Part shown: positions 1-64,000 of the stretch, piece by piece
Numbering within the stretch: the first letter of the stretch is position 1
How the letters are laid out: each line of letters opens with the position of its first letter
Source of the DNA: Methanobacteriota archaeon
GTDB taxonomy: Archaea; Thermoplasmatota; DTKX01; VGTL01
Assembly (NCBI GenBank): GCA_016874675.1
Contig: VGTL01000006.1
Span: 9,009 to 73,008 of the forward strand
Reading direction: 5' to 3'
Length of the DNA: 64,000 nt
Program-made: the position numbers and the translations under genes
Notes under the pieces: model-generated
Database searches by the model: none
Told to the model about the DNA's origin: nothing
The model's input: only the letters and a program-made list of their open reading frames with translations

Positions 1-2778
1 CTTGCGGCCATCGACGAGCCTTCCCTGGAGGGGCGCAAGGCGGCCCTCTCGGCGATGCTCAAGGACGTTTCGAGGATTCCCGACCTGGAGCGGGGGCTGG
101 AGGCCCTGCGGGCGGATTCGGCCCAGATGCGGGAGCAGGAGCGGACCCGCCGGGAGGAGGAGCGCACCCGGAGGGCCGCCCTGTCGGAGAAGCTCTTCTG
201 GTGGTCCTCCCACGGACTGGCGGTCGACCGCCTCGAGAGCGCCCTCGCCGGCGACATTTCGGCGGCGGAGCGGGAGTTCGGGCGGTTCGAGCCGGCGGCC
301 CAGCGCCTCGTCGCGATAGCGATGTCCCTCTCCTCCCTGGACGTGTCCGGGTTCCCCCGGGAGGCGGCCGCCTTGGAGGCGCTCCTGGGCGACGTCGGGA
401 ACCTCGAGGGCGCCGAGGCCGCCTTCGCGGAGCTCTCCGGGCTGGCCGCCCGGCACTCCCGCGAGGCGCAGGAGAGGAGGGCGCTCCGGGACCGTCTGGA
501 AGCGCTTCGCGCCAGGGGCTTTGCCGTCGGGGCGGTGGAGAAGGCCCTGGAAGGGGACCTCGGCGGGGCCCAGGCCGCGCTGACCGGCTTCGAGGAGGAG
601 GCGCGGGCGGCCGAGACGATGCTGTCCCAGCTGGGCTCGCTCGACTTGCGCGGGTTCGAGAAGGAGGCGGAGAGGCTGCGCCGGGCGCTCCTGGACCCGT
701 CCCGCAACCGGGAATCCCGCCAGGAGCTCGGCTCCCTCGTCGCCGGGGTGGAGCGCGCCCGCGCCGAGGAGCTGGAGAGGGAGGAGTACCGCCGCAGGAT
801 AGGCGAATGGAGGAAGGGCGGGCTCCAGACCGCGCAGCTCGAGGCGCTCCTCAACAAGGACATGGCCGCGCTGCGGAAGGCGGTGACGGCGTTCCAGTTC
901 GACGTCGACCTCCACGACGACCTCGTCGGCCTGCTCGAGCCCCTCGCCGGGACCAGATACGCCGACGAGGCGGGGCGGCTCCAGCGCGAGCTGCGCGACT
1001 TCTCCAGGATGCCCGCCCTCGAGGATGAGGTGGCGGCGCTGCGCGCCCGGGCGGAGTCGGAGGCGCTGGCGGCCGGCCAGGAGGCGGCCCGGGACCTTTC
1101 GACCGACCTGGGGCTCCTGAGGAAGGTCCAGGGATGGGTGGAGGGCGGGCTGGCCGTGAGGAGGCTCGAGGGCGCCCTGAGGCACGAGCGCGACGGCTGG
1201 CGTGCCGAGATGGACCGGCTGGAGAAGGACATCGAGGAGCTCTCCCGGGAGGGCTCGGCGCTGGAGGTCCTCGACACGAAGGGGCACGAGGCCGACAAGG
1301 AGCACATCCGCTCTCTCCTGGGCGACCCCGACAACCTCCCGCTGGTGCGGGCGTACCGGGATTCGCTTCGGGCCAAGATCGCCCGGCGGAAGAAGGAGGG
1401 CGAGAGGAAGGCCTCCCTGGCGGCGGTCGCGGCGGACTGGGAGAGGCGCGGGCACCGCATAAAGGAGCTGCGCGCCTTTCTCGAGAGCGACCTGGACCGG
1501 GCCTCCTCCGAGTTCGTGCTGTTCAGGACCCGCATGGCCGCCGCCGAGCACCTGCGCCGCCGGCTGGACGCCCTGGAGCTTTCCGGCGCCGACGGGGAGG
1601 TGGAGCGGCTCCGCCGCAGGCTCAACGAGACCGACGACCCGGCGGCCCTGGTCCCGGAGGTGGAGGCCCTCTGGAAGGCATCCGAGGAGAGGGGCCGCGA
1701 GCGGGGCCTGCGGAGAAAGGCAGCGCGGGAGCGCAAGCGGATTCTCCGCGAGAGGATCCTCGGGTGGCTGGAGAGGGGTTTCTCCGTGAGGAGGCTGGAG
1801 CGGGCGCTGGAGCTCCCCCCCGACGAGGCCGACAGGGAGATCGCCCGCTTCGAGGAGGACCTCCGGAGGCTCCAGGCGCTGGCGGACCGAGTGGCGACGT
1901 TCGATGCCCCGGGCTTCGAGCCGGAGCTCGAGGCGCTGCGCCGGATCCTTAACGACGTCGACCGGATTCCCGACGTCGACAGGAGGCTCGAGGAGCTGGC
2001 CGCCAGGGCCGAGAGCGCCCGCCTCGAGGATGAGGCCCGGAAGGAGGCCGAGAGGGCCCGGCGGGCCGAGGAGGAGCGGCGGCTCGCGCTCCGGCGCTCC
2101 CTCGAGGAAAGGCTCCGGGAGTGGGGCGGGCTCGGCCTCAACGTCGAGGGCCTCAGCGCCGCGCTGGCCGGGGACCTGGCGCTCGCCGAGAAGCGCTTCG
2201 CGGAGTTCGAGGGGGCGCTGCTCCGCTGCGAGGAGCTCCGGGGGGAGCTCCACGCGCTCTTCGGCCGCGTGCCCGAGGGCGTCCCGGGGGCCGAGACCGT
2301 GGAGCGGATGCTCCAGGACCCGCTCAAGCTCTCCCAGGCGGAGAGGGCCCTCGCCGAATACAGGAAGAGGGCGCAGGCCGCGATGGCGGCCCGCGACGCC
2401 GAGCTGGAGCGGTTCAGGGCGCGCATCAGGGAGCTCGGAGCGGCCGGCGAGGACGTCGGGCCGCTCGAGAGCGCGGCGGGGAAGGGGCTTTCGGAGGTCC
2501 GCCAGGCGTTCGCCGAGTTCGAGAGGGGCCGCAAGCGCCGCGCGCTCGAGGACACCTGGATGGCGGTCAAGAGCAAGGTTCTGAGCGGCCCCCCGCCCGG
2601 CCCGCGGCCGGGGGCGGAGGGGCCAGAACAGCCGACGGCGGCGGGCCCTGAGGGCGGTCGGGCCGGAGCCGGCGGCGCGGCCGCCGGGGCACTACATGCC
2701 CCGGCCGGCGCCCGGGAGGAGGAGGAGGCGGCGCCCGGCCGGGTGGCCAGAAGGAAGGTCAAGCGCATCAGGAAGTAG
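1..2778 (+). CDS. Giant Arg/Glu-rich coiled-coil tandem-repeat protein, paralog 1 (5'-truncated by window edge; at least 925 aa)
   Basis: The reading frame is open from nt 1 through ATG 55 to stop 2778. The protein has at least 7 tandem repeats of about 100-110 aa, each containing an anchor motif such as 'W-x3-G-[FLH]-x-V-x-x-L-E-x-A-L-x-G-D' (e.g. LFWWSSHGLAVDRLESALAGD, EWRKGGLQTAQLEALLNKD, GWVEGGLAVRRLEGALRHE, GWLERGFSVRRLERALELP) flanked by RE-rich predicted coiled coil. The C-terminus is Gly/Pro/Ala-rich and ends in a basic tail 'RRKVKRIRK'. No family was recognised from memory. Confidence 0.6.
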   Translation, partial: LAAIDEPSLEGRKAALSAMLKDVSRIPDLERGLEALRADSAQMREQERTRREEERTRRAALSEKLFWWSSHGLAVDRLESALAGDISAAEREFGRFEPAAQRLVAIAMSLSSLDVSGFPREAAALEALLGDVGNLEGAEAAFAELSGLAARHSREAQERRALRDRLEALRARGFAVGAVEKALEGDLGGAQAALTGFEEEARAAETMLSQLGSLDLRGFEKEAERLRRALLDPSRNRESRQELGSLVAGVERARAEELEREEYRRRIGEWRKGGLQTAQLEALLNKDMAALRKAVTAFQFDVDLHDDLVGLLEPLAGTRYADEAGRLQRELRDFSRMPALEDEVAALRARAESEALAAGQEAARDLSTDLGLLRKVQGWVEGGLAVRRLEGALRHERDGWRAEMDRLEKDIEELSREGSALEVLDTKGHEADKEHIRSLLGDPDNLPLVRAYRDSLRAKIARRKKEGERKASLAAVAADWERRGHRIKELRAFLESDLDRASSEFVLFRTRMAAAEHLRRRLDALELSGADGEVERLRRRLNETDDPAALVPEVEALWKASEERGRERGLRRKAARERKRILRERILGWLERGFSVRRLERALELPPDEADREIARFEEDLRRLQALADRVATFDAPGFEPELEALRRILNDVDRIPDVDRRLEELAARAESARLEDEARKEAERARRAEEERRLALRRSLEERLREWGGLGLNVEGLSAALAGDLALAEKRFAEFEGALLRCEELRGELHALFGRVPEGVPGAETVERMLQDPLKLSQAERALAEYRKRAQAAMAARDAELERFRARIRELGAAGEDVGPLESAAGKGLSEVRQAFAEFERGRKRRALEDTWMAVKSKVLSGPPPGPRPGAEGPEQPTAAGPEGGRAGAGGAAAGALHAPAGAREEEEAAPGRVARRKVKRIRK

Positions 2779-2787
2779 GCGAGCGAT

Positions 2788-5700
2788 ATGAATGAGAAGG
2801 CGTTGCTCGGGGAGAGCGAGAGGAAGGGGTACGAGAGAAAGCTCGAGGACTGGCGGTCGGAGGGGTTCGATGTCGGGCGGCTGGCGCTCATCCTCAGGGA
2901 CAGCCCGCAGGACGCCCCGGGCGCGTTCGAGTCGGCCGAGAAGGGCATCCACCGGAACCGGGAGCTTTTGGGCGAGTTCCGGTCCCTCCGGCCCGCCGGG
3001 CCCGAGGAGCAGGTGTCCCGGATGCAGACGCTCCTGCGGGACCCTTGGATGAGCCGCGAGGCCGAAAACCTCCTCCTGGAGCTCCAGGTCCGGGCCGAGC
3101 GGGTCCGCAAGGAGGAGCAGCGCAGAAAGCGCGAGTCCGAGCGGCGCGTCGGCCGCCTGAGGGAGAGGGTGGCGGCCTGGAAGGGGCAGGGCTTCTCCAC
3201 CGGACCCGTCGAGCGGGCGCTCGAGGGCGACATCGCGGCCGCCGAGCACGAAGTGGAGCGCTTCGGGGAGGCCGTGGGCCGCCTCCTCGCGTGCGAGGAG
3301 GAGCTCGGAGAGCTGGGGGGCCAGGAGTTCGCCGAGGAGCGGAAGGGCGTGCGCGGGATGCTCCGGGACCCGGCGAGGGCGCAGGAGGCCGAGGAGGCGC
3401 TCATAAAGCTGCGCGTCCTATTCGAGAAGCGGAGGAGCGAGGAGCGGCTGCGCGCCGGACAGGAGAAGCTCGCCCGGGCCGCCGTGCGGGAGAGGGTCGC
3501 CGCCTGGAAGGGGGCCGGCCTCAAGGTGCCCCTCGCCGACGACTTCATCGAGAACGCCGGCATGGACCTCCTCAACGAGCACATGGAGGAGCTCGAGGAG
3601 GCGGTGGCGCGGCTTGCGGAGCTGCGCGAGGAGGCCGGGCGCCTTTCGCGGGACGAGGACCCGGCCGGCCGGGAGGCGCTGTCGGCGCTCCTGCAGGACC
3701 CGACGCAGGTGCAGGCCGCCGAGGAGAGCCTCCTGCGGCTCCAGTTCGCCTCGCAGCGCGCAGCCCGCGAGCGGGAGCGGAAGGCCGAGGAGAGCCGCAG
3801 GTGGAGAACCGAGCTGCTCTCCCGGGTCAAGGAGCTCAAGGGCGCCGGCTACGACACCTCCCGGGTCGATTCGGCATTCGACGGCGACGACGAGCACCTC
3901 CGGACCGAGTGGGTGAGGTACCGCATCCAGCTCAAGCGGGTGCAGGAGCTCGAGGAGGAGCTGCGGACCCTTCACTCCGAGGGGTTCGAGAGGGAGGTCG
4001 GGGCGCTCGTCGCCGACCTCAGGAGGGTCGGCCTGGACACCACCGAGCGGGTGCTCGCCGGAAAGCGCGCCCTCGAGGAGAAGATGGCGGCGCGCCGGGA
4101 GGCGGAGCTTAGGGCGCGGGAGGCCGAGGAGCGCGAGAGGCTGGAGCTCACAAAGAGGCTCGGGGGCTGGATAGGCGAGGGCTACCGCGACGGCCGGCCG
4201 GGCGGGCTGGAGGCCCTCGGCTCCCTGCCGATGCCCGAGATGCGAGGCGAGCTCGGGGAGGTCGAAAGGAGGGTCCGCCTCGTCGAGCAGATGCGCCGCG
4301 AAGTGATGTCTTTGGACATCACCGGCTTCGAGACCGAGAGCGCCACGCTGCTCGACGAGCTCTACGACATCTCCCGGCTCGATGTCTCCGGACCGAGGGC
4401 GGAGGAGCTCCGGACGAGGATTCTCGCCAAGCGCGAGGAGGAGCGGCGCCGGGCGGAGGAGGAGCGCCGGCGGCGAGAGGAGCTGCGCTCCAAGATAGCG
4501 GGCTGGAAGAAGCTGGGCTTCGAGGTGTGGGCGCTGGAGGCCCTGCTCGACGGGGACCTGGAGTTCCTCCGCAGGGAGTACTCGCTGGCGCGCATGTCCA
4601 TCCAGAGGGCCCAGTCGCTCCTGGGCGAGCTTGCGGCGATACCGGCCGAGGAGGCCGGGCCCGAGCACGCCGAGGTGCGCCAGAAGATCTACACCCTGGA
4701 GCGGCTCGACGATTGCGCCGAGCAGATAGAGAGGCTCCGGCTTTCGGCCCAGGAGAGGGGCCTCCAGCGGAAGAAGCTCGAGGACCTGCGCGAAAAGATC
4801 CGGGAGTGGAAGGAGCAGGGCCACGACGTCTCCCGCCTGGAGCGCCTCGACGACGGCGACATAGAGGTGCTGACCAAGGAGTTCCTGATGTTCAAAATCC
4901 GGATCCAGAAGCTCCGGGAGCTCGAGGAGGAGCTCGAGGCCCTGGACACCGAGGGGTTCGAATCCGAGCGGGCCGCGATCGAGCGCAACCTGAAGAACGT
5001 CGAGGCGCTGGGCGAGACCCGGGACCTCCTCTCCGGGCTCGAGCTCAAGATAGGCAAGCGGATGGCCGAGGAGGTGCGGCTCAGGGAGGAGCGGCGCAGG
5101 CTTCAGGGCGAGTACATCGCCAAGATGTCGGCCTGGCTGGAGGAGGGCTTCCACGTCGACACGCTGGAGGGCGCGCTGGGCAAGAAGCCCTCCGAGATGG
5201 CGTCCGATTTCGCGCGCTTCGAGAGGTCCGTCGAGGAGATACGGCAGATACGCGAGCGGCTCGAGGAGTTCTCCGGATTGGGCTACGACGAGCTCATCGC
5301 ACGCATCCGGGAGAAGCTCCGGGAGGTCGGTCGCATAGAGGAGGCGAAGAAGGACGTCCACGAGCTTTGGGAGAGGGTGGAGCGGAGGAAGAAGGAGAGC
5401 GAGAGCCGCCGCAGGGAGGACGACGACCTGCGCTTCGGGATCGTCAGGCAGATAGAGGCCTGGGAGGCGGAGGGCTACGACGTCGGGGAGCTGCAGAAGC
5501 TCAGCGGCGGCAGGCTCGAGGACCTGCGCCGCGCCGTCATCACCCACCGGATGAGGATAGAGAGGATGCAGGGCCTGGAGGGAATCCTCGACGCGATGGA
5601 GACCCGGGAGTTCGGGACCGAAGCGGCGGCCATACGGGCCCAGCTCAAGGACCTCGACCGCGTCGAGCAGGTGGAGGGGGCCATCGCCGCCCTGAAGGAG

Positions 5701-6864
5701 GAAATCCGCGGCCGAAAGGAAGAGGAGCGAGCGGGCAGGGAGAGCCTCCACCGGCGGCGGGACGAGTGCACCGACCGGTTCCTCTCGCTGCTCTCCCAGG
5801 GCTACAATGTGGACACGCTGGAGGGGGCGCTGGAGCTTCCCTACGAGGCGCTGCACGCCGAGTGCGGGCGCCTCGAGGGCGTGGTCAACCGCCTCAAGGA
5901 GATCGGGGCGGAGCTCGAGCGCCGGGGGCTGCTCGCCGGCAACGCCGGTGCGAAAAAGAGGCTGTTCGACCTTCACGCGCTTGCGGAGCTCGAGGAGTAC
6001 CTGGCCACCGGGAAGGCCCCCTGGGAGCAGCGCCCGGCGCCCGACAGGATCCCGATAATCCGGTACGGGCACGGGAAACGGGCCGAAGAGGCGCCGGCGA
6101 GGGCGGCCGCGGTGGAGCTGCCGGAGCTCAAGCCGCCCGGCAAGCCGGTGACGCCGGCACCGGCCCGGTGGACCGCGCCTTCGCTTGCGGCGGCCGTGAC
6201 AGGCGCGCATCCGGGGACGGAGGCGCCGGCCCACCCGCCGGCCGCGCCTGCGCCGCCCGAGCGCGCTCCCATGGGCCGAACCTGCGAGGGCTGCGGAGAG
6301 CCGCTGGACCCGACTTGGAAGAAGTGCCCCTCCTGCCTGAGGCCGGTGGGGCCGACCGGGACCGCGGTGCCCCGGCCGGAGCCCCAGCGCCAGCCCCTCA
6401 TAGACAGGATTCCGGCCCGCCCGGAGAAGGAGATGGGCATCCGGGATCAGTCGGCGGGCCACCGGGAGACCTCCCGGAGGGAGACGCAGCTCGACCCCGA
6501 GAAGCTGGCCTCGCTGCGCAAGATGATCGACCAGTGGAAGTCCGACGGCGACGATGTCGGGGACCTCGAGGAATACCTGGATTCCGGCGTGGTCACGAAG
6601 GAGGGGATGAGGAGGAGGCTGGAGGCCATCAACGAGAAGAGGAAGCGGGCCGCGGAGGAGCGGGCCACCCGCCACGAGGGTCCGGCCGCCGGGGAGCGTG
6701 AGGCCCCCTCCACCGGCGAGAGGCCCGAACCCGGGGAGGGGCCGGACGGGCCGCCCGGGGAGCGACCGGCCGACGGTCCCGCCGAGGAGACGGCCGCCCC
6801 GGACGCACCGGCCCCCGGGGAGGGAACCCGGAAGATTAGGAAGGTCAAGAAGGTGGTCCGCTGA
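2788..6864 (+). CDS. Giant Arg/Glu-rich coiled-coil tandem-repeat protein, paralog 2 (1358 aa) with C-terminal zinc ribbon
   Basis: The protein has 10 tandem repeats with a period of about 109 aa (327 bp). Anchors lie at aa 22,131,240,349,461,573,674,783,892,1001 (AWKGQGFSTGPVERALEGD, AWKGAGLKVPLADDF, GWKKLGFEVWALEALLDGD, EWKEQGHDVSRLERLDDGD, AWLEEGFHVDTLEGALGKK, AWEAEGYDVGELQKLSGGR ...). A zinc ribbon 'CEGCGEPLDPTWKKCPSCL' falls at about nt 6274-6345, followed by one more anchor copy (QWKSDGDDVGDLEEYLDSG). The tail is acidic and Pro-rich and ends in 'RKIRKVKKVVR'. Confidence 0.65.
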   Translation: MNEKALLGESERKGYERKLEDWRSEGFDVGRLALILRDSPQDAPGAFESAEKGIHRNRELLGEFRSLRPAGPEEQVSRMQTLLRDPWMSREAENLLLELQVRAERVRKEEQRRKRESERRVGRLRERVAAWKGQGFSTGPVERALEGDIAAAEHEVERFGEAVGRLLACEEELGELGGQEFAEERKGVRGMLRDPARAQEAEEALIKLRVLFEKRRSEERLRAGQEKLARAAVRERVAAWKGAGLKVPLADDFIENAGMDLLNEHMEELEEAVARLAELREEAGRLSRDEDPAGREALSALLQDPTQVQAAEESLLRLQFASQRAARERERKAEESRRWRTELLSRVKELKGAGYDTSRVDSAFDGDDEHLRTEWVRYRIQLKRVQELEEELRTLHSEGFEREVGALVADLRRVGLDTTERVLAGKRALEEKMAARREAELRAREAEERERLELTKRLGGWIGEGYRDGRPGGLEALGSLPMPEMRGELGEVERRVRLVEQMRREVMSLDITGFETESATLLDELYDISRLDVSGPRAEELRTRILAKREEERRRAEEERRRREELRSKIAGWKKLGFEVWALEALLDGDLEFLRREYSLARMSIQRAQSLLGELAAIPAEEAGPEHAEVRQKIYTLERLDDCAEQIERLRLSAQERGLQRKKLEDLREKIREWKEQGHDVSRLERLDDGDIEVLTKEFLMFKIRIQKLRELEEELEALDTEGFESERAAIERNLKNVEALGETRDLLSGLELKIGKRMAEEVRLREERRRLQGEYIAKMSAWLEEGFHVDTLEGALGKKPSEMASDFARFERSVEEIRQIRERLEEFSGLGYDELIARIREKLREVGRIEEAKKDVHELWERVERRKKESESRRREDDDLRFGIVRQIEAWEAEGYDVGELQKLSGGRLEDLRRAVITHRMRIERMQGLEGILDAMETREFGTEAAAIRAQLKDLDRVEQVEGAIAALKEEIRGRKEEERAGRESLHRRRDECTDRFLSLLSQGYNVDTLEGALELPYEALHAECGRLEGVVNRLKEIGAELERRGLLAGNAGAKKRLFDLHALAELEEYLATGKAPWEQRPAPDRIPIIRYGHGKRAEEAPARAAAVELPELKPPGKPVTPAPARWTAPSLAAAVTGAHPGTEAPAHPPAAPAPPERAPMGRTCEGCGEPLDPTWKKCPSCLRPVGPTGTAVPRPEPQRQPLIDRIPARPEKEMGIRDQSAGHRETSRRETQLDPEKLASLRKMIDQWKSDGDDVGDLEEYLDSGVVTKEGMRRRLEAINEKRKRAAEERATRHEGPAAGEREAPSTGERPEPGEGPDGPPGERPADGPAEETAAPDAPAPGEGTRKIRKVKKVVR

Positions 6865-6878
6865 AGACCGTCGAGAGG

Positions 6879-7697
6879 GTGCCCACCGGGATCGACAGCC
6901 TCGACCTCCTGCTCAAGGGGGGCTTTCCCGCCCAGACGGTCAACCTGGTCTCCGGCCCTCCCGGCAGCGGGCGCAGCCTCACCTGCATGCAGTTCGTCTA
7001 CTACGGGGTCGAGAGGTTCGACGAGCCCGGCCTCTATATAACCCTCGACGAGGAGCGCCAAAGCATCCTGAGGGCGATGAAGTCCTTCGGCATGCGCCCG
7101 GAGATGTACGAGGAGGAGGGAGACCTCACGGTGGCGGACCTGGGCTGGTTCTCGAAGGTGCTAGGCCCGGAGGCCGAGGCGCCGGCGGGGCTGGCCGGGA
7201 TGGACCTTCTGCGCGAGCGCGCCCGCAAGGACAACCTCGACGTGGAGTGGCTGAGCGGCGAGCCGGACGCGCACGAGGAGCTCGAGGGCGGGTTCGTCGG
7301 GTTCCGTACGCTCCAGGCCGTGGTGGAGAGCCTTTTGAAGAAAAGGAAGATCCGCCGGCTCGCGGTCGACTCCGTGGCGTCCATCGGGCTCCTGAGCGGC
7401 CAGGAGGAGCTCTTCCGCAAGGAGCTCTTCTCGTTCGGGCGGTTCCTCCGGGACCGCAAGCTCACCTCCCTACTCGTGACCGAATCCTTTGGCCCCGCCG
7501 GGTCGGTCCGCTTCGGCGTGGAGAACTTCCTTGCGGACACCCACATCTGCCTGAGCCTTCGCAACATACGGGGGGAATCGATGCGCACGGTGACGGTGCA
7601 GAAGATGCGGTTCGGAACGCACGACACCGGCGTCCACCCTTTCACCATCACCTCGCGGGGGATGGAGATAAACGTTCGAGAATTCGTGAAGTTATGA
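6879..7697 (+). CDS. KaiC/RecA-superfamily ATPase, FlaH/ArlH-like archaellum component with degenerate Walker A
   Basis: The N-terminus 'IDSLDLLLKGGFPAQTVNLVSGPPGSGRSL' is KaiC/RadB-like. The gene lies immediately upstream of the archaellin gene. The Walker-A lysine is replaced by Arg (GSGRS rather than GxGKT). Confidence 0.55.
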   Translation: MPTGIDSLDLLLKGGFPAQTVNLVSGPPGSGRSLTCMQFVYYGVERFDEPGLYITLDEERQSILRAMKSFGMRPEMYEEEGDLTVADLGWFSKVLGPEAEAPAGLAGMDLLRERARKDNLDVEWLSGEPDAHEELEGGFVGFRTLQAVVESLLKKRKIRRLAVDSVASIGLLSGQEELFRKELFSFGRFLRDRKLTSLLVTESFGPAGSVRFGVENFLADTHICLSLRNIRGESMRTVTVQKMRFGTHDTGVHPFTITSRGMEINVREFVKL

Positions 7698-7725
7698 CGG
7701 TGAGCGATTATGGGTCAAAGAAGAA

Positions 7726-7746
7726 TTTTTATATACTTATATTAGG
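7726..7746 (+). promoter_or_regulatory. AT-rich TATA-box-like element upstream of archaellin gene
   Basis: The sequence 'tttttatatacttatattagg' sits in an otherwise 68% GC context, about 50-70 bp upstream of ATG 7796. A GGAGGT Shine-Dalgarno lies at 7783-7788. Confidence 0.5.
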
Positions 7747-7795
7747 ATATACTGGGCGTAGATATACGTTGTTGACGGAAGTTGGAGGTAGAGTG

Positions 7796-8482
7796 ATGGC
7801 AGCAACTCCCCGGAAATACGCCTGGAAGTCCAAAAGGAACGCCACCATCGGCATCGGCACGCTGATAGTGTTCATCGCTCTCGTCCTGACGGCCGCCATC
7901 GCCTCGGCGGTGATACTCAAGACGGCCTACTCGCTGAAGGACGCGGCGGAGGCGACCGGGAAGGCCACGGTCCAGGAGGTCAGCGGCGGCATCAAGGTGC
8001 TCGACATAGTCGGGGACCGCAACCTCAACAAGGGCGGCCTCCCCGTGAACATCCAGACCGGCATCCAGAGGGTAACCTTCCTGGTCACGGTCTGGGCGGG
8101 AAGCCAGGGCGTGAACATGCGGACGATGAGGGTGCACTGGATGGGCCCGACGCAGTCGGCCTACCTCACCATCAACCCGGCCTCGTACACGGTCGGCAGC
8201 CAGACGGACTTCGGCTGCGACAATGTCCCGGCCGCCGTCACCACGGACTGGAACCCGCCCGGCACGATGTGGCTCCACTGGGAGAACATGGCCTACGTCG
8301 AGCTCGAGCTGGGCAACGGCAACATCGGCGAGCAGACCGGAAGCCCGGCCTCGTGGGGCCTGGTGCCGGGCTCGCACGCCTCCGTCTACTTCGAGCCCGC
8401 GGCCGGGCTGGTGGTGGAGGAGAGCTTCACCACGCCGACGACCTACGGGACGATGCAGTTCATAGACCTCACGATGCAGTAG
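7796..8482 (+). CDS. Archaellin (archaeal flagellin FlaB/ArlB), class III signal peptide
   Basis: The N-terminus 'KRNATIGIGTLIVFIALVLTAAIASAVILKT' matches the conserved archaellin hydrophobic N-terminal helix (GIGTLIVFIA...). The ORF-track ORF 6698-8482 is an upstream extension; ATG 7796 is the first start after the promoter and SD. Confidence 0.8.
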   Translation: MAATPRKYAWKSKRNATIGIGTLIVFIALVLTAAIASAVILKTAYSLKDAAEATGKATVQEVSGGIKVLDIVGDRNLNKGGLPVNIQTGIQRVTFLVTVWAGSQGVNMRTMRVHWMGPTQSAYLTINPASYTVGSQTDFGCDNVPAAVTTDWNPPGTMWLHWENMAYVELELGNGNIGEQTGSPASWGLVPGSHASVYFEPAAGLVVEESFTTPTTYGTMQFIDLTMQ

Positions 8483-8504
8483 GCGCCCTCAGGGACACTG
8501 CACC

Positions 8505-9713
8505 GTGGACAAGGTGAGCGCAATGGCGATACCGGTCGGAAGCAATGCCGGAGCCCCACCGCCAGCCGCCCCGCAACCGGCGGCGGGCGGCGACTTCCAG
8601 GAGGTCAACGACTTCCAGGAGGTCCCGGCCGCCCCCAGGCCGATGGCGGAGGCGCCTCCGGTTCCAGCCCCGGTCCCCGCGGCCCAGACGGTCGGTCCGA
8701 GGCCGGGGGAGGCCTTCCAGGTCGTGACCTCCACGCCCGAGATCGCCAGCCAGAGCACGATGGAGCGGCTCGACGGCGTCGAGCGTACCCTCGAGGAGGC
8801 CATCCGCCGCATAGACACCATCGACAAGTTCACCGAGGCCGTCCGCAACGACATCAACCAGGTCAAGGAGAGCATCTCGCACATGGAGGCGAACATGCGC
8901 GAGCTCACCTCCCTCTACGACCTTATCTCGAGCCAGGTCAATCCCTTCATCGACATGGAGACCGCCGCCGCCAAGGCGGCCGGAGCGGGGGAGGAGGCGG
9001 CCAAGGAGGAGGTCCCCGAGTTCGACGCGCTCTTCGAGCCCACGCCCGAGATGGGCGGCGAGGGCGAGTTCATGCCCGTGGAGCCCGGCGCGCTGCCGCC
9101 GGCGCCCCTCGCCCAGGTGCCCGAAGGCCTCATGGCGCCCGAGCAGCTCCCCGTACAGGCCCTGCCCGGCATGCCCGTGGCGGGCGTCGTGCCGGTCCCG
9201 CCCAAGCCCCAGCGCATGGCCCGGCTGACGCAGATAGGCTCCGACTCGATGTGCCTCATCGCGCTCATGCGGTGGATAGAGTTCATGCTCGGCCGCGTCA
9301 AGCGGGAGCAGGTGCCCTCGCTCCTGGGGTTCTACGTCCGCATCGGCTGGATAAGCGACGGCATCAAGCAGCACGTGATGGACGTCATCCGGGGCATCCG
9401 CTTCGGGCCGGGCGCGCCCGTCGGCGGCGCGACCGGCCGGACCTACGGCTCGTACGAGGCGCCCAAGGACAAGGAGGGCGACGTCGTCATGGCCTACTCC
9501 AAGGAGGCCGTGACGGAGGTCGGGGCGCCCGAGCCGAAGAAGGCGGCGGTCCCGCCCGGCGACGACTGGAAGCTCGCGCCGGAGGACCACCTGAAGACTC
9601 TCATCTTCATCGAGAAGATCCGGGGCACCGAAGTGGACAAGAACAAGCTCGAGGAGCTCGAAAGGGACGTCCTGAACCTGCGCAAGGGCCTGGACGGGTT
9701 CTTCGGGCTCTGA
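8505..9713 (+). CDS. Archaellum accessory protein, FlaC/D/E-like fusion
   Basis: A coiled-coil segment 'ERLDGVERTLEEAIRRIDTIDKFTEAVRNDINQVKESISHMEANMRELTSLYDLISSQVNPF' resembles the FlaC coiled-coil domain ending in '...INPF'. The C-terminal 'LIALMRWIEFMLGRV...GFYVRIGWISD' region resembles the FlaD/E domain. The gene sits between archaellin and FlaF/G. Confidence 0.5.
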   Translation: MDKVSAMAIPVGSNAGAPPPAAPQPAAGGDFQEVNDFQEVPAAPRPMAEAPPVPAPVPAAQTVGPRPGEAFQVVTSTPEIASQSTMERLDGVERTLEEAIRRIDTIDKFTEAVRNDINQVKESISHMEANMRELTSLYDLISSQVNPFIDMETAAAKAAGAGEEAAKEEVPEFDALFEPTPEMGGEGEFMPVEPGALPPAPLAQVPEGLMAPEQLPVQALPGMPVAGVVPVPPKPQRMARLTQIGSDSMCLIALMRWIEFMLGRVKREQVPSLLGFYVRIGWISDGIKQHVMDVIRGIRFGPGAPVGGATGRTYGSYEAPKDKEGDVVMAYSKEAVTEVGAPEPKKAAVPPGDDWKLAPEDHLKTLIFIEKIRGTEVDKNKLEELERDVLNLRKGLDGFFGL

Positions 9714-9732
9714 GGCCGCGGAGGGTGGAGCT

Positions 9733-10164
9733 TTGGGGCTCAGCGTCTCCGCAAGCTTCGCCATCCTCGCCGTCGCGTTCTTCATCGGGGTCGCCCCCCT
9801 CATCGAGTCGGTGTTCTACGCCTCCAACAGGCTCATGGAGGGCGCCAACGATGTCGCCGACTGGAAGATGGCCTGGGCCCGGACCAACATCCAGGTCGAC
9901 AACGCCACCTACAACGGCACCCTGACGCTTCTGAACCTCACGAACATCGGGAGCACGGTGCTCACCGTGGACGGGGTCTCCGTGCTCCTGAACGGGACGT
10001 ACGTGCCGCACAACGCCACCAACGCCACGGTCGAGGGCAAGGCCACCGACATCTGGTCCCCCAACGAGAAGCTCCGGCTGGAGCTGAACGTGACCTCCGC
10101 GCTCGACGAGCGGGTGGTCGTGGTCACCGGCAACGGCGTGGCGAAGTACGGGGTGATCGCCTGA
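9733..10164 (+). CDS. FlaF/ArlF-like archaellum stator protein
   Basis: An N-terminal hydrophobic helix is followed by a beta-rich domain with many N-glycosylation sequons (NATY, NGT, NLT, NAT). Operon position follows FlaC/D/E. Start is a TTG codon. Confidence 0.5.
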   Translation: MGLSVSASFAILAVAFFIGVAPLIESVFYASNRLMEGANDVADWKMAWARTNIQVDNATYNGTLTLLNLTNIGSTVLTVDGVSVLLNGTYVPHNATNATVEGKATDIWSPNEKLRLELNVTSALDERVVVVTGNGVAKYGVIA

Positions 10165-10167
10165 ACG

Positions 10168-10275
10168 AGGGGTCAGGGTTCGGGGTCCAGGGTTCAGGGC
10201 GGGAGCCGCGCCTGCCCGTCCCGCCCGTCGTCGTCCCCCTGCACCCTGCACCCTGCACCCTGCACCCCCGTCCCG
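10168..10275. repeat. G-tract tandem array + core + C-tract inverted array (hairpin/G4-capable), between flaF and flaG
   Basis: The element reads '(GGGTYCA)n gggcgggagccgcg CCTGCCCGTCCC gcccgtcgtcgtc (CCCTGCA)4 ccc'. Its central core is shared with the 16424-16572 element. Confidence 0.7.
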
Positions 10276-10291
10276 GTGGGGAGGCGCCGTA

Positions 10292-10744
10292 ATGCCCGGG
10301 ACCTCCGCCTCCCACATGATCTTCTTCATCGCATCCATGATCGTGGCCACGGCCGTGGCGGGCATCTTCGTGACCACGGTCATCAACCTGGCCGGTGACA
10401 TCAGGGAAGCGGCGGACGACGAGGCGAAACAATTCAACACCCAGGTCACGATAATCAACGACCCCTCCGCGATGCCCTACAACGACACCTGCTCGACCCT
10501 CGTACTCTATGTCAAGAACATCGGTTCCAACATCCTGGGCAGCAACACGGTCACCATTCTCATCAACGGGACCTACTTCACCAGGGACAACATGACCTTC
10601 CGGCTCCTCGACGGGGCGACCGAGTGGGGGAAGGAGGTCGTCTTGGAGATCACCCTGACCAACATAACCCTGGCAACCGGCGACCACAGCCTCAAGCTGA
10701 TAGTGCAGGGAAAGGAGTCGGTCGTTTTCAAGTTCAAGATATGA
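10292..10744 (+). CDS. FlaG/ArlG-like archaellum protein
   Basis: Architecture is the same as FlaF (N-terminal TM 'MIFFIASMIVATAVAGIFVTTVINLAG' plus a beta domain with NxT sequons) and the gene is adjacent to FlaF. Confidence 0.5.
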   Translation: MPGTSASHMIFFIASMIVATAVAGIFVTTVINLAGDIREAADDEAKQFNTQVTIINDPSAMPYNDTCSTLVLYVKNIGSNILGSNTVTILINGTYFTRDNMTFRLLDGATEWGKEVVLEITLTNITLATGDHSLKLIVQGKESVVFKFKI

Positions 10745-10788
10745 CCCCCCGCCAACCTTTTTCTACCCGAAGGTGAATTGACCGCGCG

Positions 10789-12627
10789 ATGGAGTTTCTG
10801 GAGTGGGCCCGCCGGCAATGGAGGGAGTCCGACCGGCTCTCCGCGGTGCTCTGGGCGGTTGTCATCGGCGCCATCGCCATCCGCTCGGTGCCGGGCTGGA
10901 TATACCCGGCCTGGGGAAGCGACTTTGGCATCTATTTCGGCATAACCCAGGACTTCGTCGAGAACCCGCAGTTCTTCCGACCGTACAGCGGCTGGGGCAC
11001 GAGCTACAGCTACTTCCCCGTGCTCTACGCCACGACGGCCGCGGTGCACGGCCTCACCGGATTGGACCTGGCCTTCCTGATGCCCAAGGTGGCACCGGTG
11101 TTCGGCGGGCTGACCGTGCTGCTGCTCTATCTCTCGGTGAAGGGGCTCTTCGGGCGGCGCGAGGTCGCCCTGCTCGCGGCGGCATTCCTGGCGGCCAATC
11201 CGTTCCAGGTATACCAGACCAGCCACGCCGCGCCCATGACCATGGGGCACTTCTTCCTGTGCCTCTCCGTCCTGCTCTTCGTGCTGCACCGGAGGGACAG
11301 GTTCTGGACCGGGCCGCTCTACATCTCGACCGCCATGCTGGTCGGCTCGCACCACCTCGGGACCTACTTCTACATCCTCTTCGTGTTCGCGGCGATCGTC
11401 TGGCGCAACCTCCAGTCGCGCGAGTGGACCGAGAACCTCAAGGAGGAGCTCTTCTACTTCCTGGCGACCGTCACTCTCACCTTCTCCTACTGGATACTGG
11501 TGGCGACCCCGGTCTTCCGGGCGGACTTCGCCTCGGCCCTGCCCATCGGCTCGTGGTCCACGGTCGGGCTGTTCTACGTGCTGGTCGCCGGGGTGTTCGC
11601 CGCCATCATCTTCCTGCGCCGGTCGGAGCGCTTCCGGCGGTTCGTGGCGTGGAAGCTCTGGTGGCCCACGCCGCGCGAGGACGCGGTGAAGGTCGGGGCG
11701 ACCGTGGCGGCCTGCGCGGGATTGTCGGCGCTGTTCACGGTCGTCCCCATATACGGCTCGAACTTCACCTTCCTGCCCGCGGCGACCGCCTTCCTCCTGC
11801 CCCTTTTCTTCATCCTGGGGCTATCCGTGGCCGGCTACCGGTACCTCGACCGTTTCCCGGACCGGGCCTACGTCAAGGCGTGGCTCCTGTCCACCACCGC
11901 CTCCTTCCTGTTCGCCGTAATGACGCGCAACCAGGCCATATATTCCTTCCGTCACCTCGAGTACTTCGCCTACCCGCTCTCGATAATGGCGGGGGTCGCG
12001 GTGTGGGAGATTTGGGGGTATATGGGGAAGGCAGGAAGGCAACGAGGCAGCAAGGCAGCAGGGAAGGACCAAGGCACTTTGGGCGCAAAGGGGGAGGCGG
12101 GCGACCGGACGCCGGGGAGGAAGTGGTTCGCACTCGGCGTCGCGGCGCTGGTGGTGGCGAGCGCCGCCACCGCCTACTCGGTGCAGAGCACCACCTCGCG
12201 GTTCGAGGAGTCCATCTCGGCCGAGGTGTTCGAGGCGGCCGACTGGATGCAGGAGAACGTGCACACCAACCTGACCGTGGCGAGCGACCACCGCGTGAGC
12301 CAGATAATCTGGACAAGGGGGTTCAAGGTCACCTCCGACGAGGCCTACTGGATATTCTTCGCCGAGAACTGGACCGATGCCCTAGACGAGCTCAACGGCA
12401 CCCAAAGGACCTACGGGAGGGTGGGCTTCGTCGTCATCGACGACGTGATGCGAGAGAAGGGCGTGCAGTCCAACCTCAACGAGACCCCCCGGCCGATAAC
12501 CGACCTCCATTACGCCAAATTCTCGCAGGAGCCGTTCCGGCTCCTCTTCCGCGCCCGGAGCGCCGACGGTTCGAAATGGGCCGAGGTCTCCGCGGTGGAC
12601 TGGGGGTACATAGAGAAAAACGGTTGA
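10789..12627 (+). CDS. Polytopic membrane glycosyltransferase (GT-C fold, PMT/ArnT/AglB-like) with soluble C-terminal domain
   Basis: About 11 predicted TM helices lie in the N-terminal 400 aa and the C-terminal domain is soluble. The gene is adjacent to the archaellum genes. No WWDYG motif is present, so it is not a canonical AglB. It contains an in-frame repeat insertion at 12022-12080. Confidence 0.5.
   Translation: MEFLEWARRQWRESDRLSAVLWAVVIGAIAIRSVPGWIYPAWGSDFGIYFGITQDFVENPQFFRPYSGWGTSYSYFPVLYATTAAVHGLTGLDLAFLMPKVAPVFGGLTVLLLYLSVKGLFGRREVALLAAAFLAANPFQVYQTSHAAPMTMGHFFLCLSVLLFVLHRRDRFWTGPLYISTAMLVGSHHLGTYFYILFVFAAIVWRNLQSREWTENLKEELFYFLATVTLTFSYWILVATPVFRADFASALPIGSWSTVGLFYVLVAGVFAAIIFLRRSERFRRFVAWKLWWPTPREDAVKVGATVAACAGLSALFTVVPIYGSNFTFLPAATAFLLPLFFILGLSVAGYRYLDRFPDRAYVKAWLLSTTASFLFAVMTRNQAIYSFRHLEYFAYPLSIMAGVAVWEIWGYMGKAGRQRGSKAAGKDQGTLGAKGEAGDRTPGRKWFALGVAALVVASAATAYSVQSTTSRFEESISAEVFEAADWMQENVHTNLTVASDHRVSQIIWTRGFKVTSDEAYWIFFAENWTDALDELNGTQRTYGRVGFVVIDDVMREKGVQSNLNETPRPITDLHYAKFSQEPFRLLFRARSADGSKWAEVSAVDWGYIEKNG
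12022..12080. repeat. Single-arm GGCAGNAAG tandem array inserted in-frame in glycosyltransferase CDS
   Basis: The sequence 'gggaaggcaggaaggcaacgaggcagcaaggcagcagggaagg' encodes 'GKAGRQRGSKAAGKDQG' in a loop between predicted TM helices. Confidence 0.65.
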
Positions 12628-12745
12628 GGCAGGAAGGCAGCAAGGCAACACGGCAGAAAGGCAGAAAAGGGACGAGACCCCTTCTCGTCCGCTCCCCTTC
12701 TCCCTTGCTGCCTTTCTGCCTTCCCGCCTTCCTGCCTTTCCCCGA
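12628..12745. repeat. Inverted-repeat element (GGCAGNAAG)n ... (CTTNCTGCC)n between convergent genes
   Basis: The element reads 'ggcaggaaggcagcaaggcaacacggcagaaaggcagaaaag' / palindromic centre 'gacgagaccccttctcgtc' / 'cccttgctgcctttctgccttcccgccttcctgcc'. Confidence 0.8.
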
Positions 12746-12749
12746 CAGC

Positions 12750-14471
12750 CTAGTATTTCCTCTCCTGCGGCGGATACTTCGTTATGGCGACGGGCTTGTA
12801 GTCGAGGACTATGTCGTCCCCCTTCCTGCGGGCCAGGGTGTGCTTGAGCCAGTTTTGGTCGTCGCGCTTTGGGAAGTCGCGGCGGAAGTGCGAGCCGCGG
12901 CTCTCCGTCCGGTTGATGGCGCACAGGGCGATGACCTCGGCGACCTCGAGCAGGCTCTGGAGCTCCAGCGCCTCGATGAGCTCGGTGTTGAAGACCAAGG
13001 ACCCGCCGGACAGGTGGATGTCCTTGTACCGCTTCTTGAGCTCGCGCGCCTTGGCCAGCGCCTCCTTCATAGGCCCCTCCGTCCTGTAGATGCCGACCTT
13101 GTCGAACATGACGGTCTGGAGCTCTTCGCGTATCCTCGGTACGGACTCCGGCCCGCGCGCATCGAGCAGCGCCCCGATGCGCTTCTTCTCGGTCTCCAGC
13201 ACGCCGGCCGGGACCTCCGGCAGCGCCGTGCCCTTCACGAACGCCGCGGCGGCCATCCCGGCGCGCCGGCCGAAGACGACCGTCTCGAGCAACGAGTTCC
13301 CGCCCAGGCGGTTGGCGCCGTGCACGGAGATGCAGGAGCACTCGCCGGCGGCGAACAGGCCCTTCAGCGTCGACGCCCCGTTCACGTCCGTCGGGACGCC
13401 TCCCATCGAGTAGTGCGCGGTCGGCCGGATGGGCAGGGGCTGGGTGAGGCAGTCCACCGCGGCGAAGTTGATGCCCAGCTCGCGTATCTGCGGGAGCCTC
13501 TCCTGTATCTTGGCGCACCCGAGGTGCCGCAGGTCCAAATCGACGTACGGCCTGCCCTTGACGCCGCGGCCCTCCTCTATCTCGGTCTGTATGGCCCGGG
13601 CGACGACGTCGCGGGGAGCAAGCTCCATCTTCCCGGCGGCGTACCTCGACATGAAGCGCTCGCCCTTGCCGTTGACGATGTACGCGCCCTCGCCCCGGGC
13701 GCCCTCCGTGACCAGGATGCCGGTCGGGTACAGGCCAGTGGGGTGGAACTGGACGAACTCCATGTCCTCGAGGGGGACGCCCTCCCGGAACGCCATCGCC
13801 ATCCCGTCTCCGGTGACGTCCATCGCGTTGGAGGTGACGGAGAACACGCGCCCGTAGCCACCGGTCGCCAGGAGGACCGCCTTGGCCCGGAAGAGGTGGA
13901 GCTCCCCGGTCCTCTGGTCCAGGGCCACGACGCCGCCCACGACCCCGTCCTTCACGACGAGCCTCGTCGTGTAGTATTCCTCGTAGACCATGACGCCCTG
14001 CCTGAGCAGGTTCTCGTACATCGTGTGGAGGAGCGCCTGCCCGGTCCGGTCCTGTATGAAGCAGGTGCGCGGGAAGTTCTGGCCGCCGAAGGGCCTCTGG
14101 TCGATTGTGCCCAGGCGGCCCTCGAAGTGCCTCTGGGCCAGCGCCTCGCCCTCCCCGACCATCGAGAAGGCCGCGCCCATGTGCTCCAGCTCGTAGATGT
14201 TCATCGGCGCCTCGGCGATGAGCACCTCGATTCTGTCCTGGTCCCCGAGGTAGTCGGAGCCCTTGACGGTGTCGAACTCGTGGTCCTTGATGGTGTCTTC
14301 GGGGTTGATGACGGCGTTGATGCCGCCCTGCGCCGCCACCGAGTGGGAGCGCACCGGGTGGAGCTTGGAGACTATCGCGACATCGGCGCCCTGGCGCGAG
14401 GCCTCGATGGCCGCCCTCATCCCGGCGAGCCCGGCCCCGACTATGACCACGTCGTGGGTGAAAACGGTCAT
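12750..14471 (-). CDS. sdhA: Succinate dehydrogenase/fumarate reductase flavoprotein subunit
   Basis: The N-terminus has an FAD Rossmann fold '[17 protein letters not shown]' and '[12 protein letters not shown]', and the length is 573 aa. Confidence 0.9.
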
Positions 14472-14583
14472 CGCGACCCCCCAGCATTGAAATGCGAGGC
14501 CCCACGCTTCGCTGCGTGAGACAGACCCCGGATTGAAATCCGGGGCATCGACGCGCTAGCCCGGCTTGAACCAAGCAATCGGT

Positions 14584-15447
14584 TCAAGCTCCCACCTTCT
14601 TTAAGAGGTTCGTGGCCTTCACCTGGTTGATCTTGAACCCGAGCTCCTTCGGGTCTATTCCGAACGCCACCCCCAGGAGCTGCGGCAGGTACAGCACCGG
14701 GAGGTTGTACTCGCCTATCGTGTTTTGGTAGACATCGTACATTATCCCGCAGAACGGGCACTGGGTGACCATGCCCTCGGCGCCGGAGGCCCTGATGTTG
14801 TCGAGCTTGTACTTCGTCATGTTCACCGAGGTCTTCTCGTCGACCGCGAGCAACGCCGCGCCGCAGCAGGCCATCTTGTCTTTGAAGTCGACCGAGGAGG
14901 CGCCGGTCGCCTCGATGAGGTCGTCCAGGGTGTGGGGCCGCCGGTAGTCGTCGAAGCCGTCGAAGACGGCCGCCGGCTTCACGTAGTGGCAGCCGTAGTC
15001 GGCGGCGAGCTTCACGCCTTTGAACGGCCTGACGACCAGCGACCGTATCCTCTCGACGCCGACGTCCTCGTAGAGCATCCGGGTGAAGTGCCTTATCCTC
15101 GTCGTGCCCCTGTACTCCATCCCGATCTCCCCGAGGGCGTCCCCGAGCTTCCCGCGGTACTTCCGGTCCGTCCTGAAGAGGTGGTTCGCCTTGGAGAGCG
15201 TCGAGCCGCAAGTGGAGCACAGCGTCACGACCTCCAGTCCCGCCTCCTCGGCGACGGCCAGGTTCCGTATGCTGATCGTCTTCTGCTTGAAGGTGTCCTT
15301 GGCCTCGTAGGGGAACCCGCAGCAGGTGAAGCCCTCGGGGTAGACGAGCTCGATGCCCAGCTTCCCGGCCACCTTCAGGGCGGACACCTCGTAGTTCTGC
15401 ATCTGGGCCGGCACCGTGCAGCCGGTGAATAGCGCGTATCTCTTCAC
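14584..15447 (-). CDS. HdrB-like subunit with two CCG domains (SdhE/TfrB-type)
   Basis: There are two Cys-rich CCG motifs (CxnCCGFP...C / ...MACCGAALL). The gene overlaps the sdhB stop by 4 nt. Confidence 0.8.
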   Translation of the reverse strand: MKRYALFTGCTVPAQMQNYEVSALKVAGKLGIELVYPEGFTCCGFPYEAKDTFKQKTISIRNLAVAEEAGLEVVTLCSTCGSTLSKANHLFRTDRKYRGKLGDALGEIGMEYRGTTRIRHFTRMLYEDVGVERIRSLVVRPFKGVKLAADYGCHYVKPAAVFDGFDDYRRPHTLDDLIEATGASSVDFKDKMACCGAALLAVDEKTSVNMTKYKLDNIRASGAEGMVTQCPFCGIMYDVYQNTIGEYNLPVLYLPQLLGVAFGIDPKELGFKINQVKATNLLKKVGA

Positions 15448-16334
15448 TTGGCCACCCCCTTCTTCTTCAGGATTGGCTCCAGCTTGGGAGCATTGTTGGG
15501 GGTGAGCGGCGGAAGCCCCAGCTTCTCCCGCATGCGCAGGGCGAACTCGTCAAGCTCGTAGACGCGCCCCATCTTCTCGAGGTTCTCGGCGGTGGTCTTC
15601 AGCCCGTCGGGGGCCTTGTTCTCCGAAAACCAGCTGTTCTTGAAGGAGGCGATGCACTCGTTGGTCGGGATGAGCTTGGGGCACGATTCGCCGCAGTTGC
15701 CGCATATCGCGCACAGCCAGACGCCTATCCCCGTTCTGGCCTTGAGCTCGTCCAGACGCTTATTCCCGAGCCTGTCGCGCGGGTCGTGCATGAACCGGTA
15801 GGCCCGCACGATGGCCGCCGGCCCCACGAAGTCCCTGTTCGAGCGGAGCGCCTCGCAATCGGAGTGGCACGAGGCGCAGAATATGCAGCCCTCCGTCTTG
15901 CGGATCTCGGAAAGGTCGTCGGCGGTGACCTCCATGAGAGCCTTCCCGGTGTGGCGGAACTCGCCGCTCTCGTTCCAGGGGTGGACCTGCCTGATCTTGC
16001 CCCAGAAGGCGTCGAGGTTGACCACGAGGTCCTTTATGATGTCGAAGTTGGCCAGGGGCTCGACGAGCAACCTGCCCCCGACGATGTTGTCGTTTATCTG
16101 GGCGTTGCAGCAGGGCCGGGAGCTCCCGTTGATGCGCACCGCGCAGGAGCCGCAGATGCCCGACCGGCAGGAGCGGCGGAAGCTGAGGGTGGGGTCGGTC
16201 TCGGCCTTTATCTGGAGCAGCCCGTCGAGCACTGTCATTCCCGGCTCGTTGCGGACCCTGTACTCCTTGAAGCGCGGCTCTCTGTCCGTCTTCGGGTCGA
16301 AGCGCTGGACCCGGAACGTCACCTCGCTTGCCAT
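15444..16334 (-). CDS. sdhB: Succinate dehydrogenase/fumarate reductase iron-sulfur subunit
   Basis: It carries a 2Fe-2S motif 'CRSGICGSCAVRING', a 4Fe-4S motif 'CIFCASCHSDC' and a 3Fe-4S motif 'CAICGNCGESCP'. The ORF-track start at 16490 extends into a repeat; 'MASEV' at 16334 is preferred. Confidence 0.85.
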   Translation of the reverse strand: MASEVTFRVQRFDPKTDREPRFKEYRVRNEPGMTVLDGLLQIKAETDPTLSFRRSCRSGICGSCAVRINGSSRPCCNAQINDNIVGGRLLVEPLANFDIIKDLVVNLDAFWGKIRQVHPWNESGEFRHTGKALMEVTADDLSEIRKTEGCIFCASCHSDCEALRSNRDFVGPAAIVRAYRFMHDPRDRLGNKRLDELKARTGIGVWLCAICGNCGESCPKLIPTNECIASFKNSWFSENKAPDGLKTTAENLEKMGRVYELDEFALRMREKLGLPPLTPNNAPKLEPILKKKGVAK

Positions 16335-16403
16335 CCCGATACCGTCCTCTCCCCGAGCCCGGAACCCCCCGATTCTCGGGACAGTCCGTGCATAGGGCCG
16401 GCT

Positions 16404-16415
16404 GTATATATATCC
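16404..16415 (-). promoter_or_regulatory. TATA-like element for sdhB operon
   Basis: The sequence 'gtatatatatcc' lies about 70 bp upstream of the sdhB ATG on the minus strand. Confidence 0.35.
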
Positions 16416-16423
16416 ATCTTGAG

Positions 16424-16572
16424 ACAAGGGGCAAGGGGCAATGGGCAATGGGCAATGGGCAAGGGGCAAGGGGCAAGGGGCAAGGGGCAAGGGGCAAGGG
16501 GCGGACGGAGCCTGCCCGTCCCTTGACCCGTGCCCCGTGCCCCGTGCCCCTCGCCCTTGTTTCTTGCCCCTC
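16424..16572. repeat. (GGGGCAA/GGGCAAT)n array + core + (CCCCGTG)n inverted array; canonical G-quadruplex motifs on both strands
   Basis: About 12 heptamer units are followed by 'ggcggacggaGCCTGCCCGTCCCttgacc' and then 'cgtgccccgtgccccgtgcccctcgccc'. It lies in the sdhB / sod divergent region. Confidence 0.8.
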
Positions 16573-16604
16573 CATTATGAGAGATTCGTGCCAGATTCTG
16601 CAAT

Positions 16605-16616
16605 AGCTATAAAAAC
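16605..16616 (+). promoter_or_regulatory. TATA-like element for sod
   Basis: The sequence 'agctataaaaac' lies about 40 bp upstream of ATG 16655. A GGAGCGGAG Shine-Dalgarno lies at 16643-16651. Confidence 0.4.
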
Positions 16617-16654
16617 GGCAAGCCCGTTGAGGCGCACCAACAGGAGCGGAGAAA

Positions 16655-17269
16655 ATGGAACAGCCCAGGTTCTACCAGTTGCCCGAGTTGGAGTACGACT
16701 ACAAGGACCTCGCGCCGGCGATGAGCGAGGAGCAGCTCCGGCTGCACCACACCAAGCACCACCAGGCGTATATCAACGGCGCCAACGCGATACTCGAGAA
16801 GCTCGACAAGGCCCGCAAGGAGAGCGCCGAGGTCGACCAGAAGGCCGTCTTAAAGGAGCTCTCCTTCCACGAGGGCGGGTTCGTCCTGCACAACCTCTTT
16901 TGGGAGAACCTGGGGCCCCACGGAAAGGCCGGCGGGAAGCCCTCGGGCGTCCTCCTGGAAGAGATCAACCGGGAGTTCGGCTCGTTCGAGCGCTTCAAGG
17001 CCGAGTTCTCCAAGGCCGCGAACTCCGTCGAGGGCTCGGGCTGGGCGGCGCTGACCCGCTGCCGCGGCACCGGCCGGCTCCTGCTCATGCAGATAGAGAA
17101 GCACAACGTCAACGTCTTTCCGCACTACCGCCTGCTCATGGTGCTCGACGTCTGGGAGCACGCCTACTACCTGGACTACAAAAACGACCGCGCCAAGTAC
17201 GTCGAGGGCTTCTGGAGCATCGTGAACTGGGACGTCGTGAACAAGCGGCTGGAAGCGCTGCTCAAGTAG
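16655..17269 (+). CDS. sod: Fe/Mn superoxide dismutase
   Basis: Sequences '[15 protein letters not shown]', '[11 protein letters not shown]' and the 204-aa length fit the family. Confidence 0.9.
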
Positions 17270-17278
17270 ATTGTTGAA

Positions 17279-17466
17279 AGGGAGCAAGGGAGCAAGGCAG
17301 CAAGGGAAGGCAGGAAGGCAGAAAGGCAGCAAGGCAGCAAGGGAAGGCAGCGAGGGGGGAACGAAGGGAGGAGGGCAGAAGGCGGAGAGGGAGAAGGGGA
17401 GGGCGAGAATAGGTACCGTTCCCTTCCTGCCTTCCCTTGCTCCCTTGCTGCCCTCGTCCCTTCGTC
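17279..17466. repeat. Inverted-repeat element (GGCAGCAAG/GGGAGCAAG)n ... (CTTGCTSCC)n between convergent sod and BNR genes
   Basis: A purine-rich arm (17279-17408) is followed by the centre 'aataggtaccgtt' and a pyrimidine arm 'cccttcctgccttcccttgctcccttgctgccctcgtcccttcgtc'. Confidence 0.8.
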
Positions 17467-18913
17467 AGCCGGCTCGTGTAGAGTTCGTGTTGCCGGCTGA
17501 GGGCAGCGTCCCCCGCACGAAGTACAGCATGGACGCGCCGTTGGTCGGGCCGACGTAGTGCTGGTAGGCCACGTTGAGGTAGCCGTCGGGGCCGACGGCT
17601 ATCTCGAAGAAGTCGTGGAGGGCGTGCAGGTCGTTTCCGGTGTAGACGGGCCCCTCCTCGGCCTTGGTGAAGTTGAAAAAGAGCGTGCCGTCGAGGGCCG
17701 TGAGGTCGGCCTTGTCGGAGGCGCGGGCCGATTCGGCCTTCCTCTGGGCCTGCATCGCCATCGAGGTGTTTTCGAAGTCCCTGTTCCACGGGTGGAAGGG
17801 GCTTTCGGGCCGGAGCATCGCGGCGTAGATGTACCACTTGGTCTCGGCGGTCACCGGGAGCGAATCCACGGCGTAGAACGAGACGCCGATGGAGCCGTCG
17901 TCGCCGACGCCTATCGTGGTGTACTCGAAGAGGCTCTTCCAGGGCGTGATCTCGGAGGAGTTCCAGGTGCGCCCGAAGTCCCGGCTCCAGCCCAGGAAGA
18001 TGCGGCTGCCGTCGTTTATGGCGTCCGTGGCGTCGGTCCACATGCACCACACCATGCCCTGCGGGCCGGCCATCACCCACACCGGGAAGCCGTCGCCGAG
18101 GCCGGGGCCCTCGCGCGCGCCGACCACCACGGGGTTGGAGAAGTCCCAGGTGGCCCCGCTGTCGTCGCTGGGGTAGATGAGGATGTCGGCCGGCGCGCCG
18201 ACGTCGCTTTCGGAGATTATGTAGGCGTGGGTGCCTTTCCGCTCCGCGTCGATGTGGCCCCAGCCGTTGCCCGGGACCGGGGTGGCGAGCGTCCACACGC
18301 GCCCGCCGGTCGTGGAGCGGTAGTACCAGTAGCGGCCGCCGTTGGCCTCGGCGCCGTTGTTGCCCAGATAGTGGCAGATGCCATCGCCCTGGGCCGAGAT
18401 CCACGGCCGGTCGTCCAGGCCGGTGGTCTTCTGGACGCGCACGGAGTACCGCCACACGCCCGGGCTGTCGAAGACGTGCAGGTGGTTGTCGATGAGGTAG
18501 GTGTCCACATAATAGACCCTGTCGTTGCCGTCGACCGCCAGATCGCCCTCGACGCCCAGGTAGGTCTTCCAGAGATTGCCCCGCGGGAAGGGCTCCGAGG
18601 GGGCGACCCAGGTCTTCCCGTCCGGGGAGCCGACGAAGAACCAGGAGGCGAGGTAGTCCCAGGTGCCCTTGTCGTCGAGGTTCTTGTGGGCGGTGTAGTA
18701 CATGTAGCCCTTGGAATCCACCATTAGGCTGGGCTCGTAGCCCGACTTGCCGAACTCGTATATCGGGTCCCACCCGATGCCGGGGGGCATCGCGATGGAG
18801 GCGGCCGTTGTCCCGGGAGGCGGGGGCTCCTGCCTGCCGAGCAGCAGGTATCCGGCCCCGGCCAGGATGACGGCGAGGACCACCAGGATCGCAAAAAGCT
18901 TCTTCCTTTCCAT
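17465..18913 (-). CDS. Secreted BNR/Asp-box repeat protein (sialidase-fold)
   Basis: A signal/TM segment 'MERKKLFAILVVLAVILAGAGYLLL' is present. Asp-box motifs are SDDSGATW, SRDFGRTW and STTGGRVW. The ORF-track upstream extension was not used. Confidence 0.6.
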   Translation of the reverse strand: MERKKLFAILVVLAVILAGAGYLLLGRQEPPPPGTTAASIAMPPGIGWDPIYEFGKSGYEPSLMVDSKGYMYYTAHKNLDDKGTWDYLASWFFVGSPDGKTWVAPSEPFPRGNLWKTYLGVEGDLAVDGNDRVYYVDTYLIDNHLHVFDSPGVWRYSVRVQKTTGLDDRPWISAQGDGICHYLGNNGAEANGGRYWYYRSTTGGRVWTLATPVPGNGWGHIDAERKGTHAYIISESDVGAPADILIYPSDDSGATWDFSNPVVVGAREGPGLGDGFPVWVMAGPQGMVWCMWTDATDAINDGSRIFLGWSRDFGRTWNSSEITPWKSLFEYTTIGVGDDGSIGVSFYAVDSLPVTAETKWYIYAAMLRPESPFHPWNRDFENTSMAMQAQRKAESARASDKADLTALDGTLFFNFTKAEEGPVYTGNDLHALHDFFEIAVGPDGYLNVAYQHYVGPTNGASMLYFVRGTLPSAGNTNSTRAG

Positions 18914-18964
18914 GAACTCCCTCCGGGCGTTCGGAACGGCCCTGCGGTCGGACATGGTTATCAA

Positions 18965-20074
18965 TTGAGCCAATATACAGTTTTTGGTGACCCGCGGCCG
19001 GCCCCAATCAAAACGCTTATATCGATATGTCCGTTTAGGCATATCGAGCCCATGCTGCGGGACCCGTGCGGACGGCCGGTCACCAACCTGCGAGTCTCCG
19101 TCATCCGGGAGTGCAACCAGCGCTGCCTCTACTGCCACCGCGAGGGCGAGCCGGCCAGGACGGAGCGGGAGAGGCTCTCCCGGGAGGAGCTCGGCCGCGT
19201 CGCCCGCGTGGCCGCCTCTCTTGGCATCGGGAAGCTCAAGCTCACCGGCGGGGAGCCCCTCCTGCGCCGGGATTTGCCCGGGATCATCGGCGATCTTGCG
19301 CCCCTGTTCGGGGACGTGTCCCTCACGACGAACGGCATCCTGCTTCCCCCCCTGGCGGCCCGGCTGAAGGAGGCCGGCCTCGGGAGGGTCAATATCAGCC
19401 TCGACTCGGTGGACCCGGCGACCTACGCCCGAATGACCGGTTCGGACCGGCTCGCCGAGGCCGTCGAGGGCGTCCGGGCGGCCCGGAGGGCGGGGCTTTC
19501 ACCGGTCAAGCTCAACATGGTCGTTATCCGCGGCGAAAACGGCTCCCAGATACCGCAGATGATGCGCTTTTCCGCCTCGGAGGGCGCGGTGCTCCAGCTC
19601 ATCGAGCTCGAGGCGCCCAAGGGCCGACTGTCGGGAGAGTGGTACTCGGAGCACCACACCGACCTTTCGGATGTCGAGCGGGAGCTGGCAAGGCGGGCGG
19701 TCCGGACGACCACCCGGAGGATGCACCACCGGCGGAAGTATGTGGTGCCCCTTCGGCCCGGGAGCCCTCCCGGTCCCGGCCGCGGGGGGAAGGAGGGGGC
19801 CGGAACGGTCGAAATCGAGATCGTGCGGCCCGTGCACAACTCGGAGTTCTGCCAAAACTGCAACCGGCTGCGGCTGAGCTCGGACGGGCGGCTGGTCCCC
19901 TGCCTCTTCCGGGGCGACCGGGGCGTCGACATCGCCGGGCCCCTGCGCCGGGGCGCGACCGACGGCGAGCTCGCCGGGCTCTTCGCCTGCGCGGTCTCGC
20001 GCCGGGAGCCCTACTGGACCGGCGCGCCGGCGAGGGTCCCCGGCAGGGGCCGGGGGCTGGGGGCCTGCCCGTGA
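18965..20074 (+). CDS. moaA: GTP 3',8-cyclase (Moco biosynthesis, radical SAM)
   Basis: The CxxxCxxC radical-SAM motif 'CNQRCLYCH' is present, along with a C-terminal Cys cluster 'CQNCNRLRLSSDGRLVPCL'. Confidence 0.85.
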   Translation: MSQYTVFGDPRPAPIKTLISICPFRHIEPMLRDPCGRPVTNLRVSVIRECNQRCLYCHREGEPARTERERLSREELGRVARVAASLGIGKLKLTGGEPLLRRDLPGIIGDLAPLFGDVSLTTNGILLPPLAARLKEAGLGRVNISLDSVDPATYARMTGSDRLAEAVEGVRAARRAGLSPVKLNMVVIRGENGSQIPQMMRFSASEGAVLQLIELEAPKGRLSGEWYSEHHTDLSDVERELARRAVRTTTRRMHHRRKYVVPLRPGSPPGPGRGGKEGAGTVEIEIVRPVHNSEFCQNCNRLRLSSDGRLVPCLFRGDRGVDIAGPLRRGATDGELAGLFACAVSRREPYWTGAPARVPGRGRGLGACP

Positions 20075-20523
20075 GGAAAGGCCGCATCGGGATCCAGAAG
20101 GGGGACTTCTCCGTCGACTCCGAGCTCGACGCGCTGCTCGGCGGGGACGTCGGGGGGACCGTGATCTTCGTCGGGTCGGTGCGGGGAAGCTCACCTTCCG
20201 GCCGGGTCCCGCACCTCGAGTTCGAGACGTTCGGGGAGATGGCACGAAAGGAGCTCGGGCGCATAAAGGCCGAGGCGCTGGACAGGTTCGACGTGAAGGG
20301 AGTGTCGGTCGTCCACCGCACCGGCCGGATACGGGCCGGCGGGCGCATCGTCCTCATCATCGTCACGGCGGCCCACCGCGACGCGGCCTTCGGGGCGTGC
20401 CGGTACATCCTCGAGGAGCTCAAGAAGAGGGCGCCCATCTGGAAGAGGGAGCGGGGCGATTGGAGCTCTGGCGACCTGCCGGCCGGGCCCGTCCGGCCTT
20501 CCCGTGGGAGGCGGCCCGCGTGA
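20071..20523 (+). CDS. moaE: Molybdopterin synthase catalytic subunit
   Basis: The gene is about 150 aa. Its GTG start overlaps the moaA stop (GTGA). 'VIFVGSVRG...HLEFETFGEMA...IWKRE' is typical of MoaE. Confidence 0.7.
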   Translation: MRKGRIGIQKGDFSVDSELDALLGGDVGGTVIFVGSVRGSSPSGRVPHLEFETFGEMARKELGRIKAEALDRFDVKGVSVVHRTGRIRAGGRIVLIIVTAAHRDAAFGACRYILEELKKRAPIWKRERGDWSSGDLPAGPVRPSRGRRPA

Positions 20524-21734
20524 ACATCAGGCCCTTCAGGAAGCTCGTTTCATTTCCCGAGGCGATGGAGCTCGTGCTCCGCCACTCGGCGGCGACCGGG
20601 CGGACCGAGGAGGTGCCCCTCGGAAGGGCGGCCGGCCGCGTCCTGGCCGGTGAGGTGGTATCCCGCATCGATGTCCCCCAGTTCGACCGGTCTGCGATGG
20701 ACGGCTACGCGGTCCGCTCGGAGGACGTGGTCGGGGCCGGGGAGCTCAGCCCGGTGAGCCTCGGTGTCTCGGGGGAGCTCTTCGCCGGCGACGTGCCGAC
20801 CGTGGCGGTCCGCAACGGGACCGCCTGCCGCGTCGCCACCGGCGCGGTGCTGCCGGAGGGCGCCGACGCGGTCGTCATGGCCGAGTTCGCCTCCGAGGAG
20901 GGCGGGTCGGTCACGCTCAGGCGCGCCGAGCCCAGGTGGGGCAACGTCTCCCGGCGGGGCTCGGACATCCGGAAGGGGACGGCGGTGCTAGGGGCGGGCG
21001 CCGTTCTGGACCCGGCCAAGGTCGGCGTGCTGGCCTCCCTGGGCCTCGCCCCGGTCGAGGTTCTCGTCCGCCCGGGCATCGCCGTCATCTCCAGCGGCAA
21101 CGAGATAGCCGAGCCGGGCGGATCGCTTGGCCCGGCCCAGGTGTACAACTCCAACAGCTACGCCCTCGCGTCCGTGATCGACCAAAACGGCGGGCAGGCC
21201 CGGCTGTTCCCCCACATAGAGGACACGCGTGATGCGATAAGGGACGCCCTGCGGGGGGCCCTCTCCGGGGGCCTGGAGGCGGTGGCGATATCCGGCGGGA
21301 GCTCCGTCGGCGAGAGGGACCTGCTCGCCGGCGTGCTGGCCGACGAGGGCGAGATCCTCTTCCACGGCGTCCAGATAAAGCCGGGCAAGCCGTTCCTCCT
21401 GGGCCGGACCGGCCGGCTGCTCGTGTTCGGCATCCCCGGGTATCCGGCGGCGGCCCTGATGGTCGGGCAGGTCTTCCTGGCGCCCGCGGTGAGGAGGATG
21501 GCCGGCCTCCCGCCCGAGAGGAGGACCGTCCGGGCGAGGCTCGCCCGGCGCCTGGCCTCCCGCCTGGGCCGGGTCCAGTTCCTGACGGTCAGGCTGGCCG
21601 GAGGCGAGGCCGAGCCCGTGTTCAAGGGGTCGGGGGCCATCACAAGCCTGGCCGCCGCCGACGGCTACATCGTCGTCCCCGACAATGTGGAGCTGCTCGA
21701 GAGGGGGGAAGAGGTCGAGGTGGTGCTGTTCTGA
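20520..21734 (+). CDS. moeA: Molybdopterin molybdenumtransferase
   Basis: The 'SAMDGYAV' motif is present, the length is about 404 aa, and the GTG start overlaps the moaE stop. Confidence 0.8.
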   Translation: MNIRPFRKLVSFPEAMELVLRHSAATGRTEEVPLGRAAGRVLAGEVVSRIDVPQFDRSAMDGYAVRSEDVVGAGELSPVSLGVSGELFAGDVPTVAVRNGTACRVATGAVLPEGADAVVMAEFASEEGGSVTLRRAEPRWGNVSRRGSDIRKGTAVLGAGAVLDPAKVGVLASLGLAPVEVLVRPGIAVISSGNEIAEPGGSLGPAQVYNSNSYALASVIDQNGGQARLFPHIEDTRDAIRDALRGALSGGLEAVAISGGSSVGERDLLAGVLADEGEILFHGVQIKPGKPFLLGRTGRLLVFGIPGYPAAALMVGQVFLAPAVRRMAGLPPERRTVRARLARRLASRLGRVQFLTVRLAGGEAEPVFKGSGAITSLAAADGYIVVPDNVELLERGEEVEVVLF

Positions 21735-21745
21735 ATAATCATTTG

Positions 21746-21903
21746 AAAGGCGCAAGGCGCAGGGCGCAAGGCGCAAGGGACGAAAGCGCAAGGTACAGGG
21801 CGCGAGGCGGAAGGGATTTGCGTGAGATCCCCCCTTGTTCCTCGCGCCTTGACCCTTGCGCCTCAAGCCTTGCGCCTTGCGCCTCGTGCCTTGCCCCTTC
21901 GCG
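21746..21903. repeat. Inverted-repeat element (GGCGCAA)n ... (TTGCGCC)n between moeA and mobB
   Basis: The element reads 'aaggcgcaaggcgcagggcgcaaggcgcaagggacgaaagcgcaaggtacagggcgcgaggcggaaggg' ... 'ccttgacccttgcgcctcaagccttgcgccttgcgcctcgtgccttgcccctt'. A short partial copy lies at 22703-22730. Confidence 0.8.
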
Positions 21904-21918
21904 TGGAAGTGAGATGAC

Positions 21919-22701
21919 ATGATGCTTCTGGGCTTCTTCGGGCACTCGAACTCGGGCAAGACGACCCTCATCGACAGGCTGGTGGGAAGGTACAGGAGGC
22001 GCGGGCTCTCCGTGGCGGTGCTCAAGCACACCGCCCACCGCGGGTTCGAGCTGGACTCGGAGGGCACGGACTCCTGGCGCCACGGGAAGGCGGGCGCCGC
22101 GGCGGTCGGGCTTCTCGCGGAGGGCCGGGCGGCGCTGCTTCTGCACCGGCTCCCGCGGCAGAGGCGCCCCCGGCCGGGCGCCACCGGGGCCGTCCCGGAC
22201 GACGCCGCATCGCTCGTCAGGCTGGTGGGGGAGGCCGTCTCGCCCGACATCCTCTTCCTCGAGGGGTTCAAGCACGCCGCTCTCGAGAAGGTGGCGGTGG
22301 GCGACATCGGGAGCCTCCCGGGCACGGTGCTGCGCGTGGACCCGGCGAGCCGCCGGAGCGTCGCGGCGATGGAGCGGTTCATCGACCGGAGGCTTCTGGT
22401 GCAGCGGGTGGCGGACCGCCTGCCCGGAATCGACTGCGGCCGATGCGGGCTGGACTGCGCCCGCTTCGCGGCCGCGGTGGCCGACCGCCGCCGCAGGCCC
22501 GAGCAGTGCGTCAACCTGTCCGACATCCGCCTCTCCGTCCGGGTGGACGGCGAGGAGCTCCGGCTGGGACGCTTCCCGAGGGAGGTGGTGGCGAGCGCCC
22601 TGCTGGGGCTCGTGTCGCCGCTCAAGCTGCCCCGCGCCGCCGGCGGCCGCGCCCGGGCGTCGCGGCGCATCCGGCGCGTGGAGATAAGGCTGGAGCGTTG
22701 A
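21919..22701 (+). CDS. mobB: Molybdopterin-guanine dinucleotide biosynthesis protein MobB with Cys-containing C-terminal extension
   Basis: A P-loop 'GFFGHSNSGKTTLIDRL' is present. An extra about 90 aa beyond the usual roughly 170-aa MobB contains 'DCGRCGLDC'. Confidence 0.7.
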   Translation: MMLLGFFGHSNSGKTTLIDRLVGRYRRRGLSVAVLKHTAHRGFELDSEGTDSWRHGKAGAAAVGLLAEGRAALLLHRLPRQRRPRPGATGAVPDDAASLVRLVGEAVSPDILFLEGFKHAALEKVAVGDIGSLPGTVLRVDPASRRSVAAMERFIDRRLLVQRVADRLPGIDCGRCGLDCARFAAAVADRRRRPEQCVNLSDIRLSVRVDGEELRLGRFPREVVASALLGLVSPLKLPRAAGGRARASRRIRRVEIRLER

Positions 22702-22743
22702 AAAAAGGCGCAAGGCGCAGGGCAGCGCGGCGAAAACGCTATA

Positions 22744-25419
22744 TTGCCACAGGGGGGTGAGACCCCCGTGACCGCGGAGGCGGGCGTGCCCGGGCTCACG
22801 TTCGGGGAGTGGATACTGGTGCACCTTCTGCGCTTCGCCCGCTTCGCCGGGGAGTTCGAGGTCCCCTGGGGGATGACGCAGTACGGGATCGCGGAGGCCG
22901 TGGGCACCGGCCAGGACCACGTCTCCCGGGCGGTGCGGCGGCTGGTGAACAAGGGGCTCCTCACCGAATCCAAAAACCGGGTCGAGGGCGTCTCGGAGAG
23001 GCGCAAGGTCTACTTCCTCACCGGGGAGGGCCGCGCCGCCGCCGAGGAGCTGGCGCGGAGGGTGGAGGAGTCACGGGTGCGCCTCCCCGGGGCGGGCGAC
23101 GGGGGTGCGGTCACCCTGAGGGAGGCGATGCGGCTTCTGGGTCCCCAGCACCCCCTCGTGGAGGTCGCCCGGGCGGTCCGGCCGGGAGGGGAGCTGGACC
23201 GGGAGGCCCTGGGCGCCTCCAGGCGCGCCGGCGGGCCCGAGCCCCAGCAGGCGGTCCCCGTGCCCGCCGGCTTCGTCGGCCGCGCCCGGGAGCTAGACAC
23301 CCTCGGCAAGTGGCTGCTCGACCGCCGGCTCATGGTCATCTCTGGCATCGCCGGCATCGGCAAGACCGCCCTGGCGGCCCGGCTGGTGTCCCGGGCTCGG
23401 GGCGGCCGACCAGTGTTCTGGTACCGGTTCCACGAGTGGGACACGCCGCGCAACCTCCTGGGGCCCCTGGGGGACTTCCTGGCCCACCTGGGCAGGCGCA
23501 AGCTCCGGACCTACCTCTCCTCCAAGCCCAACCTCGACCTGAACGAGGTCCGGTACGTTCTGCAGGAGAGCTGCCGCAACCTTTCGGCCGTCTTGGTGCT
23601 CGACGACTTCCACAAGGCCTCCGACGAGTTCCTGCACCTTCTCTCCCTGCTGCTCGAGGTGCTCGAGCGCGACGACGGCGTCCGGGCGATCATCACGGCC
23701 CGCAGCCTGCGCCGGTTCTACGACCGCGCTGACGTGCTGGTGAAGGGGCTCGTCGCCGAGATGGACCTCGGCGGGCTTGACGAGGAGAGCAGCCGGGCGC
23801 TCCTGCGCGCCCGCCGGATAGAGGACTCGCAGCACCGCCGGGCCTTCGAGCTCACCGGGGGGCACCCGCTGGCGCTCGAGCTCTTCACGCCGGGCTCCGG
23901 GGAGGCCGAGCAGAGGGGCAACATCAGCCGCTACATCGAAGAGGAGATCTCCGCCCGCCTCACCGTTCCCGAGCGGAAGCTTTTGCGAATGGCCTCGGTT
24001 TTCCGCTACCCGGTCCCGGCGGACGCCCTCTTCTTCGACCCGGAGCCGGACCACGACACGCTCCAGGCGCTGCTCGCCCGCTCGCTGCTGCGGGAGGTGT
24101 ACGCCGGGGTGTACGACATCCACGACTTCGTCCGGGAGTTCTTCTACACGCGGCTTACGCCCCACGAGCGCGCCGCGCTCCACCGGCAGGCCGCCGCGTT
24201 CTACTCGAAGGCCTCCCAGCCCCGGGACGTGCTGGAGCTCGTCCACCACCTTCTCGGCGCCGGCGACCACGCCGGGGCCGCGGAGGCGATGCTTGGGCGC
24301 GGGGAGGCGCTCCTTGCCGCCGGCTTCGCCGGGGAGCTCCGGGCGGACCTGGGGGCCCTGGACCTGGGCGCGCTGCCGGCCACCGGGCGCGCCGAGGCGC
24401 TCTGCCTCAAGGGGCGCTCCGACGACATCCTGGGGGACTGGGACCGGGCGCTGGAGGAATACCGCGAGGCCCTCCCGGCGCTCCCGGAGGGACGGCGCGC
24501 CGAGGTGCACTACCACATAGGGTGGATCTTGCAGAAACGCAACGAGTGGGAGGGCGCGGCTGGAAGCTTCCGCGACTGCCTGGAGGTGGCCCGGGCCGCC
24601 GGCGACGGCCGGGGCGTCGCCCGCGCCTACCACGGGCTGGGCCGCGTGCTCTGGCGCCAGGGACGGCTCGCCGAGGCGGCCCGGTTCTGCCAGCGCAGCA
24701 TCGCCTCCGCCCGGGCGGCCGGCGGCCTGGCGCAGGAGGCGTCCGCGGGCATCGAGCTTGGCCGGGTCCAGGCCGCCATGGGCGACTTCGCGAGGGCCGA
24801 GCGGAGCATCCGCAGGAGCCTGGAGCTCCTCGACAGCATCGGCGACCGCTCCGAGTCGGCGCGCGCCTGGAACACCCTGGGCTGGGAGGCCCTCAAGCCC
24901 CAGGGCCGGCTCGACGAGGCCCTGGAGGCCATCCACCGGGGCGAGGAGCTGGCCCTCTCGCAGGGCAACCTCCGGGAGCTCGGGCCCATCTACCACAGCC
25001 TGGGGGAGGTCTGGGCGCGCAAGGGGCTCACGGAGAAGGCGGAGGAGTACTTCCGCAGGTCGCTGGACCTTTTCACCGGTCAGGCGGACGAGCACGGGAT
25101 GGCCTACGGCCACCTGGGGCTCGCGATAGTCCACCGCACCCGCCGCCAGTGGGACCGCTCCCGGGAGGAGTTCGAGGGGGCCCTCTCGCTCTTCGAGAAG
25201 GTGAGCACGCCCGGCGACCTGTCCTACGCCCTGCGGGAGTTCTCGGAGATGTGGCGTCAGAAGGGCAGCGCGGGCCGGGCGCGAGCCTGCCTGGAGAGGG
25301 CCAAGCGGATCGGGCTGCGTCTCCAGGTGAGGGAGAGCGCGCGGGGCGCGGGCAGCGATCGCCCCGGCCGGCCCCGCCGGTCCCGCCGTTCCAGCCGCTC
25401 CCGCCGGGCCGCCCGCTGA
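22744..25419 (+). CDS. wHTH + AAA_16/STAND-type P-loop NTPase + TPR repeats (AfsR/MalT-like architecture)
   Basis: The N-terminal roughly 110 aa form a winged-HTH-like domain. The NTPase region reads 'FVGRARELDTLGKWLL...ISGIAGIGKTALA' with Walker B 'VLVLDDFH'. A long TPR array follows. The true start may be GTG 22768, which would be leaderless from a TATA-like 'cgctatattg' at about 22736-22745. Confidence 0.6.
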   Translation: MPQGGETPVTAEAGVPGLTFGEWILVHLLRFARFAGEFEVPWGMTQYGIAEAVGTGQDHVSRAVRRLVNKGLLTESKNRVEGVSERRKVYFLTGEGRAAAEELARRVEESRVRLPGAGDGGAVTLREAMRLLGPQHPLVEVARAVRPGGELDREALGASRRAGGPEPQQAVPVPAGFVGRARELDTLGKWLLDRRLMVISGIAGIGKTALAARLVSRARGGRPVFWYRFHEWDTPRNLLGPLGDFLAHLGRRKLRTYLSSKPNLDLNEVRYVLQESCRNLSAVLVLDDFHKASDEFLHLLSLLLEVLERDDGVRAIITARSLRRFYDRADVLVKGLVAEMDLGGLDEESSRALLRARRIEDSQHRRAFELTGGHPLALELFTPGSGEAEQRGNISRYIEEEISARLTVPERKLLRMASVFRYPVPADALFFDPEPDHDTLQALLARSLLREVYAGVYDIHDFVREFFYTRLTPHERAALHRQAAAFYSKASQPRDVLELVHHLLGAGDHAGAAEAMLGRGEALLAAGFAGELRADLGALDLGALPATGRAEALCLKGRSDDILGDWDRALEEYREALPALPEGRRAEVHYHIGWILQKRNEWEGAAGSFRDCLEVARAAGDGRGVARAYHGLGRVLWRQGRLAEAARFCQRSIASARAAGGLAQEASAGIELGRVQAAMGDFARAERSIRRSLELLDSIGDRSESARAWNTLGWEALKPQGRLDEALEAIHRGEELALSQGNLRELGPIYHSLGEVWARKGLTEKAEEYFRRSLDLFTGQADEHGMAYGHLGLAIVHRTRRQWDRSREEFEGALSLFEKVSTPGDLSYALREFSEMWRQKGSAGRARACLERAKRIGLRLQVRESARGAGSDRPGRPRRSRRSSRSRRAAR

Positions 25420-25500
25420 CCATGACCGGCCGGCCACCCCGGCCGCGCGGCGGCGCGGTCCCCTTCCTGGAATAGTTATTTATCATCGCCGGGCAATCGC

Positions 25501-27990
25501 TTGGGCGAGATGCCCCAAAGGAAGCTCGTCGGCCGCGAGGCGGAGGTGGGCCGGCTCAAGAACCTCCTCGACGACGCCCTCGCGGGCCGGGGCCACATCG
25601 TGTTCATCAGCGGGGAGGCGGGGATAGGGAAGACCCGCCTGGTCGACGAGCTGGTCTCGTACGCTCGGGAGATGGGGGTGCTCACCGTGCAGGGGAAATG
25701 CCTCTATCGGGAGGGCACCGACCCCTACCTCCCGTTCACGGACGCCCTGCGCGAGGCCTCGGCGAAGCTCGCGGCCCCCGAGTCCGACGGGGAGGCGATG
25801 CCGCTCACCTTCTCCACCGGCATGGGCGCCGCCAAGGACCTGGGGCCCATGGGGGTGGCCGCGCTGGCGGAGGGCTCCGGCGAGCGGGGGGCGCCCGACA
25901 CGACCGTGCTCGACCTTGCCGGGGAGCTCAGGCGCATAGACATCGGCCGCGAGCGCGACCGGATGTACGAGACCGTCTCCTCGATGATGCTGGAGATAGC
26001 CCGCCGGCGGCCGCTCCTGCTCTTCTTCGACGACCTGCACTGGGCCGACAACGCCACATTGCAGCTTCTGGGCTACGTCGTGCGAAGCATACGCGGCGCC
26101 CGGGTGCTCCTCGTCGCCGCCTACCGGCCGGAGGAGGTCTCGCCCTACCGGGGCCAGCCCCACCCGCTCACGGAGGCCATGGTGCGTATAAACCGCGAGG
26201 GCATCTCCGCCACGATCTCGCTGCGCCGGCTTGACCCGCGCGAGACCCGGCACCTCCTTTCCATAATCCTCAACCGGAGCGACTTCCCCGAGGGGTTCGT
26301 CGAGAAGGTCTTCCGCCAGACCGAGGGGAATCCCTATTTCCTGGAGGAGGTGGTGAAGAGCCTGGTGGACCGGGGCATCATCAACCCCCGGGACTCGCTT
26401 TGGCACCAGAAGGTGGACATGACCTCGCTCGCCATCCCCTCGTCGGTTCGCGCCGCCATCACCCAGCGGATCGGCCGGCTCGGGCCGGCGGCCGCCCGGA
26501 CGCTCCAGAACTCCTCCGTCCTGGGTCAGGAGTTCGATTTCTGGGTGCTCGCCGCCATATCGGACCTGTCCGAGGACGACCTCGTGGAGGCGCTGGAGAG
26601 GCTCATCCACGCCGGACTGCTGCTCGAGGACACCGCCGGAGAGCAGGAGAGGTACCGGTTCTCCTACACGATGATACGGGAGGTCGCCTACGAGAACCTC
26701 AGCCGCACCAAGCGGCGGCTGCTCCACCGCAAGGCGGCCGAGGCCGTGGAGCGGCTCCACCGGGACCGGCGCGACGAGGTCATCTTCTCCCTGGCCTACC
26801 ACTTCTCGATGGCGGGGGACCTCCCCAAGAGCGCCGAGTACTTCGCCATCGCCGGCCGGAAGGCGCTGCAGTCCTTCGCGCCCGACGAGGCCGCCCGCTA
26901 CTTCCGAAAATCCCTGGAGGCCCTCGAGAAGCTCGAGGCCAGCCCGAGGAACCTCAAGCTCGAGGTGGAGGTGCTGGTCTCGCTGGGCAACGTGCTCTAC
27001 ACCACCGGCGAGTGGGACGAGGCGCTGGACTGCTTCTCCGAGGTCATCACGCTAGGCGAGGAGACCGGCGACGAGGGATTGCGGGCGCTCAGCCACCTCA
27101 GGCTGGGCGAGATCCAGGAGAAGCGCAGCGAGTGGGCCCAGGCCGCCGAGAGCCTCGGCAGGGCCCTGGAGCTCTACGACCGGTTGAAGGACGTGAGCGG
27201 CCAGGCGAACGTCCACCGCGCCCGGATGACGATGTTCTGGCGCCAGGGCGAGTACGAGAAGGCGCTGGAGGAGGGGACCAAGGGCCTGCTCCTCCTCGAC
27301 AAGACGGGGGACAAGTACATCACCGGCATGACCCTCATAACCCTGGGAGCGGTGTACTACGACACGGGCGACTTCGGCAAGTCCCGGCAGTACTACGAGG
27401 AGGGGCTGGCCCTGGCCCGCGAGATCGGCGACCCGCTGGAGACCGCCCGCGCGCTGGGGAGCCTGGGCAACCTCGAGATGCGCGACGGCCGGCTGGACGC
27501 CGCGCTGGGGCTCTTCGAGAGGAGCATTTCGGCCGCGAAGTCGTCGGGGAACGCGCGCCAGGTCGGCTACGCCCTGGCCAGCGCCGGGGAGTGCCTCGCC
27601 CGCATGGGCGACCTCGAGAAGGCGATGGAGTACCTGGACCGGTCGATAACCATCTTCGAGAAGCTCGACGAGAGGGTGATGATAGGCTCCATAATGATGC
27701 TTAGGGGCATCATCTACCGCAACAACGAGGAGTGGGAGATGGCCCGAAAATGCTTCACCGAGAGCACCCGCATCGTCGAGGAGCTGGAGATGCCCTACGT
27801 CCTGGGCGAGCACCTCCTGGAGTTCGGGATAACCGCTAGCATGCAGGGCGACCGCAAGGAGGCGCGGCGCCTCCTCACCCGCGCGCTGCGCACCTTCGAG
27901 GCCATAGGCGCCAAGAAGTACGTCGAAAAGGCCCGCTCCGAGCTCCGCCGCCTCGACGAATCCGACTGGGAGGAGGAGAAGGCGGAGTGA
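25501..27990 (+). CDS. AAA_16/STAND-type P-loop NTPase + TPR repeats, paralog without HTH
   Basis: 'LVGREAEVGRLKNLLDDALAGRGHIVFISGEAGIGKTRL' and 'LLLFFDDLHWAD' are hallmark AAA_16 motifs. A TPR array follows. Confidence 0.6.
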   Translation: MGEMPQRKLVGREAEVGRLKNLLDDALAGRGHIVFISGEAGIGKTRLVDELVSYAREMGVLTVQGKCLYREGTDPYLPFTDALREASAKLAAPESDGEAMPLTFSTGMGAAKDLGPMGVAALAEGSGERGAPDTTVLDLAGELRRIDIGRERDRMYETVSSMMLEIARRRPLLLFFDDLHWADNATLQLLGYVVRSIRGARVLLVAAYRPEEVSPYRGQPHPLTEAMVRINREGISATISLRRLDPRETRHLLSIILNRSDFPEGFVEKVFRQTEGNPYFLEEVVKSLVDRGIINPRDSLWHQKVDMTSLAIPSSVRAAITQRIGRLGPAAARTLQNSSVLGQEFDFWVLAAISDLSEDDLVEALERLIHAGLLLEDTAGEQERYRFSYTMIREVAYENLSRTKRRLLHRKAAEAVERLHRDRRDEVIFSLAYHFSMAGDLPKSAEYFAIAGRKALQSFAPDEAARYFRKSLEALEKLEASPRNLKLEVEVLVSLGNVLYTTGEWDEALDCFSEVITLGEETGDEGLRALSHLRLGEIQEKRSEWAQAAESLGRALELYDRLKDVSGQANVHRARMTMFWRQGEYEKALEEGTKGLLLLDKTGDKYITGMTLITLGAVYYDTGDFGKSRQYYEEGLALAREIGDPLETARALGSLGNLEMRDGRLDAALGLFERSISAAKSSGNARQVGYALASAGECLARMGDLEKAMEYLDRSITIFEKLDERVMIGSIMMLRGIIYRNNEEWEMARKCFTESTRIVEELEMPYVLGEHLLEFGITASMQGDRKEARRLLTRALRTFEAIGAKKYVEKARSELRRLDESDWEEEKAE

Positions 27991-27992
27991 AC

Positions 27993-28014
27993 CCGGGTGC
28001 CGGCACCCGGTTTC
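27993..28014. terminator. Palindrome plus T-tract between convergent genes (bidirectional terminator candidate)
   Basis: A perfect 18-nt palindrome 'ccgggtgccggcacccgg' is followed by 'tttc'. It lies between the 3' ends of the STAND gene and the L10e gene. Confidence 0.45.
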
Positions 28015-28533
28015 TTACGCGACCAGTTCCGCGCCCTTCTCGATGACCATGCGGGTGGGTGTGGGAAGCTTCACCGAGCCGCGCTTGAGCGCGATCTTTG
28101 CGGCGTCGAGGTGCTCCTTGTTCACCCGGACGGTTATTATCCTCTGGCCGCGGTCCACGCGCGCCACGGTCCCGATGGCCTTCCCGAAAGCGGCGCGCAT
28201 TCCCTGCGAGACGCGGTCGGCGCCGGCGCCCGTGGCCTGCTTGTTCTCCCGGATGACCACGTGCGGGTATAGGCGCACCTTCATGTGGTAGCCCTCGTTG
28301 CCGGTGCGGTTCTGGAGCTCCCGGTTGACCGCAACGCGCAAAGCCTCCAGGGCGATGTGGCGTATCTGGCACCTCTCCTCGGCGAGCAGGGTGAGCGTGA
28401 GGTCGAACGGCTTGGAGGTCTTTCCCATGTTGAACTGGGTGATCCGGGGCGCAGGCACGCCGCCCATGTACTTGCGCTGGCAGTAGGCCTGGCTCTTTAT
28501 CTCGCGGTACATCCTTCCGGGCTTTCGCGTCAT
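28015..28533 (-). CDS. rpl10e: 50S ribosomal protein L10e (uL16)
   Basis: Sequences 'QRKYMGGVPAPRITQFNMG' and 'HVVIRENKQATGAGADRVSQGM' match the archaeal/eukaryotic L10e family. Confidence 0.85.
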   Translation of the reverse strand: MTRKPGRMYREIKSQAYCQRKYMGGVPAPRITQFNMGKTSKPFDLTLTLLAEERCQIRHIALEALRVAVNRELQNRTGNEGYHMKVRLYPHVVIRENKQATGAGADRVSQGMRAAFGKAIGTVARVDRGQRIITVRVNKEHLDAAKIALKRGSVKLPTPTRMVIEKGAELVA

Positions 28534-28605
28534 CTGGTCCCCCTCGGAGCGTCAGGCGGGGCCAAAAGGGTGGGTGCTTAAATAAGTTGCGACGGCCGGC
28601 TCTCC

Positions 28606-28621
28606 CAATTTATATATATCG
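28606..28621 (+). promoter_or_regulatory. TATA-like element
   Basis: The sequence 'caatttatatatatcg' lies about 25 bp upstream of 28642. Confidence 0.4.
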
Positions 28622-28641
28622 ACACGGCCTAGTCCGGAAAG

Positions 28642-29460
28642 ATGCGGGGTCATTGCCATATTTCCGGGCCCGGGCGGGTCCGGTTCGCCGTGGCGGCCTT
28701 CGGCGTCCTTTCAACCCTCATCATCCTGGCGGCCGGCCCCGCCTGCGCCGGAGGGCCGCTCCCGCCCCGCATCGTCTCCGCCCCGCCCGTCTCGGCCCAG
28801 GTCGGCCACGAATACAGCTACGGCGTCGAGGCCGTGGACGACGACGGCGATACCCTGTCCTATTCGCTTGAGCAGTATCCGCCGGGCATGGTAGTGGATT
28901 TCCGGTCAGGGTTGCTGAGGTGGACCCCGGAGCCGGGACAGGCGGGCGAATTCCCGGTGGCGGTCTCCGTATCGGACGGGACCTTCCGGGTGTCCCAGTC
29001 ATTCTCGGTGACGGTCACGAACGGCACGCCCCCGCCCCCGGTCGTGCGGTTCGTCTACCCGGCGGACGGCGCCCCGGCCAACCGCAGCCTCCACCTCATG
29101 GGCATGGTCAGGTCCGCCCCGGGCGCCCCGGCCGTGGAGAGGGTGGAGGTCAGAATCGACTCTGGGCCCTGGCTCAACGCGGAGCTCTCGGGCGACGGGT
29201 GGAGCTACCTTCTGGACACCTCCAGGTCGAAGAACGGCCCCCACCGGGCGTACGTCCGGGCCGCTGACGCCCGGGGCTACTCGGAGACCGCCCAGATCAA
29301 CCTCACCTACGACAACCCGCGCTACATCCTCCTGGATTACCCCCTGACGGTCGGTCCCCCGGCCCTGCCCTTCCTGCTGGCCGCGCTGGCGGCGATGGCG
29401 GCAGGGCCCGTGGTGATCTACCTACGAATCCTTTGGAAGGAGCGCTCATCGCGCCGGTGA
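28642..29460 (+). CDS. Secreted Ig-like/cadherin-like domain surface protein with C-terminal TM anchor
   Basis: A signal peptide is present. 'DGDTLSYSLEQYPPGMVVDFRSGLLRWTPEPGQAGEFPVAVSVSDG' matches the putative-Ig (dystroglycan-type cadherin-like) domain. A C-terminal hydrophobic anchor is followed by basic residues. Confidence 0.5.
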   Translation: MRGHCHISGPGRVRFAVAAFGVLSTLIILAAGPACAGGPLPPRIVSAPPVSAQVGHEYSYGVEAVDDDGDTLSYSLEQYPPGMVVDFRSGLLRWTPEPGQAGEFPVAVSVSDGTFRVSQSFSVTVTNGTPPPPVVRFVYPADGAPANRSLHLMGMVRSAPGAPAVERVEVRIDSGPWLNAELSGDGWSYLLDTSRSKNGPHRAYVRAADARGYSETAQINLTYDNPRYILLDYPLTVGPPALPFLLAALAAMAAGPVVIYLRILWKERSSRR

Positions 29461-29485
29461 GGCCGGGTCCCCCTGCCGCCCCGGC

Positions 29486-30622
29486 TCACCGCACCATGTC
29501 GAGGCCGCCCGGCTGGGGCTTCCCGGCGCCGTACTGCAGGGCGGTCCGGTCGCTGCGGCCGGCCATCTGCTTGGAGGTGACCCCGGTGACGACGAGCATC
29601 ACCTTGACCGTGCCCTTCATCTCCGGCTCCACCGCCGCGCCCCAGATCATGCGGGTGTTGGGGTTGACCTTGGACTGGATTATCTCGGCGACCTTCTCGG
29701 CCTCGGCCAGCGTCATGTCCGGGCCGCCGGTTATCTTGACCAGGGCGCCGGTGGCGTTGCGCACGTCGTACTCGAGGAGCGGGCAGTTGAGGACGGCCGA
29801 GACGGCGTCGTCGACCCTCTCGCCGCCGGGCGCGTCGGACTCGCCCAGGCCCATCACGGAGACTCCGCCTCCCTCGATTATCGTCTTGAGGTCGTTGTAG
29901 TCGAGGTTGACCAGCCCCGGCTTGGTTATGAGCTCGATTATCGACTTCATCGAGTCCATGAGCAGCTCGTCGAGCACGAGGAAGGCCTGGTTGAGCGGGA
30001 GCTTGGGGGCCATCTCGAGCAGGCGGTCGTTGGAGATCGTGACGACCGTGTCGGCCACGGCGCTGAGCCTGGCCAGGCCCATGTCGGCCTCCTCCATCCG
30101 CCGCTTGCCCTCGCCCCTGAACGGCTTGGTGACGAAGGCGATGACCATCGCGCCGGCCTGCTTGGCGAGCTGGGCCACGACGGGCGCCGTTCCGGTCCCG
30201 GTCCCGCCGCCCATGCCGGCGGCGACGAACACTATATGCGCTCCCTGGAGGGCCTTCTTGAAGTCCTCCTCGCTCTCGCGCGCCGACTGCTCGCCGACAT
30301 TGGGCTCGCCGCCGGCCCCGAGGCCGCGGGTGAGCCTCTTACCGACGAGGATCTTCTTGTGGGCGTGGGTGTTGAGCAGGTGGCGCGCGTCGGTGTTGCA
30401 GGCGATGAGCTCGGCGCCGACGACGCCCTCGTTCATCAGGCGGGTGACCGTGTTGGAGCCGCCGCCGCCGCATCCGAATACCTTTATCGAGAGCTTCAAT
30501 CCCTCGATGAGCTCCATGAGCTCCTTGTCGTCGGGTGTCTCCGGCGTCGCCGGCTGCGCCTGTTCTGGGAGGCCTGTTCTTGCGAGGGCGTTGTCGACCA
30601 TTGACTTCATCGCGACCACCAT
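29486..30622 (-). CDS. ftsZ: Cell division GTPase FtsZ
   Basis: The tubulin signature 'GGGTGTG' and 'VFGCGGGGSNTV' are present. The ORF-track start at 31120 extends through a repeat. The start is taken as ATG 30622 (alternatively 30610), which is leaderless from the TATA at 30648-30659. Confidence 0.9.
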   Translation of the reverse strand: MVVAMKSMVDNALARTGLPEQAQPATPETPDDKELMELIEGLKLSIKVFGCGGGGSNTVTRLMNEGVVGAELIACNTDARHLLNTHAHKKILVGKRLTRGLGAGGEPNVGEQSARESEEDFKKALQGAHIVFVAAGMGGGTGTGTAPVVAQLAKQAGAMVIAFVTKPFRGEGKRRMEEADMGLARLSAVADTVVTISNDRLLEMAPKLPLNQAFLVLDELLMDSMKSIIELITKPGLVNLDYNDLKTIIEGGGVSVMGLGESDAPGGERVDDAVSAVLNCPLLEYDVRNATGALVKITGGPDMTLAEAEKVAEIIQSKVNPNTRMIWGAAVEPEMKGTVKVMLVVTGVTSKQMAGRSDRTALQYGAGKPQPGGLDMVR

Positions 30623-30647
30623 TCTGGCTGTGACCTTAATGTTATTA

Positions 30648-30659
30648 GAATGATATAAG
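30648..30659 (-). promoter_or_regulatory. TATA box for ftsZ (leaderless)
   Basis: The minus-strand sequence 'cttatatcattc' lies about 26-37 bp upstream of start 30622. Confidence 0.5.
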
Positions 30660-30685
30660 GGTTTATGTCGACACGCTAGCCGGAC

Positions 30686-30912
30686 GAAGGGGGCGGGGAG
30701 CGGGCGGGAAGGGAGGAAGGCAGCAAGGGAAGGCAGGAAGGCAGCAAGGCAGCAAGGGAAGGCAGGAAGGCAGCAAGGCAGCAAGGGAAGGGAGGAAGGG
30801 AGAAATGGGAGGACCGTCGTCCCTTGCTGCCTTCCTGCCTTCCCTTGCTGCCTTGCTGCCTTGCTGCCTTCCTGCCTTCCCTTGCTGCCTTGCTGCCTTG
30901 CTGCCCTCCTGC
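30686..30912. repeat. Largest inverted-repeat element (GGCAGCAAG/GGCAGGAAG)n ... (CTTGCTGCC)n in ftsZ / folD divergent region
   Basis: A roughly 120-nt purine arm is followed by the centre 'gggaggaccgtcgtccc' and a roughly 90-nt pyrimidine arm 'ttgctgccttcctgccttcccttgctgccttgctgccttgctgcc...'. Confidence 0.85.
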
Positions 30913-30921
30913 CAATCGCTC

Positions 30922-30944
30922 GATATATAAAAATAGTTATATAT
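30922..30944 (+). promoter_or_regulatory. TATA box for folD
   Basis: The sequence 'gatatataaaaatagttatatat' lies about 30 bp upstream of ATG 30975. A GGAGGGGG Shine-Dalgarno is present. Confidence 0.5.
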
Positions 30945-30974
30945 CGCAGAGGAGTTAAAGGGCTCCGGAGGGGG

Positions 30975-31868
30975 ATGGATTTGACGGCGAAACTGATATT
31001 GGGGAAGGACATCGGGAACCAGATCCGGGAAGAGCTCAAAACCGAGGTGGAGGGGCTCAAGAAGAAGGGCGTCCACCCCGGATTGGCGGTGGTGCTCGTC
31101 GGAGAGGACCCGGCCTCCACGGTCTATGTCACCAACAAGGGGCAGGCCTGCCGCGACCTCGGGATACACGAGGAGACGTTCGGGCTCCCGGCCTCTACGA
31201 GCGAGGCCGAGCTGCTGGCCCTGGTCGACAGGCTCAACGCCGACCCGAAGTTCCACGGCATCCTGGTCCAGCTCCCTCTGCCCAAGCACATCGACTCCAA
31301 CAAGGTGCTTCTCCGGATGAACCCGGACAAGGACGTCGACGGCTTCCACCCGATGAACGTCGGGCGGCTGATGGTGGGCGAGCCGATCTTTTTGCCCTGC
31401 ACCCCCGCCGGCGTCCAGCAGATGCTGGTGCGCTCCGGCAACGACCCGGCCGGGAAGCACGTGGTCATCTGCGGCCGGTCCAACATCGTTGGAAAGCCCA
31501 TGGCCAACATACTCATCCAGAAGGCCAAGGGGGCCAACGCCACGGTCACATTGTGCCACACCGGGACCAAGGACATGGCCTCCATCACCCGCCAGGCCGA
31601 CATATTGATCGCCGCGATGGGAGTTCCCAAGGCGATAACGGCCGACATGGTCCGCGAAGGGGCGGTGGTCATCGACGTCGGGGTGAACCGGATACCGGAC
31701 CCGTCGGCGCCCAAGGGCACCCGGCTCGTGGGCGACACGGACTTCGAGGCCATCAAGGAGAAGGCCTCGGCCATAACCCCCGTGCCGGGGGGCGTCGGCC
31801 CCATGACCATCACCATGCTGATGGTGAACACCGTCCGGGCGGCCAAGGCCGCCCACGGGTTGAAGTAG
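30975..31868 (+). CDS. folD: Bifunctional methylene-THF dehydrogenase / methenyl-THF cyclohydrolase
   Basis: 'GLAVVLVGEDPASTVYVTNK' and 'ILVQLPLPKHID' match FolD. Confidence 0.9.
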   Translation: MDLTAKLILGKDIGNQIREELKTEVEGLKKKGVHPGLAVVLVGEDPASTVYVTNKGQACRDLGIHEETFGLPASTSEAELLALVDRLNADPKFHGILVQLPLPKHIDSNKVLLRMNPDKDVDGFHPMNVGRLMVGEPIFLPCTPAGVQQMLVRSGNDPAGKHVVICGRSNIVGKPMANILIQKAKGANATVTLCHTGTKDMASITRQADILIAAMGVPKAITADMVREGAVVIDVGVNRIPDPSAPKGTRLVGDTDFEAIKEKASAITPVPGGVGPMTITMLMVNTVRAAKAAHGLK

Positions 31869-31887
31869 GGCGAACGCGGGGTCTTCG

Positions 31888-33777
31888 ATGGTCGCCAAGG
31901 CGAAGGTCACGTTCCTCCCCTCCGGCCGGACCATCGAGGTCGCCCCCGGGACGACGCTCTACAAGGCCGCCGTGGAGGCGGGGGTGGAGCTCAACTCGAT
32001 CTGCGGCGGCAAGGGCAAGTGCGGCAAGTGCCGCGCGCAGGTCCACGGCAAATACGAGCTCGACCACCTCCATCCCCTTTCCCGGGAGGAGCTGGAATCG
32101 GGTAGCTTCCTGGCCTGCAGCACGCGCGTCAGGGGCGACGTCCGGGTGTTCATTCCGGACACGAGCACGGCCGGCAAGGGACAGATACTGACCTCCTGCG
32201 CGGCCACCTGCCGCCGCCCCGACCCGCCGGTGCAGAAGGCGGTCCTGGAGCTGCCCCGCCCCACGCTCAACGACAATCTGGCCGACCTGGAGAGGATGCT
32301 CCGGGGCCTCCGGGTGAAGCGGCTGGGCGAGCCCCACCTGGACATGGCGGTGCTGCAGGAGCTCCCGGTGACCGTCCGCAAGAAGGACTGGCGGGTCACC
32401 GCCTCCTTCATCAGGTGCGGCGGGTGCTCGCGCATGGTGAGGGTCGAGCCGGGGGACACCACGGAGATGAACCACGGGCTGGCGGTGGACATCGGCACCA
32501 CCACGGTGGTGGTCCAGCTCCTCAATCTCCTGGACGGCCGGACTATCCGCACCGCGGCGGCCTACAACCGCCAGATCTCCTGCGGGGAGGACGTCATATC
32601 CCGCATCGACTATGCCGCCGAGAACGGGCCGGGGACCCTCAGGAGACTGGTTCTCGAGACCATCAACATGCTGATAGCGGACGTCTGCGTCGAGGTCCCG
32701 CCCCGCGAGGTGACGAGCGCCTGCGTCGCCGGCAACACGACTATGGTCCACCTCTTCCTGGGGCTGGACCCGACCAACATCAAGCTCGACCCGTACATCC
32801 CCGTCACGAACTCGCCACCGCCGCTGACCGCCCGGGCGACGGGGCTCGGCCTCCACCCCGAATCACCGGTCATCATCGTGCCGGGCCGGAGCGGCTACGT
32901 GGGCGGCGACATCACCGCCGACGTGATAGCCTCGGGGATGCACCGGCGCAGGGAGCTCGCCCTGCTCATAGACGTCGGAACGAACGGCGAGGTCGTCCTC
33001 GGCAACGACCAGTGGCTCGTGGGCTGCTCGTGCTCGGCCGGGCCCGCCTTCGAGGGGGGCGAGGTGCGCTTCGGCATGAGGGCCGCGGAGGGCGCGATAG
33101 AGCGGGTCAACGTCGGCAAGAGATTCTGGCTCAACTTCTGCACGATAGGCGGGACGAAGGCGCGGGGCATCTGCGGCTCCGGGCTGATCGACCTCATCTC
33201 CGGCCTCTTCACGAGGGGGGCGCTGGACAAGGCCGGCCGGTTCCGCGACGCACTGCCGGGGCGCATCCGGCCCGGGACCGAGGGCAGGGAGTTCGTGGTG
33301 GCCTCCGGGAGCGAGACGGCCTCGGGCTCGCCAATCGTGCTCACCGAGGCGGACATAAAGAACATAATCCGGACCAAATCCTCGCTCTACGCCGCCGCCT
33401 CGGTCCTGGTCAACTCGCTGGGCCAGAGGATGGAGGACGTCCAGAAGGTCTACATCTGCGGCGGGTTCGGGAACTACCTCAACATAGACAAGGCGGTCTC
33501 CATCGGCCTTCTGCCCGACCTCCCGCGCAAGAGGTTCAGGTTCATGGGCAACGGGGCTCTGGCCGGGGCGGCGCTCTGCGTGCTCTCCAGGCGCTCGGCG
33601 GCCGAGGCGGCCAAGGTGGCGGCCAAGATGACCTACATGGAGCTCTCGGTGAACGCCTCTTTCATGGGCGAGTTCACCTCGGCGCTCTTCCTGCCCCACA
33701 CGGACGAGCGGCTTTTCCCGTCGGTGGGCCGCCACCCCCCGGGGTACGATGAGACCAAGCACGACCGGTCGGAGTGA
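31888..33777 (+). CDS. Reductive activator of corrinoid Fe-S protein (RACo; 2Fe-2S ferredoxin + ASKHA ATPase)
   Basis: An N-terminal plant-type 2Fe-2S motif 'CGGKGKCGKC' is followed by a roughly 500-aa ASKHA/DUF4445 domain. The 629-aa length fits RACo, and the gene lies next to Wood-Ljungdahl genes. Confidence 0.75.
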   Translation: MVAKAKVTFLPSGRTIEVAPGTTLYKAAVEAGVELNSICGGKGKCGKCRAQVHGKYELDHLHPLSREELESGSFLACSTRVRGDVRVFIPDTSTAGKGQILTSCAATCRRPDPPVQKAVLELPRPTLNDNLADLERMLRGLRVKRLGEPHLDMAVLQELPVTVRKKDWRVTASFIRCGGCSRMVRVEPGDTTEMNHGLAVDIGTTTVVVQLLNLLDGRTIRTAAAYNRQISCGEDVISRIDYAAENGPGTLRRLVLETINMLIADVCVEVPPREVTSACVAGNTTMVHLFLGLDPTNIKLDPYIPVTNSPPPLTARATGLGLHPESPVIIVPGRSGYVGGDITADVIASGMHRRRELALLIDVGTNGEVVLGNDQWLVGCSCSAGPAFEGGEVRFGMRAAEGAIERVNVGKRFWLNFCTIGGTKARGICGSGLIDLISGLFTRGALDKAGRFRDALPGRIRPGTEGREFVVASGSETASGSPIVLTEADIKNIIRTKSSLYAAASVLVNSLGQRMEDVQKVYICGGFGNYLNIDKAVSIGLLPDLPRKRFRFMGNGALAGAALCVLSRRSAAEAAKVAAKMTYMELSVNASFMGEFTSALFLPHTDERLFPSVGRHPPGYDETKHDRSE

Positions 33778-33825
33778 GGGGGAACGGGGAACCAAGGCGC
33801 ATGGCGTAGGGTAGGAAGCTAGAAA

Positions 33826-33915
33826 CCTCGGACTTCAGTCCGAGGTCGTTTCACCATAGGAGGCGTCGATGCCCCGGACTTCAGTCCGGGGTGCAAGGTG
33901 CAAGGACATGGTGCA
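33826..33915. repeat. Twin perfect stem-loops CCYCGGAC-TTCA-GTCCGRGG 46 nt apart, followed by (GTGCAAGG)2, between convergent RACo and metF
   Basis: Hairpin 1 'cctcggacttcagtccgagg' lies at 33826-33845 and hairpin 2 'ccccggacttcagtccgggg' at 33872-33891. Each is an 8-bp stem with a 4-nt loop. Confidence 0.7.
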
Positions 33916-34833
33916 TCAGACGACCGGTCGCGGCAGCAGCCCGGCGCCCTCGACGATCTCGGGGACCTTCTCCTCCCAGGCGATGGCCATCACGTGGACG
34001 CCGTGGACGCCCTTCATCTCCCGGAGCTGCTTCACGGTCTCGATGCAGATCCTGATGCCCTCGGCCTTGGGGTCGGAGGCCTTCTCCATTCGGGAGATGA
34101 CGGAATCGGGCATTATGATGCCGGCCACCTTGTTCTTCATGTACTTGGCGACCTTTGCGGACTTGAGCGGGGTGACCCCCCCCAGGATGTGCACCTTCCC
34201 GTCCAGGTGGCGGGACCGGACGTCCTCCATGAACCTCTCGAACCGGTCGATGTCGTAGATGACCTGCGACTGGATGAAGTCGGCCCCGGCCTTGATCTTC
34301 TTGGCCAGCCGGTGGACGCGGAACTCGTGCGGCGTGCCGAAGGGATTTTCGGCCGCGCCCAGAAAGAGCTGGGGCGCCTTGGTCAGCGCGTCGGCGCCCA
34401 GTATCTTGCCCTCGTCGCGCATGGTCTTGAAGAGGAGGAGCTCCTGTATCGAATCGACGTCGAAGACGTTCTTCGCCCCGGGGAGGTTGCCCAGCGTCTG
34501 GTGGTCGCCGGTGAGGCAAAGCAGGTTCTTGATGCCCAGGGCGGAGGCCCCGAGGACGTCGCTCTGCATGGCGATGCGGTTGCGGTCCCGGCACACCATC
34601 TGCATGACGGGCTCGACGCCCTCCTGGAGAAGGATGATGCTCCCGGCCATGCTGGAAAGGCGGACCACGGCCGTCTGGTTGTCCGTGACATTGAAAGCGT
34701 CGGCCTTGCCCTTGAGCTCCCGGGCCCAGTGGCGCATGTGCTCCCCGTCCGCGCCCTTGGGCGGGCCGATCTCGGCCGTGACGGCGAAACCGCCGGAGGA
34801 GAGGACCTTCTCGAGGTTGCTGCCCGCTTTCAT
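33916..34833 (-). CDS. metF: Methylene-THF reductase, small acetogen type
   Basis: The protein is a roughly 300-aa TIM-barrel MTHFR-like sequence. Its start overlaps the metV stop by 4 nt. Confidence 0.75.
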   Translation of the reverse strand: MKAGSNLEKVLSSGGFAVTAEIGPPKGADGEHMRHWARELKGKADAFNVTDNQTAVVRLSSMAGSIILLQEGVEPVMQMVCRDRNRIAMQSDVLGASALGIKNLLCLTGDHQTLGNLPGAKNVFDVDSIQELLLFKTMRDEGKILGADALTKAPQLFLGAAENPFGTPHEFRVHRLAKKIKAGADFIQSQVIYDIDRFERFMEDVRSRHLDGKVHILGGVTPLKSAKVAKYMKNKVAGIIMPDSVISRMEKASDPKAEGIRICIETVKQLREMKGVHGVHVMAIAWEEKVPEIVEGAGLLPRPVV

Positions 34834-35525
34834 CTCTTCACCTCCTTCCTGGCCGGCTCGTTCCAGTCCTCATCCTTCTTCTGGTACCTCACCCCGCCGT
34901 CCCGCGATGACCTCCAGTCCCTGGGGGGCACTATCCCGTCGATCCACTCGTTCCGGTCGAGCTGCCTGAGGCGGTCGTGGATGAGCTGCCAGGCGCAGGG
35001 GATGTCGTCGCGCACCTCGCACTTCCCGTCGTGGGAGCCGCCGCAGGGCCCGTTCAGGAGGCTCTTGCTGCACCGGGCGACGGGGCAGATCCCGCCGGTC
35101 TCCCCGAGCACGCAGTCGCCGCAGGCCTGGCAGGCCTCACGGAGCCAGCCCTCGTCGCGGTGCTCGTATCCCAGGAACACGGTGTTCTGCCCGGGGAAGA
35201 CCGGCACCTCCGGGTACTGCAGGGAGAGAAGCTGCACGCCCAGCGCGCAGCTCAGCGAGAGCACCGCGTCCCGGCCCTTCACGAGCTCGGGATAGTTCTG
35301 GGCGAGCAGGGCGGTGTCGCACTGCTTGCTCACCGTCCCGGCGACGCAGTCGACCTCGCCCCCCTTTCTCCCGAGCGCCATCTCGAGGAGTGTCCGGTAG
35401 GTCTGGGCCTCCCGGAGGCCCCTGGGCGGCTGGGTGCAGCCGTCGCAGCCCAGTACCAGTATCCTGCGCCGGCCCTGGAGCATCCTCATCATCTCCTCGA
35501 GCGGTTTCTCCTTCGTCACTATCAT
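34830..35525 (-). CDS. metV: MetV (MTHFR-associated zinc-finger/C-terminal-domain protein)
   Basis: The protein is about 230 aa and Cys-rich (CDGC, CQACGDC, CPVARC). It is located between the Fe-S subunit and metF, as in acetogen metVF clusters. Confidence 0.65.
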   Translation of the reverse strand: MIVTKEKPLEEMMRMLQGRRRILVLGCDGCTQPPRGLREAQTYRTLLEMALGRKGGEVDCVAGTVSKQCDTALLAQNYPELVKGRDAVLSLSCALGVQLLSLQYPEVPVFPGQNTVFLGYEHRDEGWLREACQACGDCVLGETGGICPVARCSKSLLNGPCGGSHDGKCEVRDDIPCAWQLIHDRLRQLDRNEWIDGIVPPRDWRSSRDGGVRYQKKDEDWNEPARKEVKR

Positions 35526-36697
35526 TTCCCACCACCCCCGGGCGGGGCCGCGCCCAGCTCCCTGATGAACGCCTCCACCTCGGATTCGAACTGGCCCAGG
35601 TACTTGGGCGTGACCGCGGAGACCCGCATCCGCCCGTCAATGCCCAGCTGCCGCAGGAGGCCACGGGCGCGGGCGGCGTGGGCCTGGGCCCTCTTGTCGC
35701 CCCGGTTCTCCTGCTTGCACATCTCGTCCACGCAGGTGGCCAGGAGCACCCCGTCGACGCCGTTCCTGAAGGCCTCCAGGATGTGCAACACATCGCCCCT
35801 CCCGGAGCAGGGCATCGGCAGCACCCGGAGCGCCCCGCCCTCCACCGGCCTGTCGAAGTGGAGGTACTCGGCCCAGCGGCACACCATCGCGAGCACCTTC
35901 GGCTTCCCGGGGGCGGCCGCGAGCTCCTTCACTGCCTTCATGAGCTCCTCGTGCTCCGAGCCCTTCATCCGGATGGCCAGGGCCGGGCACTCCGCCACGC
36001 AGATGCCGCAGCCCTTGCACAGGTTGGCGTCGACGGCGGCGGTCCCCGTGACGAGCCTGGGGGCATGATAGGGGCAGACCCAGACGCAGTTGCCGCAGGC
36101 GATGCACCGGTTGGAGTCCAGCTCCGCCCTGACGACCCCCTTCTTCAGGTCCAGCATCGAGGAATCGTAGCCCAGGTCCTCGAGCATCAGCCGGGCCGCC
36201 TCGAGCTTCTGCTGGGCCACCGGGCTGCCCTTCTTCATGCGGCAGTACTCGTCCTCGCAGACCAGGATGTGGACCTTCTGGAGGCCCACCTCCGCGCACC
36301 GGATGTAGAACTGGAGGGGGACCCGGCCGATGCACGGGAGGGACAGGAAGGCGAGCTCCTTCTCCTCCCAGAGCCCCTCGACGTCCCTCCTCTCGGGAGC
36401 GCTGCCGCGGCAGCTCAGCACCAGCGTCGACGGGTTGCCGGCCACTGCGGCGTCCAGCATCGAGTTGAGGACATCGATGTTGTAGTGGGCAGTGGTGATC
36501 TGGCCCGACGGGCAGGCCGAGTAGCAGATGCCGCAGGCCACGCACTTCTTCGGGTCCACCTTCACCTTCTTCGTCTCCGGGTCCTGGCTGATCGCCTCGA
36601 ACGGGCAGGCGGAGAGGCAGTAGACGCAGTTCCCGCAATTCTCGACATGAATCTCCATGAAGAACTTCGGCTCGGCTTCCATGTTTTCTCCCCCCAC
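35522..36697 (-). CDS. Polyferredoxin (4 x [4Fe-4S]) fused to MvhD/FlpD-like domain
   Basis: Two 2x(CxxCxxCxxxCP) pairs are present (CGNCVYCLSACP/CVACGICYSACP and CIACGNCVWVCP/CKGCGICVAECP). The C-terminal 'VLAMVCRWAEYLHFD...PCSGRGDVLHILEAFRNGVDGVLLATCVDEMC' resembles MvhD. Confidence 0.7.
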   Translation of the reverse strand: MGGENMEAEPKFFMEIHVENCGNCVYCLSACPFEAISQDPETKKVKVDPKKCVACGICYSACPSGQITTAHYNIDVLNSMLDAAVAGNPSTLVLSCRGSAPERRDVEGLWEEKELAFLSLPCIGRVPLQFYIRCAEVGLQKVHILVCEDEYCRMKKGSPVAQQKLEAARLMLEDLGYDSSMLDLKKGVVRAELDSNRCIACGNCVWVCPYHAPRLVTGTAAVDANLCKGCGICVAECPALAIRMKGSEHEELMKAVKELAAAPGKPKVLAMVCRWAEYLHFDRPVEGGALRVLPMPCSGRGDVLHILEAFRNGVDGVLLATCVDEMCKQENRGDKRAQAHAARARGLLRQLGIDGRMRVSAVTPKYLGQFESEVEAFIRELGAAPPGGGGK

Positions 36698-36807
36698 CCG
36701 GAACCCCGGCGGTGCTTATCTAGTTTTTGCAGCCGGGCCGCCGGCGTGGGGGGCGCGGGCGGGGGCGCGCCGCCAAGGCCGTTCCGGCCGGGTCCTTGCC
36801 CCATGCA

Positions 36808-37590
36808 TCAGACCGCGAAAATGTCGTTGCCGGAATAGACATTGAACCGCCTGCCCCTGAGGAAGCCCACCATGCCCAGGTCGTACCTTCGCGCCAGCCT
36901 GACGGCCTGGTAGAGCGGGGCGCTTCGCGACACCACGAGGGGGATGCGGCACCGGACGCACTTCATCGCGATGTCCATGCCTATCCGGCCGGTGACGAAC
37001 AGGACGCGGTCGTCGAGGGGGCGGCCGGCGAGGAGCTCCCGCCCGATGACCTTGTCGACGGCGTTGTGACGGGAGATGTCGGGCGCCCGGCAAATGACAT
37101 CGGCGTCGCGGTCCAGGAGGAAGGCGTAGTGGTAGCCGCCGGTGCGCTCGAACTCGGTAAACAGCGGGGCGGTCGATTTCTGGATGTCAAGCACGGTTTC
37201 TGGCTCGAGGCGGAAGCCCTTCGCCCTTCTCTCGAGCCGCTCCCCGACGCGCCTGTACTCGGGCGTCCTGCGCCCGCAGTCGGCCCATATGACGCCAAAG
37301 TTCCGCTTGAGGAACGGGAGGCGGCCTTCGAGCCCCTTGATGCGCACCCGGACACCGGCCATCCCCCCCCGCCGCTCCTGCCGGTAGAACGTGATGTCGG
37401 CCGCGGACGCTATCAGCCCCTCGGAGCGCAGGTTGCCGTACACGAACTCGCGCAGCATCCCAGGCGATATTACGGTGTCGAACCCGACCCCCTCGCCCAG
37501 GTCGACGTGCAGCACGAGCTCTTCGGCCAGATGGTCCCGCAGAAGGGTCTCCCGGCCGCGTTCATAACGTCGTATCTGAAGACGCTTCAT
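36808..37590 (-). CDS. fdhD: Formate dehydrogenase accessory sulfurtransferase
   Basis: The protein is 260 aa. 'TGGYHYAFL' and 'ISRHNAVDKVIG' match the FdhD family. Confidence 0.8.
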   Translation of the reverse strand: MKRLQIRRYERGRETLLRDHLAEELVLHVDLGEGVGFDTVISPGMLREFVYGNLRSEGLIASAADITFYRQERRGGMAGVRVRIKGLEGRLPFLKRNFGVIWADCGRRTPEYRRVGERLERRAKGFRLEPETVLDIQKSTAPLFTEFERTGGYHYAFLLDRDADVICRAPDISRHNAVDKVIGRELLAGRPLDDRVLFVTGRIGMDIAMKCVRCRIPLVVSRSAPLYQAVRLARRYDLGMVGFLRGRRFNVYSGNDIFAV

Positions 37591-37617
37591 ACCACCACGT
37601 ATCCGATGTAACCAATA

Positions 37618-37633
37618 GGTATTAATATCTTTG
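37618..37633 (+). promoter_or_regulatory. TATA-like element for cooF-acs operon (divergent from fdhD)
   Basis: The sequence 'ggtattaatatctttg' lies about 75 bp upstream of cooF ATG 37708. Confidence 0.4.
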
Positions 37634-37707
37634 AAAGATTACGTCCCCACAATGGGGAAGGGGCGGCGGCTTGTGCCGCCGTGCTTGGTGGGTAATGGGG
37701 GGATAAT

Positions 37708-38157
37708 GTGAGGAAGGTCAGCTTCGCTCCTGAGATATGCGTCACCTGCGGGACCTGCTCGATCGCCTGCGCGGTCGTCCACTCGATGTCGGGGGACCCC
37801 ACCGGCGCGGCGCTGGAGGTGCCCGTTCCGCGGGCGCGGGTGCACATCGCGGAGAAGGGGGGCAAGCTCAAGCTCGTCCGCTGCCGCAACTGCCGGAAGG
37901 CCAAGTGCATTGCGGCCTGCCCCGAGAAGGCCATAAAGAAGAACGCCCAGGACTACGTGCTCATCGACGAGAGGCTATGCAACGGGTGCTGGAAGTGCAT
38001 CGAGGCCTGCCCGTTCCAGGCGATCGTCAAGTCGGATGACGAGAAGGTGGCACAGAAGTGCGACTCCTGCCTGGACCGGCCGGTGCCGGCCTGCGTGGAG
38101 TCGTGCAACGTGAAGGCGCTCAAGGTCGAGGAAGTGGAGATGGAAGAGGAGGGATGA
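37708..38157 (+). CDS. cooF: CooF-type 4Fe-4S ferredoxin (CODH electron-transfer subunit)
   Basis: Multiple CxxCxxCxxxCP motifs are present, the length is 149 aa, and the gene lies immediately upstream of CODH. Confidence 0.75.
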   Translation: MRKVSFAPEICVTCGTCSIACAVVHSMSGDPTGAALEVPVPRARVHIAEKGGKLKLVRCRNCRKAKCIAACPEKAIKKNAQDYVLIDERLCNGCWKCIEACPFQAIVKSDDEKVAQKCDSCLDRPVPACVESCNVKALKVEEVEMEEEG

Positions 38158-38161
38158 GGAG

Positions 38162-41100
38162 ATGGGTGTGAATTCCAAATGTTCGGTTGACCCGGCGATA
38201 AACAAGATGGCGACCGTGGCGGCGGCCTGCGGCTGCGACACCACGTTCGACAGGACGGAAGCGATGAAGCCCCAGTGCGGCTACGGCGAGCTGGGCCTGT
38301 GCTGCCGCATCTGCATGCAGGGGCCCTGCCGCATCAACCCGTACGGCGCCGAGCCCAGCGTGGGCATATGCGGCGCCAGGGACTACACGATGGTCGCCCG
38401 CAACATCATCCGCATGGCCGCGGCCGGCGCGGCCGCGCACTCCGACCACGGGCGGCACATCGTCCACACCCTGCACTCGGTGGCGGAGGCGAAGGCCCCC
38501 GCCTACCAGATAAAGGACAAAAGGAAGCTCCGCAAGGTGGCCGCCAGGCTGGGACTGCAGGTGGAGGGAAAGAAGGATGACGAGCTGGCGCTCAGGGTGG
38601 CCGAGATCGCCCTCAACGACTATTCCAGCCAGGGGGAGGAGGTCACCGCCTTCGTCAAGGCCTATGTGCCGGAGAAGCGGCTCAAGCTCTGGGACTCGCA
38701 CGACGTCCTCCCGACCAACATCGACCGGGGCATATGCGAGGTCATGCACCGCAGCACGATGGGCTGCGACGCCGACCCTGTCCCGCTGATATTCGGCGGC
38801 ATCAAGGCGGCGCTGGGCGACCTCACCGGCGAGTTCATCAGCACCAACATCTCGGACATACTCTTCGGCACGCCCAGGATAATCAAGGCCGAGGCGAACA
38901 TGAACGTCTTCGACGTCGACGCCGTCAACATCGTCGTCCACGGCCACAACCCGATAATGAGCGAGGTGATGGTGGACGTGGCGGGCGAGCTCGAGGGCGA
39001 GGCCAAGGCCGCCGGGGCGAGGCACGGCGTGGCCATATCTGGCATCTGCTGCACGGCCAACGAGCTCCTGATGAGGCACGGCATCCCCATCGCCACGAAC
39101 TTTTTGGGCCAGGACCTGGCCATCGTGACCGGAGTGGTGGACGCCATGGTCGTGGACTACCAGTGCATCATGCCCGCGCTGGCACCCACCGCCCAGTGCT
39201 TCCACACCAAGCTCATCTCCACGATGCCGATAACCCGCGTCCCGGGCGACATACACATCGAGTTCAACGAGAGGACGGCCAAGGAGGGCGCCCGCCAGAT
39301 AGTCCGGCTGGCCATCGAGGCCTTCAAGCACCGCGACCCGACCAAGATCCAGATACCGGAGATGAAAGCATCCGTCGTTGCGGGCTTCAGCTGCGAGGCG
39401 CTCGAGGACCTGCTGGCCAAGCTCAGCCCCGCCGACCCGTGGGGCTGGCTCGTCGAGCGCATCCGGGACGGCCGCATCCAGGGCGTGGCCCTCATCGCCG
39501 GATGCAACAACCAAAAGAACCTGCACGACGAGTGCCACAACACCGTGGCCATGGAGCTTGCCAAGAACAACGTCCTCGTGCTCGCCACCGGCTGCGCCGC
39601 CCAGGCGTACGCCAAGCACGGCCTGCTGTCGCAGGAGTTCGCCGAGAAGTACGCCGGCGACACCCTCAAGAAGGTCCTCGGGGAGATGGGGCAGGCCGCC
39701 GGGCTCAAGTCGCTGCCGCTCGTGCTGCACATGGGCTCCTGCGTGGACAATTCCCGGGCCCAGGAGCTGGTCGCCACGCTTGCCTCGAAGTTCAACGTGG
39801 ACATCAGCCAGCTCCCCATCGTGGCGAGCGCCCCCGAGGCGATGAGCGAGAAGGCCGTCGCCATCGGCACCTGGGCCATCACGATGGGCTGGCCCACCCA
39901 CGTCGGCGTGTACCCGTACATCAAGGGCTCGAAGCTCGTGAACGAGGTAGCCGAGAAGACCGCCCGCGACGTGTACGGCGGGTTCTTCATCTTCGAGCCC
40001 GACGCCGCCGTCGCCTCGAGGAAGCTCGTCAACATCGTCAAGCACCGCCGCTGGAGGATGGGCATCGGCCCGGAGCCCGTCGGCATCGACGGCTACGGCC
40101 AGGTCGCCGGCACCGAGAAGAGGACCACCCAGCGCCAACTCTACAAGATGGCCATCGATGGCGCCATAATCGCCACGGGCTACGCCGAGATACTGCTCAA
40201 CCGGGCCATCCACAAGCACGGCGCTGGTCACGAGGTCTCCTACCCTGGCACCGCCTACGGCCTGCCCTGCATCGACGCCTGGACCGGGGTCGAGGTCAAG
40301 AAGCTTGCGGACCTGCCGCCCCTCCTGGGCGCCGTCCGCGGACGCATCAAGGAGGAGTACACCTACGAGAACGCCTTCGCCGCCGGCGAGGCCGTCCTCT
40401 ACTCGGCGGAGATAGTCGAGGCGCTCAAGTACCTCGACGGGACGGACCCCTACGAGGACAAACGCCCGTACACCGGATTCGTGGGCGACCCCATCCTGCG
40501 CAAGCTGGGCATCGCATTCGTGGACGACACGATACCGGCCGCGGCAGTCTTCGTCGGCAAGGCCAAGGACCCCAAGGCGCTGGTCAGGCTCGTCCGCGAG
40601 TGCCAGGAGAAGGGCATGCTGATAATCGCCACCTTCGACATCATCCAGCAGCTCCAGGACAACGGCTACCGGTTCGACGAGGGCAACCACTACGGCCTGG
40701 ACGTCATGCTCTACCCCGTCGGCGAGTTCACGCAGGCCATCCACGGCGCCTCGTTCGCCACCCGGGCGGCCCTGGCCTTCGCCGGAATAAAGCGCGGCGA
40801 CCGCAAGGCGCTCTACGAGTACCTGCACAAGCGCCCCCGCGTCTTCGTGGTCCAGCTCGGGCCCCTCGACGACATCAAGGTGGCCGCGGAGTTCGGCGTG
40901 CTCTTCATGGGCAGCCCGACCATCACGGACCAGGACATCGAGGAGATCCCCGACAGGTACGTGATGGAGAAGGACTACACGAAGATACTGCAGCGCGCGA
41001 CCGAGCTTAGGGACATCAAGTACAAGCTGACCAAGGTGCCCATACCGGTGCTCTACGGGCCCTCGTTCGAGGGCGAGTCCATCCGCAAGCAGGACATGTA

Positions 41101-42271
41101 CCTCGAGGCCGGGGGGACGCGCACGCCGGCCCTCGAGTACGTCCGCATGGCCCCGGCCGAGGAGGTCGAGGACGGGAAGACAACCTTCATCGGCAAGGAC
41201 GTGGACGAGCTCCCCGAGGGCAAGGCGATACCTCTGGGCATATTCGTGGACGTCTACGGCCGCAAGATGCAGAAGGACTTCGAGAGCGTGCTCGAACGGC
41301 GGATACACCAGTTCACGAACTTCATAGAGGGCGGGTGGCACACCGGCCAGCGCAACCTCATCTGGATCCGGCTGAGCAAGAACTCGGTCAAGCAGGGCCT
41401 CAAGCTCAAGCACCTGGGCACGGTCCTGCACGCCAAGTTCCACGCCGACTTCAGCGGCATCGTCGACCGCGTGCAGGTGACCGTGGTCACCGACGAATCG
41501 GAGCTCAAGAAGCGGGCCCCGGCTGCCATGAAGGCCTACGACGAGCGCGACGCCCGCATACGCGGCCTGACCGACGAGGCGGTGGACACCTTCTACTCCT
41601 GCACGCTGTGCCAGTCTTTTGCGCCCAACCACCTGTGCGTCATCTCGCCCGAGAGGCTGGGGCTCTGCGGCGCCATCAACTGGCTGGACGCCAAGGCCTC
41701 GTTCGAGATAGCGCCCTCCGGGCCCAACCGGCCCTGGAAGAAGGGCGCCACCGTCGACGAGGTCAAGGGCCAGTGGGAGGGCGTCAACGCCGGCGTGAAG
41801 GAGCTCTCGCGGGGCAAGATAGAGCGCTTCAACTCCTACAGCATCATGGAGGACCCGATGACCTCGTGCGGCTGTTTCGAGTGCATCCTGGCGATGGTGC
41901 CCGAGGCCAACGGGATACTCATCATAAACCGCGAGTACCCGGGCGAGACGCCCATCGGGATGAAGTTCTCCACGCTCGCCGGCCAGGTGGGCGGGGGCAA
42001 CCAGGTGCCCGGGTTCCTGGGCGTCGGAAGGCAGTACATCACCAGCAAGAAGTTCATCTCGGCGGACGGCGGGTTCCAGCGGGTGGTGTGGATGCCCAAG
42101 ATGCTCAAGGACGCCCTGCGCGACCGGCTGGTCGAGCGCGGCAAGGAGGTGGGCGATCCCGACTTCGTCCAAAAGATCGCCGACGAGACGGTCGCCACCA
42201 CCACAGACCAGCTCATGGAGTTCCTGCAGAAGGTGAACCACCCGGCGCTGGGAATGAACCCGATGATGTAG
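38162..42271 (+). CDS. Fused carbon monoxide dehydrogenase (CooS/AcsA) - acetyl-CoA synthase (AcsB) single polypeptide, 1369 aa
   Basis: The N-terminal roughly 635 aa carry the CooS signature 'CGYGELGLCCRICMQGPCRI'. From about nt 40060-40140 the sequence aligns with the bacterial AcsB N-terminus (GAIIATGYAEILLNRAIHKHG...YPGTAYGLPCI...VEVKKLADLPPLL) and continues to the A-cluster motifs 'SCTLCQSFAPNHLCVISPERLGLCGAINWLDAKA' and 'SCGCFECI'. The ORF is uninterrupted. Confidence 0.85.
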   Translation: MGVNSKCSVDPAINKMATVAAACGCDTTFDRTEAMKPQCGYGELGLCCRICMQGPCRINPYGAEPSVGICGARDYTMVARNIIRMAAAGAAAHSDHGRHIVHTLHSVAEAKAPAYQIKDKRKLRKVAARLGLQVEGKKDDELALRVAEIALNDYSSQGEEVTAFVKAYVPEKRLKLWDSHDVLPTNIDRGICEVMHRSTMGCDADPVPLIFGGIKAALGDLTGEFISTNISDILFGTPRIIKAEANMNVFDVDAVNIVVHGHNPIMSEVMVDVAGELEGEAKAAGARHGVAISGICCTANELLMRHGIPIATNFLGQDLAIVTGVVDAMVVDYQCIMPALAPTAQCFHTKLISTMPITRVPGDIHIEFNERTAKEGARQIVRLAIEAFKHRDPTKIQIPEMKASVVAGFSCEALEDLLAKLSPADPWGWLVERIRDGRIQGVALIAGCNNQKNLHDECHNTVAMELAKNNVLVLATGCAAQAYAKHGLLSQEFAEKYAGDTLKKVLGEMGQAAGLKSLPLVLHMGSCVDNSRAQELVATLASKFNVDISQLPIVASAPEAMSEKAVAIGTWAITMGWPTHVGVYPYIKGSKLVNEVAEKTARDVYGGFFIFEPDAAVASRKLVNIVKHRRWRMGIGPEPVGIDGYGQVAGTEKRTTQRQLYKMAIDGAIIATGYAEILLNRAIHKHGAGHEVSYPGTAYGLPCIDAWTGVEVKKLADLPPLLGAVRGRIKEEYTYENAFAAGEAVLYSAEIVEALKYLDGTDPYEDKRPYTGFVGDPILRKLGIAFVDDTIPAAAVFVGKAKDPKALVRLVRECQEKGMLIIATFDIIQQLQDNGYRFDEGNHYGLDVMLYPVGEFTQAIHGASFATRAALAFAGIKRGDRKALYEYLHKRPRVFVVQLGPLDDIKVAAEFGVLFMGSPTITDQDIEEIPDRYVMEKDYTKILQRATELRDIKYKLTKVPIPVLYGPSFEGESIRKQDMYLEAGGTRTPALEYVRMAPAEEVEDGKTTFIGKDVDELPEGKAIPLGIFVDVYGRKMQKDFESVLERRIHQFTNFIEGGWHTGQRNLIWIRLSKNSVKQGLKLKHLGTVLHAKFHADFSGIVDRVQVTVVTDESELKKRAPAAMKAYDERDARIRGLTDEAVDTFYSCTLCQSFAPNHLCVISPERLGLCGAINWLDAKASFEIAPSGPNRPWKKGATVDEVKGQWEGVNAGVKELSRGKIERFNSYSIMEDPMTSCGCFECILAMVPEANGILIINREYPGETPIGMKFSTLAGQVGGGNQVPGFLGVGRQYITSKKFISADGGFQRVVWMPKMLKDALRDRLVERGKEVGDPDFVQKIADETVATTTDQLMEFLQKVNHPALGMNPMM

Positions 42272-42293
42272 GCGATACAAGGGGGAAGCAGGG

Positions 42294-43250
42294 ATGCCGA
42301 TCCAGTTTCCGGCGGAGAAGTACACTGGAAGGATTGCCGAAATAACCCTGGGCGCGACCAAGGAGGAGGGCGGCACCCGCGCGCGCAAGGTGACCGTGGG
42401 GGGCCAGGCGGCCCTGAACTTCCACGGCGCGGACGGGGCCTACCCGAACCCTCCCGCGGTGGCCATGGAGATCTACGACGTCGCTCCGGAGCTCCCCGAG
42501 GAGGTCGTCCGGGCCCTCGGGCCCGTCCTGGACAGGCCGGCCGCCTGGGCCAGAAAGTGCGTCGAGGACTGGCACGCCGACCTCGTCTGCCTGAAGCTCA
42601 AGGGCACCAACCCCGAGGCGGAGAACCGGAGCCCCGAGGACGCGGCCAGGACGGTGGAGGAGGTTCTCAAGGCGGTCGGGGTGCCGCTCGTCGTCTACGG
42701 CTCGGGGGCCGAGGAGAAGGACACCCGGGTGATGCAGGTCGTGGGCGAACTCCTCAAGAAGGAGAACTGCGCCATAGGCCAGGCCGAGAACGAGAAATAC
42801 AAGTCGATCTCGGTGGCGTCCATGGGCTTCGGCCAGAGCCTGGTGGCGTTCTCCAACCTGGACATCAACCTGGCCAAGCAGCTCAACATCCTGCTCACCG
42901 ACTTCGGCGTGAAGCGGGAGCGCATCCTCATGGACCCGCTGCTCGGCGGCCTGGGCTACGGCCTCGACTACTCCTACTCGGTCATCGAGCGCATCCGGCT
43001 TGCGGCGCTCGCCGGGGACACGATGCTCCAGAACCCGATACTCGTGGACACATCGATCGCCTGGAACGCCCGCGAGGCCACGATAGGCGAGCTCGCCGCG
43101 GGCGGCGACGCCGCCCGGCGCGGCCCGGCCTGGGAGGCCACCACCGGCATTGCATCGATGGTCGCCGGCGCCGACCTCCTCGTCATGCGCCACCCGGAGG
43201 CGGTCAAGATGGTGAAGGGCGCGATAGCCGAGCTCAAGGGAGGTGCCTGA
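42294..43250 (+). CDS. acsD: Corrinoid iron-sulfur protein small subunit
   Basis: The protein is 318 aa and TIM-barrel-like. Its operon position lies between the ACS gene and acsC, which it overlaps by 8 nt. Confidence 0.7.
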   Translation: MPIQFPAEKYTGRIAEITLGATKEEGGTRARKVTVGGQAALNFHGADGAYPNPPAVAMEIYDVAPELPEEVVRALGPVLDRPAAWARKCVEDWHADLVCLKLKGTNPEAENRSPEDAARTVEEVLKAVGVPLVVYGSGAEEKDTRVMQVVGELLKKENCAIGQAENEKYKSISVASMGFGQSLVAFSNLDINLAKQLNILLTDFGVKRERILMDPLLGGLGYGLDYSYSVIERIRLAALAGDTMLQNPILVDTSIAWNAREATIGELAAGGDAARRGPAWEATTGIASMVAGADLLVMRHPEAVKMVKGAIAELKGGA

Positions 43251-44580
43251 GATGGGACTGACGGCCCTCGAGATATACAAGCACCTGCCCAAGAAGAACT
43301 GCACCGAGTGCGGGGTGCCCACCTGCCTGGCGTTCGCCATGCAGCTCGCCTCGCTGAAGGTCAAGCTCGAGGCGTGCCCGTACGTGACGGAGCAGGCCAA
43401 GGCGGCGCTGGCCGCCTCCTCGGCCCCGCCCATCCGGCTGGTGAAGATCGGCACGGGGCCCAACGAGGTGGGCATCGGGGACGAGGTGGTGCTCTTCCGC
43501 CACGACAAGACCTTCTTCCACCCGACGGCGCTCGCCGGGATGGTGCTGGACACCTCTCCCGAGGCGGACATCGCCGCCGGGGCCGCAGGGCTCAACTCGC
43601 TCCGGACGGAGCGCGTGGGGCTCATGATGAAGCTGGACATGATAGCCGTGAGGGCGGCGGCCGGCGACCCGGCGCGGTTCGCCCACGCCGTGTCAGTGGT
43701 CAGGTCGAAGTCGGACCTGCCGCTCGTGCTCGTTTCCGACAGCGCCGCCGCCATGGAGGCGGGACTGAAGGTGGCCGGCAAGGACCGGCCGCTGATACAC
43801 GCGGCGACCGCGGCCAACTGGGAGGCGATGACGAAGCTCGCCAAGGACAACAAGTGCCCGCTGGCGATAACGGCCCCCGGCCTGGACGCCCTCTCGGACC
43901 TGGCGGCCAAGGTGAAGGGCGCCGGCGTCGAGGACATCGTGCTCGACATCGGCGAGATGCCCATGGGCAAGGCGCTCGAGACGCTCACGGCCCTGCGGCG
44001 GCTCACCATCAAGAAGAGCAACCGCGCGGTGGGCTACCCGGTGCTCATGCTGGTCAAGGACGACGAGCTCGCGCCCATGCGGGCCGCGCTGGGCGTGATG
44101 AAGTACGCCTCCGCGGTCATCCTGGAGAGGGTGGACCCGGCGACGCTGTACCCCCTCATGACGCTGCGCCAGAACATCTACACCGACCCGCAGAAGCCGA
44201 TACAAGTCAAGGCCGGCATCTACGAGATCGGCAAGCCGACCGACGGCTCGCCGCTGATGTTCACGACCAACTTCTCGCTGACCTTCTTCACCGTGCAGGG
44301 CGACATCGAGAAGAGCAAGAGCCCGGCGTACCTCATGGTGCTGGACACCGAGGGGCTCTCGGTGATGACGGCGTTCGCCGCCGGCAAGCTCACGCCCGAG
44401 ATGGTGGAGAAGATGCTCAACGAGAGCGGGATCAAGGCCAGGCTCGGGCACAGGAAGCTCATCATCCCCGGCATCGTGGCGCGCATGAGCGGGAAGCTTT
44501 GCGAGCTCACGAGCTGGGAAGTGGTCGTGGGCCCGCGGGACTCGTCGGGGATACCGTCGTTCATGAAGACCTGGAAGTGA
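43243..44580 (+). CDS. acsC: Corrinoid iron-sulfur protein large subunit
   Basis: An N-terminal [4Fe-4S] motif 'KKNCTECGVPTCLAFAMQLAS...CPY' is present and the length is 445 aa. Confidence 0.8.
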   Translation: MPEMGLTALEIYKHLPKKNCTECGVPTCLAFAMQLASLKVKLEACPYVTEQAKAALAASSAPPIRLVKIGTGPNEVGIGDEVVLFRHDKTFFHPTALAGMVLDTSPEADIAAGAAGLNSLRTERVGLMMKLDMIAVRAAAGDPARFAHAVSVVRSKSDLPLVLVSDSAAAMEAGLKVAGKDRPLIHAATAANWEAMTKLAKDNKCPLAITAPGLDALSDLAAKVKGAGVEDIVLDIGEMPMGKALETLTALRRLTIKKSNRAVGYPVLMLVKDDELAPMRAALGVMKYASAVILERVDPATLYPLMTLRQNIYTDPQKPIQVKAGIYEIGKPTDGSPLMFTTNFSLTFFTVQGDIEKSKSPAYLMVLDTEGLSVMTAFAAGKLTPEMVEKMLNESGIKARLGHRKLIIPGIVARMSGKLCELTSWEVVVGPRDSSGIPSFMKTWK

Positions 44581-44599
44581 GGGGAAGGGAGGAAGGAAC

Positions 44600-45379
44600 A
44601 TGATAGTGATAAGCGAGAGGGTGAACGGCCTGTTCAAGTCCGTGGGCAAGGCCATAGACGACCGCGACAAGAAATTCCTCCAGGACCTTGCGCTGGACCA
44701 GGTCAAGGCCGGGGCCAACATGCTGGACGTGAACACCGGGCCCGGAGTGGACAGGCCCGAGCAGATAATGAAGTGGATGGTGCAGACCATACAGGAGGTC
44801 ACTGACGTCCAGCTCTCGATAGACGCGCCGGTGCCGTCCGTGATAGAGGCCGGGCTCGAGGTCTGCAAGGGGCGGGCGCTCATCAACTCGACCACGGCCG
44901 AGCAGAAGAAGATGGCATCCCTCTTCCCGCTCGCCAAGATGTACAACGCCGAGATAATCTGCCTCACCCTGGACGAGAAGGGCATCCCCAACGACGCCAA
45001 CAGCCGGTGCGAGCTGGCCCTGACCATGATAACCAACGCGATGGAGTACGAGATAACGCCCGACCGCATCTTCCTGGACCCGCTGGCGCTTCCGGTCGGG
45101 GCGGCACAGGACCAGGGCATGAAGGTGCTCGAATCGCTCAAGCAGTTCAAGACGCTCTGCGACCCGGCGCCGAAGACCACCGTAGGCCTGAGCAACGTGT
45201 CCAACGGGACCAAGGAGAGGCCGCTCATCAACCGGACCTTCCTGACCATGCTCATGGCCTACGGTCTGGACTCGGCCATACTGAACCCGTCCGACACGGA
45301 CCTCATGAACGCCCTGCGCACCTCGGAGATACTGCTCAACCAGAAGCTCTACTGCGACAGCTATCTGCGCGCTTGCTGA
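44600..45379 (+). CDS. acsE: Methyl-THF:corrinoid iron-sulfur protein methyltransferase (pterin-binding)
   Basis: The protein is 259 aa. 'LINERVNG'-like 'VISERVNG', 'MLDVNTG' and 'INSTTAE' match the pterin-binding MeTr family. Confidence 0.8.
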   Translation: MIVISERVNGLFKSVGKAIDDRDKKFLQDLALDQVKAGANMLDVNTGPGVDRPEQIMKWMVQTIQEVTDVQLSIDAPVPSVIEAGLEVCKGRALINSTTAEQKKMASLFPLAKMYNAEIICLTLDEKGIPNDANSRCELALTMITNAMEYEITPDRIFLDPLALPVGAAQDQGMKVLESLKQFKTLCDPAPKTTVGLSNVSNGTKERPLINRTFLTMLMAYGLDSAILNPSDTDLMNALRTSEILLNQKLYCDSYLRAC

Positions 45380-45387
45380 ACGTCGTG

Positions 45388-45480
45388 CAGTCGGTCAAGG
45401 GGACGTGCTGTCGCAATTGGTTAAGGGGACGGGTTGTTGCTATCGGTTGGGGGGATGGGGACGAGGAGGGGGGCGGGGAT
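45388..45480. repeat. Three tandem copies of about 26-bp 'CGCAATTGGTTAAGGGGACG'-like motif downstream of acsE / cooC (convergent)
   Basis: Unit 1 'cagtcggtcaaggggacgtg', unit 2 'ctgtcgcaattggttaaggggacggg' and unit 3 'ttgttgctatcggttggggggatggggacgagg'. G-tracts follow. Confidence 0.65.
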
Positions 45481-46226
45481 CAGGTGTAGGAGGAGACCAT
45501 CCGCTCGACGGCCTTCCTGAACGGAGACGACGGCGGGAGGTCGGCCACGGAAAGGCCCTTCTCCGATATCTGGCATAGGGCCTCGTCCTCGGGTATCGGC
45601 TCCAGGGAGGCGAAGCCGCCCCCGGATGCAAGCTCCCCCAGGCTCCCGGGCAGCCCGCCGGAGCGGTTGACCACCAGGACGAACTTGCCCACGCCCAGCT
45701 TCATCTCCTCGGCCAGCTTCTTTATCCGGACCGCTGTCATGATCCCGGTGCGCGTCGGGTCCGAGAGGATGAACATGACATCCACGTTGCGCGTCGTTCT
45801 GCGCGAGAGGTGCTCCATACCGGCCTCGTTGTCGATGACGACGAAGGCGTACTTCCGGGCGATGTTGTCCAGTATCGTGCGCAGCAGGTTGTTCACGTAG
45901 CAGTAGCAGCCGGGGCCCTCCTGGCGGCCCATCACCAGGAGGTCGAACCCGTCGCCCTCGGTGATGGCCTGCTGGATTCTGAGCGTGATGAACTCCGGCT
46001 TCGATATGCCGGCCGGGAGGCTGTCCATGGTCTTTGACAGGTCCTCGCGTATCGCGCCGACGCTGGTGTCCGCCTTCACCCCGAGCTTCTCGTCCAGGTT
46101 CGTGTTCGGGTCGGCGTCCACCGCGAGGAGGAGCTTCTTTTTGGAGGAGAGCAGATGCACGAGGAGCGCCGCAAGCGTGCTCTTGCCCACTCCGCCCTTG
46201 CCGGCCACGGCCAGCGTCGTCGTCAT
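45480..46226 (-). CDS. cooC: CODH nickel-insertion ATPase CooC/AcsF
   Basis: A deviant Walker A 'VAGKGGVGKST' and a 'CYCY' motif are present. The length is 248 aa. Confidence 0.85.
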   Translation of the reverse strand: MTTTLAVAGKGGVGKSTLAALLVHLLSSKKKLLLAVDADPNTNLDEKLGVKADTSVGAIREDLSKTMDSLPAGISKPEFITLRIQQAITEGDGFDLLVMGRQEGPGCYCYVNNLLRTILDNIARKYAFVVIDNEAGMEHLSRRTTRNVDVMFILSDPTRTGIMTAVRIKKLAEEMKLGVGKFVLVVNRSGGLPGSLGELASGGGFASLEPIPEDEALCQISEKGLSVADLPPSSPFRKAVERMVSSYT

Positions 46227-46243
46227 CGGTCCTGCCCAAAAGA

Positions 46244-46256
46244 CTTAAGATATAAG
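46244..46256. promoter_or_regulatory. TATA-like element in cooC / nuoE divergent region
   Basis: The sequence 'cttaagatataag' is the only AT-rich stretch in this intergenic region. Confidence 0.35.
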
Positions 46257-46266
46257 AACCATTCGG

Positions 46267-46815
46267 TTGAACAACCCTCGTGTCCATCGGTGGAAAGGGG
46301 CGCGATGGTATAGGGCGGATGGGGGAATATTTCTGGAGGAGGCGCAGGCCATCGACCGGGGCGTGGAAGAGGTCCTCGGACGCTTCAAGGGGAGCAGGGG
46401 AGAGCTCATCGGGATTCTCCAGGCGGTGCAGGAGAGGCTGGGCTATCTCCCGGAGCGGGCCATGCTGCGCATCGCCCGGTTCACGAAGGTCCCCGAGAGC
46501 CAGGTGTTCGGCGTCTCGTCGTTCTACGCCCAGTTCCGGTTCAAGCCGGTGGGCCGCCGGCGGGTCATGGTGTGCCAGGGGACCGCCTGCCACGTCCGCG
46601 GCGGGGCCAAGATACTCGACGAGATAGAGAAGAGGCTGAAGATAAGGCCCGGGGGCACGACGCCCGACCTCGAGTACTCGCTGGACACGGTCGCCTGCAT
46701 CGGGGCCTGCGCCCTCGCCCCCACCATAATGATCAACAAGGACACATTCGGCCGGCTCACGCAGAAGAAGGTGGGCGATATCTTCGGCGGTACCCCTGAG
46801 AAGGGGGGCGAATGA
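46267..46815 (+). CDS. NuoE/HndA-like [2Fe-2S] thioredoxin-like subunit of NAD-dependent formate dehydrogenase
   Basis: Cys motifs 'CQGTAC...C...CIGAC' are present. The true start is possibly a downstream GTG near 46360 ('VEEVLGRF...'). Confidence 0.75.
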   Translation: MNNPRVHRWKGARWYRADGGIFLEEAQAIDRGVEEVLGRFKGSRGELIGILQAVQERLGYLPERAMLRIARFTKVPESQVFGVSSFYAQFRFKPVGRRRVMVCQGTACHVRGGAKILDEIEKRLKIRPGGTTPDLEYSLDTVACIGACALAPTIMINKDTFGRLTQKKVGDIFGGTPEKGGE

Positions 46816-46816
46816 G

Positions 46817-48649
46817 ATGACCGGCCCGGGGAAGCTTGCGCTCCACGTCTGCCAGGGGACGGGCTGCGTCTCGTCGAAGTCGCCCGAGATACAGGCGGCG
46901 CTGGAGCGCGAGATTGCGGCCCGGGGCATTTCAGGCCGCGCCGGCGTCAAGCTCACGGGCTGCCACGGGTTCTGCCAGCGCGGGCCCATCGTCATAGTCG
47001 AGCCCGAGGGCATTTTCTACTCCGAGGTCAAGCCCGAGGACGCGCCCGAGATAGTCCGCTCCCACATCGTCGAGGGGAAGCCGGTGGAGAGGCTCTTCTA
47101 CAAGGACCCGGCGAGCGGCAACGCCGTGCCCTTCTACCGGGACATCACCTTCTACGCGAAGCAGCAGCGCGTCGTTCTGCGCAACTGCGGCCACATCAAC
47201 CCCGAAATCATCGACGACTACATCGCCGCCGGCGGATACCGGGCCGAACGCAAGGCGCTGCTCGAGATGGAACCGGAGCAGGTCATCGCCGAGGTCAAGA
47301 GGTCCGGCCTGCGCGGCCGGGGGGGCGCCGGCTTCCCGACCGGACAGAAGTGGGAGTTCTGCCGCCAGGCGCCCGGGAGGCAGAAGTACCTCATCTGCAA
47401 CGCCGACGAGGGCGACCCGGGGGCGTTCATGGACCGCTCCGTGCTCGAGGCCGACCCGCACTCCGTCATCGAGGGCATGGTCATCGCCTCGTACGCCATC
47501 GGCGCCACCGAGGGCTACGTCTACGTGAGGGCCGAGTACCCGCTGGCGGTCCAGAGGGTGGGCATCGCCCTCCGGCAGGCCACCGAGCGCGGATTTGTGG
47601 GAAAGAACATACTGGGCTCCGGCCACGGCCTGGAGCTTCATGTCAAGGAGGGCGCCGGCGCCTTCGTCTGCGGCGAGGAGACCGCGCTCATGATGTCCAT
47701 CGAGGGGCGCCGGGGGATGCCCCGCCCGAGGCCGCCCTTCCCGGCCCAGTCGGGCCTCTGGGGCAAGCCCACCATAATCAACAACGTGAAGTCGCTCGCC
47801 ACCGTCCCGGTCATAATCGACCGGGGAGCGGACTGGTTCGCCTCGACAGGCACCGAGAAGAGCAAGGGCACGGTCGTGTTCGCGCTGACCGGCCTCATGG
47901 CCAACTGCGGGCTGGTGGAGGTCCCGCTGGGCATGACGCTGCGCGAGACCATATTCACCATAGGCGGGGGCCTCCTGGGGGGCCGGAAGTTCAAGGCCGT
48001 CCAGACCGGCGGGCCGTCGGGCGGATGCATCCCGGCAAGCCTCCTGGACCTCCCCGTGGACTACGACTCGCTCAACGCCGCCGGCACCATCATGGGCTCG
48101 GGCGGGATGGTCGTCATGGACGACCGGACCTGCATGGTCGACATCGCGCGGTACTTCATCAACTTCACGGCGCAGGAGTCTTGCGGGAAATGCGTGCCCT
48201 GCAGGCAGGGGACCCGACAGATGCTGGACATCCTGGTGGACCTCACGCAGGGCCGCGGCCGGCCGGGCGACATCGAGCTCCTCCAGGAGATCGGCGAGAG
48301 CGTCAAGGCGGGCTCGCTGTGCGGCCTGGGCCAGACGGCGCCCAACCCGGTGCTGTCCACGATACGCTATTTCCGCGACGAGTACGAAGCGCACATAAAC
48401 GAGAAGCGCTGCCCGGCGCTGGCCTGCAGGCCGCTCCTGAGCTACCGGATAGACCCGGAGAAGTGCGCCGCCTGCGGCCTGTGCAAGCGGGCCTGCCCGT
48501 CCGAGGCCATCGCGGGCCAGAAGAAGAAGCCCCACGTCATCGACCCTGCAAAATGCATCAAGTGCGGCTCGTGCTTCGACGCCTGTCCAAAGAAGTTCGG
48601 GGCGGTGGTCGTTTCATCCGGCGAGACCGGCGCGCAGGGGGTGGCCTGA
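46817..48649 (+). CDS. NuoF/HndC/HylB-like NAD(P)H-binding FMN Fe-S subunit
   Basis: 'GRGGAGFPTGQKWEF' is present. The N-terminus is thioredoxin-like with 2Fe-2S Cys residues (CQGTGC...C). Two C-terminal 4Fe-4S motifs 'CAACGLCKRACP' and 'CIKCGSCFDACP' are present. Confidence 0.85.
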   Translation: MTGPGKLALHVCQGTGCVSSKSPEIQAALEREIAARGISGRAGVKLTGCHGFCQRGPIVIVEPEGIFYSEVKPEDAPEIVRSHIVEGKPVERLFYKDPASGNAVPFYRDITFYAKQQRVVLRNCGHINPEIIDDYIAAGGYRAERKALLEMEPEQVIAEVKRSGLRGRGGAGFPTGQKWEFCRQAPGRQKYLICNADEGDPGAFMDRSVLEADPHSVIEGMVIASYAIGATEGYVYVRAEYPLAVQRVGIALRQATERGFVGKNILGSGHGLELHVKEGAGAFVCGEETALMMSIEGRRGMPRPRPPFPAQSGLWGKPTIINNVKSLATVPVIIDRGADWFASTGTEKSKGTVVFALTGLMANCGLVEVPLGMTLRETIFTIGGGLLGGRKFKAVQTGGPSGGCIPASLLDLPVDYDSLNAAGTIMGSGGMVVMDDRTCMVDIARYFINFTAQESCGKCVPCRQGTRQMLDILVDLTQGRGRPGDIELLQEIGESVKAGSLCGLGQTAPNPVLSTIRYFRDEYEAHINEKRCPALACRPLLSYRIDPEKCAACGLCKRACPSEAIAGQKKKPHVIDPAKCIKCGSCFDACPKKFGAVVVSSGETGAQGVA

Positions 48650-51315
48650 TGGAGACCGTGACATTGACCATCGATGGGATGGAGGTCAGAACCCAAAAGG
48701 GGGCCTCCATACTCGAGGCGGCGCTCGCCCGCGGCATCTACATCCCGCACCTCTGCCACCACCCGGACCTCGGGCCGTTCGGCGCGTGCCGCCTCTGCCT
48801 CGTCGACGTCAACGGGCGGATGCTCCTGGCCTGCTACACGCCCGTCGCCGAGGGGATGAAGGTCTCGACCGAGACGGGGGCGCTGGCCTCCATCCGGAAG
48901 ATGACGATGATGCTCCTTCTCAACGACCACCCCTCGGACTGCACCGTCTGCTCCAAGGACTCGAAATGCGACCTCCAGAAGGTCTCGGCCCACCTGGGAA
49001 TAACGAAGGCGGACCTTGCGATACTGAGGCCGGCCCGGCGGGAGAATCCCGTCGACACCTCCAACCCGTTCTTCGACCGCGACCTCGCCAAGTGCATCCT
49101 GTGCGGGATATGCGTCCGTACCTGCGACGAGATACAGGGGGCCGGCGCGATAGACTTCGGTTTCCGCGGGTCAAAGACCACCATCGCGACGCTCTGGGAC
49201 CGGCCTCTTGCGGAGTCGAACTGCGAATCCTGCGGAGAATGCCTCGTTCGCTGTCCCGTCGGGGCGCTGGTGCCCAAGGGCGCGAAGGAGCCGTCGAGGG
49301 AAGTGCGGACCACATGCCCGTACTGCGGCGTCGGGTGCCAGTTCTTCCTGGGCATGCGCGGCAACGAGGTGGTTTCCTCGCGCGGCTACCGCGGGAGCCC
49401 GGTCAACCACGGGGAGCTCTGCGCCAAGGGCCGTTTCGGCCACTCGTTCGTCAACCACAAATCCAGGATCACAAAGCCCTTGATAAGGAAGGACGGGAAG
49501 CTGGTTAAGACCTCCTGGGAGGAGGCGCTGACGCACGTCGCGACCAGGCTCGCCGGTTACAAGGGCGACGCCTTCGCCGCCTTGTGCTCCGCCAAGTGCA
49601 CCAACGAGGACAACTACGTCATCCAGAAGCTCGCCCGCGCCGTGATGGGCACGAACAACATCGACCACTGCGCCCGGCTCTGCCACGCCCCGAGCGTCGC
49701 GGGGCTCGCCCAGAGCTTCGGCTCGGGCGCGATGACGAACTCCATCGAGGACCTTCTCGAAACGAAGTGCTTCCTGGCCATCGGGACCAACACCACCTCG
49801 GCGCACCCGGTGATAGGGCTCCGCATCCGCAAGGCCGTGCGCAACGGGGCGAAGCTCATCGTCGCCAACCCGCGGGAGATAGAGCTTTGCAGGATATCCG
49901 ACATGTTCCTGCGCCAGCGCCCCGGGACCGACGTCGCATTGCTCTCGGGGCTCGCGCGCATCATCCTGGACGAGGGATTGGAGGACAGGGAGTTCATCGC
50001 CCAGAGGACCGAGAACTTCGACGAGTTCAGAAAATCGCTGGAGGCTTTCGACACCGCCACCGTGGAGCGAATTACCGGCGTGCCCGCCGAAGAACTGAGA
50101 CACGCCGCCCGGATGTACGCCACCGTCAAGCCCGCCGCCCTGCTCTACTCGATGGGCATCACCCAGCACTCCCACGGAACGGACAACGTGCTCGCCTGCG
50201 GGAATCTCGCGATGCTCACCGGGAACCTCGGGAAGCCGGGCGCCGGCGTGAACCCGCTCCGGGGCCAGAACAACGTGCAGGGCTCCTGCGACATGGGCGG
50301 GCTGCCCAACGTCTTCCCCGGCTACCAGCGCGTGGACAGCGCCGAGGCCCGATTGAAGTTCGAGAAGGCCTGGGGCGTCGCCTTGCCCTCGAAGCCGGGC
50401 CTGACACTGACGGAGATATTCGACGGGGCCATCAACAAGGCCATAAAGGCGGTCTACCTTGTCGGCGAGAACCCGGTCTTAAGCGACCCGGACGCCCACC
50501 ACGTGGAGAAGGGCATAAAGAGCCTCGAGTTCCTCGTGGTGCAGGACCTTTTCCTGACTGAGACGGCCGAAATGGCCGACGTCGTGCTCCCGGCGACCTC
50601 GTTTGCCGAGAAGGACGGGACGTTCACGAACACCGAGCGCCGCGTCCAGAGGGTCCGGCGGGCCATCGAGCCCCTCGGTCGGCCGGACTGGCTCGTCACA
50701 TGCCAGATCGCAAAGGCCATGGGCGCGAAGGGGTTCGATTTCCAAGACCCCGCCGGCATAATGGCCGAGGTGGCCTCGCTCGCGCCGCAGTACGGCGGCG
50801 TGACCTACGACCGGCTGGAAGGCCCGGCGGGCCTCCAGTGGCCCTGCCCGTCGAAGGACCACCCGGGGACGCCGATATTGCACACGGCGAAGTTCAACAC
50901 GCCTTCCGGCAAGGGGAAGTTCGTCCCGCTCGGATACATCCCGCCGAAGGAGCTTCCGGACGATGAATATCCGTTCCTCCTGACGACCGGGAGGAGCCTC
51001 TACCACTTCCACACGGGGACGATGACGCGCAAGTCGGACGGCCTCAACGTCCTGCACCCGAGGGAATTTTTGGAAATCGGCCCCGAGGACGCCGGAAGGC
51101 TCGGCATCTCCGACGGCGAGCGCATTGTCGTGAGCTCCCGGCGCGGGAAGGTGGAGGCCACGGCGAAGGTGACCGCGGCCTCGCCGCCGGGCGTGGTGTT
51201 CATGACGTTCCACTTCGCCGAGTCGCGGACGAACCTGCTCACGAGCCCGCACCTGGACCCGGTGGCCAAGATACCCGAGGCGAAGGTGTGCGCCGTCAAA
51301 GTCGAGAAAGCCTGA
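48649..51315 (+). CDS. fdhA: Molybdopterin formate dehydrogenase catalytic subunit (FdhA/FdhF2 type, Cys-ligand)
   Basis: An N-terminal 2Fe-2S/NuoG-like region 'CHHPDLGPFGACRLCLV' is present. The MGD region contains 'TCPYCGVGCQF' and the active-site motif 'CARLCHAPSV' with Cys and no in-frame TGA. The start overlaps the nuoF stop (ATGA). Confidence 0.9.
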   Translation: METVTLTIDGMEVRTQKGASILEAALARGIYIPHLCHHPDLGPFGACRLCLVDVNGRMLLACYTPVAEGMKVSTETGALASIRKMTMMLLLNDHPSDCTVCSKDSKCDLQKVSAHLGITKADLAILRPARRENPVDTSNPFFDRDLAKCILCGICVRTCDEIQGAGAIDFGFRGSKTTIATLWDRPLAESNCESCGECLVRCPVGALVPKGAKEPSREVRTTCPYCGVGCQFFLGMRGNEVVSSRGYRGSPVNHGELCAKGRFGHSFVNHKSRITKPLIRKDGKLVKTSWEEALTHVATRLAGYKGDAFAALCSAKCTNEDNYVIQKLARAVMGTNNIDHCARLCHAPSVAGLAQSFGSGAMTNSIEDLLETKCFLAIGTNTTSAHPVIGLRIRKAVRNGAKLIVANPREIELCRISDMFLRQRPGTDVALLSGLARIILDEGLEDREFIAQRTENFDEFRKSLEAFDTATVERITGVPAEELRHAARMYATVKPAALLYSMGITQHSHGTDNVLACGNLAMLTGNLGKPGAGVNPLRGQNNVQGSCDMGGLPNVFPGYQRVDSAEARLKFEKAWGVALPSKPGLTLTEIFDGAINKAIKAVYLVGENPVLSDPDAHHVEKGIKSLEFLVVQDLFLTETAEMADVVLPATSFAEKDGTFTNTERRVQRVRRAIEPLGRPDWLVTCQIAKAMGAKGFDFQDPAGIMAEVASLAPQYGGVTYDRLEGPAGLQWPCPSKDHPGTPILHTAKFNTPSGKGKFVPLGYIPPKELPDDEYPFLLTTGRSLYHFHTGTMTRKSDGLNVLHPREFLEIGPEDAGRLGISDGERIVVSSRRGKVEATAKVTAASPPGVVFMTFHFAESRTNLLTSPHLDPVAKIPEAKVCAVKVEKA

Positions 51316-51323
51316 CGGACGAG

Positions 51324-51450
51324 CGGGCAGCGGACGGAGGATGGAAGAACGGGGGCAGCAAGGCAGCAAGGCAGCAAGGCAGCAAGGGTACGATACCGCG
51401 TCCCTTTCTGCCTTGCTGCCTTGCTGCCTTGCTGCCTTCCGCTTTCTGCG
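51324..51450. repeat. Inverted-repeat element (GGCAGCAAG)n ... (CTTGCTGCC)n between convergent fdhA and DUF3786 gene
   Basis: The element reads 'gggggcagcaaggcagcaaggcagcaaggcagcaagggtacg' / 'ataccgcgtcc' / 'ctttctgccttgctgccttgctgccttgctgccttcc'. Confidence 0.85.
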
Positions 51451-51457
51451 CGCCCGT

Positions 51458-52093
51458 TCAGACAGCTTTTCGAAGCCTCGACGCCACCAGGCTCGCCGCC
51501 ACCGCTACGTCTTCGGTGTGCATCTGCTGGCGGATGGTCGAATCGTAGAGGATGTTCGCGGACGAGGGGACCTCGTCGTCTCCGGCCCAGACAACGACAA
51601 ACACCGGTATGCGCGGGAAGAATGGAATCTCCAGCGAGGCGTGGCCCAGCCGGAAGGGCTTCGCGTGGACGGATTCGCCCGCCTTGAGAAGCAGGGGCGG
51701 GTCGGCGCCGAATCTCTCGCGCAACGGGCGGATGGCCCTTCCCTCGTATGCGGCGTAATAGAGTTCCCCCCCTTCCAGTTCACGAAACGAGATGAGCTCG
51801 CCGGCAAGGGGCAGCGGGGAGGTCGCCGCAAGATAATGCAAGGCGAGGATGGGGAGCGGAGGGGCCGCCTCCTTGCCGTCCGGGCCGAGAACCTTCCGCC
51901 CTTCGAGGTCGACAAGGTGCCCCTTTCCCAGCACCTCAAGCGTGTACTGCCGGGCGCTCCCGTCATGGGAAGCCAGCGAGCCCTCGCACACCCCGACCGG
52001 GTCCTTCTCGAGCAGCCTCTTCCAGGCGAGCTCCAGCGCCATGCCGTCGCTGGACCCGGTCCTCTCCGAAAAAAGCGTCGGTTCCATGTCCAT
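51458..52093 (-). CDS. DUF3786-like protein
   Basis: Weak family recall. The ORF-track start is TTG 52114. ATG 52093 is preferred because it would be leaderless from the shared TATA element at 52115-52131. Confidence 0.45.
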   Translation of the reverse strand: MDMEPTLFSERTGSSDGMALELAWKRLLEKDPVGVCEGSLASHDGSARQYTLEVLGKGHLVDLEGRKVLGPDGKEAAPPLPILALHYLAATSPLPLAGELISFRELEGGELYYAAYEGRAIRPLRERFGADPPLLLKAGESVHAKPFRLGHASLEIPFFPRIPVFVVVWAGDDEVPSSANILYDSTIRQQMHTEDVAVAASLVASRLRKAV

Positions 52094-52114
52094 CCTGCAG
52101 GAGAATAGTGCCAA

Positions 52115-52131
52115 CCTATTTATACCATTTT
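52115..52131. promoter_or_regulatory. Bidirectional TATA element for two divergent leaderless genes
   Basis: The sequence 'cctatttataccatttt' reads as a TATA box on both strands. ATG 52150 (+) and ATG 52093 (-) each lie about 25 bp from it. Confidence 0.4.
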
Positions 52132-52149
52132 CACGGAAAACGGGCCTGC

Positions 52150-52533
52150 ATGTTCGGCGTCGGCTGCCCCGGCTCGTCAGCCCTGAAGACCCCCGAGCTC
52201 AAGATAAGGAGATGCCCCGAGTGCGGCTCGGAGGTGGAGGTCTTCTCCACGGACATAAAGGTCAGGTGCCTCAAGTGCGGCTTCACCGTGTACAACGACC
52301 TGCAGTCCTGCATCGACTGGTGCAACTACGCCGAGAAATGCGTCGGGCCCGAGCTGGTGAAGAGGCTCAGAAGCGGGAAGGCCGGGCAGGCCGGCGGGAG
52401 CGGGGGGCCTGGGGTCCCACCCGCCGGGCCGAGGGGCGGCGGACAAAAGGAGGCAGGGAAGGGTGGAGCGGCGGAGGGGGACGACGGGAAGGGCGCCGGG
52501 GCAGGCAGGCGGACCAAAAAGTCCGCAAGGTGA
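52150..52533 (+). CDS. Small zinc-ribbon protein with Gly-rich C-terminal tail
   Basis: The zinc ribbon 'RCPECGSEVEVFSTDIKVRCLKCGF' is present. The ORF-track start GTG 52108 would place the TATA box inside the coding sequence, so ATG 52150 is preferred. Confidence 0.4.
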   Translation: MFGVGCPGSSALKTPELKIRRCPECGSEVEVFSTDIKVRCLKCGFTVYNDLQSCIDWCNYAEKCVGPELVKRLRSGKAGQAGGSGGPGVPPAGPRGGGQKEAGKGGAAEGDDGKGAGAGRRTKKSAR

Positions 52534-52615
52534 GGGCCGGGGGGGAGGTTCGCCGAACGGTTTTCGACGTCCCGGGTCGCCTGGGGGCCGCCCTCGAGGA
52601 CGCCGACCAAGAAAT

Positions 52616-52640
52616 GCTTAAATATACCAACTTTATTCGG
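52616..52640 (+). promoter_or_regulatory. TATA-like element for fhs
   Basis: The sequence 'gcttaaatataccaactttattcgg' lies about 55-80 bp upstream of ATG 52696. Confidence 0.45.
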
Positions 52641-52695
52641 TAGTATACCTGTCGGGGGGTTCTTCCGGCGGGCCAGAAGAGGAGTGGTGTGGGGG

Positions 52696-54369
52696 ATGAA
52701 GAAGGACATCGAGATAGCCCAGGAAGCGAAGGTCAAGCCGATAACCGAGATCGCCAAGGCCGCGGGTATACCGGACGAGTACCTGGAGCCCTACGGCAAG
52801 CACATCGCCAAGATCAACCTGGCGTACTGGGAGAGGCTCAAGGACAGGCCCAACGGGAAGCTGATCTGGACCACCGCCATAACCGCCACGGCCGCCGGCG
52901 AGGGAAAGACCGTGACCTCGGTGGGCCTCATCCAGGCCTTCGGCAAGATAGGCAAGAAGGTCATGGGCGCCCTCCGCGAGCCCTCGCTCGGGCCCGTCTT
53001 CGGCATCAAGGGCGGCGCCACGGGAGGCGGCTACTCCCAGCTCTACCCGATGTGGGACATCGACCTCCACTTCACGGGTGACATCCACGCGGTGGGGGCG
53101 GCGCACAACCTGCTGAGCGCGATGGTGGAGAACCACATCACCAAGAAGAACGAGCTCCAGATAGACCCCACGCGCATCGTGTGGCGCAAGGTCATGGACA
53201 TGAACGCCCGGGAGCTTCGCAAGATAATCGTCGGCCTGGGCGGCCGTGCCAGCGGCGGGGTGCCCCACGAGAGCGGCTTCGACATCACCGTCGCCTCGGA
53301 GATATCGGCCATACTGGCGCTCTCGGAGAACCTCAAGGACCTCAAGCAGAGGCTCTCCAGGATGGTGGTCGGCTACACCTACGACGGAAAGCCGGTCACC
53401 GCGGGCCAGCTCGGGTGCGTGGGCGCCATGTCGCTCCTGCTCAAGGACGCCATCAAGCCCAACCTGGTCCAGACCTTCGAGGGCCAGCCGACCCTCATCC
53501 ACGGCTTCCCGTTCGCCAACATCGCCCACGGGAACAACAGCATAATCGCCACCCGCATGGCATTGAAGATGGCCGACTACGTCGTCACCGAGGCCGGGTT
53601 CGCCGCGGATTTGGGCATGGAGAAGGCGTTCGACATCGTCTGCCGGCAGTCCGGGCTCAAGCCCGACTGCGTGGTGCTGGTCGCCACCATCCGCGCCCTC
53701 AAGATGCACGGCGGGCTCTCGAAGGACCTCATCGAGAAGCCCAACAGGGAGGCGCTCGAGAAGGGCTTCGTGAACCTGGACAAGCACATCGAGAACATGC
53801 TCAAGTTCGGGGTGCCGGTGGTCGTGGCCATCAACCGCTTCCCGTCCGACACGGACGAGGAGATGAAGCAGGTCAAGGCCCACTGCGACAAGGTGGGCGC
53901 CATGGCCGCCTTCTCGTCGGTGTTCATGGACGGCGGCAAGGGCGGCGTGGAACTGGCCGAGGCGGTCATAGAGACCATCAAGAAGAAGCCCCAAAAGTTC
54001 AAGGTGCTATACGACGAGAAGCTGCCCATCAAGGAGAAGATAAGGACCATCGCCACCGAGATCTACGGGGCCAAGGACGTCGCGTACGTGGGCACCGCCG
54101 AGGCCGATATCAAGGCCATCGAGGCCGCCGGGAACGACAAGCTGCCCATCTGCATGGCCAAGACCCAGCTGTCGATAACCGACGTGCCGGACCTCAAGGG
54201 CGCCCCCAAGGGCTGGACGCTCACCGTGCGCGAGGTGCGGCTTTCGGCCGGGGCCGGGTTCATCGTCCCGCTCACCGGCGAGATGATGACCATCCCGGGG
54301 CTCCCGACCAGCCCGGCGGCGCTGAAGATCGACATCGACGACAAGGGCTACATCACGGGGCTCAACTGA
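52696..54369 (+). CDS. fhs: Formate--tetrahydrofolate ligase
   Basis: 'TPAGEGKTVTSVGL'-like 'TAAGEGKTVTSVGLIQAF' and 'EPSLGPVFGIKGGA' match the FTHFS family. The length is 557 aa. Confidence 0.9.
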   Translation: MKKDIEIAQEAKVKPITEIAKAAGIPDEYLEPYGKHIAKINLAYWERLKDRPNGKLIWTTAITATAAGEGKTVTSVGLIQAFGKIGKKVMGALREPSLGPVFGIKGGATGGGYSQLYPMWDIDLHFTGDIHAVGAAHNLLSAMVENHITKKNELQIDPTRIVWRKVMDMNARELRKIIVGLGGRASGGVPHESGFDITVASEISAILALSENLKDLKQRLSRMVVGYTYDGKPVTAGQLGCVGAMSLLLKDAIKPNLVQTFEGQPTLIHGFPFANIAHGNNSIIATRMALKMADYVVTEAGFAADLGMEKAFDIVCRQSGLKPDCVVLVATIRALKMHGGLSKDLIEKPNREALEKGFVNLDKHIENMLKFGVPVVVAINRFPSDTDEEMKQVKAHCDKVGAMAAFSSVFMDGGKGGVELAEAVIETIKKKPQKFKVLYDEKLPIKEKIRTIATEIYGAKDVAYVGTAEADIKAIEAAGNDKLPICMAKTQLSITDVPDLKGAPKGWTLTVREVRLSAGAGFIVPLTGEMMTIPGLPTSPAALKIDIDDKGYITGLN

Positions 54370-54862
54370 GGCCGCGCCCGCGCGAACCTTGCGCCCCCCG
54401 CCCCTTGCGGGTCTTCCTGGTCAGGAGAAACACCGTGACGCCGGCCGCCACCGTCACCAGGACGATTCTGATGTAGAGGTTGGTATGGAACAGCCACGCT
54501 GTGGCGATGATGGTGAGCCAGAGCAGGGCGATGGACAGCGCCTTGTCGCGAAGAGGGATTCCCAGGCCATCGCGGTAGTTGCGGATGTATCCGCCCAGGT
54601 AGCGGCTGCCCAGCAGCCAGTCGTGGAACCTCCGCGAGCTGCGGGCGTAGCAGGCCGCCGCAAGCAGAAGGAACGGCGTGGTGGGCAGGATGGGGAGCAC
54701 GATCCCGACGACGCCGAGGGCCAGGAACACCGTGCCAGCGCCCACGAGCGCTGCCCGGAGCATCCGGCCGGGGAGGGGTCCCTCCTTCGCCGGTCCCTCC
54801 CCTGCCGCGTTTTGGGCCCTCTCTTCCATCCCCAGCTCCCGGGGCGGTGCTCTGCCCCGCAA
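54362..54862 (-). CDS. DUF454/YbaN-family inner membrane protein
   Basis: 'ILPILPTTPFLLLAAACYARSS' is typical of the YbaN family. Confidence 0.55.
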   Translation of the reverse strand: MRGRAPPRELGMEERAQNAAGEGPAKEGPLPGRMLRAALVGAGTVFLALGVVGIVLPILPTTPFLLLAAACYARSSRRFHDWLLGSRYLGGYIRNYRDGLGIPLRDKALSIALLWLTIIATAWLFHTNLYIRIVLVTVAAGVTVFLLTRKTRKGRGAQGSRGRGLS

Positions 54863-54914
54863 CGCTCCGATGCGGACGGTGGGATTAAAAGATTCCCCCC
54901 CGCAGGGGTGCGCT

Positions 54915-54927
54915 GGTTTATAATACC
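54915..54927 (+). promoter_or_regulatory. TATA-like element for cooT-cooC2, flanked by 10-12-bp inverted repeat
   Basis: The TATA-like 'ggtttataatacc' is flanked by 'cccccgcagggg' (54897-54908) and 'ccccctgcgg' (54947-54956), which are inverted repeats. Confidence 0.45.
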
Positions 54928-54993
54928 GGAGCCGGATTCCCGAAGGCCCCCTGCGGAGCAGAGCCGGCGGGGCATGGGCAGACCGGTGATACC

Positions 54994-55188
54994 ATGTGCG
55001 AATCCACCGCCTACCTGGTCAAGGGCAAGAGGAAGGAGGAGTTCATGAAGGACGTCGCCCGCATCGAGGTCCGGAAGGGCTCCTTCCTGTTGCGCGACAT
55101 CCTGGGCGATACAAAGGAGCTGAAGAAGGCCGTCCTGAAGGAGATCAACCTGATGGGCCACGAGATTGTTTTCGAGGCGGTCGGATAG
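54994..55188 (+). CDS. cooT: CooT-family small nickel-binding CODH accessory protein
   Basis: The protein is 64 aa and begins 'MC', with the conserved Cys2 Ni ligand. Its overall pattern is similar to CooT as recalled (from memory), including a DILG motif. It lies immediately upstream of a cooC gene. Confidence 0.55.
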   Translation: MCESTAYLVKGKRKEEFMKDVARIEVRKGSFLLRDILGDTKELKKAVLKEINLMGHEIVFEAVG

Positions 55189-55189
55189 A

Positions 55190-55978
55190 TTGAAGATAGC
55201 GATATCCGGAAAGGGCGGCGTGGGAAAGACCACCGTCGCCGCGGTCCTGGCCCGCCTCTTCGGAAGGGAGGGCCGCGACGTCCTGCTCGTCGACGCCGAC
55301 CCGGCGCCCAACACGGCCTCGGCGCTGGGGCTGCCGCGGGAGCGGGCGGAGAAGATAACCCCGCTGTGCGAGATGGCCGACCTCATCGAGGAGAGGACCG
55401 GCGTCCGGCCGGGAACGAGCTACGGCCAGATGTTCCGCCTCAACCCGCGCGTCGAGGACATCGCCGAGAAGTTCGGGGTGAAGGGGCAAGACGGCGTCCA
55501 CCTCCTGGTGCTGGGCACCATCAAGTCGGCGGGGCAGGGGTGCTTCTGCCCGGAGTCCGCCCTGCTCAAGGCCCTCGTCAAGCACCTCGTTCTCAGGAAG
55601 GAGCAGGTGGTCATACTCGACATGGAGGCCGGCCTGGAGCACCTGGGCCGCGGCACCGCCCAGGGCATGGACCTCCTCATCATGGTCGTCGAGCCCGGGC
55701 TGCGCTCCACGGGGGTCGCCCGCCAGATATCGAGGATGTCCCGGGACCTGGGCATAACGCGCGTGGGCGTGGTCATCAACAAGGTGGGGGACCCGGCCCA
55801 GGCGGAGCTCGTCGAGCGGGAGCTCGAGGGGATCGCGGTGCTGGGCACCATACCACGCGACGAGGGGCTGGTGGAGGCCGACCTTGGGGGCCTCTCCCCG
55901 CTCGACCACCCGGGGGCCGCCCGTTCGGTCGAGGCCATCGACGAGCTGAGGAAGCGCATCGTCAAGTTGCTCTCATAG
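55190..55978 (+). CDS. cooC: Second CooC-type nickel-insertion ATPase
   Basis: 'LKIAISGKGGVGKTTVAAVLA' is present, along with a 'CFCPESALL' Cys motif. The start is TTG 55190, 2 nt after the cooT stop. Confidence 0.8.
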   Translation: MKIAISGKGGVGKTTVAAVLARLFGREGRDVLLVDADPAPNTASALGLPRERAEKITPLCEMADLIEERTGVRPGTSYGQMFRLNPRVEDIAEKFGVKGQDGVHLLVLGTIKSAGQGCFCPESALLKALVKHLVLRKEQVVILDMEAGLEHLGRGTAQGMDLLIMVVEPGLRSTGVARQISRMSRDLGITRVGVVINKVGDPAQAELVERELEGIAVLGTIPRDEGLVEADLGGLSPLDHPGAARSVEAIDELRKRIVKLLS

Positions 55979-56581
55979 GTCCGTCAGGGCGGCCTCGGCC
56001 CGGCGGAGGGCCTCTCTCGTGCCCAGGTTCCAAAAAGACCTCCGGAGCGGGTCCGCCCCGAGCAGCTTGCGGGTGCCCACCCTCCGGACATCCAAAAGAC
56101 GGAGGGCGTCGCGCACGCTCCCCCCTCCACCGGATATGACGCGCTCCAGCGCCGCCAGCGTCGGCCGTTTCCTGAAAACGGAGTGGAGCGGTTCCGGGTA
56201 GCCGTCGAGGAAGGGCACCGCCGCGTCATGGCCCGCCGCCTCGGCCAGGAGGAGGCCGTAGAGCCCCGGCTCCACGAGCGGGGAATCGCAGGGCGCCACC
56301 GCCACCCAGGGATTGCGCGCCGCCCTGAGACCGGCCTCGAGCCCGCCCACCGGGCCGAGCCCCGGGCGGGAGTCCTCGACCACCCGGACCGCGCGGGGCA
56401 GCGCGGCGCCTATCCTGCGGGCCCAGCCCGTCGCGGCCGCCACCAACACGTCGCCGGAGGCCGCCCCCATCGCACCGGCGGTCCAGGCCACCAGCGGCCG
56501 GCCCCGGAAGGGCTGGAGGGCCTTGCAGGCGCGCATGCGCCGGCTCAGGCCCCCTGCGAGGACCACGGCCGATATCGCCAT
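55973..56581 (-). CDS. mobA: Molybdenum cofactor guanylyltransferase
   Basis: 'AVVLAGGLSRRM' and the 202-aa length fit MobA. Confidence 0.8.
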   Translation of the reverse strand: MAISAVVLAGGLSRRMRACKALQPFRGRPLVAWTAGAMGAASGDVLVAAATGWARRIGAALPRAVRVVEDSRPGLGPVGGLEAGLRAARNPWVAVAPCDSPLVEPGLYGLLLAEAAGHDAAVPFLDGYPEPLHSVFRKRPTLAALERVISGGGGSVRDALRLLDVRRVGTRKLLGADPLRRSFWNLGTREALRRAEAALTDL

Positions 56582-56672
56582 CGCCCGCGCAACGCCCGAC
56601 TGGTAGATAACCGTTGCCCGCCCCGCCTCATATCTTTATTAACACCGACGCCCCTTTTCCGTCCGTGAGGCG

Positions 56673-57317
56673 ATGAAGGGGAAAAGGACCGCGACCGCCG
56701 CCAGGGGAAGGGCCGGGCGCGCCCGCCGGGCGGACCGACGGACCGGCGAGGCGGCCGTGCGGACGCTGGACGAGCGCCTGGCGACGCTCGCGACCGAGGA
56801 GGTCCGGGGCGCCCGCGAGCGGCTGGACGAGAGGACCCACGCCCACATCGCCCGTGAGCTCCTGGACGTGTTCTTCAACATATGGATACGGTTCGCCGTC
56901 GACCTGGGCCGGGAGCTCCGCATGAGCCCCTGGCAGTGGGACTTCGTGATATACGGCGGCGGGAAGAGCTACCGCTTCCGCGAGGGGTTCAACTTCGCCC
57001 GGCTCAACGAGGTGACGCTGGAGGAGTCGGCGCCCCCCTTCCGGCACACCCTGAAGGGGGAGCTCTCCACGCTCGCCGGCCGGCCCTTCGTCCGCGTGAG
57101 CTTCGTGCTCGAGGAGGGCCGGACCTTCGGAAGCTCCGAGGCGGTGACCGCCCGCTCGAGCTACCTCATCTACAACGAGCCGGCCGCCCGGTTCGGGGTC
57201 CACCGGCTCAAGGAGTCCCTCTCCGAGCCTCTCCGGGCCTGGATCCGCTCCGAGGTGCGCGGCGACCCGGCCCTGCTTTGGGACCTCTGCCACGAGAAGC
57301 TCAGAAGGGGGCGTTGA
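56673..57317 (+). CDS. Hypothetical protein
   Basis: The ORF is 214 aa with no recognised motifs. Confidence 0.4.
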   Translation: MKGKRTATAARGRAGRARRADRRTGEAAVRTLDERLATLATEEVRGARERLDERTHAHIARELLDVFFNIWIRFAVDLGRELRMSPWQWDFVIYGGGKSYRFREGFNFARLNEVTLEESAPPFRHTLKGELSTLAGRPFVRVSFVLEEGRTFGSSEAVTARSSYLIYNEPAARFGVHRLKESLSEPLRAWIRSEVRGDPALLWDLCHEKLRRGR

Positions 57318-57365
57318 AAATCGAGGGAGCGGGGAGCGGGCATTATCGCAAGGAGCCGTCCTGAC

Positions 57366-59402
57366 ATGGTCAGCTTCGAGATGACCGGCCGCGACGGCCT
57401 GGCGAGGCTGGGCCGCCTGTACACCCCCCACGGGAGCGCGACCACGCCGGCGCTGCTCCCGGTGGTCCACCCGGGAATCCAGACCATCCCGCCCTCCGAG
57501 ATGAGGCGGCTGTTCGGGGCCGAGATCGTGATAACCAACTCCTACATCATCCGCGGCCGCGTGGAGTTCCGCGAGAGGGCCCTCCGCGAAGGCCTCGGAG
57601 GCCTCATCGGCTGGGACGGCCCGGTCATGACGGACTCGGGCACCTTCCAGAGCTACATGTACGGGGAGGTGGAGGTCTCCCAGCCGGAGATACTGGACTT
57701 CCAAAGGCGCATCGGCTCCGACCTTTGCACCATGCTGGACATATTCTCCCCGCCCGAGACGCCCGAACCCGAGGCGGCCTCGCGGCTTTCCGAGAACTCC
57801 CGGCGCGCCGGGCAGGCCTCGGAGCTGTTCCATGGGGGAGGGGGCACATCGCAGGGGGCAAGGGGCAAGGGACAAATGGCGGGGGGCGAAGAACAGGGAT
57901 TGGTGCTCGCCGTGCAGGGAGGTATCTTCCCCAACCTGCGGGAGCGCTCCGCCGCCGACATCGCGGGACTGGGGTGCGCCGTCCAGGCCATCGGCGGTGT
58001 CGTGCCCCTGATGGAGAGCTACCGCTTCGCGGAGCTCGTGGACGTCGTGATGGCCGCAAAGAGGGCGCTCCACCCGGCCCGGCCGGTCCACCTCTTCGGC
58101 GCCGGCCACCCCATGATGTTCTCGCTCGCCGCGCTCATGGGCTGCGACCTTCTCGACTCCTCCTCCTACGCCAAGTACGCCAAGGACGGCCGGATGATGT
58201 TCAGCTGGGGCACGCGCCACCTCGACGAGCTCTCCCACCTTCCGTGCGGATGCCCCGTCTGCGCGTCGCATGACCCGGAGGGGCTGCGCTCCCTGCCGGA
58301 CCCAGAGCGCGTCCGGAAGCTCGCGGAGCACAACCTCCACGCCTCGTTCTCGGAGCTCCGGGCGGTGCGCCAGGCCATAGCGGAGAGCCGGCTGTGGGAG
58401 CTCGTCGAGGAGCGGTGCCGGGGCCATCCCGCCCTCCTCGACGCCCTCCACGCCCTGGGCGGCCACGCCGCGCAGCTGGAGCGCTTCGCCCCCGCCTCCC
58501 GGACGGGCGCGTTCTTCTACAAGGGGCCGGAGTCGTCGTTTCGGCCGGAGGTGCTGCGCTGGGAGCGGCTGGTCCGGGAGCGGTACACGATGCCCGATTC
58601 GGAGGTCATGGTCTGCCTGGAGGAGGCCCCCAAGCCCTACTCCCGGCACTATGCCTCCCTCGTGCGGCGGATACAGGAGCGCTGGGACGCCCGATTCGTC
58701 GTGACCTCGTTCTTCGGCCCGGTCCCGCTGGAGCTGGACGGCATGTATCCCGTGGCGCAGTCGCTCGTTCCCTCCAGGCTGGACCCCGAGTCGGCGGCGA
58801 GGGTCTCCAGGGCGATGAAGCGCTTCTCCCACGACCTCCGGTCGCAATTCTCGCTGGTGTGGGAGGGGGAGCGGTCCTTCGAGGCGCTGGGGGCGGTGGT
58901 GCCGGAGGGCCGGGGCGTTGTCTCGGACTGGGAGATGCTCCGTGTCCGCGCCACCGCCGAGCTGCAGTTCGGCCGGGACGCCGCCGCCGCGCTCCTCGAA
59001 GGAAAGCTCGAGCTCGTGCTCTCGCCCAACACGGGCCGGGTCCGCAACGTGCTGGCCGGTGGCGAGCACGTGCTCTCGCTGCGGGCCCGGGACGGGTTGT
59101 TCACCCTCAGGATGCCGGGCGCCCGGCGATTGGTCGCCGCGGTCGGACCGCCGCGGCTGCGCGTGGTGGTGGACGACGACGCGGCCGGTTTCGCCGCGGC
59201 CGGCAAGAACGTCTTTTCCCGGTTCGTCAAAGAGTGCGACCCGGAGATAAGGCCCATGGAGGAGGTGGTCGTGGTGGACGGCTCGGACCGGCCGGTGGCC
59301 TGCGGCCGGGCCCTGATGGTCCGCTCCGAGATGCTCGCCTTCACCAGGGGGATGGCGGTGCGGGTGCGCGAGGGCTCAGGGGGGCCTCCCGGGGAGGGGT
59401 GA
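57366..59402 (+). CDS. tgt: Archaeosine tRNA-guanine transglycosylase (ArcTGT) with C-terminal PUA-type domains
   Basis: 'PVMTDSGTFQ' and the zinc site 'CGCPVCASH' are present. The length is 678 aa. It contains an about 22-aa Gly-rich in-frame insertion encoded by a GGGGCAA repeat at about 57833-57900. Confidence 0.85.
   Translation: MVSFEMTGRDGLARLGRLYTPHGSATTPALLPVVHPGIQTIPPSEMRRLFGAEIVITNSYIIRGRVEFRERALREGLGGLIGWDGPVMTDSGTFQSYMYGEVEVSQPEILDFQRRIGSDLCTMLDIFSPPETPEPEAASRLSENSRRAGQASELFHGGGGTSQGARGKGQMAGGEEQGLVLAVQGGIFPNLRERSAADIAGLGCAVQAIGGVVPLMESYRFAELVDVVMAAKRALHPARPVHLFGAGHPMMFSLAALMGCDLLDSSSYAKYAKDGRMMFSWGTRHLDELSHLPCGCPVCASHDPEGLRSLPDPERVRKLAEHNLHASFSELRAVRQAIAESRLWELVEERCRGHPALLDALHALGGHAAQLERFAPASRTGAFFYKGPESSFRPEVLRWERLVRERYTMPDSEVMVCLEEAPKPYSRHYASLVRRIQERWDARFVVTSFFGPVPLELDGMYPVAQSLVPSRLDPESAARVSRAMKRFSHDLRSQFSLVWEGERSFEALGAVVPEGRGVVSDWEMLRVRATAELQFGRDAAAALLEGKLELVLSPNTGRVRNVLAGGEHVLSLRARDGLFTLRMPGARRLVAAVGPPRLRVVVDDDAAGFAAAGKNVFSRFVKECDPEIRPMEEVVVVDGSDRPVACGRALMVRSEMLAFTRGMAVRVREGSGGPPGEG
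57833..57900. repeat. Single-arm GGGGCAA-type array inserted in-frame in arcTGT CDS
   Basis: The sequence 'gggggagggggcacatcgcagggggcaaggggcaagggacaaatggcggggggcgaag' encodes 'GGGGTSQGARGKGQMAGGEEQG' immediately N-terminal to the conserved '...LVLAVQGG' segment. Confidence 0.65.
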
Positions 59403-59416
59403 TTCCTAGGATTTGA

Positions 59417-59434
59417 GAATAAAGATATATTTAC
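59417..59434 (+). promoter_or_regulatory. TATA-like element
   Basis: The sequence 'gaataaagatatatttac' lies about 35 bp upstream of ATG 59469. Confidence 0.4.
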
Positions 59435-59468
59435 TAGGATAATTTATTAGACGGGCGGTGGTAAAAGG

Positions 59469-62400
59469 ATGCGCAACGCCGTGACGACCGCCCTGGTTCT
59501 AGCCGCCCTCCTGTCCTGCGCCTTTCTCCCGGCCGCGGGCGCCCCGCAGCGGGCCGCCAACGAGCTCGGGGACGATTGGGCGCGTGTCAGCAACCCGGTA
59601 TTCTCCGTTTCCCCGCTTCACGTCGGGGACCAGAGCGTCACCCTGGGAATGACACTGCAAAACCTCCGACCGGGAGACCTGGACGCAGCCAACGGCGACG
59701 AGCGCATGTACTGCGTGACGGTGGAGGTCCACGGTGTCCTCGATGCCGGCGGGCGGCTACTCCCGCCCTCCGCCTCGCCGGTCGCCTGGACCGTTTCCCG
59801 GCTCGACAACAGCGGCAACGGATTCACGCTCGGCCGCCTGTACGAGCCCAGCAGCGTCCTTGCGGTCTCGGGGCTCAGGCTCGATGTGAAGGGCACCGCC
59901 CTCCCGGGAAGGTACAACGTGTCGGTGAACTTCGGCTACAGCATGATGAACTCCCAAGACCCCCTCGACCTCACCTCGTTCAACGAGCAGGAGGACAGCA
60001 TCCAGTTCGAGATCCTCTCGAACGTGGTCGTCGGCACGCCGGTGCCCCTGGACAACCAGCTGAGGACCGTGCCACTGCTCTCCGGCGCCAGTTTCCAGCT
60101 GATAGGAATATCGTTGAGGACCGTCTCGGGCCCGCTGGGCCAGGTGGTCGCCACGCTCACCGTGCCGCCCTCGGGCGCCCTGCAGCTTGCGGCCCCCGCC
60201 GGCACCACCCTCAGCACCTCCCTGCCCCGCCTGACGGGGACCGCCACACTCCATTTCCGGGTGGATGTCCCCCGGGCCGACCAGGGCATCTACAACGAGA
60301 CCAACGCCAACATCACCCTGACCCTGCAGTACATCCGGGAGCGCAACTGGAACGGCAGCGCCATGTCGATTGCCTCGGGAGAGTCGGGGCTGCCCCTCGT
60401 CTTCACCGTGGACTACACCCCCCTGGTCAACGCCACCGATGTCTCGCCCTCCACATTCCGGCGGGGCACGGCGGTCAGGGACCTCACCGTCACCCTCGGC
60501 AACGAGGGCAACGCCGACCTGATGCGCCTGAAGGTCTCGTTGGACGTGTCCAACTACTTCACCGGAGGGGCGTACTACTACGACGGCGACGGGAACCGGG
60601 TGCCGGTGCCGCTCGAGGTGGAGGTGAGCTCGCTTAGGCGCGGCGGCTCCTACAATGCCGTCTACCCGATGGCCGTGTTCGCCTCGCTCCCCGCCGGGAC
60701 CCACCGCCTTCCGGTGAGGTACTCCGGCTACTTCGAGAGGGCCGGCGACGGCTCCACCTCCTCCGGGCTGTACCCGATGTCGGACGCCCTTTTCGTGCAG
60801 CTGCGCGGGGAGCTGCCCGCAATCGAGATCTCCGTGACGGACACGGCGACGAATCTTGCGGTCACCCCGGTCGCCCCCTCCCGGGCCGTGCTGAACCCGG
60901 ACGGGGAATCCGAAGGGGTTTGCATCCGGCTGGAAGTCTCCAACAGCGAGAGCGTGGCGTTCCGGGACGCCTCCTTCACCCTGCTTGCGGGCAGCGGTAC
61001 CATCCTCCGGGACCGGTTCTCGGCGGGGGCGGCCGCGCTCCAGCCCTACCGCGCCGGCCGGCTGGACCCGGGCGAGACCCTCGAGCTCGCGTTCTTCGCC
61101 AACCTCGACCGGGCGGCCGCGCCCGGCGTCCACCAGCTCACGCTCCGGTTCAACGCCACGGGTGCCGACAGCAACGCGCCGGTGTCGTACGAGACCCGGT
61201 TCCCGGTGCTTGTCGGCCCGTTCGGTCCGGCGCTGGCGTTCTCCTCGGACCCGTCGATCGCTCTCGGGGGACAGGTCCGGAACCTGGCCGTCCCGGTCGA
61301 AATAATAAACTCCGGGGGGGCGACGCTTTCCGGCTTGTCCGCCAGGCTGAAGTGCGGCTCCCCGACGCCCCTGGTCAATCCATCGGACGCGTCGGCGGCC
61401 TGGCTGGACGCCCGGCCGGTCGGGATCGTCGGCGCCCTGGAGACCGTCAGGGTGGTGTTCCCGGCCGATCTCAACCCCAACGCGACGGCCCGAAGCTACG
61501 ATGTCGAGATCTCCCTGGACGGGGCATACCAGGCCACCGGCGAGAGATTCATCCAGGGGGGGACGTTCGCCCTCAGGCTGCTCCCGGCCCCCGCCCGGCT
61601 GGCGGTGCAGGGCCAGAACATCTCGCCCGACCCGCCCCGCCCTGGCCAGAGCTTCACGCTCACCGTGCGCGTCCAGAACGTCGGCGGGGACACCGCACGT
61701 GGCGTCTGGGTGGCCCTGGGCGCCCCGTCAGCCCGGCTGCCGGGCGGCTCGCCCCCGGACCTTCCGGGCTCGCCGTTCTCGGCGGAGGTGGCGGTCAAGT
61801 ACATCGGCGAGCTGGGGCCCGGGGTCGAGGTGCCCGTGGCGTTCAATGTCCTCTCGGACCCGGCCGCCGCGGGGCGCCGGCTCTACAGCGAGCCGGTCGT
61901 CTTGGGATTCGACGGCCCGGCAGGAACCACCCAGTATGTCACGGTGCCGGTCGCCATCAAGCTCAAGGCCGCGCAGGCCTCCTCCGGGGACACGGGGCCC
62001 GACTGGACGATCGTCCTGCTCACGCTCGGGTTCGTGGCGCTCCTGGTGATGCTGCTCGCGGTGCTCGTGTGGCCCCCCGGGGGCCGCGCCCGGGCCCTGC
62101 GGGCTGAGCCCGGAGCAGACGGTGCTGAACCACAGAAGGAGCCCATGGACATAGTGGTCGCAAAACCCGTCCCGCCCCCGGACCGGATGCCGGAGCTCCC
62201 GGACCTGCCGTCCCCGCCGCCCATGCAACCCACCGCGGGCGGAAGACCCGGCATGGCGGAGGACGCCAGGAGACCCGTCCAGCCGGGAGAGCTCCCGCCG
62301 CCGCCCCCTCCGACGCCTCCGTCGTCGTCGGCCCCGCCCGTCGCGCCGCCGGTGGCCGATGGAGGAAAGCTGCCTCCCGGCGCAAGGCCCCGCCCCGGGC

Positions 62401-62582
62401 CCCTGGAGGGCTACACCACCCCCGGAGCCGAGCAGGAGCCGCGCTACTCCCCGCCGGAGAAGCCCAAGGTCTACACCGGCCGGGAGGTCCCGATGCGCAA
62501 TTGCCCCTCCTGCGGAAACGAGGTGAAGATGCGCTTCGTCAAGTGCCCCATCTGCGGGGCGGACCTGCCGCCGGCGCTGTGA
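59469..62582 (+). CDS. Large cell-surface protein (signal peptide, about 850-aa beta-rich ectodomain, TM anchor, cytoplasmic Pro-rich tail, C-terminal zinc ribbon)
   Basis: An N-terminal signal 'ALVLAALLSCAFLPAAGA' is present. The TM segment is 'WTIVLLTLGFVALLVMLLAVLVW'. The tail contains 'PPPPPTPPSSSAPPVAPPVA' and ends in 'CPSCGNEVKMRFVKCPICG'. Confidence 0.6.
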   Translation: MRNAVTTALVLAALLSCAFLPAAGAPQRAANELGDDWARVSNPVFSVSPLHVGDQSVTLGMTLQNLRPGDLDAANGDERMYCVTVEVHGVLDAGGRLLPPSASPVAWTVSRLDNSGNGFTLGRLYEPSSVLAVSGLRLDVKGTALPGRYNVSVNFGYSMMNSQDPLDLTSFNEQEDSIQFEILSNVVVGTPVPLDNQLRTVPLLSGASFQLIGISLRTVSGPLGQVVATLTVPPSGALQLAAPAGTTLSTSLPRLTGTATLHFRVDVPRADQGIYNETNANITLTLQYIRERNWNGSAMSIASGESGLPLVFTVDYTPLVNATDVSPSTFRRGTAVRDLTVTLGNEGNADLMRLKVSLDVSNYFTGGAYYYDGDGNRVPVPLEVEVSSLRRGGSYNAVYPMAVFASLPAGTHRLPVRYSGYFERAGDGSTSSGLYPMSDALFVQLRGELPAIEISVTDTATNLAVTPVAPSRAVLNPDGESEGVCIRLEVSNSESVAFRDASFTLLAGSGTILRDRFSAGAAALQPYRAGRLDPGETLELAFFANLDRAAAPGVHQLTLRFNATGADSNAPVSYETRFPVLVGPFGPALAFSSDPSIALGGQVRNLAVPVEIINSGGATLSGLSARLKCGSPTPLVNPSDASAAWLDARPVGIVGALETVRVVFPADLNPNATARSYDVEISLDGAYQATGERFIQGGTFALRLLPAPARLAVQGQNISPDPPRPGQSFTLTVRVQNVGGDTARGVWVALGAPSARLPGGSPPDLPGSPFSAEVAVKYIGELGPGVEVPVAFNVLSDPAAAGRRLYSEPVVLGFDGPAGTTQYVTVPVAIKLKAAQASSGDTGPDWTIVLLTLGFVALLVMLLAVLVWPPGGRARALRAEPGADGAEPQKEPMDIVVAKPVPPPDRMPELPDLPSPPPMQPTAGGRPGMAEDARRPVQPGELPPPPPPTPPSSSAPPVAPPVADGGKLPPGARPRPGPLEGYTTPGAEQEPRYSPPEKPKVYTGREVPMRNCPSCGNEVKMRFVKCPICGADLPPAL

Positions 62583-62586
62583 CGCT

Positions 62587-62670
62587 CTGCTATTGGATAG
62601 GGGGACGTATCTTCGCAATTGGTTCGGGGGACGTGTTTGTCCAATTGGGTAGGGGGAACGACGGTGGGAA
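62587..62670. repeat. Three tandem copies of the same about 26-bp 'CAATTGG-N3-GGGGGACG' motif, downstream of the surface-protein gene
   Basis: Unit 1 'ctgctattggatagggggacgtat', unit 2 'cttcgcaattggttcgggggacgtgt' and unit 3 'ttgtccaattgggtagggggaacgacgg'. Unit 2 matches the 45408-45433 unit at about 21 of 26 positions. Confidence 0.65.
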
Positions 62671-62671
62671 G

Positions 62672-62692
62672 CGGGAGCCCGTTTTCTTACGC
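62672..62692 (+). terminator. Short stem + TTTTCTTACGC (terminator candidate), motif shared with 28011-28020
   Basis: The sequence 'cgggagcccgttttcttacgc' ends in the same 'tttcttacgc' decamer that follows the palindrome at 27993-28010. Confidence 0.35.
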
Positions 62693-62748
62693 CCCCCGAA
62701 CCAATCGCGTGGCGAAATCCTAAATAGGGGCAATCCGTTGGCACGGCA

Positions 62749-63054
62749 ATGTTCTGCCCGAGGTGCGGGGCGCTCCAGCGCCCGAAGGACGGCCGGCTCT
62801 GCTGCACGCGCTGCGGCTGCGAGTCGGAGATTGGAAAGCAGGACAAGAAGACCGTCACTACCAGGGCCACCCGCAAGGAGGTGGTGGTACTGGACGGCGA
62901 CGTGAACGTCCTTCCCACCACGAGGGAGTGCGAGTGCCCCAAGTGCCAGAACCGGGAGGCCTACTGGATAATCCGCCAGACGCGGGCCGCCGACGAGCCC
63001 GAGACCCGGATCTACGAGTGCACCAAGTGCCACACCCGGTGGAGGGAGTACTGA
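62749..63054 (+). CDS. tfs: Transcription factor S / RNA polymerase subunit M (TFIIS-type zinc ribbon)
   Basis: The N-terminal 'CPRCG...CTRCGC' and the C-terminal 'CPKCQNREAYWIIRQTRAADEPETRIYECTKCHTRW' give the TFIIS C-terminal zinc-ribbon signature. Confidence 0.85.
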   Translation: MFCPRCGALQRPKDGRLCCTRCGCESEIGKQDKKTVTTRATRKEVVVLDGDVNVLPTTRECECPKCQNREAYWIIRQTRAADEPETRIYECTKCHTRWREY

Positions 63055-63057
63055 GGC

Positions 63058-63975
63058 TCAACCGCGGGACGTTCGGCCCGCCCTTCTTCGCCAGACGGCC
63101 CAGGCCACGGTGACAGCCGAGAGGGCGGCGACCAGCGCGGCCGCCTGCGCGCCCGAGAGTGGCGGTGCCCCTCCCGGACCGGAGAGCACCAGGTCCACGG
63201 AGCTGGGGCCGTCGATTTCGACCAGGGCGGCCGCCCCCGAGCCTCCGCTGCGGGCCGTGAAGAGGTAGCGACCGTTCGGGAAGTACGGGACGAAGCCCCG
63301 CCCGTCGGTGATGTTTATCTCCGCGCGGGTGCCGTCGCAGGCGTCCTGCGCCCAGACCCGGGCCGTCGCGGCCCGGGCGCCGTTTCGGTCCACCACGGTG
63401 AGCTGGAGCGGGTTGAACGCCCCGAAGGTCGCCCACGGCCCCGCTATCATGTCCTCGAGGTCGGGCATCGCCATGTCCGGATGGGCGGCCAGATGGTCGG
63501 CGACGATGTAGGGCTCCCCGCAGGAGTGGCCGAAGCGCGCCCAGACCTGCATGCGGGCCGCCATGCTCCGGTTGGTGACCTTGGCGTCCTGGGAGCCGTG
63601 GGGGTAGCCGCGCGTGGTGTTCTCGCCGTGGCCGCACAGGCTCCGGCCGCTGCGGTTTTCGCCGGCGGAGGCGGAGTCGTAATGGTCCCCCAGGAGCCTC
63701 TTTCCGAACTCGACCGTGATGTTGCCCTTCTCCCGCTCGCACAGTTCCTGTATCCGGGTCCACCTGGGCCAGCAGCCGTGGGCGGCGCCCTGGGGCTCGC
63801 CCATCTCGTCGGCCACGGCCGGGTCCCACGGGTAGTTGCAGGAGGGCAGGTAGCCGTCGGAGGTCCGGGCCAGCGCCCAGGTGCGGCCCCCGAGTTCGAG
63901 CACCGCAACCTCGTTGCTCTTTACGTCGCCCAGGAGGTAGTCGGAGCAGTAGGCGCCGTTTGTATCGCGGAGCAT
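63058..63975 (-). CDS. Hypothetical membrane-anchored protein (N-terminus may extend beyond window)
   Basis: A C-terminal TM anchor is followed by an RRRAGR tail. The protein is Cys/Trp-rich and likely extracellular. The window ends 25 nt past the first in-frame start. Confidence 0.4.
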   Translation of the reverse strand: MLRDTNGAYCSDYLLGDVKSNEVAVLELGGRTWALARTSDGYLPSCNYPWDPAVADEMGEPQGAAHGCWPRWTRIQELCEREKGNITVEFGKRLLGDHYDSASAGENRSGRSLCGHGENTTRGYPHGSQDAKVTNRSMAARMQVWARFGHSCGEPYIVADHLAAHPDMAMPDLEDMIAGPWATFGAFNPLQLTVVDRNGARAATARVWAQDACDGTRAEINITDGRGFVPYFPNGRYLFTARSGGSGAAALVEIDGPSSVDLVLSGPGGAPPLSGAQAAALVAALSAVTVAWAVWRRRAGRTSRG

Positions 63976-64000
63976 CTGGTCCTTGAACTCGTCGATCGTC

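Follow-up and report, generated by a model that had tools for sequence, protein, structure and literature searches.

The window, by which we mean the whole 64-kb stretch of DNA analysed here, carries two genes whose reading frames run through arrays of short repeats, together with intergenic elements built of similar units (Table 1). One of the genes, tgtA, encodes ArcTGT. Its product matches 1iq8 in sequence (E=3e-128) and in fold (TM 0.93, AF2 model with pLDDT 91.3), and Pfam, the 1iq8 sequence and the fold agree on a TGT catalytic TIM barrel with C1, C2 and PUA domains. A Pfam search of the product of the other gene gave no match. When its AF2 model (pLDDT 83.7) was searched against the PDB with Foldseek, all 15 significant/top matches were GT-C enzymes (E = 2e-9 to 3e-4, TM ~0.5), and the predicted structure has a GT-C fold of several TM helices at its N-terminus and a soluble domain at its C-terminus. 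The label 'GT-C glycosyltransferase' given to this protein in the original prediction is thus upheld at the level of the fold, while Pfam offers nothing for it. We refer to the gene as GT.

Table 1. Genes, in-frame inserts and paired-array elements of the window.
Feature	Position	Strand	Remarks
ArcTGT (tgtA) gene, 678 aa	57366..59402	+	ORF; Pfam TGT/DUF5591/TGT_C2/PUA
ArcTGT in-frame insert, 22 codons (aa 156-177)	57831..57896	+	between helix 134-159 and strand 178-183
ArcTGT heptamer core GGGGCAA GGGGCAA GGGACAA, 3 x 7 = 21 nt = 7 codons	57851..57875	+	TRF period 7, 3.6 copies
GT-C-fold membrane glycosyltransferase-like gene, 612 aa	10789..12627	+	downstream of archaellin genes
GT in-frame insert/expanded loop, 32 codons (aa 413-444)	12025..12120	+	precedes last TM helix
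Paired-array element (AGGGTTC / CCCTGCA) from archaellin stop codon onward	10165..10270	.	intergenic
Paired-array element from GT stop codon onward	12628..12745	.	between convergent genes; fold z = -6.95
Paired-array element (GGGGCAA)x11, centre GGGGCGGACGG..CCCGTCCC, then C-rich arm	16421..16560	.	intergenic; TRF, fold
Paired-array element, AAGGCAGC units + 37-nt higher-order repeat	17270..17464	.	between convergent genes
Paired-array element, AAGGCGC / CCTTGCG units	21745..21900	.	intergenic
Paired-array element, AAGGCAGC units + 29/37-nt higher-order repeats	30690..30915	.	upstream of ftsZ, adjoins TATA-like box
Paired-array element (GGCAGCAA)x4, centre, (CCTTGCTG)x4.5	51350..51440	.	fold -83.2 kcal/mol, z = -13.2

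Repeat arrays between and within genes

A full element consists of a G-rich array of 7-8-nt units, with GGG every 7-8 nt, a short centre containing GACG/CGTC and a complementary C-rich array. With arms that are themselves tandem arrays, these elements span 90-230 nt and fold as long hairpins; the intergenic copies of the window have z values of -4.3 to -13.2, and the 16421..16560 element has a predicted RNA fold of -87.8 kcal/mol (z = -4.3). The units are 7 and 8 nt long and imperfect (80-90% matches by TRF). Elements usually lie between genes, typically from a stop codon onward or between convergent genes, and some adjoin TATA-like boxes. In the intergenic elements, 4-6 of the 6 frames are free of stop codons. 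The depletion of stops is significant against shuffles in 4 of 7 elements and mostly not when random windows of the genome (68% GC) serve as the reference, so it is weakly unusual and is kept as weak support.

No Rfam family was found in the whole window at gathering threshold. Two ORFs that overlap arrays, 29486-31120(-) and 15444-16490(-), were considered as coding arrays and rejected, as their translations are FtsZ and SdhB-like and their real starts lie downstream of the arrays. A composition scan for coding windows resembling the G or C arm was likewise dropped, since E/R-rich coiled-coil proteins dominate the matches at 68% GC; arrays were instead defined as period-7/8 tandem repeats.

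The ArcTGT insert is 52% G and 5% T, and window positions 57833-57900, read in the ArcTGT frame, give HGGGGTSQGARGKGQMAGGEEQG, the same letters as had been quoted in the original prediction. Within the window, exact copies of the 14-mer GGGGCAAGGGGCAA are confined to position 57855 and the 16428-16497 array, and 21 matches are found at <=2 mismatches where 1.2 are expected. In a local alignment, the insert shares 39 of 48 positions with the 16425 element, for a score of 46; shuffled sequences gave 19.4 +/- 3.8, and 0/300 shuffles reached 46. Both the word matches and the alignment bear out the proposal that this stretch uses the GGGGCAA unit of the element at 16424, and the assignment of the insert to the repeat family depends on this identity with one element. 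The 16421..16560 element would represent the donor-type subfamily. The longest exact word that the insert shares with its own genome is 17 nt, against <=12 nt with other genomes, but among control 66-nt coding segments, 5.4% have a word of >=16 nt in common with another part of the window; a common word of 17 nt is unusual, not extreme, for coding DNA here. The ArcTGT copy is a G-rich arm alone, with about three imperfect units and neither a C-rich arm nor a recognisable centre, and it forms no hairpin (z = +0.7 and +1.9). A G-quadruplex reading of the insert was rejected because the strict motif failed, two of the loops being 9 nt; the canonical (G3+ N1-7) x4 motif is flagged in the 16425 and 10168 arrays and in neither coding insert.

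In GT, an array had been placed at 12022-12080. We find one of the AAGGCAGC type within 12025-12120, which translates as GKAGRQRGSKAAGKDQGTLGAKGEAGDRTPGR and has an array core, (AAGGCAGC)x4.1 by TRF, at 12028-12060. Alignment with the 17278 and 30703 elements gave 40/44 identity over the higher-order repeat and scored 66-74, where the nulls lie at about 24 +/- 4. Such identity over a whole higher-order unit, together with the significant scores, argues for copy-paste of stretches of more than 40 nt and against unit-by-unit convergence. The insert belongs to the subfamily of the 17270..17464 element; it too is G-arm only, with a hairpin score of z = +1.1.

Both coding stretches are in frame and nearly free of T, as had been claimed, and both are predicted to form disordered loops between structured segments. 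In otherwise confident models, the sole internal segments with pLDDT<50 are residues 159-175 of ArcTGT and 416-439 of GT, so that the structure predictions support the loop placement that had been suggested. By the general geometry of TIM barrels, the ArcTGT loop lies on the face opposite the catalytic one.

The ArcTGT site and the arrays across the clade

Alignment with orthologues confirmed that the two segments are specific to the lineage. At the ArcTGT site, there are 26 residues in the window and 6 in the P. horikoshii protein, and orthologues at ~50% identity are missing the insert; distant homologues of GT have a short loop or none. We also looked among ArcTGT orthologues for unrelated archaea with an ordinary segment of equal length at the site, and found none. 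The sequences add a refinement to the original prediction: the ArcTGT insertion is neither recent nor private to the genome of the window, as the site is filled throughout the clade (>= ~67% identity). It is hypervariable there, at 7 to 52 residues with orthologous centres, and no peptide is conserved, units and peptides varying between genomes and loci. A few extra residues are already present in basal clade members; the basal, syntenic relative L041 has no arrays and just 7 residues at the site. No frameshifted allele was found among 20 clade sequences. The relatives are mostly short metagenomic contigs, which makes for a small sample.

In three relatives (L002, L003 and L004), the ArcTGT site holds a complete in-frame element, composed of a G array, a GGGTGACGAC centre and a C array, which folds as a hairpin with z = -4.5 to -5.0. 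The centre is kept among the three, but each genome has units of its own, which match those of intergenic copies in the same contig; despite the changed units, complementarity of the arms is kept in all three diverged copies. The longest exact words shared by the insert with its own and with other contigs are 25 and <=13 nt for L002, 23 and <=14 nt for L003, and 15 and <=14 nt for L004. L003 also carries a complete intergenic copy, with the units and centre of the in-gene copy, ~600 nt upstream of it. The inserts of L001, L005 and L006 show neither array signal nor significant fold. GT loops of relatives are heptamer arrays too, and that of L036 has a 27-mer in common with its own contig. In-gene copies thus co-vary with copies elsewhere in their own genome.

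Period-7/8 arrays number 14 in the window, including 6 inverted pairs. Across the clade, 60 were counted in 185 kb (16 inverted pairs), as against 1 in 418 kb of outgroups, among which are genomes with a GC content of 0.60-0.65. The outgroup controls were loci from a genome-contig scan at <=55% identity, with no close clade member among them. The arrays are therefore confined to the clade of the window. The claim that the repeat family proliferates into coding DNA holds in that copies are present in genes, but it overstated their frequency: at a coding density of 85-94%, just 6 of 43 arrays lie in genes, and three genes only are concerned, namely ArcTGT, GT and a TtuA-like gene.

Origin of the in-gene copies

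We consider it probable that both stretches are resident, partly decayed in-frame copies of this clade-specific dispersed repeat family. At the ArcTGT site, a REP/MITE-like array element would have settled once in a permissive loop, in frame and before the clade diversified. The arms are almost without stop codons because the G arm has no T, and with a length divisible by three a copy could therefore be translated through. It would survive in a gene only where the resulting Gly/Arg/Lys/Gln (G arm) or Pro/Thr (C arm) peptide is harmless, which here may apply to the helix-to-strand loop of the ArcTGT barrel and to the loop that precedes the last TM helix in the GT-C protein; the inserts would thus be neutral at the protein level. 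Later unit slippage, arm loss and exchange with other copies of the same genome, by gene conversion or re-insertion, would account for the range of 7-52 residues and for units that track each genome's own intergenic arrays. The ArcTGT copy of the window would then be a G-arm remnant of the GGGGCAA subfamily, and the GT copy one higher-order unit of the AAGGCAGC subfamily. In the 64-kb window, Pfam identified no transposase, RAYT, integrase or RT among 43 ORFs, no IS200-IS605-type or other IS was found, and neither target-site duplications (by eye at 7 elements) nor terminal tags were evident; for this reason we infer mobility of the element rather than observe it.

That lack of mobility hallmarks in the window would also suit a local origin, in which low-complexity loops are permissive and evolve fast, arrays arise by in-situ replication slippage under a G-rich/T-poor mutational or codon bias that acts on the whole genome, and the likeness to intergenic arrays is convergence. 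The array in the ArcTGT gene of the window is short and imperfect (3.6 copies, TRF score 36), three relatives have inserts without array signal, and a few residues were already at the site in basal members, all of which fits such an origin. Convergence leaves unexplained, however, the 40/44 identity over a 44-nt higher-order unit, the complete in-frame architecture of G arm, centre and C arm in L002-L004, and the 23-27-nt words specific to intergenic elements of the same genome, and outgroups of equal GC are without such arrays; we regard a local origin as unlikely. Somewhat less likely still is a selected function, by which the insert would be kept as a hairpin or G-rich tract (for transcription/translation pausing or as an RNA processing mark) or as a flexible basic loop aiding tRNA/substrate handling. 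The clade-wide occupancy of the site and the retention of arm complementarity in three diverged copies despite unit change speak for it, and the positions of intergenic copies at stop codons and beside TATA-like boxes suggest roles in expression. Yet copying from palindromic intergenic elements would account for the complementarity just as well, length and sequence are hypervariable with no conserved peptide, arrays, one arm or the hairpin have been lost in several lineages, that of the window included, and disorder is predicted for the ArcTGT insert, which sits between a helix and a strand of the barrel.

Tandem copies within a coding region, of a unit whose length is not a multiple of three, could also serve phase variation, with one 7-nt unit more or less shifting the ArcTGT frame. 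Such a contingency locus is very improbable given only about three imperfect copies, a housekeeping tRNA-modification gene that is intact in all relatives and the lack of frameshifted alleles among the 20 clade sequences. We give even less credence to an assembly artefact or chimera at the repeat. The source is a metagenome-assembled genome and repeats are prone to mis-assembly, but an array of 21-25 nt is far below read length, the ORF is intact, an identical protein is recorded from another source and contig (P0001, JGI, 48.6-kb contig), and in all clade members from independent samples the ArcTGT site carries an insert.

Relation to known repeat systems

The closest analogue is offered by the Rickettsia palindromic elements (RPEs), described as palindromic repeats in frame inside protein-coding genes (PMC10969869, PMC3733652). 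As those accounts present them, RPEs resemble the archaeal arrays in being a dispersed palindromic family found between genes and in frame within unrelated housekeeping genes, in encoding a peptide compatible with the fold of the host protein, and in having a CGTC/GACG motif and, in these sources, no known dedicated transposase. The likeness extends to a multi-copy family dispersed in the same genome and to in-frame, non-disrupting insertions in loops, absent from orthologues; as for hairpins, intergenic copies and the in-gene copies of L002-L004 form them, while the ArcTGT and GT copies of the window are G-arm only. RPEs differ, according to the same accounts, in being bacterial, ~100-150 bp long and represented by dozens of insertions, with a conserved family consensus and a conserved peptide, whereas the archaeal arrays are made of tandem 7-8-nt units whose variable positions differ by genome or locus, and were seen in three genes. 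We found in the archaeal elements neither a conserved consensus or peptide nor sequence homology to RPE families, and thus consider them comparable to RPEs by analogy, not members of that group.

REP/BIME and MITE-like small palindromic repeats, including intragenic REPs (PMC3733652, PMC12306157), share with the arrays short GC-rich hairpins at gene 3' ends or between convergent genes, multiple copies, restriction to a lineage and occasional intragenic copies. A REP, however, is one stem-loop of 20-40 nt that carries a terminal GTAG or CGTC tag and in many cases is linked to a RAYT transposase. The archaeal elements are not such single tagged stem-loops: they are 90-230 nt long with tandem-array arms, their GACG/CGTC is central, and no terminal tag or TSD was recognised. 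As in MITEs, the arms are inverted repeats by construction, while no TSD was seen by eye at 7 elements and no IS lies in the window.

Two archaeal systems also bear comparison. Recurrent potential G-quadruplex sequences of Methanomicrobiaceae likewise place a complementary C-rich tract after a repeat of G-runs, are capable of forming a hairpin or G4, and lie near gene ends, often between tail-to-tail genes (PMC8044849). They are short, with four G-runs and a 10-12-nt C tract, and are reported as exclusively intergenic (PMC8044849), whereas the present arrays are long, paired and in some cases translated within genes. Borg tandem repeats, too, evolve fast in an archaeal context and create intrinsically disordered regions (aaTRs), often in membrane or extracellular proteins (PMC9879509). 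In contrast to the perfect, direct, A-rich repeats within Borg ORFs, whose unit length is divisible by three (PMC9879509), the chromosomal arrays described here have imperfect G-/C-rich units of 7 or 8 nt and an inverted partner array, and only their total length is a multiple of three.

A broader reading, which we put forward tentatively as having somewhat less than even chances, is that the paired 7-8-nt arrays form a previously undescribed class of archaeal repeat element, with a G3N4/C3N4 skeleton and a GACG-type centre. An active process, for instance transposition, templated synthesis or frequent gene conversion, would make the variable positions alike throughout a genome. The copies in ArcTGT, GT-C and TtuA might then represent, for the first time in archaea, what is known from Rickettsia as 'selfish DNA in protein-coding genes'; among orthologous in-gene copies, the units turn over but the arms stay complementary.

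The present observations show that hairpin repeats colonise conserved genes in frame not just in Rickettsia and a few other bacteria but in archaea too, by means of a structurally different element with arms of tandem units. Orthologous in-gene copies may provide a natural time series, from complete hairpin to single arm to remnant, usable for following the rate of element turnover, exchange with intergenic copies and the birth of disordered loops in old enzymes. The inserts inflate length variation and can mislead alignment and orthology pipelines, and a clade-specific repeat family of this kind may be useful for binning and typing of this uncultured Thermoplasmata lineage.

Inserts in the ArcTGT and GT genes

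The repeat-bearing sequence reported at 57833-57900 in the archaeosine tRNA-guanine transglycosylase (ArcTGT) gene was found exactly as quoted in the original prediction, and the occurrence of repeat arrays both here and in a glycosyltransferase (GT) gene was confirmed. The ArcTGT ORF carries TGT, DUF5591, TGT_C2 and PUA domains (Pfam) and aligns to the P. horikoshii enzyme, 1iq8, at E = 3e-128; its AlphaFold model (pLDDT 91.3) superimposes on 1iq8 with a TM-score of 0.93, normalised to the target. The insert, flanked by conserved '...ASELF' and 'GLVLAVQGG', is 52% G and 5% T in its DNA and includes GGGGCAA GGGGCAA GGGACAA (TRF 57851-57875, period 7, 3.6 copies). The site holds 26 residues in the window's protein versus 6 in the 1iq8 crystal structure. 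An alignment of 32 sequences showed that orthologues of ~50% identity (Methanomassiliicoccales and other Thermoplasmata) pass from the helix directly into 'KGxMxLAxxVQG', and that every close-clade ArcTGT (at least 62% identity) has 7 to 52 extra residues of unrelated sequence. Residues 159-175 form the sole internal segment of the model with pLDDT<50, and the insert is placed in the helix-to-strand loop between helix 134-159 and strand 178-183; in TIM barrels, such loops are found on the side of the barrel away from the catalytic C-terminal strand ends. The ArcTGT C-terminal tail (59380-59402; alignment A1 columns 755-784) likewise differs among clade members in both length and sequence, and its residues 676-678 are modelled with low confidence.

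The GT gene has no Pfam match. All significant PDB fold matches of its model (pLDDT 83.7), 15 of 15, were GT-C enzymes, among them STT3, AglB, DPY19, PglB, ArnT, AftA and ALG9, and archaellin genes lie immediately upstream. In the close clade, the loop preceding the last TM helix is ~20 to 90 residues long, whereas distant homologues lack it or have a short one; the only segment of the model with pLDDT<50 is 416-439.

Positions of the coding inserts, arrays and other features (window coordinates unless a relative's locus, L001 to L036, is named)
Feature	Position	Strand	Description
ArcTGT ORF	57366-59402	+	678 aa; Pfam, 1iq8 match, fold
ArcTGT insert	57831-57896	+	22 codons, encodes HGGGGTSQGARGKGQMAGGEEQ
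GT gene	10789-12627	+	GT-C by fold matches
GT insert	12025-12120	+	32 codons; (AAGGCAGC)x4.1
TtuA-like coding array	L001 20084-20117		(GGCCGGT)x4.9, near N-terminus
TtuA-like coding array	L002 20822-20854		(TACCCGG)x4.7, forms C-terminus
Arrays at stop codons	12627; L002 15468; L036 11863 and 21519; L001 5805		start at, or overlap, upstream stop
Canonical G-quadruplex motif	16428-16501; 10169-10203	+	
Canonical G-quadruplex motif	16515-16556; 10235-10274	-	
Half-array	22705-22723		AAGGCGC x2.7; in 42-nt gap from MobB-like gene stop to next gene
Period-26 direct repeats	45387-45459; 62592-62657		2.5-2.8 copies, each just past a stop codon
Low-complexity ORFs	55-2778; 2788-6864		907 aa; 1358 aa; very large, E/R/K-rich
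Wood-Ljungdahl-type cluster	31888-48649		RACo, MTHFR, CdhD-like subunits, pterin-binding protein, CooC-like
No ORF called	19139-21745		~2.6 kb, ending at 21745 element

Intergenic elements of the window

Seven intergenic elements share one layout: a G-rich array of 7-8 nt units (GGGGCAA, AAGGCAGC, AAGGCGC or AGGGTTC), a short centre containing GACG/CGTC (e.g. GGGACGAG...CTCGTCC) and a complementary C-rich array. They are predicted to fold into long hairpins (z = -4.3 to -13.2 versus dinucleotide shuffles), and most start at or just past a stop codon, or lie between convergent genes. TATA-like boxes adjoin the 16425 element (box 16406-16414), upstream of the SdhB-like gene, and the 30703 element (box 30925-30936), upstream of ftsZ, which places some elements in promoter or 5'-UTR regions and not at 3' ends. 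Two ORFs that seemed to read through arrays proved to be FtsZ and the SdhB-like protein, with true starts downstream of the arrays. Four to six of the six frames of the elements are stop-free, a property significant against shuffles in 4 of 7, although the elements stand out only weakly from windows drawn at random from this GC-rich genome. The window yielded no match to any Rfam family, nor any transposase, RAYT, integrase or RT, and neither target-site duplications nor a mobilising enzyme were seen for the elements.

Many intergenic arrays start exactly at the upstream gene's stop codon or overlap it by 1-9 nt, which suggests either a 3'-end function or selection trimming at the ORF boundary. 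Canonical G-quadruplex motifs occur on both strands, in the G-rich arms of two elements, and are absent from AAGGCAGC-type arrays and both coding inserts. The half-array has no obvious complementary arm. The period-26 repeats have a common core resembling CAATTGGTTnnGGGGACG and represent a type distinct from the heptamer arrays. The two low-complexity ORFs, for which no Pfam family was found, overwhelm any scan that looks for G-rich coding DNA by composition. The Wood-Ljungdahl-type cluster includes a 1369-aa ORF fusing Prismane/CODH with ACS beta (CdhC) domains, and the region without an ORF was so called by a crude GC3-based gene caller.

Copies shared by inserts and elements, and their distribution

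Exact copies of the 14-mer GGGGCAAGGGGCAA occur in the window only in the ArcTGT insert and the 16428-16497 array; allowing up to 2 mismatches raises the number of matches to 21, versus 1.2 expected. The ArcTGT insert aligned with the 16425 element at 39/48 identical nt, scoring 46 where shuffled sequences gave 19.4 +/- 3.8 (0/300 as high), and did not align with AAGGCAGC elements. The GT insert matched the 37-nt higher-order repeat of the 17278 element at 40/44 positions and scored 48-74 against the 17278, 30703, 51354 and 12627 elements (nulls ~17-26 +/- 4).

We examined the DNA of ten ArcTGT or GT relatives. L002, L003 and L004 each carry a complete in-frame element at the ArcTGT site: a G-rich heptamer array, a centre GGGTGACGAC(G/A)AA... 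and a C-rich array, which together give hairpins across the entire insert (z = -5.0, -4.5 and -4.9, respectively). The centre is identical in all three, which indicates that these elements are probably orthologous and descend from one ancestral insertion. The GGG and CCC triplets keep a 7-nt period, but the four bases between them change from genome to genome, in step between the two arms (GCAGGGG/ACCCGGN, CCGGGGG/CCCGGNA, GGGTAAA/TTTACCC). The longest exact word that an ArcTGT insert shares with its own contig (with other genomes) is 17 nt (at most 12) in the window, 25 (at most 13) in L002, 23 (at most 14) in L003 and 15 (at most 14) in L004, and these own-contig matches fall in intergenic elements. 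L003 has a further complete element, built from the same units around the same centre, ~600 nt upstream of the in-gene copy, just before the ArcTGT start codon. The GT loops of relatives are heptamer arrays too: that of L036, (GGGTGCA)x4, has a 27-mer in common with its own contig, and L037 and L038 carry G-rich heptamers either side of GC hairpins. L039, the window's nearest relative (85% identity), keeps only a centre-like remnant, GACGACAAC. The inserts of L001, L005 and L006 gave no array or fold signal.

A census of period-7/8 arrays of at least 3 copies (TRF) counted 60 across 185 kb of sequence from the clade, with 16 inverted pairs among them, versus one array and no inverted pair in 418 kb from 29 outgroup loci, 7 of which have a GC of 0.60-0.65. 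In the basal clade member L041 (62% identity, GC 0.62, syntenic with L002), 22 kb of DNA contained no arrays and the ArcTGT site has just 7 residues; arrays and expanded inserts thus co-occur. In the four loci with gene tables, coding DNA makes up 85-94% of the sequence, yet only 6 of 43 arrays lie within genes, namely ArcTGT, GT and a TtuA-like gene. The last, with tRNA thiolation family domains, is a third gene with coding arrays, found in relatives.

Origin of the inserts

Rickettsia palindromic elements, which lie in frame in many genes with a peptide that fits the fold (PMC10969869, PMC3733652), are the closest analogue and share the logic of these inserts. The element type differs, however, and the array elements have no conserved consensus or peptide, so they are not members of that family. 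REPs and intragenic REPs resemble them in where they lie and in forming hairpins, but each is a single short stem-loop (PMC3733652, PMC12306157). The recurrent G-rich sequences of archaea that have an adjoining C tract show the same G-then-C order and also lie at gene ends, but are reported as exclusively intergenic (PMC8044849), and Borg tandem repeats likewise create disordered regions but have in-ORF units divisible by three (PMC9879509). No description of paired heptamer arrays was found in the literature searched, whose incomplete coverage makes this weak evidence.

Local slippage and convergence could have produced the inserts, but the GT insert matches its element across a whole higher-order unit, which favours the copying of more than 40 nt at a time over unit-by-unit convergence, and we regard local slippage with convergence as unlikely. 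A selected RNA/DNA or protein function is more doubtful still; the window's two coding copies consist of the G arm only and show no fold (z = +0.7 to +1.9). Phase variation seems very improbable, and an artefact scarcely credible.

The proposal that the repeats proliferate into coding DNA and are tolerated as surface loops was supported, with refinements needed. We favour, as the probable explanation, a clade-specific REP/MITE-like hairpin family with tandem-array arms that occasionally joins coding DNA; its arrival and homogenisation may involve transposition, gene conversion or something else. Three conditions would allow an element to persist in a gene: a length that preserves the reading frame, translatable arms with almost no stops, and a location in a loop that tolerates insertion. 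A single occupation of the ArcTGT site would have been followed by slippage, the loss of arms and sequence exchange with copies elsewhere in the genome, the window's copy being a putative G-arm remnant of the GGGGCAA subfamily.
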